The notes under the pieces were generated by a model that saw only the letters and a list, made by a program, of their open reading frames with translations, did not search any database and was not told the origin of the DNA. This document shows positions 1-64,000 of a DNA stretch of 64,000 nt, in pieces. A program made the position numbers and the translations under genes. The stretch's first letter is position 1. The number at the start of each line of letters is the position of its first letter. The stretch lies in NCBI RefSeq assembly GCF_032444005.1, contig NC_091285.1, positions 33,232,001 through 33,296,000 on the forward strand. The letters run 5' to 3'. This stretch comes from Ranitomeya imitator. Lineage: Eukaryota.

Positions 1-624
1 CAGTTAATTATAGGTTGGCTGTCTACCATATATCACCTAAGCAGACATAGGGGGCAGGCGTGGAGAGGGGCGTCTCTAGGGTCCCAGAATAGCTCTGAGC
101 CTTCCCGTCAAACGGGTGCGTCCTATCCTGATAACTTAGGGGACAAAGAGAGAGAGAGAAAGAGACAGAACGAGAACAGAAGTTGTGAGGACTATCCCGA
201 ATGCTCAGCAGGGAACAACTACAACACACAGGCGCTAGTGGTAGGCACTGATTTCCACCTGCAAAGGGAACTCTGGATGTGCCTTCGGACCGGCCGGACT
301 CAGCCAGCCCTGTTAGCAGTGCTCTGGATTGAGGACCCCGAAGTCTTCAGTAAAAGGTAAAGAGACTGCAACCCTGTGTCTTCGTTATTAACTGCGCCTT
401 ACACCATCGCCACCTACACTACTGGGAAGCCCTGGGGACACACTTCACCTGTGGGAAGGTATACCATCCAGCTGCCATTCCATCACCCCAGCGGACCCCT
501 AAGCAGCGTCGGTCACCCTGACCAAATACCACAGGTGGCGTCACGAACCCTTGACAAACTACCTTCACCCCTTTCATTGGACACCCCTTAGCAGGGTCAC
601 GGACCGGGTCCAGCCACTGTGACA
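1..624. mobile_element. Probable LTR (partial or solo) of an LTR retrotransposon, cut by the window edge
   Basis: Non-coding, non-tandem block ending in ...CAGCCACTGTGACA at 624 (TG...CA-type LTR terminus) abutting a minisatellite; resembles LTRs I recall from frog genomes. No partner LTR or TSD visible. Confidence 0.45.
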
Positions 625-800
625 GCCCTAGAACTGAGACAGAGTACTGAGAACCTGTGGCCCTGTGTCTGGGGGCGCTCCACAAAGACTCGTCCTCAAT
701 TCCTGAAAAGAGACAAAGACCGGCCGCCACTTCCTAGAAAGAGACAAAGACCCAACCCAACTTTATGTAGAAAGACAGACCCACCGCCACTTCCTGTAAC
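625..800. repeat. Degenerate ~30-bp minisatellite, left part (AGAGACAAAGAC...CCACTTCCTGT)
   Basis: Repeated AGAGACAAAGAC and CCACTTCCT units; same orientation as the longer array at 1575-2225. Confidence 0.75.
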
Positions 801-1025
801 AACGTATGTAGAGGAGCTGCAGAGACACCATCACGTGTTTCTCAACGCAGGCAGTGAATAGCCAGGCCTTTCCCCGGGAAGGAACAACCAAGGGAAGGGC
901 AGCATCCAATAAAGGAAAACCACCTATGCCGAGCATGGTATCCATCCACAGACAGCTGTTTCGGAGTTTTTGCCCCTCATCAGTGTGGAGTAGGAAACTG
1001 GCTATCAGGAGCAGTGCCTAGTAGA

Positions 1026-1574
1026 AAGTCTATAAAGGCACGGATGATTGACCTTGTGGAGACCAAAACATCCAACACCGCGGAGACACCATCACGTGTT
1101 TCTCAACGCAGTGATCCAGAACACTGCCCCCAAATATGCAAATGCATGTAGAGGAGCTGCGGAGACACCATCACGTGTTTCTCAACGCAGGCAGTGAATA
1201 GCCAGGCCTTTCCCCGGGAAGGAATAACCAAGGGAAGGGCAGCATCCAATAAAGGAAAACATCCAATAAAGGAAAACCCCGAAACAGCTGTCTGTGGATG
1301 GATACCATGCTTGGCATAGGTGGTTTTCCTTTATTGGATGTTTTCCTTTATTGGAAGCTGCCCTTCCCTTGGTTGTTCCTTCCCGGGGAAAGGCCTGGCT
1401 ATTCACTGCCTGCGTTGAGAAACACGTGATGGTGTCTCCGCAGCTCCTCAACATTCATTTGCATATTTGGGGGCAGTGTTCTGGATCACTGCGTTGAGAA
1501 ACACGTGATGGTGTCTCCGCGGTGTTGGATGTTTTGGTCTCCACGAGGTCAATCATCTGTGCCTTTATAGACTT
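1026..1574. repeat. Foldback: 253-bp inverted arms (1026-1278, 1322-1574) with 43-bp loop
   Basis: AAGTCTATAAAGGCA at 1026 is the reverse complement of TGCCTTTATAGACTT ending 1574; pairing continues with a few mismatches to ...GGAAAACC(1278)/GGTTTTCC(1322). 808-970 is an additional inverted copy of about 1279-1450. Confidence 0.9.
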
Positions 1575-2225
1575 CCTGTAATAAGACGAAGACTCACCGC
1601 CACTTGCTGTAAAGAGGCAAAGACTTTCCCCCACTTCCTGTAACGAGACAACGACTCGCCCCACTTCAGGTAAAGGGGCAAAGACCGACCCCACTTCCTG
1701 TAGAGAGACAAAGACCTATCCCCACTTCCTTTAATGAGACAAAGACCCTCCTCCACTTCCTGTAAAGAGACAAAGACCCCCCCACTTCCTGTAAAGAGAC
1801 AAAGACCCTCCTCAACGTCCTGTAAAGAGACAAAGACCCGACCACACTTCCTGTAAAGAGGCAAAGACCCAGCCCGATTTCCTGTAGAAAGACACCGACC
1901 CATCTCCACTACCTGTACAGAGACAAACACCAGCCCCCACTTTCTGTAGAGACAAAGACCTATCCCCACTTCATGTAAAGAGGCAAAGACCCACCCCTCT
2001 TCCTGTGGAAAGAGAAACCCGCCCCCACTTCCTGTAAACAAGCAAACACCTGACTCCACTTCCTGTAGAAACAAAGTTTCACCCCCACTTCCTGTCAAGA
2101 GACAAAACCCATCCCCACTTCCTGTAAAGAAGCAAACACCTGACCCCACTTCCTGTAGAAAGATAAAGCTCCGCCTCCACTTCCTGTCAAGAGACAAAGA
2201 CCTGTCCTCTTGACAACAGGCAGGG
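1575..2225. repeat. ~29-30-bp minisatellite (CCCCACTTCCTGTAAAGAGACAAAGAC)n, about 20 units
   Basis: CACTTCCTGT recurs at about 30-bp spacing (e.g. 1754, 1783, 2026, 2056, 2086, 2116, 2146). Confidence 0.9.
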
Positions 2226-2878
2226 AACAGCAAATTGAGGGGGGCATCTAGTGGCCAACAAGATTTTGGGGGATCAAAACATAAAACAAAAGCTGTAAAA
2301 CAAAGTAATCTGCAGATCGTCTACGTATCACATTATCTAAAGATATCACGTCGTTTGAGAGGACAGAGACCAATTAAAGAGAATCTGTCACTCGGGTTTA
2401 CAGTTTCCTATCTGCATAAACCTATTAACAACATCCCTGAATCTAGGGCTGCGTATAACAATAAATCAAGTAATGGCGGCCATTACTGTACACAAAGACC
2501 CAGCTTTCCTGGGATCCTGAATGGCTTATTTAATCTGTATTGTTAAGCAGATATATTTCTCCAAAATTTCAGCTATTCTAGGATTGTATTCATGAAGCAG
2601 GTGGATCAGGATGAACAGTGTTATGACCCATCCCAATATTTGATACTGTATAAATTTAAATGGGGCAACCAAATCCACTGGATATGCAACTGTTTGACGC
2701 AGGTAGATGGAGCGTGCCTCAAACTCATGGTCTCGTCCTCATTATAAGTGCCCAGGATAAATGTCTTCTCCTGATTATCAGAATTTCCGGATTATCAGAA
2801 GCCTGATAAAAGACATTTTGGAAGGAATATTCTAAATTGAATCACAGCATCATCGCCCTCAGGACACAACCTACTCAC

Positions 2879-2982
2879 TTTATCACTGAGCTTATGTTGT
2901 AGACCACCGGGGGTCAACCATAGGGGGGTCACCACTTCCGAATGAGCCCGAATCTTCTCCAGACGTGACTGATGGCTTATTC
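2879..2982 (-). CDS. ADAM19: ADAM19 exon 2 (prodomain start): (G)ISHQSRLEKIRAHSEVVTPLWLTPGGLQHKLSDK
   Basis: Acceptor CTTCCCTTTCCAG, 104 nt, phase 1 in, phase 0 out, donor GTGAGT; HSEVVTPLWLT resembles human ADAM19 exon 2 QHELIIPQWKT; phases match exon 1 at 8328-8427; position 3' of SOX30 on the same strand matches human synteny. Confidence 0.72.
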
Positions 2983-5900
2983 CTGGAAAGGGAAGATGTG
3001 AAATGCCCTGATGTCAATTTATGATATATTTCCAGGAGGAACTAACAGAGGAATTACACAATGCTGAGTTGTAAAAAAAAAAATAGATTTTCCAGATTTT
3101 TTTTTTGCATAATGAATATAACAGACATGGGCAGGAGTGACGACTGTTCCTGCTTAATCCCCCATGCTCTACCCCCCAAGGGTCCGAGAAGCTGAGAATT
3201 AGGATGCTGTTTGACAATGCACTCACATTTGGAAACAGGTCGTTAAAGGGGATGTTCAGGATAACAAAAACATGGCTTTGAGAAACAGCGCCACACCTGA
3301 TTACAGGCTGTGTGTGGTATTGCAGCTCAATTCCGTACACATCAATGGGGCTGAGTTGCAATACCAGACAAATCCTATGGAAAGTAGCCAAGTTTTTCTA
3401 ATCTTAATTGACCTGGAGGTGGAGATAATTAAAGTTTTAAAACATTTTTGACATGTTATAGCCAAACATCAAAAAGATTGGACCCATTGAGACCCCCACC
3501 GATTACTTAAAGAAAGGGGGAAAAGAGGATAATCTGAGTATTTCTGACCCTTTTTTGAGTCATCGAGGGCAGTCTCAAGACTGGGACACCGAAAAATCAA
3601 AACTTCCGAAGAAAGTTTTTAAAACTTTGGTTACTTTTTTTCAGCAATACAACGGAGAACCACAGCAGTCACGATCTATAGTGGCTGATAACAGGGAACA
3701 ATACCACAAGACACTTTGGGTACACTTTGACCCCACGGAGGACCAACTTCTCCTTCCTACCCCTTTACCGACAGGAAATAGGAGAATAAAGAAGGAAACA
3801 CATATCCTCAGCAAAACTAGTCTTTTCTGACATCTGAGAAAACAAATATCCAAAAGGTTTCACCTCTTATGTGACTCCGGAAGGATAGAGGGTCCGGAGA
3901 TTGGACACCAAGGCTCCGATTCATCATTTACGTTTTTAGGGGATTTTTTTTTTTTTTTTTAGTTCACTTTTTTTTTGCGATATTCACTGACTTTTTTTGT
4001 GCCAAATCCAAAACCGCATGAAATTGATGTAAAATCCAAAATGCTTTTTATTGTTGCCTTTTATCTTTTTTTGTGCTTTTTATTTTTGTCTTTTATCTTT
4101 TTGTGCTTTTTATTTTTGTCTTTTTTGTGCTTTTTATTTTTGTATTTTATCTTTGTTTGTGCTTTTTATTTTTGTCTTTTTTTGTGCTTTTTATTTTTGT
4201 TTTTATCTTTTTTATGCTTTTTATTTTAGTCTTTTATCTTTTCTTGTGATTTTTATTTGTCTTTTATGTGCCTTTTTAGCTCCAAAAATTTCAAACGTGC
4301 ATAAAATACTAATAATTCTGTATATATTACTTTTTTTTCAACTATTCTTTTATTTGCATAATGGGAAAAGGGGGAGAGGGATTTATATTTTTATATTATT
4401 TTTATAGGATTTTTTTTGCACTTTTTAACCCCTTGAATTTTTAACTTTTTAATTTCCATTCTCCTATAACATCCAGGTGTTGGCAGGGCTTCACAGAAGT
4501 AACGTTGCAGACACGGCCTTATGACCACTAAGAACTGTCACTATATGAGTGGTCGCAATAATGGATACCTAAGCTAGTTGTCGTAGAGAAAAATTGTAAA
4601 ATCAATAAAGCAATCTCCGGAGAGGGGACATATCACAATCACATTAAACATATGGGATTAATTTATAACTGAGGAAGTGAGAAAGCTGACACTTCAAACT
4701 CCATTGAAATAGGACCTCCTGCCGTGAACAGGTAATTACCACAGGGGATCTGTAGAACCAGCCAACAAGTTTAGTATTCATATACTCAGAGGCAGAGAAG
4801 TACAGGGACTTCCTCTGTTCAAAGGAATGATCTCAGACTCTCTGAAGCCATTGGTCAGTGATGAATATTGGGGTTTGCATTGATCCGATATTTATGGGAG
4901 ACATATTTTGGTGTTGTGGCGAAGAGATGAACATAACGCATCCAAACACATCACCATAGGGCCGGCCGAACACCTCCAATGTAATACGGTCAGATAGATG
5001 ATGCTATCCATGCCATGTTTCATCACTAAAGAAAGGTAAAATCTTAATAGGGAACATGACGACGACAATATCTACCGCCTGCGATTTCCAGAGTCGAAGA
5101 TATCCTGAAAGTTGGAGATCTCATAAACTTCTAAAAGACCTAGCAAATCCCACAGCCAGCACCCTTAAGAGCTCACTATGATGTGGACGTAACCTTGATC
5201 GAATAAAAGTGAGAGTTTAGATTTTGGTCGTTTGTCAGTCGTGGAAAGTACAGCTTGCTGTGGTTCTGTCAATTTCATAAGAAGTACCTCCCTCTGCTAA
5301 AGCTCTGAGCCATTTCCGTGACACAGGTTTAGTACTTTTACTTTTATCATCCCTTTAATTTCATGTGATTTTATTTATCGTATTGTTTTGTTCCCAGTTT
5401 ATATACCGTAATCTTTGTATATTTTCATAAACACTGCCTACCTTTCCAGATTAAATATATAAAATGTAATAGCTCTGTTCCTTTTGCTCTGTAAACCGCC
5501 CCCTGAAGCCATGTGCTACCTGTAACAGCGGTCTAATCAGCCTGTATAAAACGATTGGTGGTGGTAGATGGTGGTTCCTTTTGTTATTGTGAGATGATAG
5601 TGACCGTACCAGGGTATATATATATATCCCATGTGTTGTAATCGGAGGTGTATATATCATACGCTCACTGTGAGTTCCCCAATAACTGGCATGGTAGTGG
5701 CAGCAGCCGCAGCCGCATCCATCACTCGTCAGTCAATTGCGTAGTTGTCCTGACGATTGGAGGCGGAGGAGTTGCCGTACCCTGACACTACTACAAGGCC
5801 CCACACATGGGGTAAGCGACATAGCTAATCAGAAGAACTATACTACATTTCTAATTGGAGGTATTTGCTAATACTATTTTACCTACTACATATAGGGATA

Positions 5901-6774
5901 GGATTTTGGAGATGGTAATACCCCTTTAAGTAGGTTCTCGGACTCCATGTGGGCATCTTGCAGTCTTACGGACCCTCCTCCGATTCCTAACCTCCTAAGT
6001 GCCGTCATGATTGACAGGAGCATCTAAGAGCTTTAACTGTTGTGATTGGAGCTGGTTCCTCTCGGGTGCTGGCTGTATGACACAGCAGTCACCCATATGG
6101 TATGGTGCAGGCTCAGCTCCTGAGCCCATTTCATAAACACAGTGTACGTCGCCAAGAGGTTAAAGGGGTATTCCGGCTGCTCTCACTTCCCCATCGGGGG
6201 GTAACCAGAGGCGGTGAGTTCTACTGATGCTCGATCTGCAGTTATCAGGCCCCTGGGTGGTATCAGGAGACGTGATGTCACCGGCTCCGCTCACCCTCCG
6301 GAAATGAGCAGAGCCGGAATACCCATCTAACCGTCAATGCCATCTACACTGCAGGAATATTTACGGCGGTCTCGTTTATTGCACATATGGCTGCCTGCCC
6401 AGAATGTGAGGTGAAGGAGGCGACAAAATCCCCTACCAAACCTACTGAAAATATCTTCAAAAATGGCCCGTAAGTGATAAGTCCGGTCAGGGCTGAGAAT
6501 CCCCCCATCCCCACGGCCCCCCGCCAGGGCCTATAAATTCCTCACCACTCAGCTATATATAGTGAGCTATGTATACCGCACCAGGACGGCTCATATAAAC
6601 ACCACAGAGACATTGTACAGCTCCAATACACCACATGGCTCGTGTCTGCAGACACAGGACTGTCCACAACCAATATGGCTGCCACTGGAGACCCCCGCAG
6701 GGCCCACTCAGCTCTCCTAGAGTCCTGCAAGGTATAATCCCAGCATGGAGGAAACAGGTGTCATTCACGGGAAG

Positions 6775-6923
6775 NNNNNNNNNNNNNNNNNNNNNNNNNN
6801 NNNNNNNNNNNNNNNNNNNNNNNNNNNNNNNNNNNNNNNNNNNNNNNNNNNNNNNNNNNNNNNNNNNNNNNNNNNNNNNNNNNNNNNNNNNNNNNNNNNN
6901 NNNNNNNNNNNNNNNNNNNNNNN
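6775..6923. other. Assembly gap (N run)
   Basis: 149 N. Confidence 1.
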
Positions 6924-7470
6924 GAAGGAACAAAAGGAAGGAAAGACAGAAAAAAGGAAGGAAAGAAGGAAATAGAACAAAAGAAAGAAAGAACAAAAGA
7001 AGGAAAGAAAGCACAAAAGAAAGAAAAGAACGAAAGAAAGGAAAGAAAAAAAAGGAGGAAGCAAAGAAAAAAAGGAGTAAAGAAAGAAACAAAGAACAAA
7101 AGAAAGAAGAAAGAACAAAAGGAAGGAAAAAAAGAAAGACAGAAAGAAGGAAAGAAAGAACAAAAGAAAGGCCAGAAAGAAGGAAACTAAGAAACAAAAG
7201 AAGGAATGAAATAACAAAAGAACGAAAAAAAAAGAATGAAGGAAAAGAACGAAAGAAGGAAAGAAAGAAAGGAAGAGAAAGGAGAGAGAGGAAGAGAGAG
7301 AGAAAGAAAGAAAGAAAACGAAAATAAGAAGAAAATAAAGAGGGAGGGTGTAAGAAAGAATGAAGAGGAAAAAAGAGAGAGAAAAGAAAGATCGAAAGAA
7401 AATAGAAAGATGAAGGGAGGGAATGGGAAGAAAAAGAGAGATAGAGGAAGAGAAAAACAGATGGAATTTA
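6924..7470. repeat. Purine-rich (GAAA/GGAA/GA) low-complexity tract
   Basis: Almost only A/G on + strand; source of spurious K/E/R and F/L/S ORFs. Confidence 0.95.
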
Positions 7471-7594
7471 TATTACAGAACTGATTGTTATGAGAGATGA
7501 TGAATGAATGAGCGAATAAATAGAAAATGTTTCTTGTTGACTGAGTGACATTATAGACCCTATAGATCAGGGCTGGTATATAGATGATCCCAGC

Positions 7595-7702
7595 GCTGCC
7601 GCTCCCTGCACACACACACATATATATATATCCTCTGTACAGCCCAGCAGTATACATACACACAGGTATACACAGCCCCCCGACCCCGCCTGCGGCTCCC
7701 TG

Positions 7703-7756
<54 letters not shown>

Positions 7757-7909
7757 CACACATCCTCTGTACAGCCCAGCAGTGTATATATATACACACA
7801 TAGGTACACACAGCCCCCCGACACACACATACATATATATATATATATACACATCCTCTGTACAGCCCAGCAGTATGTATATATACACACAGGTACACAC
7901 AGCCCCCCG

Positions 7910-7956
<47 letters not shown>

Positions 7957-8109
7957 CACACATCCTCTGTACAGCCCAGCAGTGTATATATATACACACA
8001 TAGGTACACACAGCCCCCCGACACACACATACATATATATATATATATACACATCCTCTGTACAGCCCAGCAGTATGTATATATACACACAGGTACACAC
8101 AGCCCCCCG

Positions 8110-8158
<49 letters not shown>

Positions 8159-8210
8159 TCCTCTGTACAGCCCAGCAGTATATACACACATAGGTACACA
8201 CAGCCCCCCG

Positions 8211-8241
<31 letters not shown>

Positions 8242-8305
8242 CACATCCTCTGTACAGCCCAGCAGTATATATATATATACACACAGGTACACACAGCCCC
8301 CCGAC
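7595..8305. repeat. Compound tandem repeat with embedded (TA)n/(CA)n in ADAM19 intron 1
   Basis: Unit CATCCTCTGTACAGCCCAGCAGT...CACAGCCCCCCGACACACAC repeated about 7 times with variable TA tracts, starting right after the exon-1 donor. Confidence 0.95.
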
Positions 8306-8327
8306 CTCCCGTCTGCCGCTCCCTCAC

Positions 8328-8427
8328 CTCCGGTCCCGGTGGTCGGTGCAGGTGTCCCCAGCATCATCACCATCCAGATCCCCACCCAGACACGGGTCCC
8401 CCCGGGCCAGGCAGCTCCGTCCTCCAT
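8328..8427 (-). CDS. ADAM19: ADAM19 exon 1, signal peptide [33 protein letters not shown]
   Basis: ATG 8427 in a CpG island, 100 nt ending in phase 1 at GGAG|GTGAGG; hydrophobic core [11 protein letters not shown]; joins in frame to exon 2 (2879-2982); human ADAM19 exon 1 is also a phase-1 signal-peptide exon. Confidence 0.68.
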
Positions 8428-8539
8428 CCGCGGACCCCCCGACTTCTTCCCGAGCCCACATGCAGCCCCGGAGCATGTCCCCCAGCCGCGGAGCCCGGAG
8501 CCGCCCGCCGGTGCTGGAGCCTCACACACAGCAGAGCCC

Positions 8540-8725
8540 GGCGGTGCCGGGGCCGCGGTATATATAGTGATGACGGCGGAGGGAGCGGGAGGAGGACCAG
8601 CACCGGGGACTCCCTCCTCCTCCACCGCAGCATCACCCCGGGGCTCTCCTGCTGGGGCGGAACTACCACTCCCAGCAGGTCCTGTCAGGGCGGCTATCAG
8701 TGCCCGCTGGGAGTTGTAGTGTCAT
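8540..8725 (-). promoter_or_regulatory. CpG-island promoter of ADAM19: TATA-like CTATATATA (~8559-8566), GC box, two inverted ACTAC(A/C)ACTCCCAG (ZNF143/THAP11-type) motifs
   Basis: GGGGCGG ~8654, AACTACCACTCCCAGCA at 8661 (+) and CTGGGAGTTGTAGT at 8707-8720 (-). Confidence 0.6.
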
Positions 8726-11700
8726 TGGCCTCTGTGAGGACATTTCTTCATGTTACCACAGTACTGAGGGAGTATGACACACGCCGCTCATTATTATTAT
8801 TAATAATATTAACCCTTTAAGGACGCAAATAAGTTTTCATTTTTGCTCTTTCATTCTTTTTCCCTCCCTTTTTGACTTTCCATCCACATCGCCGTACCCG
8901 GGCTCGTTTTTTTGCGATTAGTTATGAACGCTATTATTTATTTTATCCTTCACCGTACTGAAAAATGCAGAAAAAAAATGAAATCGTAAAAAAAAACACA
9001 AAAACATGCAATTCCACCATTATTTATAGGTTTCGTCTTTACGCTGCTCATTATGGGGTTAAAAATGACCCGATAATGTTTTTTTTCCGGGTCGCTACGA
9101 TTACGGCGATACCAAACGTGAAGGATTTTTTTATTATTATTTTAAACTCCAGAATTATCGGGTTTTTTTCAGCCGTTCAAAAAAAAAAATGCAATATATA
9201 TATAAAAAAAACATAAATGTCGGATATACAAGAAAATAAATAAATATAGAAAAAGTTGAAAAAAAAAGTTGGAAAAAAATAAAATAAAAAATAAAAGTTC
9301 AATTCGTCCCTCTTTTCCCTACTTTATAAATTAAGACATAAAATAAAAATACACATATTTGGTATCGCTGCATTCGTAAAAGTCCGATCTATCAAAATAT
9401 AAAATAATCTGATCAGTAAACGGCATAAAAATAAAAGAAATGACAGAATTGCATTTTTTTGGCACAAAAATGGAAGAAAAGGCAACCAAAACATCATATC
9501 TACCCCAAAATAATATCAGTAAAAGCATCGCCTCTGGGCGCAGTAAACAAACCCTCATACAGACCCATAACCCAAAAAGTGAAAACGTTACGCTCTCAAA
9601 AAAATTTGCGTTACAAGCAAATTTTTGAATTTTTTTTTTTTTTACAATTTTTTAATTTTTTTCACCACTAAAATAAAAGCAAATCTATCCATGTTTGGTA
9701 TCTGCGCGCTCGTACTAACCTGGAGAATTATTTTGCCTGATCATTTTTACCATAAAATGAAAGCTGTAAATAAAACACTAAAAAAAACATTGCGGTATTG
9801 CACTTTAAAAAAAAACTGTTGCTATAAAATGACATGTGGTCATTCAAATTAAAACTCGTCCTGCAGAAAAAAAAGCCCTCATACGACTATGGGGACAGAA
9901 AAATAAAAAAGTTATGGCTTCTCCCAACTCTTAGATCTACTTGCTGACAGTTTCCATATAGAAGGTGTGATCAGATCATCATCCTGCATCTCTGGGATTT
10001 TCCATAGACTCCTTGTCACAGCGCCATCTACTGGTATATTCCAAAGTTTACACCTGGATGTCATGATCCAGAAAAGCAAACTGTGCACTGGTACAGACCG
10101 AGTTCAAAAAAAAAAAAATAAGTCTTTCTCATTTTTTTTTCGTCTTTAATTGACTTCTCTCAATTTTTATTATTTTCCTAATTAGTTTCCTACATTTGGA
10201 GTCCTTGCAGCTGTCACTCATTAAAGGTGCACCCACCTGTCTGCGACATATGTCGGCTAACGAGACCCCTCATATATTACAGGAATGTGAGGATTATACT
10301 GGGGACCCTCATAACAAGTCTGGATTGGGGGCAGCTGTGGAGCCAGAATGAAAATACTAGTGGTAGACTGACAAGAGGTGTGTCAGATCAGTAACGGGGA
10401 TGGGGGGCCGCTATGTGTACACGTTGCGGATCTGCAGCATTTTTCCATGCGTTTTACAGTAACATGTAAACCTATGGAAAATTAAATCCGCTGTGCACAT
10501 GCGGAAAATACCGTGCGTAAATGCTGCGGTGTATTTTCTGCAGCATGTCAAGTCTTTTTGCGGATCTGCAGCGTTTCTGCACCCATTGACTTCCATTCTG
10601 TCGGGCACATCCGCAGCAAAACCACAGGTGTAAAAAAGATCTGCAGTTTAGCTGCGGATGAAACGCTGCAGATCGGGAGGAGGGAAGTGTGTGCACGGAG
10701 TGTAGGCTACTAGGCGGTGACTGTGTGCATGTATAGTGTGTGCAGGCGGGGTCTGCGGGCTGTCCGTGGGTCTGCTGGGGTGTCTGCTGGGCTGTGTGGC
10801 GCTGTCCAGGGGGTCTGCAAGGCTGTGTGGCGCTGTCCAGGGGGTCTGCGGGGCTGTGCGGCGCTGTCCGGGTGTCTGTGGGGCTGTGTGGCGCTGTCCG
10901 GGGGTCTGAGGGACTGTCCGGCGCTGTCCGGTGGTCTGCGGGGCTGTGTGGCGCTGTCCTGGGGGGTTGTGTGTGTGTGTGTGCAGGGATCGTCCGATGG
11001 GACTACAAGTCCCATCCGGCTATGCCTGCTACAGTGACAGTGATTGACCCATTAGCCAATGACGGGACAGTAGTAGTCCCATCATCCGGCTAATGTGTTG
11101 AATGAAAAAAAAAAAAACAACACATATACATATACAGTACATACAACATACTGTACATACAACAGTGTACATACTCACCAATCACCTTGATCCCGAAGCC
11201 ATTGCTCTCCTGTAAAAAAATATTAAAATAATAAACCAACAATATACTCCCTGATCCGCAGTAATCCATGTAATAACGAGTGTCCCACGAAGATCTCCCG
11301 TGGAGAGCTGTCACAGCAGCTGATGCGACCGCTCTCCAGGGGCTCCGGCGATACAATGACGGAAGGTATCCTTCCGCACTGTATCCCTCCGCCGCTGTGA
11401 GTACAGTTCATACTGTCACTTGCGGCACTGCTGTGTGGGAAAATTCCCACGCAGCATTGCCATAAAGTGAGAGCAATGAACTACAGTAACCTCTTCAGTG
11501 ATAACACTGCAGGAGCCATTGTCTCATGTCAGTGTGTCACTGGAGGCCCTATAGAGCGGTCACATCACCCATGTCACTGTTCTATAGGGGAGATCATCGT
11601 GGGACACTCGTTATTAATTGGACTATGTCGGACAGGGAGTATACGGTTGGTTTATTATTTTTTGCAGGCGATCGAGGGCGTCGCAAGAATTAGGAGTGCT

Positions 11701-12414
11701 TGTAAGTATGGTGAAATTAAGAATATTAAAACACTTTTTTTCTGGCTGTGTCTTTTCTTAACTCGTTCACTACTATAGGATTAGTAATGGATAGGTGTCT
11801 TATTGACGCCTCTCCATTACTAACCGGGCTTAATGGCACCTTACATTACAAATGTGACATTAACCCCTTATTACCCCATATGCCACCACTACAGGGCAGT
11901 GGGAAGAGAGAGTCTAAGTGCTGGAATTGCGTCATTTCTGGGGCGGCTGGGGGTTCACATTTGTAGCCAGGGGGGCCAATATCCGTGGCCCCTTCCTAGG
12001 CTATGAATATCAGCCTGCAGCTGTCTGCGTAGCCTTTCTGGCTATAAAATATAGGGGGACCCCACGTTATTTTTGGGGGGGCTGATATTCATAGCCTGGG
12101 AAGGGGCCATGGGTATTACCTTCTTCCCAGGCTACAAATATTGGCCCCTGGCTGTCGGCTTTCCCCCTCTGGTGGAGAAAATTTCGCGGGGGACCACGCC
12201 ATTTTTTTCCCCATTTTTGATCAAAATTAAACATATTAATAAACATCGGCCTTGCTATTATATATCTATGGATATATCTATAGATTGATATCTATGGATA
12301 TAACTATGGATATCTATCTATAGATATATTTATAGATAGATATATCTATAGATACATAGATATATCTATCCATATATCTATCTAACTATCCATCTATCTA
12401 TCTAACTATCCATA

Positions 12415-12496
<82 letters not shown>

Positions 12497-12574
12497 GCTA
12501 TTCAAACAGAAAATAGGCAGCACTCCATAGTCTTGAATATCTTGTGCAGTTTATTCAGACCCACATGTCTTAAT

Positions 12575-12611
12575 CGCAACGTTTCGGCTCAGACTGAGCC
12601 TTTCTCAAGCA
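12575..12611 (-). ncRNA. Minimal type-I hammerhead ribozyme motif (PLE type, U3-A8 core variant)
   Basis: Minus strand TGC-TTGAGAA-A-GGCTCAgtcTGAGCC-GAAAC-GTT-GCG: core UUGAGAA, perfect stem II, GAAA, palindromic AACGTT instead of a stable stem III, 3-bp stem I. Confidence 0.6.
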
Positions 12612-13612
12612 GTGAGTGAACCATTTGTGTGCATATAAATACATTCCAAACCATAACCATCCTTAATTAGCCATTAATGAACAGTACATGTGCTTTTAAA
12701 TTTCTTATACAAATTTCAATTAATATCATAAAGTGCTATAGTGCATACCTTCTGTGCAAGTGTTGCTGTGTAAACTATATATTACTTTACTTGTGGAGCT
12801 GCTTACCGGCAATGGAGGACATCTACACACATCTCGGCGTTCTCTATGCGCAACTGCGCATGTCCGCTACGTCACCGCTCTGTGTTAGACCTCGGACCAA
12901 TCAGCCTGCGCAGTAGCGCTATGTATCGCCATATTGGTAGTGGCATCTCATACAGGAAGGTCAATTCCTCAGTCGGATGACAGCGCCTGCGCATACAGCG
13001 CTACTCAGCACTAACACCACCCTTCACTTGCCAGCAAAGATTCCAGCCACTGCGGGACCATATTAAGTATAAGGCTGTGGTCCTCACAAACTTCACCACG
13101 CATAACAATGCTTTTATTAGTTCGTGCCCTATGGACATTGTAGCGCTAAACATCGCCCTGACACTACGGGCTCAACCATATATTAGCTGATGTCCGTAGG
13201 TCATACAATCAAACGCCTAGCATCAGGTCAACCCTCTCAGGTCAGCCCACCCCAGGCTTAGACTGTATCAGCGATAGCGTTGACGTCCCGGGATATACAC
13301 TATACTGAAGTTAGAGGTAGTAGACCACTGCTATGTAGTATTTTGACTGCTTTATTTATTAATCCATGGTCCAACACAGTATGGGACAAAAATAACAATA
13401 GTCTTCCAATCCAAATATATAATTATATGTCCTCCATGCCCGCAAGCACTTCTCCACTGGTCTTCCGCTATACTAGAGGCATCAGACGAAATCTAAAATT
13501 AGAGAAATACAATTACGTGAATTACATAGTATTCTCTAAACTTAAAAACAGAAAGTCACATTACTGACTCATAGGGACTCTATATAATATACAACGGAGT
13601 TCATACACATTA

Positions 13613-14887
13613 TTAGATTATTGTATGCATTTTAAAATCGGCGTTAAGTCCTCCCGGTCTCAAGGTTTTAAGTTCATAAATCCACATAAGTTCCTTTTTC
13701 TTTAATATCAGCTCCCTATCACCACCTCTTCTCTGTGTCGGAACAGCATCTATGATTTTACATCTAAGGTCCTTTTCTGTATGTTTGCAATCAGCAAAAT
13801 GTTTTGCAACAGGAAGATCCAGTCTGTTCTTTCTTATACTGAATCTGTGCTGGTTCATTCTTGTTTTAAACTCGCATGTTGTTTCACCAACGTACCAGAG
13901 ATTACATGGGCACATGAGCACATATATAACGTGGTCTGAGCTACATGTGAGGAATTGATCAATATTATATGTCTTTCCCGTTTTCGGGTGTACAAATGTC
14001 GGTCCCTTAAGCATATATATGCAATTAACACAGTTCAAACAAGGGAAACATCCTTTTCTTTTACTCCCTGTAAGGTATCTCTGTGTATCTTTCTTTTTGG
14101 GGCCGATATCCGATTGTATGACCATGTCTTTGATATTTTTATTCCTCTTATATGAATATAGCGGTGGCATTTTGAATTCGGGTATTTTTGGCAAGCATCT
14201 CCCCAGCATGGTCCAGTGTTTATTTATAATCTTAGACACTTCCCTACTTTCCTCGGTATAGGTAGACACAAAGGGAACTCTATTCTGGGTATTTTTACGT
14301 CTACCACATGGTTCTCCATGTATTAGTTGCAATCTCTCTTTTTCCATAACCCTATTTTTTGTTTGTTCTAATAGTCTCTTGGGGTAGCCTCTATTCAAGA
14401 ATTTCTTAATTAACTGATCTATTGTTTTATCAGCTACGTCCTCTTCCTTCACTATACGTCTAACCCTGAGTAGTTGGCTAACGGGGATTGATCTTTTCAT
14501 TGAGCAAGGGTGTTGACTATCATATAGGAGCAAGTTGTTCCTATCTGTGTTTTTCACATATAGTGTTGTAATAAGTTGGTCATTTTTTTGCTCAACCAAT
14601 ACGTCAAGGAATTGGATTTCAGTCAAAGATTTTACTACCGTGAATTTGATTGTATGGTCAATAGTGTTGAGATAAACGTGAAATTCATCCAACTCCTCCT
14701 CAGTACCTGTCCACAGGAGGAAGACATCATCTATGTATCTCCACCACTCCAGCACATGCCGGAAGTGGTGGGACACATAGATAAGGCCCTCCTCCAGGGT
14801 TTCCATAACCAGGTTAGCGTATGAGGGGGCCATATTGGCCCCCATAGCCGTTCCCTGTTTTTGCGTATAAAACGCGTCTCCAAACAT
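13613..14887 (-). CDS. PLE reverse transcriptase (C-terminal part) + GIY-YIG endonuclease, 5'-truncated
   Basis: QKQGTAMGANMAPSYANL, WRYIDDVF, HVIYVLMCPCNLWYVGETTCEFKTRMNQH; 424 codons without stops. Confidence 0.93.
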   Translation of the reverse strand: MFGDAFYTQKQGTAMGANMAPSYANLVMETLEEGLIYVSHHFRHVLEWWRYIDDVFLLWTGTEEELDEFHVYLNTIDHTIKFTVVKSLTEIQFLDVLVEQKNDQLITTLYVKNTDRNNLLLYDSQHPCSMKRSIPVSQLLRVRRIVKEEDVADKTIDQLIKKFLNRGYPKRLLEQTKNRVMEKERLQLIHGEPCGRRKNTQNRVPFVSTYTEESREVSKIINKHWTMLGRCLPKIPEFKMPPLYSYKRNKNIKDMVIQSDIGPKKKDTQRYLTGSKRKGCFPCLNCVNCIYMLKGPTFVHPKTGKTYNIDQFLTCSSDHVIYVLMCPCNLWYVGETTCEFKTRMNQHRFSIRKNRLDLPVAKHFADCKHTEKDLRCKIIDAVPTQRRGGDRELILKKKELMWIYELKTLRPGGLNADFKMHTII

Positions 14888-15343
14888 AAAGTAATTGCGT
14901 ATCTATCTATCTATCTATCTATCTATTATCTATCTGTAATGGAGTGTGGGTTGGAAAAATGTAAAAGAGGAGGTTGGACAAGAAATGACATCACAAATCT
15001 TTTTTTTTGTTCAATAATAGATCTTTATTTAGCTTTCAAAAACGCATCAAAAACGCACCTGCGTTTTCTGGCAAGAGATGTGGATTCAGAAAAAATCTGC
15101 AGGCAAATCCGCAATGTGTGCACATAGCCTTAAAATAAATGCCCCGTCCCCTATGCTGATTCATTTCAGTTTCTTAAAGGGGTTGTCTCCTCTTGTTATA
15201 AATGGGTCAATTGCACTTTACTTGTTAAAAATCCTCTGTTCTCAAGAATGGGGGAATTTTACATTTTATTGAACTGCTTTGTTGTAGCCTATGTGCTGCT
15301 GTCATGCTTGAAAGCGACATTTAAAGGGATTGTCCACATTTAA

Positions 15344-15781
15344 AGTGATTGTCCACTACTTGGACAACCCCTCCTGAATCCCTGTTTCTCCCCAGTAAAA
15401 TAATAACACCTATACTCAACTCCGGTGCCGGCACTGATCCAGCGACGTCAGCGTTGGCTCTCCCAGGGCTCCCGTGACATTATTATGTCACACAATCCCT
15501 GCTGCCAATCAGTTCTGGATTCACTCTCCTTCTCCTACAGACAAATAAAGACATTGGGAAGAAGATAGAGAGGAGCCACGGCCTCTTCTATCACCATATA
15601 AGAGGTGAGAGAAGCCAGTGCTGATTGGCAGCAGGGATTGCGTGACATAATAATGTCACGGGAGCCCTGGGAGAGCCAGTGGCGATGTCGCTGGACCGGT
15701 GTCGGCACCGGTGTTGAGTATAGGTGTTATTATTTTACTGGGGGGATTCAGATGGGGTTGTCCAAGTAGTGGACGACTCCT
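15344..15781. mobile_element. TTAA-flanked MITE (T2/Kolobok-like), largely palindromic
   Basis: TTAA|AGTGATTGTCCACTACTTGGACAACCCC ... GGGGTTGTCCAAGTAGTGGACGACTCCT|TTAA; internal sequence also inverted. Confidence 0.85.
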
Positions 15782-16878
15782 TTAAGACATCAAACTGATG
15801 TGATCCATCCATTACTGTAGGGAGGCATCCTGCCCTTGTAGTACGGTGCCGCATACGGTGCTACACAATAGTGCGGACATCTCGACACTACAGAACCGCC
15901 CGCACGCCACGTGCCCCAATAATGGTAAAAATCAGCAAAAATAAATCCCATGGTGGGACCTTCCTCCCGTGATTTACAGGGGCTCGCCCTCTCCGGCATC
16001 CATCGCTGAGCAGCGTAACATTCTTCTCATCAGAAGCATTTCTGCCCGGCACTATTTCTAGTCCTCCTGGGTGAGGCGCTGACAGCTGCTCCCTACACAG
16101 CTGCCAGGCACTAAGTATAGGGGGCCATGTGTCATAACGAACAATACTGTCAGATCAGACGATGGACCGACAGGGGGCGCCACTGAGCCACATCACAGCT
16201 ACGAACAAGGCTGCAATCGCACATTGGGGTCAGGAAATATTTCATGCATTATGCAAAAACCACAGACCAGACCATAAGATGATCACAATGCGCTAATAAA
16301 AAAATAATATATACTTTTTTGGCTGAAGTAGGTAAATATATTGATAATTTTTCCTAGAGAGTAACACCCTTTTGTTTGACGTCAGTTTGGGCGGCACGTC
16401 ACTCATACAGCCAACGAAGGGCATGATAAATACAAATAACTGACATTGTGCATCCTTTACCACTAGAGGGAGCTCAGGAGTTCCTTATACCCAATGTATG
16501 CAGTACGCTCCTGAGCGCCCTCTACTGGCAGCTGCAGGAAGTGAAACTTTATCCACTTTCCCCTCCATGATGAAGAGAGTGTGTGTGCATGGAGCAGGCT
16601 CATATGGGCGGGTTCAGGCTGTGATCTACCTAGCTCTGATCGCTGCTGTTTAACCACTTAAATGCTGCTGCCAATCTGAAAGCGGCATTTAAATAGAGTG
16701 ATCCTCCTGTGGAATCCAGTGGGGGGGGGCAAGTGCCAAGCAAACATAGACAGTGACTGGGAGGACCACCGATGCGTCAGCGCTGGATCTGGGGAGGATT
16801 AGAAGTATTGAAAAGTCTCTGGAAACGGAAATTTGTACATTTTATTTGCTTGACTCTTTATGTTTTCGCAAACATAGT

Positions 16879-17233
16879 TTACAGCCGTCTCAGAACTGTG
16901 CTCTCGGGCTCATTTTCAATGTCGGTAACATTGACGTCTTCGTCCTGCGCGTGTGCTCGTTCGCCGAAAGCAATGGGTCTGAAATAAATCTGCCCCATAG
17001 ATGACTGATCATCATCAGGTTCTGTGTAGAAGGAGTTTCCTTCCAGGCTGTGACAGCTGCACAAGTCTTCACTAGCGACCAGCTGATCATCACATGCGTG
17101 GCGAGGGTGGTCACTGCTAAAGCCCGAAAACATGGGCTCATGCTGGTGGTACTGGTCCTCATAATACCTCCGGTAACCTGGCAGCTGTCCTCCGATGTCA
17201 CCGCGAGCAAGCAGTCTGTTGGAGGGATACATG
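16879..17233 (-). CDS. SOX30: SOX30 exon 5 (last coding exon)
   Basis: Acceptor TTGTTCGCAG, phase 2; YYEDQYHQHEPMFS and DVNVTDIENEPESTVLRRL* match human SOX30 C-terminus YYEDRYPKHEGIFS...VNVTDSDEEEEEKVLRDL; AATAAA at 16846-16841. Confidence 0.88.
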
Positions 17234-20019
17234 CTGCGAACAATGAAATGGGAGACGGTTAATAATGAAGAATTTCATTCCCAAACCTCAATTGTTATCT
17301 TAAAGAAGACACGTTACTTCCTCAACCAGAACTGAGTCAAATCCCTGCGCTCCCCCGATTCTGCCGCTTTTTTCCGTTTTGTGCTGCGATGCTCCATTGC
17401 AGAGATATTCACATATCTTACTTTAGGAGTACAATATGTGAAATCTCTGCTTGTAGACAAACGAGGTGTTTCTTCCGAGTCTTCTCTCCGAGCGTTCTCT
17501 TTCACGCCCCTTCCTATCAGATGCTGCCAATCACAGTTTTGTACCTGATCTAGCATTCACTGTGATTGGTAACATATGGGAGGAAGGGGTGAAAGCGCAC
17601 TTGTCAAGAAAAGACTCTGAAGAAACGCCCAGTTGTTCTGCAAGCAGAGATTTCACATAGTGTACTGCAGGAGAAACAAATGTGAATATCTCTGCAATGG
17701 AACGACGCAGCTAAAAACTGAAAAAAGTGACAGAATCAGGGGAGCTCAGAGATTTTTACAAGTTATTTAACTTATTTTTTTAGTAAGTGACAGGTCCTCT
17801 TTAAAGGGGTTTTTCCTTCTCATATTTTATGGCATATCCTCAGGAGGTAATGTGTGAATATGCCATAAATGTACAAGAGGTTTTTGGCAACTTCTTACCA
17901 CCCCTCTCTTCATTAAGAATACATGCACACATGGGTTGAGCTATCTTTTTGTGTATATGGGGGTCAGGAGAAATAGCTGTTGGTGTGGATATACCCTTGA
18001 GACGCTCATTGGGGTGAAAGCTACTCCTCCTTTCACAAATTCAAGAAACATGGTCAATGCTCAGGAGACTCGGTCCGTCCAGTGTGTCACCTGCCTTGTA
18101 TATGCCTATGAAGCAGTTCGCTCAGGTTGGGAGAGTAGAGATCCTTTATCCACATTCATGTTAGGGGCTCCGAAGCCCCAAGAAGCTTCCACGTCCATAC
18201 ACAGCAGTCATGTGATCGCTGTGTATAGTGAGGGGGTCATAGGAGACACAGGCAGCTCTGCTATGCAATTAAGATGCGGCATTTCCCCTGTAACTGGGGC
18301 TAATATACCAACCCCAGTTACAGTGGAAATAAGATAGAATTTTAAAAATTGAATTGACCCCTGTTCCTCACGCCCAACCAACCCAAAGGGTCTTTTGTGA
18401 CCTTATGGGGGCACAATGTGCAAAATAAATGAGAAATAAATGTACAGGTAAAAAAATAAATAATAATAATAAAAAACTAAATTGCCACTGTCACTCTAAA
18501 TCGTTGTTGTCTATATAAAAAAAAAATATTGTCCAGTATAAAAAAAATATTTGTTACAGAATGGGGAACACATTTTTTAAATGTATTTTAGTAATTCTTT
18601 GTGGTCATAAAAAATACGGAAAACACATTAATTTCCTTTATTTTGACACCTATAAATAAATTTTTAAAAAAGATGAAAATATGACAGTGACAAACATAAA
18701 AATGACTCAGGTAAAAAGGTCCAAAAACAACATGAAATTCCATCGAGAAAACAAAAAGGGCTGGTGGGTCATGGAGATACATCCAGGTCCCAGGTCCTCT
18801 TTATGACCATTGAAAAAAAGGCAAAATGTCTCAGAGACCCCAAATCACCCTGAGATTCCATCCTCGTTATATTCTCTGTGGTTTTTTCTTATCACTTCAA
18901 AGTCTCCAGTGATCAGATATTGCTCCCGCTCATCAGAGGACTACTCCCCCATCCTCCTGCAGACACAGAACTTACTGTTCAGCCACTGGTTTATCTCACA
19001 AGACCGATCGATGCAGTGAAAAATGTAATCCGTGTCATTCTACACCCACCTTCCTATCGGCTGCATCTGGGTGGGCACTAGAGCCGTCCACAGACAGTCC
19101 GTTCTTTGTGCCCGACCTGAAGATGTCATACTGGTAGTTCATGGGATATGTGGGAAATGTGGACGGTCCGGACCCCAGGACCCGTGGGCCAAAGAGGTAT
19201 GAGCAACTATATTCTAAGGCGGGCTTCACACATCCTGCTTTGGCGATCAGTGTGCGGACTGCTTTGTCAGGCCCCTGCGGTCAGTGATTGGCTGCAGTGG
19301 TGATGTGAGCAGTTGACATGCAGACCAGATCAGAGGCAGAGAACCAGTCCTAAACTGGGAGAGGCTGAGTACCAGTTGGCTTTATTACCTTACATGACTG
19401 CTGGCGTTTGGTTCATCTCAGTGATTAAAGGGGTATTCTCAAGTTTGGAAGTTTGGATCCATGGGATAGATAATAACATGCGAATCACTGAGGGTCCGAC
19501 AGCTGGGCCCCCATCACTCCAGAGAATCAGTGGTCAATTCACTGTGTTACAAAGGTTTTGTCCCTTGGACAATTTTGAGTGTTCCTGACATGTGCCCACA
19601 GCTGACATGTGCCCGCAGCTGACATGGGCGGATTCGCGATCCGCCCGCACCTATTAAGTAGTTAAATGCTGCTGTCAAACTCTGACAGCGGGCATTTAAA
19701 TGCACATCCGGACGCCGGTCCGGAAATACGTGCAGCGACGACCCCCGTCACATGATCGGGGGTCATCGCTGCATTACCATCACAGTCAGAGGTCTCCTGG
19801 AAACCTCTATGGTTATTGATAGCAGATTGCTATGGGCGCCACCCTGTGGTAGGCGCTCATAGCAAGCCTGTAATTCTGCTGCATAGAGGTGATCTGAGCA
19901 TCACCTCTATGTAGCAGAGGTGATCGCGCTATGGCAGCTTCTAGCCTCCTATATTGAGGATATTGAAGCATACCAAAAGTAAAAAAAAAAAAGTGTTTAA
20001 AAATATAAAAAAATAAAAG

Positions 20020-20620
20020 TTCAAATGTGAAGGACATGGGGGGAATCATACTATTGGGGCATTATACTGTGTGGGGGCAACATTCAGTGTGTATGTGAAG
20101 GACATGGGGGCATCATACTATTGGGGCATTATACTGTGTGGGGGCAACATACAGTGTGTATGTGAAGGACATGGGGGCATCATACTATTGGGGCATTATA
20201 CTGTGTGGGGGCAACATACAGTGTGTATGTGAAGGACATGGGGGCATCACACTATTGGGGCATTATACTGTGTGGAAGGACACTGGGGACATTATACACT
20301 GTGTATTTGAAGGACATGGGGGCATTATACTATTGGGGCATTATACTGTGAGGGAGGAAACTGCGGACATCATACAGTGTGTAGGTGAAGGACATGGGGG
20401 GCATCATACTATTGGGGCATTATACTGTGTAGAGGGGCACTGGGGGCAACATACAGTTTGTATGTGAAGGACATGGGGGTCTTCATACTATCAGATTATT
20501 ATACTTTCTGGGGGACAGTGGGGACTACATACAGTATGCATGTGAAGGACATGGAAGGCATCATACTATAGGGAAATTTTACTCTGTGGAGGGGCACTGG
20601 GGGCATCATACTATGTGGGG
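20020..20620. repeat. ~62-bp minisatellite in SOX30 intron 4
   Basis: Unit GTGAAGGACATGGGGGCATCATACTATTGGGGCATTATACTGTGTGGGGGCAACATACAGTGTGTAT repeated about 9 times, degenerating rightwards. Confidence 0.9.
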
Positions 20621-20882
20621 GCCATGAATGGGGTATCGTACAGTATGGGCACATACGAAGGACTCGGAGAGGTTAGGAGAGCTGCCATGTCATGCTCTGC
20701 ATGACACAATGTGTGTCCCTATTTCATATCCTTCAGAGTTGTGGTGGTGCGATAGAGGTGATGAATGCTCCTCTGCCAACCCTCCGCCTGCTCCTGACAG
20801 CCAGACTAATATTCCCATGAATCGGGAAACAGATCGGCATCTAGATATAAAACACAACCTACAAAGTGCTAATCCTGCTCAC

Positions 20883-21276
20883 CTAGAGGGGACAAAATAG
20901 TATCCTGGCTGAAATAGATTTCGGAAACCAAACTGTGGATGAAACCCAAAGTAGCCCGGGTACACGGGAGGGTACGGCAGAATACCAGGTTGTGGCACGC
21001 AGGCCGGGAGCCGACTGTAGTCGCTGGGATAATGCAGCTCTTGTATGAGTGGTCTCTCCTGTGATTCAGATGATGGCTGCACTGAAGACTCGGCCGTTTC
21101 TGGGCTGGACACTAATGGAGACGGGTCCTCCTCTAGGAGATAATCTGGGTTTATGGTCTGTAGAGGGATCGGAGCAAGCGATGGAGTTGTCTCCGCTGGT
21201 TCCACAGTGCTGGGATGCACCAGTGGGGTGGATACCGAGTTGTCGGCAGCCGCTGGCAATATGACAGCTTCTTCAC
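20883..21276 (-). CDS. SOX30: SOX30 exon 4 (Pro/Ser-rich)
   Basis: Acceptor TTTTTTATGAAG (phase 1), donor TCTAG|GTGAGC (phase 2); end YFGFHPQFGFRNLFQPGYYFVPS resembles human LFGTPPRFSFHHPYFLPGPHYFPS; 394 nt. Confidence 0.8.
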
Positions 21277-23293
21277 CTTCATAAAAAAAGAAAAAAATAT
21301 ATTAGTAACAAATATCAATTAAAAAAACCTACAAAAGACAAGTGTTTTGGAACAAAGGGTACAGAATTTCTAAAGGAAGTTAATTAAGTTATTGAGTGCA
21401 AGTGCATGAAAATACCTACTAATAAAAAGAGGAGCAGAGCTGTGCTGGAAGCAGGACATGATGGCTTCTCCAGCTTCCAGCGCAGCTCCACTCCTCTTCT
21501 TACTCATGTGACTTTAATTCCGACTCTCCAGATCACACTAGGGTTAATGTTTTGAGGCTCCGTAGACTTACATTGTAAAAGTAACGTCCCGAGACTTAAG
21601 TAACATAAATCCCTGTTTGGTTCGTTGAAGTTACAAGAGCCAGAAGAGGAGCGGAGCCACGATGGAAACCAGGGAAGCCGGCAATCGGTAAGTATTTTCC
21701 TGGGCAAGCAGAGCAGTGCACCCAAGCTTTTTACGAAAGAGCTTGAAAGTGCTGCTCTGAGGCTGGTCGGGTCACTGGATTTTAGTGCCCCTGGCAAAGT
21801 ACCTCTGTTTGCAGCGTGAGGGGAGAGCTCACAGTTTGGGACAGCAGCACAAAAAGGACGCTGGCCCAAACTTTTAATCATCCAGAGTGTTCCACCCCCT
21901 GGAGGAAGCTGCGAGGCTCAGGAGTGGTGCACTTCTGAAGACAGAAAGGGAGAACAACTCTTTAAAGAATGTTAATTTTGGATTTTTGGTTTCAATTTGG
22001 TTTCAGTAGACATTGCAAAGTAGAATCTATAGAAGGTAAATGGTGTGAAATTTTAATGAAATCCAATTGTCAGATTTAAGGTGACAATACTTGCATTTAA
22101 AAGAGTTGTCTCATATTCAATCTTCAGGAGCGCACCGCTACTATACCTCCCGAATTCCCGCCTGACAGGGGATGGTGACCTCCTGAAGATTGACAGTTCG
22201 GGCTGTTGGTACAGCAGTATGCTCTCCCATTCTGCACGCAGGGCCAGCTTTGCTTCTACATTTCAGCCAAGTGCAGGGGTCACATCTTCTTTCTTCAGAA
22301 GCACAGCGCTCCCCCGCCTTCTAATTTCTTGCTTGCCGGGGAAGGGCAGTGCGTTCCTGAAAATTGACATGGTGGCACCATCTAATACTGCAAATAGAGG
22401 CAGCATCAGAGGAGCCCGGAGGCAGTGAAGACCCAGGGATTAGGTGAGCTTCAGCGCAGTGCTTGCAAGCTCTACAGCAAACAGCTTGTAAGTGCAGTGC
22501 TTCTAGTCTAGGAAACCCAACACCCCTGGGGTGGCCAGTAACCTTAAAAATGGGCTATAGGGTTAAAAATTCCTTTGCTCTCGAGACGCAGAGGATTTTT
22601 AATAAGAGTTAAATAGCAAAGTTGATGATTTTCACAAGCACTTTGCAATTTTATCAATTTAATAGCAGGAGACAACCCCCTTTAGCAACAACATTCTTCT
22701 CAGTGCACAGTGCGCTCACTCGATGACTCTTAATTTGAAGTGACAAACAAGCGACAGAGTGCACACTGTAAGGAGAGAATGCGGCAAACAGACGTCACTT
22801 TAGTGGGCCGGGCTTGTCTCTGCTCGTTGGGCTATCTCCTTTTAATGTACACAGACAATACGCTCTGTTGTCGGCTTGACACTTCTGATCAGAGCCGGTG
22901 AGGGAGCGCACTGTCACTGCGCGCTGATAAGAATATTGCAAAGAAGGGAGCTCAAACTGAGCATATGTGGGTATTGACAATAGATACATGGTCAGAACAC
23001 CGTTCCAGGGTGGGGACAGGGGCTGTGGCAGTGACAGCATCCTCTGCCCCTCTGATGATGTCCCGCTTGAGTATCTGAGCTTGCTCTGGGTAGTCTCAAA
23101 CAAAGCATCATCAAAACAAAAATAGGGAAAAAATAAAAAATAAACTAGAGAGGGAAGGTTGATTCTTTGTATTAGAAAGAGAAAGAAATCAGCAGAAGTG
23201 AAGCCATACTTACCGTTATTTGCATGTCTGCCTAATTAATCAGAGTTTTTCAGAAATACCACTTTATAACACATTTTTGGAGGTTTCGGGTAC

Positions 23294-23416
23294 CTGTACT
23301 TTGATCGAATGGCTCCATCTTGAAGGTGTAGGTCGGTATTTGGTACTGGAGCCCAGAATAGTTAGTACCGACACTGGGCTGAGATTTCCTATATTTCCCT
23401 GGCCGATATTCCCAAT
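23294..23416 (-). CDS. SOX30: SOX30 exon 3 (HMG tail): (D)WEYRPGKYRKSQPSVGTNYSGLQYQIPTYTFKMEPFDQST
   Basis: Acceptor CTTGTATCTTTTAG, donor ACAG|GTACCC; 123 nt, phase 1/1; completes HMG C-terminus FPDWEYRPGKYRK (human FPGWVYQPRPGKRK). Confidence 0.82.
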
Positions 23417-24540
23417 CTAAAAGATACAAGGAAGAGGATATGATAGCAAGATCATACTGCACAGGGGATTTAATCAGCCATCATGTGCCTCTAAGGCCGG
23501 CGTCACACTGGCGAGTTTTACGGACGTATGAGCGCAGAAAATACATCCATAAAATATGCATAACACACGGCCCAATGATTCTCTATGGCCCTGCTCCTAT
23601 CAGCCGTATTTAACGGATCCGTATTATACGGTCCTCTATGGCCGTAGAAAATCGCAGCATGCTGCGTTTGTCACCGTATTGCGCAAAAAAATCGCCAATC
23701 AAAGTCTATGGGGGCGAGAAAAATACGGATTACACACGGACCAGCAGTGTGACTTGCGAGAAATACCCAGCGGTGTTAGAGAGAAAAGCCGGCAATTCAG
23801 TGCGGTGCACAGTAAAATCACACTGACAGCTTACAATAGAATAGGTGGAATAAATGTGGACACATAGAATAGGTATATATATATACTGTATGTACAACAA
23901 AAAAAGAATGAACAATGGACAGCACTAGAGGAGCACAAATTAGTATAGACCTTGACTCCTTGGAGAATGTCCGAAAAATACAGGTGGCACGAACGCTCTG
24001 GGTATGCGGTGCTCTGCACTGATAGGCAACCAACAATAAATTCAATAAAGCAAGAAAAGAAAACAGTGCGGCACTCACCCTTTTGAAGCTGTGAAATCGT
24101 GCTCTTTATTGGAGAAAGTTATTTAAAACATCCGTTAGGACATCAGGTCTACAGGAGGGTGCGGAGGTGGAGTGTGGACCAGCAGAGGGCGCCTCACCGC
24201 GAATGAAGGTAAATATAGGTCATTGACCTCCTTTCCATTCATTCGCTGGGGTTTTACAGCCACGAGCACAGCTGCATTAGCAGAGCTCCTGGGTGTAAAA
24301 TTATTTAACCCCTTCAGACGGATTTACATCGTGGGACGTGACAGATCATCGGAAGGTATGAGATATTGTTGTTTTTTTTTATTTTTCCTTTGTTACAGAG
24401 CGAGGGTCTTCAGGTGGATTACCAGGATAATAAAATATTCCAACAACCTGTGTTTTTATTTCATTAAAATACTTTGTAATAATGTGTTTGTGTTTTTTTT
24501 TAACCATTTCATACAATTGGATTAATAATGGATAGGTGTC

Positions 24541-25081
24541 TGTTGTGAGTTCTGTTTTTGGGCTCCCTCTGGTGGTTACTGATGGTACTGGGTGACTTGT
24601 GTTCTTTGCGGTCTCTGGTGTCCACCTGTTCCATCAGGTTATGGGAGTTTCCTATTTAACCTGGCTTTTTTGTCATTTCCTCGCCGGCTATCAATGTAAT
24701 CAGCGTGTCTTTTTACCTCTGCTCCCTGCGTCTGTTATCTTCAGGACAAGCTAAGTTTTGATTTTCCTGTTCCACGTTTTGCTTTATTTTTGTCTTAGTC
24801 CAGCTTGCAGATATGTGATTCCTTGCTGCTGGTTGCTCTAGTGGGCTGAAATTACTCCTCATGTTCCATGAGTTGGCACATGAGTTCAAGTAATTTCAGG
24901 ATGGTTTTTTGAAGGGTTTTTCGCTGACCGCGCAGTTCACTTTTGTATCGGCACGTTCCCCGGCTACTGCTAGTTGTGTGTTTAGGTTCAGGATCGCGGT
25001 CAGCTCAGGTTCCATCACCCTAGAGCTTGTTTAGTTTTTGTGCTTGTCCTTTTGTGATCCCCTGCCATTGGGATCATGACA
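24541..25081 (+). repeat. 5' LTR
   Basis: TGTTGTGAG...GGATCATGACA; TATA-like TATTTAA at 24653-24659. Confidence 0.97.
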
Positions 25082-25270
25082 GTATAGCCGGCCTAAAAAA
25101 AAAAAAATTGGTCATCGTTTTGGCTGAAGTAGGAGGAAAAGTAGTCTGAGGAAGTTTTTTTTTTTTTTTTTTTTTTCCCTCCTCAGTGTTTGCTGCCTAG
25201 CCTTAATTGCAGCTTGGCTGCTTCTTTCCTCTTCTTAATCCTTGAATGGCTCTGACCTCAGCTGTTTATC

Positions 25271-28200
25271 ATGGACGTCCAGAGTTTGGCTTCCAGCTTG
25301 AATAATCTTGCTGCTAAGGTTCAAAATATACAAGATTTTGTTGTACATACGCCTATGTCTGAACCTAGAATTCCTATTCCAGAGTTTTTTTCTGGAAATA
25401 GATCTAGTTTTCTGAATTTTAGGAACAATTGCAAGTTGTTTCTTTCCTTGAAATCTCGCTCCTCTGGAGACCCTGCTCAGCAGGTCAAGATTGTTATATC
25501 TTTCCTGCGGGGTGACCCTCAGAATTGGGCATTTGCATTGGCACCAGGGGATCCTGCGTTGCTCAATGTGGATGCGTTTTTTCTGGCATTGGGTTTGCTC
25601 TATGAGGAACCTAACCTAGAGATTCAGGCTGAAAAAGCTTTATTGGCTCTCTCCCAGGGGCAAGATGAAGCAGAAATATATTGTCAGAAATTTCGGAAAT
25701 GGTCGGTGCTTACTCAGTGGAATGAGTGCGCTCTGGCTGCAAAATTCAGAGATGGCCTTTCTGAGGCCATTAAAGATGTTATGGTGGGGTTCCCGGCGCC
25801 TACAGGTCTGAATGAGTCCATGACTATGGCTATTCAGATTGATCGGCGTTTACGGGAGCGCAAACCTGTGCACCAATTGGCGGTGTCTTCTGAACAGGCA
25901 CCTGAGATAATGCAATGTGATAGAATTCAGTCCAGAAGTGAACGGCAAAATTATAGGTGGAAAAATGGATTGTGTTTTTATTGTGGTGATTCAGCTCATG
26001 TTATATCAGCATGCTCTAAACGCACAAAAAAGGTTGATAAGTCTGTTGCCATTGGTACTTTACAGTCTAAGTTCATTCTGTCTGTGACTCTGATTTGTTC
26101 ATTATCATCCATTTCCGTCGATGCCTATGTAGATTCAGGCGCTGCCCTGAGTCTTATGGTTTGGTCATTTGCCAATCGCTGTGGGTTTAGTCTGGAACCT
26201 CTGGAAGTTCCTATTCCTTTGAAAGGAATTGACTCTACACCTTTGGCTATGAATAAACCTCAGTACTGGACACAAGTGACCATGCCTATGACTCCCGTTC
26301 ATCAGGAGGTGATTCGCTTCCTGGTACTGTATAATTTACATGATGTCTTAGTGCTTGGTCTGCCATGGTTACAAACTCATAACCCAGTCCTGGACTGGAA
26401 AACAATGTCTGTGTTAAGCTGGGGATGTCAGGGGGTTCATGATGATGCATCTCCGATTTCTATCGCTTCATCTACTCCTTCTGAGGTTCCGGTATTTTTG
26501 TCTGATTATCGGGAGGTTTTTGAGGAGCCTAAGCTCAGTTCGCTTCCTCCTCACAGGGATTGCGATTGTGCTATAGATTTGATTCCTGGCAGTAAATTCC
26601 CTAAAGGTCGTTTGTTCAATCTGTCAGTGCCAGAGCATACTGCTATGCGGAATTATGTTAAGGAGTCCTTGGAAAAGGGACATATCCGTCCATCTTCGTC
26701 CCCTTTGGGAGCAGGTTTTTTTTTCGTGGCCAAAAAAGATGGTTCCTTGAGGCCTTGCATAGATTATCGTCTTTTGAATAAGATTACAGTCAAATATCAG
26801 TATCCTTTGCCATTGTTGACTGATTTGTTCGCTCGCATTAAGGGGGCTAAATGGTTCACTAAGATTGATCTTCGGGGTGCGTATAATCTTGTGCGGATAA
26901 GGCAGGGTGATGAGTGGAAAACCGCATTTAATACGCCTGAGGGCCATTTCGAGTATTTGGTGATGCCTTTTGGACTTTCTAATGCTCCTTCTGTCTTCCA
27001 GTCTTTTATGCACGATATTTTCCGTGAATATCTGGATAAATTTATTATCGTGTATTTGGATGATGTTTTGGTTTTTTCTGATGACTGGGAGTCTCATGTT
27101 CAGCAGGTCAGGAAGGTGTTTCAGGTCCTGCGGGCCAATTCTTTGTTTGTAAAGGGTTCTAAATGTCTCTTTGGAGTCCAGAAGATTTCATTTTTGGGGT
27201 ATATTTTTTCCCCTTCTACTATTGAGATGGATCCCGTCAAGGTTCAGGCTATTTGTGACTGGACGCAGCCTACATCTCTTAAGAGTCTACAGAAGTTCTT
27301 GGGCTTTGCTAATTTTTATCGTCGCTTCATAACTAATTTTTCTAGTGTTGTTAAGCCTTTGACGGATTTGACTAAGAAGGGTGCTGATGTTACTGATTGG
27401 TCTCCTGCGGCTGTGGAGGCCTTTCAGGAACTTAAGCGCCGGTTTTCTTCTGCTCCTGTGTTGCGTCAGCCAGATACGTCGCTTCCTTTTCAGGTTGAGG
27501 TTGATGCTTCCGAGATCGGAGCGGGGGCGGTTTTGTCACAGAGAAGCTCCGATGGCTCAGTGATGAAGCCATGTGCGTTCTTTTCTAGAAAATTTTCGCC
27601 CGCTGAACGGAATTATGATGTTGGTAATCGGGAGCTTTTGGCCATGAAGTGGGCATTTGAGGAGTGGCGTCATTGGCTTGAGGGTGCTAGACATCGTGTG
27701 GTGGTCTTGACTGATCACAAAAATCTGATGTACCTTGAGTCTGCCAAGCGTCTGAATCCTAGACAGGCTCGTTGGTCACTGTTTTTCTCCCGTTTCAATT
27801 TTGTGGTTTCATACCTGCCAGGTTCAAAGAATGTGAAGGCAGATGCTCTTTCTAGGAGTTTTGTGCCTGACTCCCCTGGAAATTCTGAGCCCACTGGTAT
27901 CCTTAGGGATGGGGTGATTTTGTCGGCTGTCTCCCCAGACTTGCGACGTGCTTTGCAGGAGTTTCAGGCGGATAAACCTGATCGTTGTCCGCCGGAAAGA
28001 CTGTTTGTTCCGGATAATTGGACCAGTAGAGTCATCTCCGAGGTCCATTCTTCTGTGTTGGCAGGTCATCCTGGAATATTTGGTACTAGAGACTTGGTGG
28101 CCAGGTCTTTTTGGTGGCCTTCCTTGTCGAGGGATGTGCGTTCTTTCGTGCAATCTTGTGGAGTTTGCGCTCGGGCTAAGCCTTGCTGTTCTCGGGCCAG

Positions 28201-29338
28201 TGGATTGTTGTCACCTTTGCCTATCCCGAAGAGGCCTTGGACGCACATTTCCATGGACTTTATTTCGGATCTCCCTGTCTCTCAAAAAATGTCCGTCATA
28301 TGGGTTGTGTGTGACCGCTTTTCTAAGATGGTTCATCTGGTATCCTTGCCTAAGTTACCTTCCTCCTCTGAGTTGGTCCCTCTGTTTTTTCAAAACGTGG
28401 TCCGTTTGCATGGCATTCCGGAGAACGTCGTTTCTGACAGGGGATCCCAGTTTGTGTCTAGATTTTGGCGGACGTTCTGTGCTAAGATGGGCATTGATTT
28501 GTCCTTTTCGTCTGCATTCCATCCCCAGACGAATGGCCAGACGGAACGAACTAATCAGACTTTAGAAACTTATTTAAGGTGTTTTGTTTCTGCTGATCAA
28601 GATGACTGGGTTTCCTTTTTGCCGCTTGCCGAGTTTGCCCTTAATAATCGGGCTAGTTCTGCTACCTTGGTTTCTCCTTTCTTTTGTAATTCGGGGTTTC
28701 ATCCTCGTTTTTCCTCTGGTCAGGTGGAGCCTTCTGAGTGTCCTGGAGTGGACATGGTGGTGGATAGGTTGCATCAGATTTGGAGTCATGTGGTGGACAA
28801 TTTGAAGTTGTCCCAGGAGAGGGCTCAGCAGTTTGCTAATCGCCGTCGCCGCGTGGGTCCTCGACTTCTTGTTGGGGACTTGGTGTGGTTGTCTTCTCGT
28901 TTTGTTCCTATGAAGGTCTCTTCTCCTAAGTTCAAGCCTCGGTTCATCGGTCCCTATAGGATCTTGGAAATTCTTAATCCTGTGTCGTTTCGTTTGGATC
29001 TCCCGGCATCGTTTGCTATTCATAATGTGTTCCATCGGTCGTTGTTGCGGAAGTATGAGGTACCTGTTGTTCCTTCGCTTGAGCCTCCTGCTCCGGTGCT
29101 GGTGGAGGGTGAATTGGAGTATGTTGTGGAGAAGATCTTGGATTCTCGTGTTTCCAGACGGAAACTCCAGTATTTGGTCAAGTGGAAGGGTTATGGTCAG
29201 GAGGATAATTCTTGGGTGATTGCCTCTGATGTTCATGCTGCCGATTTGGTCCGTGCTTTTCATAGGGCTCATCCTGGTCGCCCTGGTGGTTCTCGTGAGG
29301 GTTCGGTGACCCCTCCTCAAGGGGGGGTACTGTTGTGA
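25271..29338 (+). CDS. Gag-PR-RT-RNaseH-IN-chromodomain polyprotein
   Basis: CCHC knuckle CFYCGDSAHVISAC; protease VDSGA; RT VYLDD; RNaseH VDAS/TDHKNL; integrase HHCC, MDF, SDRG, GQTER, GPY; chromodomain YVVEKILDSR...YLVKWKGYGQEDNSW. Confidence 0.98.
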   Translation: MDVQSLASSLNNLAAKVQNIQDFVVHTPMSEPRIPIPEFFSGNRSSFLNFRNNCKLFLSLKSRSSGDPAQQVKIVISFLRGDPQNWAFALAPGDPALLNVDAFFLALGLLYEEPNLEIQAEKALLALSQGQDEAEIYCQKFRKWSVLTQWNECALAAKFRDGLSEAIKDVMVGFPAPTGLNESMTMAIQIDRRLRERKPVHQLAVSSEQAPEIMQCDRIQSRSERQNYRWKNGLCFYCGDSAHVISACSKRTKKVDKSVAIGTLQSKFILSVTLICSLSSISVDAYVDSGAALSLMVWSFANRCGFSLEPLEVPIPLKGIDSTPLAMNKPQYWTQVTMPMTPVHQEVIRFLVLYNLHDVLVLGLPWLQTHNPVLDWKTMSVLSWGCQGVHDDASPISIASSTPSEVPVFLSDYREVFEEPKLSSLPPHRDCDCAIDLIPGSKFPKGRLFNLSVPEHTAMRNYVKESLEKGHIRPSSSPLGAGFFFVAKKDGSLRPCIDYRLLNKITVKYQYPLPLLTDLFARIKGAKWFTKIDLRGAYNLVRIRQGDEWKTAFNTPEGHFEYLVMPFGLSNAPSVFQSFMHDIFREYLDKFIIVYLDDVLVFSDDWESHVQQVRKVFQVLRANSLFVKGSKCLFGVQKISFLGYIFSPSTIEMDPVKVQAICDWTQPTSLKSLQKFLGFANFYRRFITNFSSVVKPLTDLTKKGADVTDWSPAAVEAFQELKRRFSSAPVLRQPDTSLPFQVEVDASEIGAGAVLSQRSSDGSVMKPCAFFSRKFSPAERNYDVGNRELLAMKWAFEEWRHWLEGARHRVVVLTDHKNLMYLESAKRLNPRQARWSLFFSRFNFVVSYLPGSKNVKADALSRSFVPDSPGNSEPTGILRDGVILSAVSPDLRRALQEFQADKPDRCPPERLFVPDNWTSRVISEVHSSVLAGHPGIFGTRDLVARSFWWPSLSRDVRSFVQSCGVCARAKPCCSRASGLLSPLPIPKRPWTHISMDFISDLPVSQKMSVIWVVCDRFSKMVHLVSLPKLPSSSELVPLFFQNVVRLHGIPENVVSDRGSQFVSRFWRTFCAKMGIDLSFSSAFHPQTNGQTERTNQTLETYLRCFVSADQDDWVSFLPLAEFALNNRASSATLVSPFFCNSGFHPRFSSGQVEPSECPGVDMVVDRLHQIWSHVVDNLKLSQERAQQFANRRRRVGPRLLVGDLVWLSSRFVPMKVSSPKFKPRFIGPYRILEILNPVSFRLDLPASFAIHNVFHRSLLRKYEVPVVPSLEPPAPVLVEGELEYVVEKILDSRVSRRKLQYLVKWKGYGQEDNSWVIASDVHAADLVRAFHRAHPGRPGGSREGSVTPPQGGVLL

Positions 29339-29871
29339 GTTCTGTTTTTGGGCTCCCTCTGGTGGTTACTGATGGTACTGGGTGACTTGTGTTCTCTGCG
29401 GTCTCTGGTGTCCACCTGTTCCATCAGGTTATGGGAGTTTCCTATTTAACCTGGCTTTTTTGTCATTTCCTCGCCGGCTATCAATGTAATCAGCGTGTCT
29501 TTTTACCTCTGCTCCCTGCGTCTGTTATCTTCAGGACAAGCTAAGTTTTGATTTTCCTGTTCCACGTTTTGCTTTATTTTTGTCTTAGTCCAGCTTGCAG
29601 ATATGTGATTCCTTGCTGCTGGTTGCACTAGTGGGCTGAAATTACTCCTCATGTTCCATGAGTTGGCACATGAGTTCAAGTAATTTCAGGATGGTTTTTT
29701 GAAGGGTTTTTCGCTGACCGCGCAGTTCACTTTTGTATCGGCACGTTCCCCGGCTACTGCTAGTTGTGTGTTTAGGTTCAGGATCGCGGTCAGCTCAGGT
29801 TCCATCACCCTAGAGCTTGTTTAGTTTTTGTGCTTGTCCTTTTGTGATCCCCTGCCATTGGGATCATGACA
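29331..29871 (+). repeat. 3' LTR
   Basis: Identical to 5' LTR except 24606 T/29396 C and 24837 T/29627 A. Confidence 0.97.
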
Positions 29872-30418
29872 GGTGTCATAATTGACGACTCTCCATTATT
29901 AATCTGGCTTAATGTCACCTTACAAGGTGACATTAACCCTTCATTACCCTATATCCCACCGCTACACGGGAATGGGAAGAGAGTGGCCAAGTGCCAGAAC
30001 AGGCGCATCTTCCAGATGTGCCTTTTCTTGGGTGGCTGGGGGCAGATGTTTTTAGCCAGGGGGGGGGGGGGGCAAAAACTGTGGACCCTCTCCAGGCTAT
30101 TAATATCTGCCCTCAGTCACTGTCTTTACTACTCTGGCGGAGAAAATTGCGTGGGAGCCCACGCCACTTTTTTCCGCCATTTAACCCTTAAATTTAATAG
30201 CTAGAGCGCCCAAATTTTGCACATACACACTACTAACATTAGTAGTGTGGAATATGCAAAAAAAAGGGGATATGAGATGGTTTACTGTATGTAACCAGGT
30301 CTCATATCATGTCGGGTTTAGGAAGGAGATAGCAAAAGCCGGTAATTGAATTATCGGCTTTAAAGCTATCTCGCGCTGAATGAAATATTAATATATATAC
30401 ATATATGTGTCTACTGAC

Positions 30419-30449
<31 letters not shown>

Positions 30450-31349
30450 TATATAGTCGGTATATATGTTGTTACAATTTTTTGAGCACATGGATCCATT
30501 GTATATCCGTATGTCAGTTTTGCAAGCCTGCGAGAAAATCTCGCAGTACGGATGCCATACGGAGGATGCCATGCGCAAAATACGCTGACACACCCTGCCT
30601 ACGGAGGAGATACGGACCACTATTTTGGGGACTTTTCTGCGTATTACGGCCGTAAATTACGGACCGTATTGTCTTACGCCGAGTTTGACGCCGGCCTTAC
30701 AGGTGCAGGTGGAAAGGAACATTCCACTCTCCCAATGGCGCGCCCGGGACATGATCGCGGGATGCCGATGGGTTGTTATGACAGTCAGGGGTGTGACGAT
30801 GACACCCGTGCCTGTCATTACGATCCTCCTATGAACATCGGTCTGTAGTCGGCATTCATAGGAAATCATGATTTTTGCTATACATAGAAGTGCTGATGCC
30901 CTGCTGTATACAGTACAAATGATCAGATGATCGCAGTTTCAAGTCCCCTAAGGGGACTATTAAATACAGTAAAAATTTTACAAATATAAAAAATATTTTT
31001 TTTTAAAAGTTCAAACCACCCCCTTATTAAAAATAAAATATAAAAAATACAGATTTGGCATCACTGTGTTCAGAAATGTACGATCTATCAAAATATGAAA
31101 TAAAAGAATTTGATCGGTAAACGGCGTAACGAAAAAAAAATCAAAACGCCAAAAATTAAGTTTTTCTTGCCCACTGCAAAATTGCAATTAAATGCAATAA
31201 AAGGCCTTCAAAACATCGTATCTACCCCAAAATGGTATCAGTGAGAATGTCAGTTCAGGGCAGAAAAAATAAGCCCTCAACCAGCCCCAGATGCCGAAAA
31301 ATGAAAATGTCCCCGTACACTATATGGTTCAATGCCATTACTCAGGTAC

Positions 31350-31589
31350 CTGGGAAGGTTTCGCTGTGTTTCGCTTTCAGTTTTCGGGCCTCGTCATAGT
31401 AGGGTTCCTTCTGTTCCTCACTCAGCTTGCTCCACTCCAGGCCTAACTGGACGCTGATGTCGGCATTACTGGCTCTAGGGTTGGTTCTCGCCAGTGCCTG
31501 ACGGTGGATTCTGGCAAATACCATGAAAGCGTTCATCGGCCGTTTGATGTACCCATTTTTTTCATAAGTGATTGGTTTGAAGGACATTC
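31350..31589 (-). CDS. SOX30: SOX30 exon 2 (HMG box)
   Basis: Acceptor TTTCATCGCAG, donor CCAG|GTACCT, 240 nt phase 1/1; [58 protein letters not shown] has the SOX30-specific [14 protein letters not shown] signature. Confidence 0.95.
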
Positions 31590-31799
31590 CTGCGATGAAA
31601 CATGTTAAAATATATACGTGACTACAGCACTACAAATTAAAGGGATCCTACACTTACTTTATACAATATAAGTTCGTCGACAGATTTTAAATAAAATCCC
31701 TTTAAATTATTCCTAAATACAAAGTTTATAGGGTCGAAGCGAATCGATTAGCAGGGTCCGGTCCATCAACCACGTCAGAAATGGACGTGAGAACCGGAT

Positions 31800-32860
31800 C
31801 AGCATCCGTGGCTCTTCTATTGATTGGCCAGCCTGGCACATGGGCATCACAGCGACCAGGCTGGCTAATCAAAGGAAGAGCAGCAAATGTAGTGGTGTCT
31901 CTCAGGTTTCTTCCCAGCGACCACATCATCAATCTGTGGCCACTAGATGGGAACCCTGAGAGCCCCGACATCATCCGTGGCTCTTCTATTGATTAGCTGG
32001 CCTGGCACATGGGTATCACACTGACCAGGCTGGCTAATCAAAAGGAAGAGCAGCAAATGTAGTGGTGTCTCTCAGGTTTCCTGTCCAGCGACCACATCAT
32101 CAATCTGTGGCCACTAGATGGGAACCCTGAGAGCCCCTTCATCATCCGTGGCTCTTCTATTGATTAGCTAGCCTGGCACATGGGTATCACACTGACCAGG
32201 CTGGCTAATCAAAGGAAGAGCAGCAAATGTAGTGGTGGCTCTCAGGTTTCCTGTCCAGCGACCACATCATCAATCTGTGTCCACTAGATGGGATCCCTGC
32301 GAGCCCCTTCATCATCCGTGGCTCTTCTATTGATTAGCTAGCTTGGCACATGGGCATCACACTGACCTGGCTGGGTAATCAAAGGAAGAGCCGCGAATGC
32401 AGTGGTGGCTCTCAGAGTTCCCGTCCAGCAGCCACATCATCAATCTGTGACCACTGGACGGGAACCCTGAAAGCCCCATCATCATCCATGGCTCTTCTAT
32501 TGATTAGCTGGCCTGGCACATGGGCATCACACTGACCTGGCTGGCTAATCAAAGGAAGAGCCGCGAATGCAGTGGTGGCTCTCAGGGTTCCCATCCAGCC
32601 GCCACATCATCAATCTGTGGCCACTGGATGGGAACCCTAAGGGCCACCACAGCAGCTGTGGCTCTTCTATTGATTAGCTGGCCTGGCACATGGGCATCAC
32701 ACCGACCAGGATGGCTAATCAAAGGAAGAGCCACAAATGTAGCGGTGGCTCTCAGGGTTCCCATCCAGCAGCCACATCATCAATCTGTGGCCACTGGATG
32801 GTAACCCTGAGAGTCGCCTCAGCATTCGTGGCTCTTCTATTGATTAGCCGGCCCGGCACA
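31800..32860. repeat. 170-bp tandem repeat (about 6.3 units), each unit with two internal hairpins
   Basis: GTGGCTCTTCTATTGATT recurs at 31808, 31977, 32148, 32318, 32488, 32658, 32828. Confidence 0.95.
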
Positions 32861-33883
32861 ATGTCTCCAAGGCGATGGGATCCCAGCATTTACAATGTAG
32901 GATAATTGATTTTATATTTTAATAGACCGAACTTTATAGACAAGTGCACTTGTTTGTTTGTTTTTTTAAATTTCATGATTTTTGGATTGGGAAAAAAAGT
33001 TGTAATTGAAGATTTTGGGGATTTTAATTCTTTGCTTAATTTTTAACTATTGTTTACATTTTTTTTAGTTACCCCCCTTTCCTCTCTACTTTAGTATAAG
33101 GTGAAATTTATGATCTCCTCTCTGATTGGTGAATTGTGAATAAGGGGTGATGGACACAATAACGGACACCCAATTCCTGCTTAGAAACACAGCAGCATCT
33201 AAAGTAGTTAAAGGGGTTGTCCAACCTTAGGCTACAAGTCTGCAGTCACTCTATGTGACTTCAGACTTGTGAATCCTCACAGTATACACAGTACACACTT
33301 GTCAGGATTCTCTGATGCCAGGCAGTCATGTTACCGCTAGTATGTGATTTGCCTACTTCCGGTCACATTCAGACTAAACGTTTCCGGCTGTGCATGTCTA
33401 GAAGGTATGTGACCGCATGTTTGCAAATCACATACTTACGCCAGCACCGGAGAATCCTCATGGTGGGAGGATTCACAAACCTGCACTCACATAGAGACTT
33501 GTAGTCTAAGGCCGGCGTCACACTATCGAGTTTTATGGACGTATGAGCGCAGAAAATACGGATTGCACACGGCCCAATGCTTCTCTATGCCCCTGCTTCT
33601 ATCTGCCGTATTTAACTGATCCGTATTATACGGTCTTGTACGGCCGTAGAAAATCGCAGCATGCTGCGTTTGTCACCGTATTCTGCAAAAAAAACACCAA
33701 TGAAATTCTATGGGGGCGAGAAAAATACGGATTACACACGGACCAGCAGTGTGACTTGCGAGAAATACGCAGCGCTGTTCTATAGAAAAGCCGGCAATTC
33801 AGTGCGGTGTACAGTAAAATCACACTGACAGCTTACAGTAGAATAGGTAGAATAAATGTGTACACATAGAATAGGGGTATATA

Positions 33884-35489
33884 CAGTGGGGCAAAAAAGT
33901 ATTTAGTGAGTCAGCAATAGTGCAAGTTCCACCACTTAAAAAGATGAGAGGCGTCTGTAATTTACATCATAGGTAGACCTCAACTATGGGAGACAAACTG
34001 AGAAAAAAAAATCCAGAAAATCACATTGTCTGTTTTTTTAACATTTTATTTGCATATTATGGCGGAAAATAAGTATTTGGTCAGAAACAAAATTTCATCT
34101 CAATACTTTGTAATATATCCTTTGTTGGCAATGACAGAGGTCAAACGTTTTCTGTAAGCCTTCACAAGGTTGCCACACACTGTTGTTGGTATGTTGGCCC
34201 ATTCCTCCATGCAGATCTCCTCTAGAGCAGTGATGTTTTTGGCTTTTCGCTTGGCAACACAGACTTTCAACTCCCTCCAAAGGTTTTCTATAGGGTTGAG
34301 ATCTGGAGACTGGCTAGGCCACTCCAGGACCTTGAAATGATTCTTACGAAGCCACTCCTTCGTTGCCCTGGCGGTGTGCTTTGGATCATTGTCATGTTGA
34401 AAGACCCAGCCACGTTTCATCTTCAATGCCCTTGCTGATGGAAGGAGGTTTGCACTCAAAATCTCACGATACATGGCCCCATTCATTCTTTCATGTACCC
34501 GGATCAGTCGTCCTGGCCCCTTTGCAGAGAAACAGCCCCAAAGCATGATGTTTCCACCACCATGCTTTACAGTAGGTATGGTGTTTGATGGATGCAACTC
34601 AGTATTCTTTTTCCTCCAAACACGACAAGTTGTGTTTCTACCAAACAGTTCCAGTTTGGTTTCATCAGACCATAGGACATTCTCCCAAAACTCCTCTGGA
34701 TCATCCAAAGGCTCTCTAGCAAACTTCAGACGGGCCCGGACATGTACTGGCTTAAGCAGTGGGACACGTCTGGCACTGCAGGATCTGAATCCATGGTGGC
34801 GTAGTGTGTTACTTATGGTAGGCCTTGTTACATTGGTCCCAGCTCTCTGCAGTTCATTCACTAGGTCCCCCCGCGTGGTTCTGGGATTTTTGCTCACCGT
34901 TCTTGTGATCATTCTGACCCCACGGGGTGGGATTTTGCGTGGAGCCCCAGATCGAGGGAGATTATCAGTGGTCTTGTATGTCTTCCATTTTCTAATTATT
35001 GCTCCCACTGTTGATTTCTTCACTCCAAGCTGGTTGGCTATTGCAGATTCAGTCTTCCCAGCCTGGTGCAGGGCTACAATTTTGTTTCTGGTGTCCTTTG
35101 ACAGCTCTTTGGTCTTCACCATAGTGGAGGTTGGAGTCAGACTGTTTGAGGGTGTGCACAGGTGTCTTTTTATACTGATAACAAGTTTAAACAGGTGCAA
35201 TTACTACAGGTAATGAGTGGAGGAAAGAGGAGACTCTTAAAGAAGAAGTTACAGGTCTGTGAGAGCCAGAAATCTTGATTGTTTGTTTCTGACCAAATAC
35301 TTATTTTCCACCATAATATGCAAATAAAATGTTAAAAAAACAGACAATGTGATTTTCTGGATTTTTTTTTCTCAGTTTGTCTCCCATAGTTGAGGTCTAC
35401 CTATGATGTAAATTACAGACGCCTCTCATCTTTTTAAGTGGTGGAACTTGCACTATTGCTGACTGACTAAATACTTTTTTGCCCCACTG
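33884..35489 (-). mobile_element. Tc1/mariner (DD34E) transposon copy A, ~210-bp TIRs, TA TSD
   Basis: TA|CAGTGGGGCAAAAAAGTATTT ... AAATACTTTTTTGCCCCACTG|TA; 1606 bp. Confidence 0.97.
34100..35122 (-). CDS. Tc1 transposase, 340 aa, open frame
   Basis: [10 protein letters not shown]..., [15 protein letters not shown]-34 [10 protein letters not shown]. Confidence 0.95.
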
Positions 35490-35709
35490 TATATATATAT
35501 ATATATATATACCGTATATATGTGTCAGTGAGACACCTATATATACATATATATATCAAGATAATGTCTAGAAAATTCCTTGGAGAAGGGAATGGCACTA
35601 GGATATCAATTGCAGCTTTATATTCCTCGCACTCATTACATGGATCGCTCACACATGCGGTATGCAAAAAGCCACTGAGATGCGGTGCTCAGCTAATGAG
35701 GTAATACCA

Positions 35710-35993
35710 ATCTTCATAAACAAAAGTTGAAAAAGTAGCGGCACTCACCAGTCTGCTCAAAATTATGTCTTTAATGTGTCTTCAATCCATAGTACAGATT
35801 ATGCGGACACAATGCAGGTAGTTACGAGGGTGCGGGGAGTGAAGGGGGACATGTCCCCCTTCACTCCCCGCACCCTCGTAACTACCTGCATTGTGTCCGC
35901 ATAATCTGTACTATGGATTGAAGACACATTAAAGACATAATTTTGAGCAGACTGGTGAGTGCCGCTACTTTTTCAACTTTTGTTTATGAAGAT
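35710..35993. repeat. Perfect spacer-less 284-bp palindrome
   Basis: Centre GGGGGACATGTCCCCC (axis between 35851 and 35852); arms match out to A35710/T35993. Confidence 0.95.
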
Positions 35994-36866
35994 ACATATA
36001 TATATATATATATATATATTTAATTCAGCGCTAGATAGCAGAGAAGCCATTAATTCAATTGCCGGCTTTTGCTATCTCCTTCCTAAACCCGACATGATAT
36101 GAGACATGGTTTACATACAGTAAACCATCTCATATCCCTTCTTTTATTACATATTTCTCTTTAGTAATGGATGAAGTTTCTGTGTGTAAAATTTGGGGTC
36201 TCTAGCTATTAAATTAAAGGGTTAAATCCCGGAATAAATTGGCGTGGGCTCCCGCGCAATTTTCTCCGCCAGAGTAGTAAAGCCAGTGACTGAGGGCAGA
36301 TATTAATAGCCTGGAGAGGGTCCACGGTTATTGCCCCCCCCCCCCCCCCCCTGGCTAAAAACATCTGCCCCCAGCCACCCCAGAAAAGGCACATCTGGAA
36401 GATGCGCCTATTCTGGCACTTACCCTCTCTCTTCCCATTCCCGTGTAGCGGTGGGATATGGGGATATACGGATGACACATGGATAAATTTGTGCGCAAAA
36501 ATTGCATCCATTATATATAACGTATATATTTTTTATTTTTAATGATATTTATTTTATTTGAAAAATAAAGGGAACCACCTGTCGGAAACTTCTACGCCCA
36601 TTAAAAGATAAGTTGCTCCGAGTCCCTTATTCCACACAGACTGGAGCGAAGTACAAAAAATGCCAGCAATTGTCTTGCTGCAAGGACCAACGAGCAACGT
36701 AAAAGGATCAAACCGTTTAAATGCCGCAGCCAGTGATGGACAGTGGCGTCTAAAGGGGTTCACAAGCCATGACGGGCGATGGCCGGGTTTTTTGGGGGGG
36801 TTTCTCAGATAGGATGTGTGAAAGGCTGAAATGTCCTCACGCTGCGCCACGTACGGGCGGTCTCAC

Positions 36867-37197
36867 CTGACGCGGCAGGAGGTAGCGTGAGGGGGACATT
36901 TTCGGTCTCAAGCTTCACCAATGGCTCCATCACTAGAGGGTCGGACGCGCTCCCAAATGATGGGAAGAGGGGAAGGTGGGCTTGTATCCTCGGGGGAAGA
37001 GTCACGGGAAGTGTTAGGTGTTCGGCCAGACCCACGGTCAGATCCTGGTCTAGGGTCTCGCCGATCCCCCCGGATTGTAGGTCACAAGAGTCCATGGCGC
37101 TTTGGACGATGTCCGCACTGTAGGTTGGGGAGTTCTTTTCTGATTTTATAGAACATAAGGGGAAGTCTTTCCTGTTTTGGTCTCTTTTGCTCTCCAT
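36867..37197 (-). CDS. SOX30: SOX30 exon 1 (coding part)
   Basis: ATG 37197, donor TCAG|GTGAGA (phase 1); MEPLVKLETENVPLTLPPAAS|G matches human LLEPSVKIETKDVPLTVLPSDA|G; upstream in-frame TAG; five exons sum to 1443 nt = 480 aa + stop. Confidence 0.85.
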
Positions 37198-37324
37198 GTT
37201 GGTTCCTCTGCAGGTGACCAGCTCTGCCTCTGTGCTGTCTGTATCACCACCACTCCTCTTTACAGCACAGATGTTATCTGTCTTCTTTCCATCACTAATG
37301 TCCTCCTAACCAAAACGGTCTTAA

Positions 37325-37445
37325 CCGCATTTAAACAGTAAATGCACGCCTCCTAGCAGCCTAGCGTTCATATTGGCTCTGCGAGACGTCCATCATCTCT
37401 GCCACCCAATAGGAGGGCAGAACGCGAGCAGGCCACGCCCCCATA
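37325..37445 (-). promoter_or_regulatory. Putative SOX30 promoter: TTTAAA, two CCAAT boxes, GC box
   Basis: TTTAAA ~37330-37335, ATTGG 37372-37376, CCAAT 37406-37410, CCACGCCCCC 37433-37442; CpG-rich. Confidence 0.55.
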
Positions 37446-37689
37446 CTGAACTGTCCATTATCTACCGCACCACTCGGACCAGTGAACGCCGGCGCGCATG
37501 AAGGGAAAATGGGCGGAGCTACGAGTCTTCGCTCCGCGCTCACTGCGGAGTCACCAAATTCAGTTACCATGGAGACCCCTTATCATTTCCCTCATAAACT
37601 GTGTCCCAAGCCTATAACACATCAGTATGTGTCACCACTCACCATACACCACTGGCACCAGTACAGCCTGGCACTGTAAGAAAGCCAAA

Positions 37690-38210
37690 TGGCTAGATAC
37701 AGTATATAGACTATATACCCACATATACATACAGTATGTAGACTATATACCCACATATATATACAGTATGTAGACTATATACCCACACATATATGTATAT
37801 ATATACACAGTATATAGACTATGTACCCACATATACATACAGTATGTAGACTATATACCCACATATATATACAGTATGTAGACTATATACCCACATATAT
37901 ATACAGTATGTAGACTATATACCCACATATATATACAGTATGTAGACTATATACCCACATATATATACAGTATGTAGACTATATACCCACATATACATAC
38001 AGTATGTAGACTATATACCCACATATATATACAGTATGTAGACTATATACCCACATATATATACAGTATGTAGACTATATACCCACATATATATACAGTA
38101 TATAGACTATGTACCCACATATACATACAGTATGTAGACTATATACCCACATATATATACAGTATGTAGACTATATACCCACATATACATACAGTATGTA
38201 GACTATATAC

Positions 38211-38264
<54 letters not shown>

Positions 38265-38330
38265 TACATACCCACATATATACAGTATATAGACTATATA
38301 CCCACATATATACAGTATATATACACACAT
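37690..38330. repeat. ~32-bp minisatellite (CAGTATGTAGACTATATACCCACATATATA)n with (TA)n
   Basis: About 18 tandem units directly before Tc1 copy B. Confidence 0.95.
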
Positions 38331-38331
38331 A

Positions 38332-39938
38332 CAGTGGGGAAAAAAAGTATTTAGTCAGTCAGCAATAGTGCAAGTTCCACCACTTAAAAAGATGAGAGGC
38401 GTCTGTAATTTACATCATAGGTAGACCTCAACTATGGGAGACAAACTGAGAAAAAAAAATCCAGAAAATCACATTGTCTGTTTTTTTAACAATTTATTTG
38501 CATATTATGGTGGAAAATAAGTATTTGGTCAGAAACAAACAATCAAGATTTCTGGCTCTCACAGACCTGTAACTTCTTTTTTAAGAGTCTCCTCTTTCCT
38601 CCACTCATTACCTGTAGTAATGGCACCTGTTTAAACTTGTTATCAGTATAAAAAGACACCTGTGCACACCCTCAAACAGTCTGACTCCAAACTCCACTAT
38701 GGTGAAGACCAAAGAGCTGTCAAAGGACACCAGAAACAAAATTGTAGCCCTGCACCAGGCTGGGAAGACTGAATCTGCAATAGCCAACCAGCTTGGAGTG
38801 AAGAAATCAACAGTGGGAGCAATAATTAGAAAATGGAAGACATACAAGACCACTGATAATCTCCCTCGATCTGGGGCTCCACGCAAAATCCCACCCCGTG
38901 GGGTCAGAATGATCACAAGAACGGTGAGCAAAAATCCCAGAACCACGCGGGGGGACCTAGTGAATGAACTGCAGAGAGCTGGGACCAATGTAACAAGGCC
39001 TACCATAAGTAACACACTACGCCACCATGGACTCAGATCCTGCAGTGCCAGACGTGTCCCACTGCTTAAGTCAGTACATGTCCGGGCCCGTCTAAAGTTT
39101 GCTAGAGAGCATTTGGATGATCCAGAGGAGTTTTGGGAGAATGTCCCATGGTCTGATGACACCAAACTGGAACTGTTTGGTAGAAACACAACTTGTCGTG
39201 TTTGGAGGAAAAAGAATACTGAGTTGCATCCATCAAACACCATACCTACTGTAAAGCATGGTGGTGGAAACATGATGCTTTGGGGCTGTTTCTCTGCAAA
39301 GGGGCCAGGACGACTGATCCGGGTACATGAAAGAATGAATGGGGCCATGTATCGTGAGATTTTGAGTGCAAACCTCCTTCCATCAGCAAGGGCATTGAAG
39401 ATGAAACGTGGCTGGGTCTTTCAACATGACAATGATCCAAAGCACACCGCCAGGGCAACGAAGGAGTGGCTTCGTAAGAAGCATTTCAAGGTCCTGGAGT
39501 GGCCTAGCCAGTCTCCAGATCTCAACCCTATAGAAAACCTTTGGAGGGAATTGAAAGTCTGTGTTGCCAAGCGAAAAGCCAAAAACATCACTGCTCTAGA
39601 GGAGATCTGCATGGAGGAATGGGCCAACATACCAACAACAGTGTGTGGCAACCTTGTGAAGACTTACAGAAAACGTTTGACCTCTGTCATTGCCAACAAA
39701 GGATATATTACAAAGTATTGAGATGAAATTTTGTTTGTGACCAAATACTTATTTTCCACCATAATATGCAAATAAAATGTTAAAAAAACAGACAATGTGA
39801 TTTTCTGGATTTTTTTTTCTCAGTTTGTCTCCCATAGTTGAGGTCTACCTATGATGTAAATTACAGACGCCTCTCATCTTTTTAAGTGGTGGAACTTGCA
39901 CTATTGCTGACTGACTAAATACTTTTTTTGCCCCACTG
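38332..39938 (+). mobile_element. Tc1/mariner (DD34E) transposon copy B, ~210-bp TIRs, TA TSD
   Basis: TA|CAGTGGGGAAAAAAAGTATTT ... AAATACTTTTTTTGCCCCACTG|TA; 1607 bp; inverted relative to copy A. Confidence 0.97.
38699..39721 (+). CDS. Tc1 transposase, 340 aa, open frame
   Basis: Same protein as copy A with 8 aa differences; [21 protein letters not shown]. Confidence 0.95.
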
Positions 39939-41745
39939 TATATATGTATATATACAGTATATAGCTCCCTTAGTGTTTTTACGTCCTTTTGTGATTTTTT
40001 ATGGTGGTCCACAGTCTGTCTTGGGGCGTGAGCACCGTGGCTGGTTGTGTTACGGGTGTGGGAACTGTGGATGGGACTAAAACAGAAGGAAACGACTAGG
40101 ACTGTAACATCGGACTGTTTGAAGTTTGTTACCATGGATACACATAGGTCGGTATGGGAGCTGCGGGAAAGACATTTTTAATAATGAAAAGTGGGCTACT
40201 ATTTTTTTTATTGATGGTCTATCCTCAAGATAGGCAATCAGTACCTGATTGGTGGGGGTGCTAAGGATAGGCCATCAATAAAAATGTAATGGCCAACCCG
40301 GCTATATGCGCACGTTGGGGATTTTGATGCATTTACGCGGCGTTTTTGGCCACACGAATTCGCATCAAATCCGCAATGTAGTGCACAGCCAATGTCAGTC
40401 TATGTGAAATTGACATTTGTTGTGCACATGCTGCGGAAAATAACGAGCGGAATCGCAGAGTTTTTTTTCCCCGCAGCATGTCAATTCTTTTGGCGGATCT
40501 GCAGCGTTTCTGCACCCACTGACTTCCATTGAGTCAGGCACATCCACCGCAAAACCGCAGGTGTAGAAAAGATCTGGGGTCTAGCTGCGGATGAAACGCT
40601 GCAGATCGGGAGGGAGTGTGTGGGCGGAGCTATGTGCGTGTATGTGTGTGTGCCGGTTTCTGCGTGAATCTGTGTCTGTGTGCGGGTGTGTGTGCGTGTC
40701 TGTGTAAGGCAGCCATTGTCTGACACAGAACATGCAACATATAACATAGAGTACATACTCACCAACCACCTATTCCCCGAAGCCCTCGATCTCCTGTAAT
40801 AAAAATAACATAATAAACCAACCTATACTTACCTTTCGGCCCATGTCAGCGCTCTACAGGGGCCCCGCGATGAACTGACAGCGGGGGTAGTCCTCCGTGA
40901 TGTATATTCCTCCTCCGCCGCCGCCGGGAGAGAGGTCACTTAAGTTCATTTTGTCGCCGGCAACGCTGTGTGAGAAAATTCCCACGCAGCATTGCCATAA
41001 AGCGAGAGAATGAACTCAGGTAACCTCTTCAGCGATGCACTGCAGGAGCCATTGTCTCCCGTCAGTGCATCACAGGAGGCTTACAGAGCGGTGACATCAC
41101 CCGATGTCCCTGTTCTATAGGGGAGATCGTCGTGGGACACTCGTTATTAATTGGACTACGTCGGACAGGGAGTATACGGTTGGTTTATTTTTTTTTTGCA
41201 GGTGATTGATGGTGGTTGTAAGTATGGTGAAATTAAGAATATTAAAATACTTTTTTTCTGGCTGTGTCTTTTTTAACTCGTTCACTACTATAGGATTAGT
41301 AATGGATAGGCGTCTTATTGACGCCTCTCCATTACTAACCGGGCTTAATGTCACCTTACATTAGCAAGGTGACATTAACTCCTTATTACCCCATATCCCA
41401 CCACTACAGGGGAGTGGGAAGAGAGGGGCTAAGTGCCGGAATTGGTGCCATTTCTGGGGCGGCTGGGAGCTGGTATTTGTAGCTGGGGGGCAATATCCAT
41501 AGCCCCTCTAGGCTATGAATATCAGCCCGCAGCTGTCTGCGTAGCCTTTCTGGTCCCCCTATTTTAATAGCCAGTAAAGGCTATGCAGACAGCTGCCGGC
41601 TGATATTCATAGCCTGGGAAGCTCCATCGTTATTAACCCCTTCCCAGGCTACAAACATCAGCCCCCAGTCGCTGGCTTTCCCACTCTGGACTTGAAAATT
41701 GTGCGGGAGCCCACGCAATTTTTTGTTCCATTTTTTGTAAATTAA

Positions 41746-42075
41746 AGGGAACCTGTCACCCCGAAAATCGCGGGTGAGGTAAGCCCACCGGCATCAGGGG
41801 CTTATCTACAGCATTCTGTAATGCTGTAGATAAGCCCCCGATGTTACCTGAAAGAGGAGAAAAAGAGGTTATATTATACTCACCCAGGGGCGGTCCCGCT
41901 GCTGGTCCGGTCGGATGGGTGTCTCCGGTCCGCTGCGGCGCCTCCCATCTTCATTACAAGACGTCCTCTTCAGGTAACATCGTGGGCTTATCTACAGCAT
42001 TACAGAATGCTGTAGATAAGCCCCTGATGCCGGTGGGCTTACCTCACCTGCGATTTTCGGGGTGACAGGTTCCCT
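41746..42075. mobile_element. TTAA-flanked MITE (T2/Kolobok-like)
   Basis: TTAA|AGGGAACCTGTCACCCCGAAAATCG ... CGATTTTCGGGGTGACAGGTTCCCT|TTAA. Confidence 0.88.
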
Positions 42076-42406
42076 TTAAACAAATATTGCGTTTAAGGCC
42101 GGGGTCACACTTGCAAGAAACTCGCACAAGTCTCGCACCTCAATACCCAGCACCGGTGCTGGCACTTGGGACCCGTGCGAGCGTGCGGCTGAATGTATTT
42201 CTATGTAGCTGAACGATCCGATCCCGAGTGCCGGCGACAGTGCCGAGTATTGAGGTGCAAGACTCGTGCGAGTTTCTTGCAAGTGTGACCCCGGCCAACG
42301 CAGATTTTGTGTGTGTGTGTGTCTTTAACTCTTTAACTACTATTTTATTATGTTTATTACTAAACATCGGGCTTGGTATTATCTATCTATAGATATATCT
42401 ATTTAT

Positions 42407-42566
42407 NNNNNNNNNNNNNNNNNNNNNNNNNNNNNNNNNNNNNNNNNNNNNNNNNNNNNNNNNNNNNNNNNNNNNNNNNNNNNNNNNNNNNNNNNNNNNN
42501 NNNNNNNNNNNNNNNNNNNNNNNNNNNNNNNNNNNNNNNNNNNNNNNNNNNNNNNNNNNNNNNNNN
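42407..42566. other. Assembly gap (N run) within TATC-rich tract
   Basis: 160 N. Confidence 1.
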
Positions 42567-43799
42567 TCTATCTCTCATTCCTTCTATCTATCTATCTATT
42601 ATCTATCTATCTCATTCCTTCTATTATATATCTATTATCTATCATCTATCTATATATCTATCATCTATCTGTGTGTGTAAACATTATTCTTCAATGGTGT
42701 ATGTAAATGAAGAGGTTGGACCAGAAAAGACATCACAATTCTTTTTTTTTTGTTCAATAATAGGTCTTTATTCAGCTTTCAAAAACGCATACAAATCTGC
42801 ATAAAAAAAAAATGCATTAAAAAAACGCATCAAATCCACACCTGCTTTTTCTGGCAAGAGAGGAAGAATCTGCACAGAAAATTCCATAGTCAAATCTGCA
42901 AGATGTGCACATACCCAAAGGCTATACAAGCTGCTGATCTCCCTAATTGATGTAGCGCTGCAGACAAAACAACAGAGACCCGGTTGCTGCTGGGCCCAAC
43001 GCAGATCTCTGCTGGCACAGAGCAGTCACAGTCCGCTCCTCGTGGAGATCCTGAGGCTTCTGTTCTGGTGACTGCCGATGTCATGCTGATTGACGGCCGG
43101 CTCCCTGCGGTCTAACTGCAGGGAGCCCACTGTCAATCAGCATGACGTTGGCAGTCACAGTCCATTGACAAAGCAGCCCCGAAGAACAGCCGCTCTATGG
43201 ACGTGGAGCAGCTGCAGCATCGGCATCGGGTAGGACAGACAGGTAATTGCCTTTGTTAGCAACTTCCGGCCTTTTTTTACGCCCATCGTAAAAAAAATAT
43301 ATATATATATAATAGTCCTGGACATCCCCTTTAAAGGTGGTAGATAGTTTTAACGATCCCCAGAAATGTCGGCGACCACATGATACCTACACATAGAGAT
43401 CCAGTTCTAAGGGTACGTTCACACTTGGCGTTTTTTTGCAGCTTTTCGGGGGCAGAAAAGAAGCAGCCAAAGCAATGGGTTTCTAGAAATCTGCAAGCGC
43501 TGTTTTTTATTTTTCCCTGACTGAATTTGAGCACTGGAGTTTTTTTTTTTTTTTTTTCAAATCTGCAGCATGTGAATTATTGCAGCGTTTTTGAAGGTTT
43601 TCTTTTTTTTTTACCCTAATGAAAAATTCTGAAACACTGTGAAAAAAAAATAAAAAATAAAAAAAATAAAACACAGCAGTAAACATTTTTGTTGTTTTTA
43701 TTTTTTTGGGTGAATAAAAGTAACTTGATTAACGTGCTGTAAAAAAAAAATAAAAATCACATATAATACTAATAAAACACACACAGCACTAGTATCAGC

Positions 43800-43930
43800 G
43801 TCACGTGACCCCCGCGTTCCTCCAGAAAACCATAGAGTGAGAGCCAATGGGTCTTGTGCGGCTCTGTCACCATAGAGACGTCTCCGCCGCCACCAGCTTC
43901 TTCTTTCTTCCATTCCACTTCCGCTTCCGG
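43800..43930 (+). promoter_or_regulatory. THG1L promoter: GTCACGTGAC E-box, CCAAT, tandem ETS sites
   Basis: GTCACGTGAC 43800-43809, CCAAT 43844-43848, ACTTCCGCTTCCGG 43917-43930; CpG-rich. Confidence 0.65.
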
Positions 43931-43932
43931 TA

Positions 43933-44105
43933 ATGCTAAAGCGTGCTTTGCTTTTGGTGAAGGATTCGCGGTCACCGGCTAATTATCGGCAGAGGCGAGA
44001 AATGGCGAAGAGTAAGTTTGAGTACGTGAGGGATTTCGAGGTGCCGGACACGTGTCTGCCCAACTGCTGGGCGGTGGTGAGAGTGGACGGCAGGAACTTC
44101 CACAG
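43933..44105 (+). CDS. THG1L: THG1L exon 1 (tRNA-His guanylyltransferase 1-like)
   Basis: In-frame ATG 43933 ([23 protein letters not shown]) then ATG 44002 [35 protein letters not shown]; donor CACAG|GTGAGG. Confidence 0.93.
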
Positions 44106-44830
44106 GTGAGGAGGTCACGTGACCCGCTGCTGTACGTCACGGGTCGTGTGTGATGTCATGCTGGCAGTTGTGTGTCATACTAAATGGGGGGGAGGGCTGC
44201 AGCTTGGTGCAAAACTACAACTCCCAGCATGCCTCATGCTCTCAGTCCATGCTGGGGATTGCAGTGTGACAGTGAAGGAGTCGCACAATTTTATTTTTAG
44301 ACGCTTGCTGCCATAAGCCCATATTTTTTTTAAGTTTGGTGTTTTGGTTTATTTTTTTCATAAAAATTTCCTTCGCCAGGTTTCTTTTTTTATGTTCCTT
44401 TTTTTTTTTTTTTTAACCCCTTCATGACTGGAGCTTTTTTTTTTTGTTTGTTTTGTTTTTTTGTTTCGTTTTTCGCTCCCCTCCTTCCCAGAGCCATAAC
44501 TATTTTTTTTTTTATTTTTCCATCAATATGGCCATGTGAGGGCTTGTTTTTCGCGGGACGAGTTTTATTTTTGAACGACACCGTTGGTTTTACCATGTCG
44601 TGTACTCTAAACCGGGGGGGAAAAAAATCCAAGTATGGTGAAATTGCCAAAAAAAAAAAGTGCAATATCATGCGTGTTTTTTGTTTGGCTTTTTTGCTAG
44701 CTTCACTGAATGCTAGAACTGAGCTGCCGTTGTGATTCTCCGGGTCATTACGAGTTCATAGACACCAAACATGTCTAGGTTATTTTTTTTTTTTTTGTAT
44801 GTAAGTGGTGAAAAAAATTCAGAAGTTTGC

Positions 44831-44867
<37 letters not shown>

Positions 44868-45953
44868 CGCCATTTTCCGATACCCGCAGCGTCTCCATTT
44901 TTCGTGATCTGGGGTCAGGTGAGGGTTTATTTTTTGCGTGCCGATCTGACGTTTTTAATGATACCGCTTTTGTTCAGATACGTTCTTTTAATCGCCCGTT
45001 ATTGCATTTTAATGCAATGTCGCGGCAACCAAAAAAATGTAATTCTGGCGTTTTAACTTTTTTCCTCTCTACGCCGTTTAGCGATCAGGTTAATCCGTTT
45101 TTTTATTGATAGATCGGGCGATTCTGAACTTGGCGATACCAAATATGTGTAGGTTTGATTTTATTTTTGTTTTGTTTTGAATGGGGCGAAAGGGGCTGAT
45201 TTGAACTTTGTTTTTTTTTTTTGTTTTGTTTTTTTTTCATATTTTTAAAAGCATTTTTCTTTACTTTTGGCATGTTTCAGTAGCCTCCATGGAAGATTAC
45301 AAGCTGGCACACCTCGATCGGCTCTGCTACATAGAGGCGATGCTCAGATCGCCCCTATGTAGCAGAATTACTGCATTGCTATGAGCGCCGACCACAGGGT
45401 GGCGCTCATAGCAATATGGCATCAACAACCATAGAGGTCTCCGACCTCTGATTGTCGTGCCGACGCACCGATGACGTGAAGGAGTCAGCGGACCCCCAGC
45501 TGTCATGACAACCCATTGGCGCCTCTCTTGTCACGTCATGGGCAAAGATGATACCAAATGGGAACAAAATAATACGGTATACATAAAATAGAAAAGCTAA
45601 ACAGAAGAACTGTACTAAACCTGATGTGACAAGGTTGGCTTTTATTTAGGGGAGCGCTTTGTTTTTTTTTGAGGGGGGTGGGGGGTTAACTGACAGAACT
45701 AGTGTGTGTTATGTCTCCCAGGACTGACACTGATCACAGTTCGGTATTTGCTTTTATTAGCACACGCCACATCCACATACCCGTCACCCCCGCAGATTAA
45801 TAACAGGGCTAGTCAGATATGTGGCTATTCTTTTTAGAAAATGATGGGGTCCCCCAGCTTCGATGATCTCTGCAGCCCCCCTGGAGGTCCCAGGTGGGAG
45901 ATATTACTGTCATGTTTACTTCTATCCTATTCTAATATTTGTCTTTCTTTCAG

Positions 45954-46130
45954 ATTCTCTGAGCAGCACAAGTTCACCAAACCCAACGATCTCCGGGCTC
46001 TGCTGCTCATGAACCGCTGTGCCGAGACCGTGATGGAAGAAATCAAAGACATCTGCCTGGCGTACGGGCAAAGCGATGAATACAGTTTTGTCTTCCACAA
46101 GAAATCCAACTGGTACAAGCGTCGGGCGAG
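45954..46130 (+). CDS. THG1L: THG1L exon 2
   Basis: Acceptor TCTTTCTTTCAG; [12 protein letters not shown]...[23 protein letters not shown]; 177 nt; donor AG|GTCGGT. Confidence 0.95.
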
Positions 46131-46391
46131 GTCGGTGAACTCCTGTGATTTTTTTTTTTTTTTTTTTTTTTTCTTTCTTCCTAGTGACTCACAATCTGGG
46201 TAATGGTGGAAGGTCGTTCAGGATCCATCCCTTCATGAGATATGTATCCCTCAGTAATAAAACAAAAAACTTTGGATGACCCATCTAATAGTGATATTGG
46301 GAAGATGTCTTTTGCATACTATGTTCATTTACCACATCAGACTTGTCACAATAGTGAATTTCTTCTTTTTTTTTTCCCCCCATTTTGTAAG

Positions 46392-46561
46392 CAAGTTCAT
46401 CACACACGTGGTCTCGCAGCTTTCCTCCAGTTACGTCTTCTACTGGAACAAATTTTTTCCAGACCAGACGATGCTCTATCCACCAGGATTCGATGGAAGA
46501 GTTGTGTTGTACCCCAGCGTGCAAAACCTGAAGGATTACCTCAGCTGGAGACAAGCGGACT
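46392..46561 (+). CDS. THG1L: THG1L exon 3
   Basis: [19 protein letters not shown]...[13 protein letters not shown]...[11 protein letters not shown]; 170 nt; donor T|GTAAGT. Confidence 0.95.
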
Positions 46562-47869
46562 GTAAGTGTTAGCAAATTCCCGAAAAGCATGTAAATCCCA
46601 AAAATCTGCTATATTAGCAATATCTGGTCCCAGTACTAATGCGCTGCAATATGCAGCAGCCCCAATGATAAAGGCGGGGGGCAGCACAGGTGCAAAATAC
46701 TGATGAGCTGACACCTACTGTTCATAGGGATGGGGGTTGCATAATATTATGGATGCACATGGATGAGGCTTGTAGTGCACCATGTCTGGCTTAAGGCTCA
46801 TTCAGACATCTGAGCTCAGACTGGCCGCAGCTCTCCTGGATTGAGCATGATGGCTTCATATATTTCTATGAAACTGCTATGCTCTGATTGGGAGACCCTC
46901 GACCAGTCCATGCCTGCAGTCCGATTTCGGACCGATTGACGTGTGACGTCCATACTATTAGATCAGATGGGGTCCTGCATTTAAAATTAAAAGCAACTCA
47001 TGACAACAAATTATATAAGGAGAGGTTTTAGAAGTGGTGACCAAACCCTCCCTTCTTCCATAGGATAGGAGAAGGCATAAAGGGGTGGTCCGACATACAA
47101 ATTAATTTTCATCTAAAATCCCTATCTAGTGCCATAATCAAAACTATTTTTCAATCTACATTAATTAGAAATTCTCTATACTTCACAATCTACAAAATCT
47201 AACTGCTTTTTTTCCCCCCCATTTTCTTTTTGATGACACTTTGAGAATCCCCAGTGCATGCTGGGAAACTCAGACAAAGCTTCATCAATGAGGGCAGAGG
47301 CCTCAGTGCCTCACTGCCGCAGTGAAACGAAGAGTCATCAGTGACTTTCATTTCCGGGGTTAGGCTAGTCCATGCGCTATGTGCACAATGACAGTGCGCT
47401 CTCTGTTGCTGGCTCAGGTCAGGAGTAACAAGCCGGTAGGAAAGTGCACTGTGTCAGAATACCCGGCATGCAGAGACCAGCGCCGCAACCGTAATTGATG
47501 CCGGGTAGTCTTAGAACACACACTAACTGCGCTCTGTTGCCGTGTCGTCACTGCTGATCTGAGCCGGCAACAGAGAGCGCACTGTCATTGTGCACATCGC
47601 TCAGGAACTAGCTCAACCGCTAAAATTACTCTGGACGGTGAAAACTGATGGAAACAGAACAATCATTAATAAGATCATTATCCCCTTTGGTTTGTTCTTG
47701 ACAATAGCACCATCTGTAGGCTATAAAAGCATCAAGTACGTTTCTGAAGTTCTGTATCGCCCTAATTCTGCAATCTATAATACATCTGACAAGTTGGATG
47801 CTGCTTTAATTTCACGCAATTAACCCATTAATAGCTTTATTGAGATTGATTCCCATTCTGTGTCTGCAG

Positions 47870-47958
47870 GTCACATCAACAACTTGTACAACACAGTGTT
47901 TTGGGCTCTGGTGCAGCAGAAAGGGTTGACCCCGGCACAGGCTCAGGACCGGCTAAAG
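47870..47958 (+). CDS. THG1L: THG1L exon 4
   Basis: Acceptor TGTCTGCAG; (C)[29 protein letters not shown]; 89 nt; donor AAG|GTGAGC. Confidence 0.95.
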
Positions 47959-48536
47959 GTGAGCTATCAGATTGCCTTGCGATTGCATTTAGGCATTTTT
48001 ATGTAGCTTTCCATAGATTTGTGACCCATTTCGATCAGCGAGGAACCCCTCCTCCTTCTATATTGGTCATTGCAGAGATTAACGAGCCCTCTTTTTTAAT
48101 ATGAATTTTTACATCTGAGGACTGGAATGCTTACATGGGTGAATTATCGGGCCGAGTGTTTTTATGAACTCTTCTTTGACGATTATCAAATTGTCCATCA
48201 GTTTACATTCAGCTTTCGGCAGGAAATGGTTCATGTTGTCACTACATCTTATTTCCCGCAAATGGCAGGAGGTATAAGATTGCTTTAAAGGGAACCTGTC
48301 GCGTGGATCTGTGGACAGCATGGTATAGATAGGGAGAAGCTGAGCAGAATGATATATAGGATTGGTGGAAAAGATTTAATATCACTCTTGTGGTGGTTCT
48401 ATGCTTAGGAGTCCAGTGGGCGGTCCTACTAGTGATTGCCGTCTATCTGCACGCACAGTCATACAGGGAAGACGGTCAATCACTGAAGAGCATCGCCCAC
48501 TGGACTCATATTCATGGCTCCTTCTATTTCCCGCAG

Positions 48537-48644
48537 GGAACCCTCTCCGGAGAGAAGAACGAAATATTGTATTCAGAGTTCAACATCAACTACAACAACG
48601 AGCCGGCAATGTACAGGAAAGGCTCAGTTATTGTACGGAACAAG
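48537..48644 (+). CDS. THG1L: THG1L exon 5
   Basis: [36 protein letters not shown]; 108 nt; donor AAG|GTAAGA. Confidence 0.95.
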
Positions 48645-49062
48645 GTAAGAAGGGGATGTGGGAGAGGGAACGTCGCTGTACGGAGAGATGATAAACGATC
48701 TGCTGCAGCGCCGTTCTCGCATTCATAAAATACTGGAATTGTCAGATCTCATTAAAGTCCCATATAAGCTGAGCCTTTAACTATGTAGATGGAGGGTGGG
48801 GAAAAAAATCCTGTAAAAGGACTTTTTTATAAAAAAAAAAATTTGAGCGCAGTTCCGGAGGCGTAGCTACGCTTAGGGTACACTCTTATTAATGGCGGGT
48901 CTGGAGTATGTCCGAAATGGGCAGCACATTTCTAACATCAAACCTGGTTTACATGGATCAAAAAGCTGTGAAAACCCTATAGAGCAATAACGATGGCCGA
49001 GTCAGTTGTCACCGACCTTATTCGTAGTTCTCCACTTCTATTTTTGTCCTTAATATTTTTAG

Positions 49063-49224
49063 GTTAATGAAATCAGCAAGAAAATAATAAAGCTGCCAGA
49101 CCGGGCTGAGCAGGAGGAAGTGGAGGTTTGTCGGGTGCGGAGCCAGACTGTCGTCCTGCACTGTGACCTCATCAGCGACGCGTTCTGGGTCGATCATCCG
49201 GAGGTTCTGTCTTGTGAAAGTTGA
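49063..49224 (+). CDS. THG1L: THG1L exon 6 (last)
   Basis: Acceptor ATTTTTAG; VNEISKKIIKLP...LHCDLISDAFWVDHPEVLSCES*; exons sum to 879 nt (292 aa). Confidence 0.92.
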   Translation, partial: VNEISKKIIKLPDRAEQEEVEVCRVRSQTVVLHCDLISDAFWVDHPEVLSCES

Positions 49225-49354
49225 TGATTTTATTGTCTTGAAACGTTCCCTGCACGGACCAAAGATTTGTTCTTATGATGGAAGTTTTATTCTGTTATTT
49301 ATTCAATGAGGTTAGACGATTGTATTTTGAGATCTTTCAGCTTCAAAGTGTTAA

Positions 49355-49360
49355 AATAAA
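49355..49360 (+). terminator. Probable THG1L polyadenylation signal AATAAA
   Basis: First AATAAA about 130 nt after the stop. Confidence 0.55.
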
Positions 49361-49562
49361 ACATTTTATAGGAGTTTATTCTGCATTTATTGCTGATGGA
49401 CTCGTTGACATCACGTCCATAGCTTAATGACTCCACAAGAAGAGACAGACATCAATCTTCCTCGGAATGGAAGAAAAATGTAACCTTTCTTCCCTCCCCT
49501 CCCAAAAAAAGGCACCACATCTGTCTGCTGGTCATGTGCGGTATTACAGCCACTTCTGTAAG

Positions 49563-51013
49563 GCTAAATGTGGTGCCAATATTCAAAAAGGGCTCTAAAA
49601 GTGAACCTGGAAATTATAGGCCAGTAAGTCTAACCTCTATTGTTGGTAAAATATTTGAAGGGTTTCTGAGGGATGTTATTCTGGATTATCTCAATGAGAA
49701 GAACTGTTTAACTCCATATCAGCATGGGTTTATGAGAAATCGCTCCTGTCAAACCAATCTAATCAGTTTTTATGAAGAGGTAAGCTATAGGCTGGACCAC
49801 GGTGAGTCATTGGACGTGGTATATCTCGATTTTTCCAAAGCGTTTGATACCGTGCCGCACAAGAGGTTGGTACACAAAATGAGAATGCTTGGTCTGGGGG
49901 AAAATGTGTGTAAATGGGTTAGTAACTGGCTTAGTGATAGAAAGCAGAGGGTGGTTATAAATGGTATAGTCTCTAACTGGGTCGCTGTGACCAGTGGGGT
50001 ACCGCAGGGGTCAGTATTGGGACCTGTTCTCTTCAACATATTCATTAATGATCTGGTAGAAGGTTTACACAGTAAAATATCGATATTTGCAGATGATACA
50101 AAACTATGTAAAGCAGTTAATACAAGAGAAGATAGTATTCTGCTACAGATGGATCTGGATAAGTTGGAAACTTGGGCTGAAAGGTGGCAGATGAGGTTTA
50201 ACAATGATAAATGTAAGGTTATACACATGGGAAGAAGGAATCAATGTCACCATTACACACGGAATGGGAAACCACTGGGTAAATCTGACAGGGAGAAGGA
50301 CTTGGGGATCCTAGTTAATGATAAACTTACCTGGAGCAGCCAGTGCCAGGCAGCAGCTGCCAAGGCAAACAGGATCATGGGGTGCATTAAAAGAGGTCTG
50401 GATACACATGATGAGAGCATTATACTGCCTCTGTACAAATCCCTAGTTAGACCGCACATGGAGTACTGTGTCCAGTTTTGGGCACCGGTGCTCAGGAAGG
50501 ATATAATGGAATTAGAGAGAGTACAAAGGAGGGCAACAAAATTAATAAAGGGGATGGGAGAACTACAATACCCAGATTAGCGAAATTAGGATTATTTAGT
50601 CTAGAAAAAAGACGACTGAGGGGCGATCTAATAACCATGTATAAGTATATAAGGGGACAATACAAATATCTCGCTGAGGATCTGTTTATACCAAGGAAGG
50701 TGACGGGCACAAGGGGGCATTCTTTGCGTCTGGAGGAGAGAAGGTTTTTCCACCAACATAGAAGAGGATTCTTTACTGTTAGGGCAGTGAGAATCTGGAA
50801 TTGCTTGCCTGAGGAGGTGGTGATGGCGAACTCAGTCGAGGGGTTCAAGAGAGGCCTGGATGTCTTCGTGGAGCAGAACAATATTGTATCATACAATTAG
50901 GTTCTGTAGAAGGACGTAGATCTGGGGATTTATTATGATGGAATATAGGCTGAACTGGATGGACAAATGTCTTTTTTCGGCCTTACTAACTATGTTACTA
51001 TGTGTTACTATGT
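49563..51013 (+). mobile_element. 5'-truncated CR1-type LINE with frameshift near 50575
   Basis: VVPIFKKG...NYRPVSLTS, YLDFSKAFD, GVPQGSVLGP, FADDTK; frame breaks at YPD and resumes (LAKLGLFSLEKRRLRGD); 3' tail (TTACTATG)n at ~50985-51013. Confidence 0.93.
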
Positions 51014-54000
51014 AAATGTTCACACATTGCAGAATTCCACAACTCCTGCCACGGGTATATCGCATGTGGAATTGGCATGCGTTTTACAAGCGTTTTTAGC
51101 TTGCATAATGCTAGCGTTTTCCAAGCGATCTGTAGCATCGCTTGGAAAACTGACAGGTCGGTCACACTTGTCAAACAGTGTTTGACAAGTGTAACCAACT
51201 TTTTACTATTGATGGTGCCTATGCAGCATCAATAGTGAAAAGATAGAACGTTAATAATAAATCGTAATATTCTCACCTTCCGGCGTCCCCCGCAGTCTTC
51301 CTGCTCCTCGCGATGCTCCAGTCCCAGTAATGCTTTGCAGCATGACCCCAGATGACATAGCAGTCTCGGGAGACAGCTACGTCATCACAGGTCATTCTCG
51401 CAATGCATTATTGGGAACGGGAACATCGCGAGGAGGGGGAAGACTGCAGGGGACGCCAGAAGGTGAGAATATAATTTATTTAAAAATCTTTTTAACAATT
51501 ATATGGTACCCAAGGCCTGGAGGAGAGTCTCCTCTCCTCCACCCTGGGTACCAACCGCACATGAGCCACTTACTTCCCGCATGGTGGGCATAGCCACATG
51601 CAGAAAGTAAGTGGATCAATGCATCCTATGTGTGCGGAATCCCCGCGATTCTGCACAAGGAATGAACATGCTATGTTTTTTTCTGGAATGCGATTCCGCC
51701 GCAGAAAAAAAAAAACGCAACGTGCGCAAAAACTGTGGATTGCATTCTAATAGGATGCTTAATATGTGTTTTTTTAGCGAAAAATCCTAAACGTGTACAC
51801 AGCCTAAAATGTGTGACGTGGGATTATAACAGGAATCCGTTTAAGAAACACTGCCATCCTGTGTTTGTCTCTAAAGTGAGTCGTAGCTGCAATACCAAAC
51901 AGGTAAACCTGCAGTACCAAACAGACTATAGACAACAGTGGCGCTGTTTAGAGAAAAAAATTCACACCATATCTTCCTACCTGACATAACCTATGACTTT
52001 GGTGGTGGCAAAGATGGTAAAATGTGTTATGTATATAAATTTCCAGTATGTGGGGGGGGACCATAAAGTATATAAAAAAAAACATTTGCCACAGAGTTTA
52101 TGTACAAAACACTACTACCATAACCCATGATAAACACCATTATTTAAAAAAAAAAAAAAAATGTTAATACCTAGAACCCATTTGTGCAATTGTGAAGCTG
52201 GTCCCTTTTTGTGCAGTAACAGTGCCCCTTGGTCTGTTTAGCTGGTCTGGGACCGCAGCTCCTCCCGAAGAACAAATGGTTATCCTGCATTTGAGGCACT
52301 GAGGAGCAGCAATCTGACGTAGGGGGCATTCAGACATCAGAGCAAATTGGTCGGAGAGCAATGCACTGACTGGCCGCAGGTCTCCCAATCCGAGCATGAT
52401 GGCTTCAGAGAAATACATGAAGCCATCACGGCCAGTCTGTACCTTGTGGTCTCATCTTGGACAGATGGGCACTGATGTCTGAATGCGCCTTTAAGGCAAC
52501 TCTTTCCTGCACATGTAACTCTGCTGTGGTCAGAATTTATCAAAGAGGCAGAGAAAAAAAAAAAAAAGCTTCCCATTGTCCTAATAGGCTACCTGACTCT
52601 CTACCTATTCTGGAGCAATGGCTAGTGCAACACAGACTATTGAAGGCAAAAGTTTTAATGAAACCTTGTGGCAATTTTTATCCCAAAAAAAGCATTAGTG
52701 TAAATCAAAGTAAAAAAAAAAAAGTGACATGGCCCAAATTAGGGTCACATTTTAAACAGGTGAAAAAAGACTAAAAAGAGTGATAAATGTGGCAAGATGA
52801 GCACAGTGCCAAATCAGAGGCATTTTAGGACGCTCTAGTCTACAGCGTTTAAACGTTAGATTACTTTGGTAAATCGGCCCACATGGGCGCAGACCGGTGG
52901 CACAAGACCACTTTTTGATGCTAGTATACCGTACGCACCACCCGGACCCTCTGCAGTTGTACTGTGGTCCAACTATTGCTCCATAGACCTGATGGAGGAA
53001 CCCAGTCATGCAAGAACCAGCCATGGGATTATTGTGGACTACTGCTAGTACAACTACAACTCCCAGTCGAATCATCTTCCCCTGCCCACCACTTTACTAG
53101 GACTCCGTAGAAGCTCCGAGATGGACGGTGACCATCAAAGTCCATGGAGATTTTTGGTACTTCCATGGTCTCCCATTTCATGCAAAGATTGTCCGAACAC
53201 CGTGCAAAGTTACAGGAGACAAGTCTGATTTTAATCAGAGTGTCGTGCCGGAATCGGCAATGCAAATATATAGGTCCGCAAAAAAATTAAATGGGAAGGC
53301 ACAGTTGTCTCTTGTTTTCTCCTTTCCTCGTACATGGTGGGGAGAACAAAAAAACCTGACATCCGAATAAGACCCAACTCCTAACTGTATAGAAAAGCTT
53401 AAAAAATATATATATATTGTGCCATCCTTTAATATTGTATTTCATAAAAAAAAATTGATTTTTTTTCACATTAAACTCCGAGAATCAACACCGTGTACAC
53501 AAACCAAAGGTAAAAATTAATCTACCACCACGTATGATCGCACAGTAAACTTTATAACTTAAATTAAAATTTTCAGATAAAAAGACACATTGGGTGTAAT
53601 GGGGAAAAAAAACAAAACAAAAAAAACACTAAGATTAAAAGTTTGTACAATACTTAACTCTTCAATAAATGCAGGCAAAAAAAAAAAAATTCGGTAGAGA
53701 TCCGGCCTCTGTTGCTGCATTCTTGTCTGTAGGCAGAAGAGGTCATGTTGCACAAAAATATCAATAGGATTATTACTTGGTAAATGCTACAAAAATGGAA
53801 GTTTTTGACAAAGTCATTGTGACAGGTAACAGAACCATTCAGGATTTTCCCTCTGGAAGGGAAAACTTTTCCATGCCTATGGCGCTTGGGAACGGACCAG
53901 AGACGTAACCAAAGATCCACATCTTATGAGGTTGCCTAAAAAGGAAGGTTCTTAGAGGCAGAAGGCATCATACGTTGGATGAAGAGTCAAGCCAATGAAG

Positions 54001-54054
54001 TTTTACCACAGCACCAAGTCAACTAGTCCAAAAATTATCCATCCCAAGTCTACC

Positions 54055-54668
54055 TTAGGTGTAGATAACGAACACTTTGGGAATGTTCCCAGTGTGTTCC
54101 GTCTCCATGTGGTCTACGAGGGTAATCTTGTCTTCCTTCTTGGCAGGCCGTTCGGTAGACACAGAAGCTACGCGATGTAGTTGTTGACTTAGACTTTTAA
54201 GACTTATATCCAGGTTATTAAAGGCGTGGAGCATGAAGACACCAAGGATGATGACGAGGAATCCGCAAACTGCACCTACGCCATCCAGTGGAGACATAGA
54301 CACCCATTCCTTAAAGAGGATGAGGGACGTAGTGATCACCACGGTGGTGAATAAGACGTAGTAGATGGGAAAGACCAAGGAGGTGTTGAACACGTCCAGG
54401 GATTTGTTGAGGTAGTTCACTTGTGTGACCACCGAGATGATCAGGATGGGGATGAGGACCCATGGAAGAGGATGTTGGACAACTGGTAGACCGGCGAGAA
54501 GACCCTTCACAGCGATGCCCAGGCCCTTCACAGAAGACACGGAGAAGGCGCCAAGGAGAGAACATATTGCCAGGTAAACAAGGATGTTTTGGTGGCCATA
54601 ACGGGGCGAGAGAATGAAAATCAGGACCAGTGAGAAGATGAGCAGCACGCTGATGTAGACAATGAAGC
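54055..54668 (-). CDS. NIPAL4: NIPAL4 exon 6 (last), NIPA-family Mg2+ transporter
   Basis: Acceptor TTAACAAACAG phase 1; NILVYLAICSLLGAFSVSSVKGLG, QVNYLNKSLDVFNTSLVFPIYYV; C-terminal PKVFVIYT* resembles NIPAL4 PKVFIIHS. Confidence 0.92.
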
Positions 54669-55149
54669 CTGTTTGTTAAAAAAGAAACAAAAATGACCAT
54701 TGTGTAGTCAAACCTATCCCCCAAGGAAAAAAGTTTTGCACTTTGATTTTGTACATTTGCCACACATTTCACCCAATCCTTTACAAAGCATAAAAATCCA
54801 CAGTCACATCTACACTTTACGCTATAGTCACACTTACAGTTTTGTAAAGATAACTTTTCAGCAGTCTTATCATTACAGACAGAAGACACTTCTATATAGA
54901 GTACATAACAGAATTCACAGTTCACCTCCTATGTGATGGCCTGTGACCTGATTTGTATAGAGGCCTTCTGAATTTCCAAAGACAGGGTCTAAGTCAGTTT
55001 ATTGCTGCCAGTATCCTTGTGCCCAACAGGATGTAGATATATAAAATGAGGCCTAGTGATCAGTGTAAAAATTAAAAAAAAAAAAAAAAATTCTCAAGTT
55101 TTCCTTTCCCTGGGTCTGCCATACATCGCCTCATACTTCACAACAGGTA

Positions 55150-56280
55150 TAAGGGGGTTGGAATGGGAGGGAAGTAATTTGGAAGAGAGGTTTTTCCCCA
55201 AACATCTTGGAGAAGTAACCACAGATCTTCTGTCTCTACATATAATCCCAGACAGACTGGATGATGTTGAGATCTGGGCTCTGTGGTTCTCATAAATTAC
55301 TTTCAGGACTCTTAGGCTCTTTCTGATATTGACTGTATGTTTGGGGTCATTGTCCTGCTGAAGAATACATTTGGAGATGATCAGATGCCTCCTGATGGTA
55401 TTACATGATGGATAAGCTTCTAGCTGCATTTCTCTGCCATGAGGACACCATTAGTCCTGACCAAATTCTCAACTCCTCTGCTGAAATGCAGCTCCAAACT
55501 TGTAGAAACTTCCACCATGCTTCACGGTTCCTTCAGACATTCATGATTGTACCGCTCTCCGGCCCTTTAGTGAACAAATTCTTCTGTTACAGCCAAATAT
55601 TTCACATTTTGACTCCTCAGTCCAGAGCACCTGCTGCCAGTTTCCTGCATCCTAGTTCCTATATTTTTGTGGATAGCGGAGTCATGTGCCTCGTTTCTAT
55701 ATAACAGATATGTTTTTTTTGGCCACAACTCTTCCAACTTGGGGCCATACTTCTTCCAGAAGAAGACGACTTTAGCTGGGTCCCATTCTAAACTGATGGC
55801 ACTGCTGGACATCTTCCGAAGAGAAGTAATCATCATGTGCCTTTCATCTGCTGCACTAAGTTTCCTTGGCTGCTCACTGCATCTACAGTCTTCAAAGTTG
55901 CCATTTCTTGGTGTAATCAATGCTGAGAAATACAGGTTATCCCTCATGCAATACCATCAGGAAGGCGCCCGACTCCAAATTTATTCTGCAGCAGGACAAC
56001 GACCCCAAACATACAGCCAATGACATTAAGAACCATCTTCAGAAGAACAAGGAGTCCTGGAAGTGATGATAATGACCTCCACAGAGCCCCGATCTCAACA
56101 TCAACCATCTGTCTGGGGATTACATGAAGAGACAGAAGGATTTACACAAGCGACATCCACAGAAGATCTGAGGTTAGTTCTCCAAGATGTTTAGAGCAAC
56201 CTCAATGCCCAGCTCCTTCAAAAATGGTATACAAGTACCTAGAGTGGTTGTCACACTAAATATCAATTTGATTTAGATTT
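55150..56280. mobile_element. Degraded Tc1-like fossil with inverted duplication of the transposase 3' region
   Basis: ILQQDNDPKHT-encoding segments on - (~55330-55370) and + (~55980-56020); N-terminal remnants (PRKLSAADERH) on - between them; many stops. Confidence 0.7.
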
Positions 56281-56425
56281 ATTCTCTAAAAGAATATTTT
56301 TTCCCCCCCACACTTTAATAAACCACACTATATTTCTAGAATGGTTTTCCTGACTTTATTGAGATGTGTGAAGGCCCAGTTTGGTTTCTGTACGATATAC
56401 AGACACATGCACTTGTTCCCCATAC

Positions 56426-56586
56426 CTGGGTCTTTAAGCTTTGAAGTCATCTCTTCTAATGTGGTCACTTCTTGTTCTTCTGGGGAGTGTATTACCAGAA
56501 TAGTGCTTCCCAAAACACTGAGCGCACACCCCAACTTCCCTAAAAGGTTCAGCCTCTCACCCAACAGATAGGAGGACATCACAGCG
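56426..56586 (-). CDS. NIPAL4: NIPAL4 exon 5
   Basis: (S)[53 protein letters not shown]; 161 nt, phase 2/1. Confidence 0.95.
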
Positions 56587-56841
56587 CTACAAAAGGAAAA
56601 AATGATTAGACTTCTTCCTATTATAATAATGCTTATTTCTCATTCATGCCAAAACTTTGACTCAAGTTCAGGGAGAGAGCGTTGATTAGGAGTTATAAGA
56701 TAGATAGATCTTCCATAGCAATAGTATTGGTCACTTTTTTTTTTTTTATTTAAATGCATGTATTTAGTGCTTCCCCCCCCCCCTCTACTTTCAAATTGAC
56801 GATCTGTTTTTGTATGTAGTCACAGATTAAATTACATTTAC

Positions 56842-56932
56842 CTTATCAGGACACTGAGAGCACCAAGTGGTGTGACAATGGTGGCCGGAGCAAAAGCATA
56901 CGCGGCAAAGTTGGCAGCTTCTCCACCTCCCA
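56842..56932 (-). CDS. NIPAL4: NIPAL4 exon 4
   Basis: (M)[29 protein letters not shown]; 91 nt, phase 1/2. Confidence 0.95.
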
Positions 56933-57581
56933 CTGTAATAACAAATCAAGGCATATAATCTGACTATCACATATTGGACATCCATCCGCCTGCAGTACCG
57001 CTGATACCCACCAGGTGTAAGCAGATCAAGACAGCGCGGGTATAGACACCCATTAAAAATGGGGTCACAACGTCTGAAATCATGTGAAATGTAATAAAAA
57101 AAAAAGTTTATGTTCTTGGAATGTTATTAGCTTCAAGTAACCATCAAGTGTCAGTCTGCAATCTTTATTCATCATTTTCAGACCCACTGATACGCATTTT
57201 GAAGCCCGGGCCAAGTTTCAGATTTTTCTAGTGGGAGTGTCTCTCCCAGTAATATAGGCTGGACGTGAGGTCTATCCAGGGTGATGCCATCTTCATTAGC
57301 AACACAGCTTCTATCCTGCACCCATTTCTTCCTGCTTTCCTCAGGCTATTTTCTTTGCCCTCCCTGAGACACTAGATGCTTTATTCCCTCGCCACACTAG
57401 AAATCCATGTACAACTCCTCCCTGCTGCTATCTCCAACGCAGAGACAAGGGAGCAGAGAGCCATCAGAACCTGGAGTTCTGATGGATTTGGAACACACAC
57501 AACCAAAAACTAATAGTAACATAAATATACATATTTATTTTACTATAAGTTTTGGGTCGTGTGTCTTTTTTCTCTCTCTTA

Positions 57582-57590
<9 letters not shown>

Positions 57591-57663
<73 letters not shown>
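57591..57663. repeat. (TA)n microsatellite, about 36 units
   Basis: Pure TA run in NIPAL4 intron 3. Confidence 0.97.
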
Positions 57664-57672
<9 letters not shown>

Positions 57673-57926
57673 TCTCATATACACACCCATTTTTTGGAAT
57701 TAGTAATAATTGCAAAAATATGTTTAGAAGCAGAAATTAAAAAAAAAAAAACAAGAAACTAACATTTCCTAAAGCAGTTTCTGGTTGATAAAACAAAGAC
57801 CAGTTTAATACCTCCCAAAAAACAAAAACTCAATGTTAACAAAGCCTTACACATTGCTACCCCCTTTTATTAACTCTGAAATCCCCAATAGGGTATTCAA
57901 AAGTGGGTTTTCTCCTTTAAACTTAC

Positions 57927-57983
57927 TTGTGAGAAGTCCAGCCCACCACAACCAGTCTTTCAAGTATCCGTGTCCACCAGCAC
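57927..57983 (-). CDS. NIPAL4: NIPAL4 exon 3
   Basis: (G)AGGHGYLKDWLWWAGLLT; 57 nt, phase 1/1; TTTGTCTAG acceptor, GTAAGT donor. Confidence 0.95.
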
Positions 57984-58228
57984 CTAGACAAAAATAATAA
58001 ATAAGGATTGTGCCTTTTCAATGGAATTTGACAGATGACATCCACCCATAGACGTGAGTGGGGTAGTGGTGTCACTTGTGAGCTACCTCTCCGATTTTAC
58101 AAGGGACCCCCACAGACTTCGAGAACTAGTGGTCAGCCCCCCACTAATCCTATCCTGTGGATGGTCACATTTCCCTCTCGCCTATCCAACCCAAAGTCCA
58201 TCTAGACCGGAGCGCCCCAGGTCCATAC

Positions 58229-58477
58229 CTGCACGCGTCTGTCCTTGCTCTGACAGATGAAGAAGACCTTTCTTTTTCAGGATAACACTGCTCCCAATGA
58301 GGATGCTGGAGAAGACCGCCAGGGCCAAGCCGATGAGAAAGTCATGGTTGGACTGCACCGAAGAGGACCAACCTGCATCCAGGGTCAGGTTCTGATAAAC
58401 GGAGACTGACAAGTCAACTTCCCCTAAAATCTGACAGGTGACCCGGCGTGAAGGGCAGGTTAGGATGACCAGCGTCC
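58229..58477 (-). CDS. NIPAL4: NIPAL4 exon 2
   Basis: Acceptor CTCTCTCTATAG; (G)TLVILTCPSRRVTCQIL matches human GSLLHLYCSSQEVLCQIV; IGLALAVFSSILIGSSVILKKKGLL; 249 nt phase 1/1. Confidence 0.9.
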
Positions 58478-60254
58478 CTATAGAGAGAGCACATTAATAA
58501 AGCAGAGGGTCATAAAACATGAAACAGACAGGTCATCATCCCCTTCCCTAAAGGAATGAAAATGTCCAGAAAAATAAGTGCCCCCTACAATCACTACTCT
58601 ATCGCATAGATCATAATTTCCGAGAAAGAATTTATATATGTTGGGTGAATGAAACTAGAAGAAGAAGAGTAGTTTACCTGGTGTAAAAACTGGTAATAAA
58701 ATAGGAGATAGATAGATTAAATGCCGCTGTTCTCCTGAATCCGGCGCCGTTTTTCTTTTGTTTCTGCGCCTCTCCGTTCCAGAGATATGGCCCCTTTTTC
58801 CTGTGTAACAATCAAGTCTTGTTTTAGCCAACCAGGAGTCGTCCTTAAGGACACACCCACAGTAGAGTTGAGGACCACACCCACTTGTCTAACAAGACTA
58901 AATTTTTATACAGAAAAGAAGGGGCCATATCTCAGGAACGGAGAGGCGCAGGAACGAAAGAAAAGCAACGCCGGATTCAGGAGAACAGCGGGATTTACAC
59001 CAGGGGAAAAAAAAGCAAAAAACACAACCATACATTTATGGCAAGTGACTGGTCCTTTGTAAATAAGACAGCCATTCCCGCAGCTTTGCATGTTCATAGT
59101 GGTTGACTGTTCCTCCAGGTTAATGGAGTCATTTAGGATCAGTGACCTTGGGATTAGCAAAGATGAAGAACAATAAAGCCATAAAAAAGAGCAAACACCG
59201 ACCATTTCCACCATTGTAGGGGGTATAATCCCCTATTGAGGTGGAGATTTGTAACAGGCAATGGATTCCAGTATGCAACACAAGGGACGGTGTCCGATTC
59301 CTACCCATGTGTATGGGGCACACAAATGTATGATCACATGGATGGGGGTTTTTTTACCTTGATTTTTCTGGTCAAATAAGTTTTTCATAACGTGATTAAT
59401 CGGGGTTCAATGATATAATTAAACAGCTCAAAGTGTATTTGAAGTAGATCTTGCAGCCAAAGTCGCTCCAGAACCTCATGTCAATTTTTTTTTTCCCCTG
59501 ATCCTCAAGCCAAGAAAAAAAAAATAAAATATAAGTGTCTATAACCCTGGGTAAGACTTCCAGAAAAAAAAAATATGGGAAAAAAAAAATAGTTTTTGTA
59601 TTTATTGTGTTTTGCCATGGTTGTATTTTTTTTTCCTGGGACACCCAAACAAAAAGTCTTATAAAATAATTCCTAAAATATCTTATGGGCCTTCAGAAGA
59701 AGAACTTGCCTATACCTAACGATATGTTTTTGTGGGGACCAGAAGAAAGAAAAAAAAAAAATGTAAACCATTTTACTTAATGGGTACAAAAAAATCTGCA
59801 TAATCCAAAGATCATTGTGGGAACTTAGCAGAATTCTATGGGGAAGGGCAGGGTTCACCATGAGGAGGAGGGGTATTTATTTTTTTAAACATTTGAATTG
59901 TGTTTTACTTTATTTTCGAGTTTTTGAGCCTTTTTTTGTGCGTACCTGATGTGCCATAGATATGTTGCAAAACTAGTTAAAAAGAAAAAAAGAAAAAAAA
60001 AAGTATAATTTTTTTAAGAACCAAAATGACAGCAAAATTACCCCAAATATCCCCTATTTAACACTTCTACACTACTACTTAAGTACAGCAGTGCCCTTGC
60101 GCAAAGCATTTTTTCAAACAGTCGCAAGAAATAAAACTCTTCCTCCCTTAAAAAAAAAAAATAATAAAAATATAGGATATATATAATAAGTAGCACGGAG
60201 TTTGCGCTAATCACACACATGATATCGATCGGATCGGCTGCACTTTGCACTCAC

Positions 60255-60288
60255 CGTTGGCGCAGTTGTGGCCGGCTGGCGCCGTCAT
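60255..60288 (-). CDS. NIPAL4: NIPAL4 exon 1 (coding part) MTAPAGHNCAN(G)
   Basis: ATG 60288, donor AACG|GTGAGT; parallels human MELRVSNTSCEN|G; six exons sum to 1206 nt = 401 aa + stop. Confidence 0.8.
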
Positions 60289-62491
60289 GTCGTTCTGGGC
60301 CAGGACACAAGTTCAGAGTCAGTGACTATCTGGCTCCTCTGGCCTGATTAGTGAGGAGGGCTGGTAATCAGGCTCTACTATAAGCCTCCTCCTCCTAAAT
60401 TACTGGCACACACCTCTAGTTCCTGTAGTTTGGCCCCTTTCATCCCTTGTTGCTTTCTCAGGTACAATCCAATCTTCACTAGTCACAGAAACTTCCAGCG
60501 CCCCATATACTATCCCCACCTCGGGTACTTGGGGTTTAGATTTTCTGTACCAAAATTTCAGGTGAGCCTTTTTATTCGCTGTAGAAATGGGAGTAAAGCA
60601 CCTAAAATCTGCTCCAGATTTTATGAAAACAAAGTTACTGAGCAAATTTGAAGTTCCCCCCTTAAAAAAAAAAGTTTCATTTTAGATTTGAGATACCAAA
60701 AACATAACAGCAGCTAAAATTAAAAAAAAAAAAAAAAAAGTGTAATAAAAAACGTAATAGAAAAGGCTAATTGGTGCAGAAGTTTTGCTTAAAATCTGCA
60801 GCATCAAAAACGCCCCAGTTCTGCACCACAGAACTTAGCCAAAGTTCCACCTGAAATCCGCCGCAAAAAATGAACCTCTGCACATTAACGTAAAAGCGAC
60901 AGGTTTCAACCTTTTGTTACTTCATTTAAAGCTCAGTTGCTGGAAAGAAGTCGTCATGTGCACATACCCTAAAGTGGTAAAAAAATGAAAAGTTTTCTAG
61001 TAGAGACTGTTTTAAGAAAAGCTCAGTTTTGGGGGAGTTTGTGGAGGAGTTTTTAATTTCCTGGGGTGGATTTGAAAAGTTTTTCAAGTGTTTTCAGAAA
61101 GGTTTTTTTTTTCCTTAAGCGTTTTTTTTTTTTTTTTGCAGCCTTTTAATCGCACAGTGCCCAGTTTAGAATGTTTTCCATCAAGAGCCGCTTCAAAGAA
61201 GTGACATGCTCTTTCTTTTGTCCCATCATGTGTTTTTCAAAGTCTGAAAAGGAGGAAAAACACACAAAACACACAAAAGACTTCAAGGAATGCTTGAAAT
61301 ACTCCTCATAGCTGAAAACAGCTATGAGGAGTATTTCAAGCATTCCTTTAAGTTTTTCGAGGAGTTTTTGAAGTGGAAACTCTCCAAATCCTTCTAAAAA
61401 ATAAGAAATGAATCCAAGTTTTCTGCTCCAAAAACTCAGCAAAAAGGCTCTGTGAGCACATTGCCTCAGACTATGGAGTCTTTTTGCTGAGTTTTTTTTA
61501 GAGGAACCTGAGCAAACTCATTTTTTTTTATCAGGAATTTAGCATTTTTGAGGAGGTTTTGGAGAATCTTTCAGTTTCTGCAATAACTCTTGTATAAACT
61601 CCATGTGCACATAGACTTTGTGTGACTTTTCAGGTGTCTATTGGAGAGGACAAGCTCCAAAAGGCTCTTCAAAAATCTCTTTGTGCACAAACCCCATGGC
61701 TAAGCACAGGCAACAGTTGTAAAATCCTACGTTTACAAATTGAGGACAGTACCAGGAGCTGCACTCATCTGGTCCGGAAATTGGTCCATACTAATGCATC
61801 TGAGGTCCAGGTGAAAAATAACCCATGTGCACTGGCACATAGGCTATTACTTGGTCAGTTTGTTGTCTGTTCTCTACTTTCTTTCTAAATTTTCTTGCCT
61901 TTGTGGGTCAGGAGCAAGTGACTCAGAGCAAGTTCCACTAAATCCTTTATACTACATTAGTCTGTCCATGTCCAGACCAGTCGGGCAGGTATTTCAGGTG
62001 TCACCACATGCCTGGGACCTGAGGTTGTCCTGCGGTTGAGATGGATACAGATACTCAACTTGTGTACTCGCTCCTCCAAATATCTCTTGGATGTGATTTA
62101 TAACTTTCTTCAGGACTTGGGTTACATTTAGAGGGGTTTTGTTGCATGGTTCCTTTTGTTTTTTGATTAGCGCCACCCCCTTCGACATTGAACGACATTG
62201 CTTAACTGTGGGATGAAGGGTGCTCTTAACTGTGGCAACGCCCATGATGCTCTAAGCAGCTTATTTGCATATGAACAAAAAGAATATAGATTGAGTATAA
62301 GAGTGCTCTTTCTTTATTGTCAACACTTATAGATATGGCAGCCCCCTAACCATTAACATATGGGCTAGCTAACTACTATACGTAGCACTTAAAGGGGTTG
62401 TTCGGTAAAAACAAGTTATTACCTATCCACAGAATAGATGATCACTTATTGATCTGTGGACGTTCGATTGCTGGGACCCGTAGAACAAGTG

Positions 62492-63222
62492 CATTTTATC
62501 CCCTTACGAATGGAGTGGCAGTATGTATGGTTGACCACCTGGTTTATCCCCTTTCAAATGGAGCGGCAGTACGTATGGTTGAAGGAACACCTGTTTTATC
62601 CCCTTTCGAATGGAGCAGCAGTGCATGTAGTTGACCACCTGTTTTATCCCCTTTCGAATGTAGCGGCAGTACGTATGGTTGAATGATCACCTGTTTTATC
62701 TCCTTTCAAATGGAGCAGCAGTACGTATGGTTACCCACCTGTTTTATCCCCTTTCGAATGTAGCGGCAGTACGTATAGTTGACCACCTGTTTTATTCCCT
62801 TTCAAATGGAGCAGCAGTACGTATGGTTGACCACCTGTTTTATCCCCTTTCGAATGGAGCGGCAGTGCGTATGGTTGACCACCTGTTTCATCCCCTTTCG
62901 AATGGAGCGGCAGTACGTATGGTTGACCACCTGTTTTATCCCCTATCAAAGGGAGTGGCAGTACGTATGGTTGACCACCAGTTTTATCCCTTTTCATATG
63001 GAGCGGCAGTACATATGGTTGACCACATGTTTTATCCCCTTTCGAATGGAGCGGCAGTACGCATGGTTGACCACCTGTTTTATCCCCTTTCGAAAGGAGC
63101 GGCAGTACGTATGGTTGACCACCTGTTTTGTCCCCTTTCAAATGGAGCGGCAGTACGTATGGTTAACCACCTGTTTTATCCCCTTTCGAATGGAGCGGCA
63201 GTGCTTATGGTTTACCGCCTGT
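62492..63222. repeat. 48-bp minisatellite, about 15 units
   Basis: Unit CAGTACGTATGGTTGACCACCTGTTTTATCCCCTTTCGAATGGAGCGG repeated head to tail without spacers. Confidence 0.95.
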
Positions 63223-64000
63223 AGGTCCATTCCCTATGGGGCTGCGCTTGGCTTTTTCCAGCAGCCCTATAAAGAATTAATGGAACATCGGCTGGGAATC
63301 CAACCTGCCGCTCTATCCCAGCGATTGGACCCCCACCTTCCTGGAAACCCACCGTTTTATTCCTTCTGCAAGAGATCTAAGTTGTATAACTACTGCTATG
63401 TAATATGTGCATTTTTCACGCCAGTCCCTACAGAGGGTTCCTCAAGGACTTCCATGTGGATGTGTTGGATGTCCAACAATTCACACACTCCCCTTATTTT
63501 TTACACCCATGTACTGGAATCCTGTCTCCACTCACTATATAACTGTAATTAATTGTACTAATTGTACAAGTCTCCACAATATGACAATAGGGGGCGGATC
63601 ACAAAAACCCCAAACAATGGGACCCATGCCACCTACTAAGTGACTTGTGTACGTAGAAAGGTGACACTTCTCACACTTAGAACTGGGGTCATTTCCCAGC
63701 AACAAACAATGGGGCTTCACAAAGTGAAATATGCTGCAAGATCTGCAGGTAAAACATTTAGATAGTACACAGAATTTTACATCATTTTTGAACGCGGCCT
63801 TTTTTTTTTTTTTAAATTGACAGATATATAAAGACGCTAAAGGAAAATGCCAGCATTGTTTGTCCTCAAGCGTCCTCTTTGGTGGCTTTTCGATAATTTT
63901 TGCGCCAACTTTTTTTTCCGCGTATGTCTGATTTGGACTGCTGATTGCATTGTTCTCTTTGAGATAAGCCGCCGACCGATGTGTCAGTCAGCTGTTTTCT

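What the first reader, a model, noticed from the sequence alone, without database searches (positions are those of the whole stretch)
33884..39938. Two intact, near-identical Tc1 transposons in inverted orientation bracket the SOX30 promoter and exon 1: composite transposon or invertible cassette
Seen: copies A (33884-35489, -) and B (38332-39938, +) each have full TIRs, TA TSDs and open DD34E ORFs differing at 8/340 aa; between them lie only SOX30 exon 1, its promoter, a perfect palindrome and a minisatellite (2.8 kb). Established: transposases can act on ends from neighbouring copies, and recombination between inverted repeats inverts the enclosed DNA. Inference: the 6-kb unit could excise or move a germline promoter plus exon, or flip it and silence SOX30; the arrangement may also be a product of local hopping.
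Basis: partly seen in the sequence, partly recalled or inferred. Interest (0 to 1): 0.7.

Follow-up and report, generated by a model that had tools for sequence, protein, structure and literature searches.

The report
Tc1 pair flanking frog SOX30 exon
Two real, nearly identical copies of a very abundant poison-frog "jumping gene" sit in opposite orientation on either side of the first exon and promoter of the male-fertility gene SOX30, but they look like ordinary, slowly decaying insertions and nothing shows that the pair moves or flips the gene piece.

Summary
Copy A (33884-35489, minus) and copy B (38332-39938, plus) are full-length Sleeping-Beauty-type Tc1 elements. They are 98.8% identical, each has TA on both sides, 208-nt inverted repeats and an open 340-aa DD34E gene.

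The functional reading has no support.
- SOX30 is at its native locus, with all five exons colinear, so the cassette did not arrive as a unit.
- Both copies sit in TA-rich targets typical of this family.
- The eight protein differences are four private changes per copy at positions invariant in about 120 relatives. Substitutions are 8 non-synonymous to 2 synonymous, which is neutral decay.
- The two outer ends a composite would use are both right repeats, each with private changes in transposase-binding repeats.
- The family is enormously abundant, so a few such brackets are expected by chance.

One shared change (R288C) hints at a common source or an early local hop. Inversion and presence/absence could not be tested, because only short contigs were available. 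This scan has met the same family elsewhere in this genome. Verdict: an ordinary new instance of a known kind.

The parts
33884..35489 (-). Tc1 copy A, 1606 nt, full length. It lies in SOX30 intron 1 and has TA on both sides.
34100..35122 (-). Copy A transposase ORF, 340 aa with D153/D244/E279. Private changes are L112F, H138P, K261N and T322A. R288C is shared with copy B.
33884..34091 (.). Right IR of copy A, which is the outer end of the pair. Private changes sit in the outer DR core (33908) and beside the inner DR (34063).
35282..35489 (.). Left IR of copy A, the inner end facing exon 1. It carries none of the A/B differences where the other three IRs disagree with it.
35710..35993 (.). Perfect spacer-less palindrome with 2 x 142-nt arms. 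Its sequence has about 15-40 times single-copy k-mer depth in the same species.
35990..36630 (.). Hyper-abundant interspersed repeat in intron 1. A second copy lies at 29947-30412 (89% identity). Its k-mer depth exceeds that of the Tc1 family.
36867..37197 (-). SOX30 coding exon 1, with ATG at 37197 and donor CAG|GTGAGA after 36867.
37198..37690 (-). 5' UTR and promoter-like region. It is CpG-rich and carries GC boxes and CCAAT/ATTGG motifs. No transcript evidence was obtained.
   Evidence: sequence read directly; contig 37169-37353 in run X7, of unknown library kind
37697..38331 (.). 32-bp minisatellite of about 19 units with a (TA)n core. Its last partial unit continues at 39939-39965, so copy B inserted into it.
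38332..39938 (+). Tc1 copy B, 1607 nt, full length. It lies about 1.1 kb upstream of the SOX30 ATG and has TA on both sides.
38699..39721 (+). Copy B transposase ORF, 340 aa. Private changes are P125S, L150P, E154D (the last two flank catalytic D153) and I192M. R288C is shared with copy A.
39730..39938 (.). Right IR of copy B, the other outer end of the pair. Private changes are a 1-nt insertion in the terminal A-run (39923) and a change in the inner DR core (39737).
31348..31593 (-). SOX30 HMG-box exon (exon 2). It is the downstream partner of exon 1 across the 5.3-kb intron 1 that holds copy A.

Best explanation
These are two separate canonical cut-and-paste insertions of one very abundant, fish-like IR/DR Tc1 family. 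The host genome is a poison frog, most likely Ranitomeya imitator. The insertions sit in two TA-rich targets at the native SOX30 locus. Copy A entered a (TA)n tract in intron 1. Copy B entered a TA-rich minisatellite about 1.1 kb upstream of the start codon.

Since insertion, both copies have drifted neutrally, at about 0.56% per copy. They are passive passengers. SOX30 keeps its normal exon order and orientation. The inverted, bracketing layout is a coincidence of high TE density, possibly helped by a common source copy or an early local hop.

The anatomy, the neutral decay and the native gene order are shown. That the pair is inert is inferred.
For: **Canonical, separate insertions**
- Each copy has its own TA on both sides and its own distinct flanks.
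- A is followed by (TA)11.
- B splits the minisatellite, whose last partial unit resumes at 39939-39965.

**Native locus**
- A named SOX-30 protein (P0123) maps to five exons in order on the minus strand: 37209-36832, 31593-31348, 23414-23292, 21277-20840 and 17265-16882.
- A NIPA-family exon lies at 54055-54648.

**Neutral decay**
- All 8 amino-acid differences are private to one copy, at positions invariant in 7 Ranitomeya and about 110 fish homologs.
- Of the 10 ORF differences, 8 are non-synonymous and 2 synonymous. The expected non-synonymous fraction is 77%.
- An ORF taking 5 hits stays open 80% of the time by chance.

**No homogenised tract**
- The 19 differences are spread along the element.

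**Abundance**
- Only short family contigs were laid on the elements. Their summed k-mer depth is 2-8 x 10^5, against 13-21 for the single-copy stretch 36631-37630, in two species.
- R. imitator has 504,231 Tc1-IS630-Pogo pieces, 4.37% of the genome (PMC8457190, a paper marked retracted).
- Oophaga pumilio has 39,303 copies of the salmon-like Tc1-3_SSa (PMC6278860).
- A rough calculation gives 2-9 exon-1 brackets per genome for 2-4 x 10^4 copies.
- Earlier notes of this scan report clusters of the same family elsewhere in this genome.
Against: - A and B share one derived residue, R288C, that none of 7 other Ranitomeya copies has. They may therefore not be fully independent draws.
- There are two copies within 6 kb and none in the other 58 kb of the window.
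- No long read or population sample was available, so rare inverted, excised or empty-site alleles are not excluded.
- The activity of either transposase was not and cannot be tested here.
Confidence: 0.8

Rival explanations
1. Sister copies by local hopping. One copy, or a copy of the same nearby source, re-inserted a few kb away, as Sleeping-Beauty-type elements often do. The pair would then be related by descent, not by chance.
For: - R288C is shared by A and B and absent from 7 other Ranitomeya copies.
- None of the 18 A/B substitutions is a CpG decay, so a parallel CpG hit in both copies is unlikely.
- SB shows local hopping, with 30-60% of re-insertions on the donor chromosome (PMC5715130).
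- There are two copies in 6 kb and none in the other 58 kb.
Against: - Only 1 shared change stands against 4+4 private amino-acid changes, so any hop was early and is not ongoing.
- C288 also occurs in 11 of 113 fish homologs, so it may mark a subfamily or recur.
- Cut-and-paste hopping leaves the donor site empty unless it is repaired from the sister chromatid.
- The frequency of C288 among copies of this genome could not be measured.
Confidence: 0.25
2. Invertible cassette. Homologous recombination between the 1.6-kb inverted copies flips the promoter plus exon 1 in some germ lines or individuals, which switches SOX30 off.
For: - The 1.6-kb arms are 98.8% identical and only 2.8 kb apart.
- Recombination between inverted repeats inverts the enclosed DNA (established knowledge; cf. 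PMC3004938 and PMC6278893, listed).
Against: - The window shows exon 1 in the productive orientation.
- The older R. imitator annotation joins exon 1 to the HMG exon (P0122).
- There is no long identical tract that would point to conversion between the copies.
- Loss of Sox30 sterilises male mice (PMC5732304), so an inverted allele would be selected against.
- No read evidence exists either way, because contigs cannot cross a 1.6-kb repeat.
Confidence: 0.05
3. Natural 'sandwich' composite transposon. Transposase acts on the two outermost ends (33884 and 39938) and can excise or move the 6-kb unit carrying the SOX30 promoter and exon 1.
For: - The layout is the same as the engineered SB sandwich configuration, which raises cargo capacity (PMC5715130).
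- All four ends have TA and complete IR/DRs.
- Open transposase ORFs exist here and the family is very abundant.
Against: - Both outer ends are right IRs. In SB the transpositional enhancer (HDR) is in the left IR (PMC5224488).
- Each outer IR has two private changes in or beside its DRs, whereas A's inner left IR has none.
- IR/DR elements enforce ordered synapsis, which suppresses aberrant end usage (PMC5224488).
- Each single element is a shorter substrate with its own complete pair of ends.
- The cassette sits at the native locus and did not arrive as a unit.
- The exon-1 contigs of run X1 are unbranched and at the same low depth as their neighbours.
Confidence: 0.03
4. Assembly artefact. 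One copy would be a false duplication or a mis-join.
For: - Repeat-rich 6-7 Gb genomes are hard to assemble.
- A perfect 284-bp palindrome lies nearby, which is sometimes a long-read chimera signature.
Against: - There are 19 differences between the copies.
- All four flanks are different.
- Each copy has an intact TA at both ends.
- B's flanks are two halves of one minisatellite.
- Contigs of another sample of the same species confirm 36466-37726, with 2 differences.
Confidence: 0.02

Closest known systems
Sleeping Beauty / IR-DR subgroup of Tc1 (salmonid-type Tc1-like elements)
   Same: - The element is 1.6 kb with TA target duplication.
- Its roughly 210-nt IRs each hold two transposase-binding direct repeats.
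- The transposase is 340 aa with a PAI/RED paired-like HTH and DD34E at D153/D244/E279.
- The catalytic domain aligns end to end with SB100X (5cr4, E 5e-81).
   Different: - This is a natural frog family, not the reconstructed SB.
- Protein identity is 86-89% to many teleost copies and 95-97% to R. imitator copies.
- An HDR-like enhancer in the left IR was not looked for.
- Activity is unknown.
Fish-like Tc1 families of poison frogs (e.g. Tc1-3_SSa-like elements in Oophaga pumilio, Rogers et al. 2018, PMC6278860)
   Same: - It is a high-copy, low-divergence Tc1 in a dendrobatid genome.
- It has unusually close relatives in salmonids, catfish and other teleosts, the pattern interpreted as fish-frog horizontal transfer.
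   Different: - I could not test whether this family is the RepBase entry Tc1-3_SSa, because RepBase is not available here.
- The paper concerns another genus.
Engineered SB 'sandwich' transposon vector (cargo flanked by two complete IR/DR elements in inverted orientation; cited in PMC5715130)
   Same: Two complete elements in inverted orientation flank a cargo of a few kb.
   Different: - The vector is designed so that only the outer ends are used, and it is supplied with active transposase.
- Here all four ends are complete.
- The outer ends are the more mutated ones and are both right IRs.
- The cargo is a resident gene's first exon at its native place.
Bacterial composite transposons (IS pairs such as IS630, IS10 or IS50 flanking cargo; definition in PMC9977792)
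   Same: Two copies of one element of the IS630/Tc1/mariner superfamily bracket unrelated DNA.
   Different: - The defining feature, movement of the pair as one unit, is not shown here.
- There is no second copy of the cargo, and the cargo is at its native locus.
TE-mediated inversions and alternative transposition (e.g. Ac/Ds in maize, PMC8225341; ectopic recombination between inverted TE copies, PMC6278893)
   Same: Nearby copies in opposite orientation are the known substrate for such rearrangements.
   Different: - No rearranged allele has been observed here.
- IR/DR elements are reported to suppress aberrant end usage (PMC5224488).

Membership tests
Tc1/mariner superfamily, Tc1 DD34E, IR/DR (Sleeping-Beauty-like) subgroup | DDE/D catalytic triad with 34 residues between the second D and the E | tested here: met
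   D153, D244 and E279 are present in both copies. The catalytic domain aligns to SB100X, 5cr4. The DDE_3 domain is found.
Tc1/mariner superfamily, Tc1 DD34E, IR/DR (Sleeping-Beauty-like) subgroup | Bipartite paired-like N-terminal DNA-binding domain | tested here: met
   PF25787 HTH_SB (E 5e-23) and PF01498 HTH_Tnp_Tc3_2 (E 1e-22) are found in both copies.
Tc1/mariner superfamily, Tc1 DD34E, IR/DR (Sleeping-Beauty-like) subgroup | TA target-site duplication | tested here: met
   TA lies at 33882-83 and 35490-91, and at 38330-31 and 39939-40.
Tc1/mariner superfamily, Tc1 DD34E, IR/DR (Sleeping-Beauty-like) subgroup | Long (about 200-230 nt) terminal IRs, each with an outer and an inner direct repeat | tested here: met
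   The IRs are 208 nt. The motif A[AT]AAGTATTT[AG]GTCAG occurs at positions 12 and 186 of the IRs.
Tc1/mariner superfamily, Tc1 DD34E, IR/DR (Sleeping-Beauty-like) subgroup | Demonstrated transposition activity of these copies | not testable with these tools
   Only indirect evidence is available. Each copy has 4 private changes plus 1 shared change at conserved positions, and substitution is neutral.
Composite (sandwich) transposon | Two copies of one element flank unrelated DNA | tested here: met
Composite (sandwich) transposon | The pair moves as one unit. This means the unit is found at a non-native site or in more than one place, or an excision product exists. | tested here: not met
   - The cargo is SOX30 exon 1 at the native, colinear locus.
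- The inner ends have their own TA.
- No joint 33883/39939 could be assayed.
- The exon-1 contigs are unbranched and at low depth.
- Absence of rare products is not shown.
Composite (sandwich) transposon | Outer ends are competent for synapsis and cleavage | tested here: inconclusive
   Both outer ends are right IRs with private changes: 33908 and 34063 in A, and 39923 and 39737 in B. The effect on binding has not been measured.
SOX30 (SoxH) gene | HMG box plus an N-terminal region homologous to named SOX-30 proteins, in one colinear gene | tested here: met
   - Exon 1 hits SOX-30 of Anomaloglossus (E 2.5e-18) and of Rhinoderma.
- The HMG exon lies at 31593-31348.
- The five exons are in order.
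- The exons were searched one by one.
SOX30 (SoxH) gene | Transcription from the proposed promoter, and germline expression | not tested
   No run on record as RNA held the stretch. One contig, 37169-37353, lies in a run of unknown kind.

The most novel reading that the evidence does not exclude
The pair is a naturally occurring 'sandwich' Tc1 unit, or an inversion switch, that is still occasionally acted on in the germ line. It would then produce frog alleles in which the SOX30 promoter and first exon are excised, moved or flipped. That would be a TE-made on/off polymorphism of a male-fertility gene.
Probability: 0.04. Interest if true: 0.65.

Novelty: new member of a known kind. Interest (0 to 1): 0.2.

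Why it matters
As it stands, this is one more example of how densely young Tc1 copies pepper poison-frog genes. Here a copy sits within about 1.1 kb of a germline gene's start codon, and the gene order is undisturbed.

The locus would matter only if rearranged alleles exist. In that case it would be a natural test of whether IR/DR elements can mobilise or invert host promoters, and a possible cause of male sterility alleles. It is also a convenient, well-defined locus for PCR assays of Tc1 activity and TE-mediated recombination in Ranitomeya.

Tried and rejected
- **The look-up of encoding contigs.** No nucleotide copies from elsewhere in the genome could be fetched, so no copy tree could be built.
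- **Read laying.** All four runs were Logan contigs, which cannot cross the 1.6-kb repeats. They gave no information on inversion, on empty sites or on whether the related species (organism B) has either insertion. The 6,000-letter limit also meant the left flank of A was left out. The many A-to-B 'skip' joints have sides of only 21-24 nt, at repeat depth. They come from other family copies or graph artefacts and are not evidence for this locus.
- **Private-allele check from family contigs.** Only one of the 19 A/B differences (34710, which gives A's H138P) was among the rows shown. There the family reads the B letter, which confirms that change as private to A. The other 18 were cut from the display.
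- **Pfam on exon 1.** It gave nothing. The word-index protein search was not used for exon 1, because its length filter hides full-length SOX30. I used the exhaustive search instead.
- **Duplication origin of the pair.** Rejected. Similarity beyond the element ends is only TA-rich low complexity.
- **Gene conversion between A and B.** There is no significant difference-free tract. The longest gap is 341 nt against a mean spacing of about 85 nt.
- **Joined SOX30 model.** Exons were handled one by one, by reference.

Full report
**1. What is there**

A repeat scan of 32000-42000 finds one 1618-nt inverted repeat with 99% complementary arms, 33888-35505 and 38316-39933. Two internal arm pairs of 204-214 nt are the terminal inverted repeats of each copy.

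Reading the sequence fixes the ends:
- Copy A is 33884-35489, from CAGTGGGG to CCCCACTG, with TA on each side.
- Copy B is 38332-39938, likewise TA-flanked.

A global alignment gives 18 substitutions and a 1-nt indel over 1606/1607 nt. No other copy or fragment of this family lies in the 64-kb window.

Each copy has an open 340-aa ORF, A at 35122-34100 on the minus strand and B at 38699-39721 on the plus strand. Both ORFs show:
- the domains HTH_SB, HTH_Tnp_Tc3_2 and DDE_3;
- D153, D244 and E279, which makes them DD34E;
- an end-to-end match of the catalytic domain to SB100X (5cr4, E 5e-81).

Each 208-nt IR has an outer and an inner copy of A[AT]AAGTATTT[AG]GTCAG, at positions 12 and 186. This is the IR/DR architecture of Sleeping-Beauty-type Tc1 elements.

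**2. The gene between them**

The 110-aa ORF 37197-36868 (minus strand) has no Pfam hit. An exhaustive search found eight relatives:
- a 240-aa Ranitomeya imitator protein that is 100% identical over residues 35-110 and continues into an HMG box;
- proteins named transcription factor SOX-30 in Anomaloglossus baeobatrachus and in Rhinoderma darwinii.

The Anomaloglossus SOX-30 maps by tblastn to five colinear minus-strand blocks: 37209-36832, 31593-31348 (HMG box), 23414-23292, 21277-20840 and 17265-16882.

Exon 1 ends at a CAG|GTGAGA donor after 36867. Upstream, 37198-37690 is CpG-rich with GC boxes and CCAAT/ATTGG motifs (read directly).

This gives the following layout:
- A lies in intron 1.
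- B lies about 1.1 kb upstream of the ATG.
- The genome is most likely R. imitator.
- A NIPA-family magnesium-transporter exon lies at 54055-54648 on the minus strand.
- SOX30 is at a normal, colinear locus.

Exons were searched one by one. I built no joined model.

**3. The rest of the interval**

The full content is:
- the perfect 284-bp palindrome at 35710-35993;
- the 32-bp minisatellite at 37697-38331;
- a repeat at about 35990-36630, with a second copy at 29947-30412, whose k-mer depth exceeds that of the Tc1 family.

The flank right of B (39939-39965) continues the minisatellite unit, so B inserted into the array. A is followed by (TA)11. Both targets are TA-rich. From my own knowledge of SB, that is the preferred target type.

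**4. Are the copies "intact"?**

I aligned both transposases with 7 Ranitomeya and about 110 fish homologs.
- Every one of the 8 A/B differences is a private change in one copy at an otherwise invariant position.
- A carries L112F, H138P, K261N and T322A.
- B carries P125S, L150P, E154D and I192M.
- B's L150P and E154D flank the catalytic D153.
- Both copies also share R288C.

In the ORF, 8 of 10 differences are non-synonymous, against 77% expected with no selection. An ORF that takes five random hits still stays open 80% of the time. Open frames here are therefore what neutral decay predicts. They are not evidence of activity.

The ends tell the same story:
- A's left (inner) IR has no private change.
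- A's right (outer) IR has one change in the outer DR core and one beside the inner DR.
- B's left (inner) IR has two changes.
- B's right (outer) IR has a 1-nt insertion between the tip and the outer DR, and a change in the inner DR core.

**5. Orientation**

The two transposase genes point away from each other. The ends facing SOX30 exon 1 are therefore both left IRs, and the outermost ends are both right IRs.

In SB the transpositional enhancer (HDR) lies only in the left IR. The IR/DR design enforces ordered synapsis, which suppresses aberrant end usage (PMC5224488).

The layout resembles the engineered SB "sandwich" vector (PMC5715130). The natural pair differs from it in three ways: it has four complete ends, its outer ends are the worse ones, and each single 1.6-kb element is the more obvious substrate.

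**6. Base rate**

- The closest proteins are R. imitator copies (95-97%) and then hundreds of teleost copies (86-89%).
- This is the fish-like pattern described for poison frogs, where one salmon-like Tc1 has 39,303 copies in Oophaga pumilio (PMC6278860).
- R. imitator is reported to have 504,231 Tc1-IS630-Pogo pieces, 4.37% of the genome (PMC8457190). That paper is marked retracted, so I use the figure only as an order of magnitude.
- Contigs of two species pile onto A and B at a summed k-mer depth of 2-8 x 10^5, against 13-21 on the single-copy stretch 36631-37630. The tool warns that this is not a copy number.
- With 2-4 x 10^4 copies in 6.8 Gb, a rough calculation gives 260-1060 pairs closer than 4.5 kb and 2-9 pairs bracketing a first exon. 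Half of each would be in inverted orientation.
- Earlier notes of this scan describe the same family elsewhere in this genome, including three copies within 19 kb. I treat these as leads only.

The arrangement is not surprising.

**7. Origin**

The shared R288C is absent from 7 other Ranitomeya copies. None of the 18 A/B substitutions is a CpG decay, so a double independent hit is unlikely. A and B probably come from the same source lineage or from an early local hop.

With 1 shared change against 4+4 private amino-acid changes, any such event preceded most of the divergence. I could not measure how common C288 is in the family.

**8. Age (inference)**

- Each copy has diverged by about 0.56%.
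- Contigs of a related species (organism B) differ from the window by about 3-8% over 36692-37211.
- Another sample of the same species differs at 2 of 505 nt.

The insertions are probably younger than the split from organism B and older than typical within-species coalescence. Insertion polymorphism is not excluded.

**9. What could not be done**

- All runs were short contigs. Inversion, excision, empty sites and orthologous-site status are therefore untested.
- No run on record as RNA held the locus, so the promoter and the exon 1 junction rest on homology and sequence motifs.

**10. Verdict**

The structural description is right. The "composite transposon or invertible cassette" idea is an untested possibility that the available evidence makes unlikely. 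This is an ordinary instance of a known kind and of low interest, unless long reads reveal rearranged alleles.

Noticed in passing
window 35710-35993: This is a perfect spacer-less 284-bp palindrome (DNA fold -183 kcal/mol, z -40). Its sequence has about 15-40 times single-copy k-mer depth in the same species and almost none in the related species. A 207-nt contig of run X11 shares 132 nt of one arm (35719-35850) but continues differently at both ends. The arm therefore also exists in a non-palindromic context. It may be a young low-copy repeat or foldback, and a long-read artefact is not excluded. An earlier scan note reports another spacer-less palindrome in this genome.
   Followed up: partly
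window 35990-36630 and 29947-30412: This is an interspersed repeat with a poly-C tract, present twice in SOX30 introns at 89% identity. Its summed k-mer depth (0.9-1.8 million) is higher than that of the Tc1 family in both species. I did not classify it.
   Followed up: no
window 25271-29338 (+): An open 1355-aa gag-pol ORF of a Ty3/Gypsy chromovirus-type retrotransposon (RT, RNase H, integrase, chromodomain) lies in SOX30 intron 2. The older R. imitator gene model P0122 appears to splice from the HMG exon into this element (27597-27520), which is probably an annotation error.
   Followed up: partly
window 36867-37197 vs P0121: SOX30 exon 1 is only 77% identical at the protein level to the R. 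variabilis homolog (XP_077136852, which has no Pfam HMG box and does not align to the HMG exon of the window), and 49% identical to Anomaloglossus SOX-30. The N-terminus evolves fast. Contigs of the related species show about 7.7% nucleotide difference over the exon.
   Followed up: no
window 37231-37630: The promoter-like region upstream of SOX30 had no contig of at least 88% likeness in the related species (organism B), although exon 1 and intron 1 next to it did. The tool warns that a hole proves nothing. It may point to promoter turnover.
   Followed up: no
window 32000-32856: A 170-bp tandem repeat of about 5 units lies in SOX30 intron 1. Each unit contains an internal inverted repeat.
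   Followed up: no
window 54055-54648 (-): An exon encodes the C-terminal half of a NIPA-family magnesium transporter (PF05653, E 5e-50). It is probably a NIPAL4-like neighbour of SOX30. LINE-type RT fragments lie at 49534-50580 and 13613-14887.
   Followed up: no
family contigs laid on 34031-35489 and 38332-39938: Many high-depth contigs join one orientation of the Tc1 to the other at nearly mirrored positions, for example 34301 to 39493. They look like foldback or internally rearranged family copies, or like de Bruijn graph artefacts. Their sides are under 31 nt, so I did not count them.
   Followed up: no
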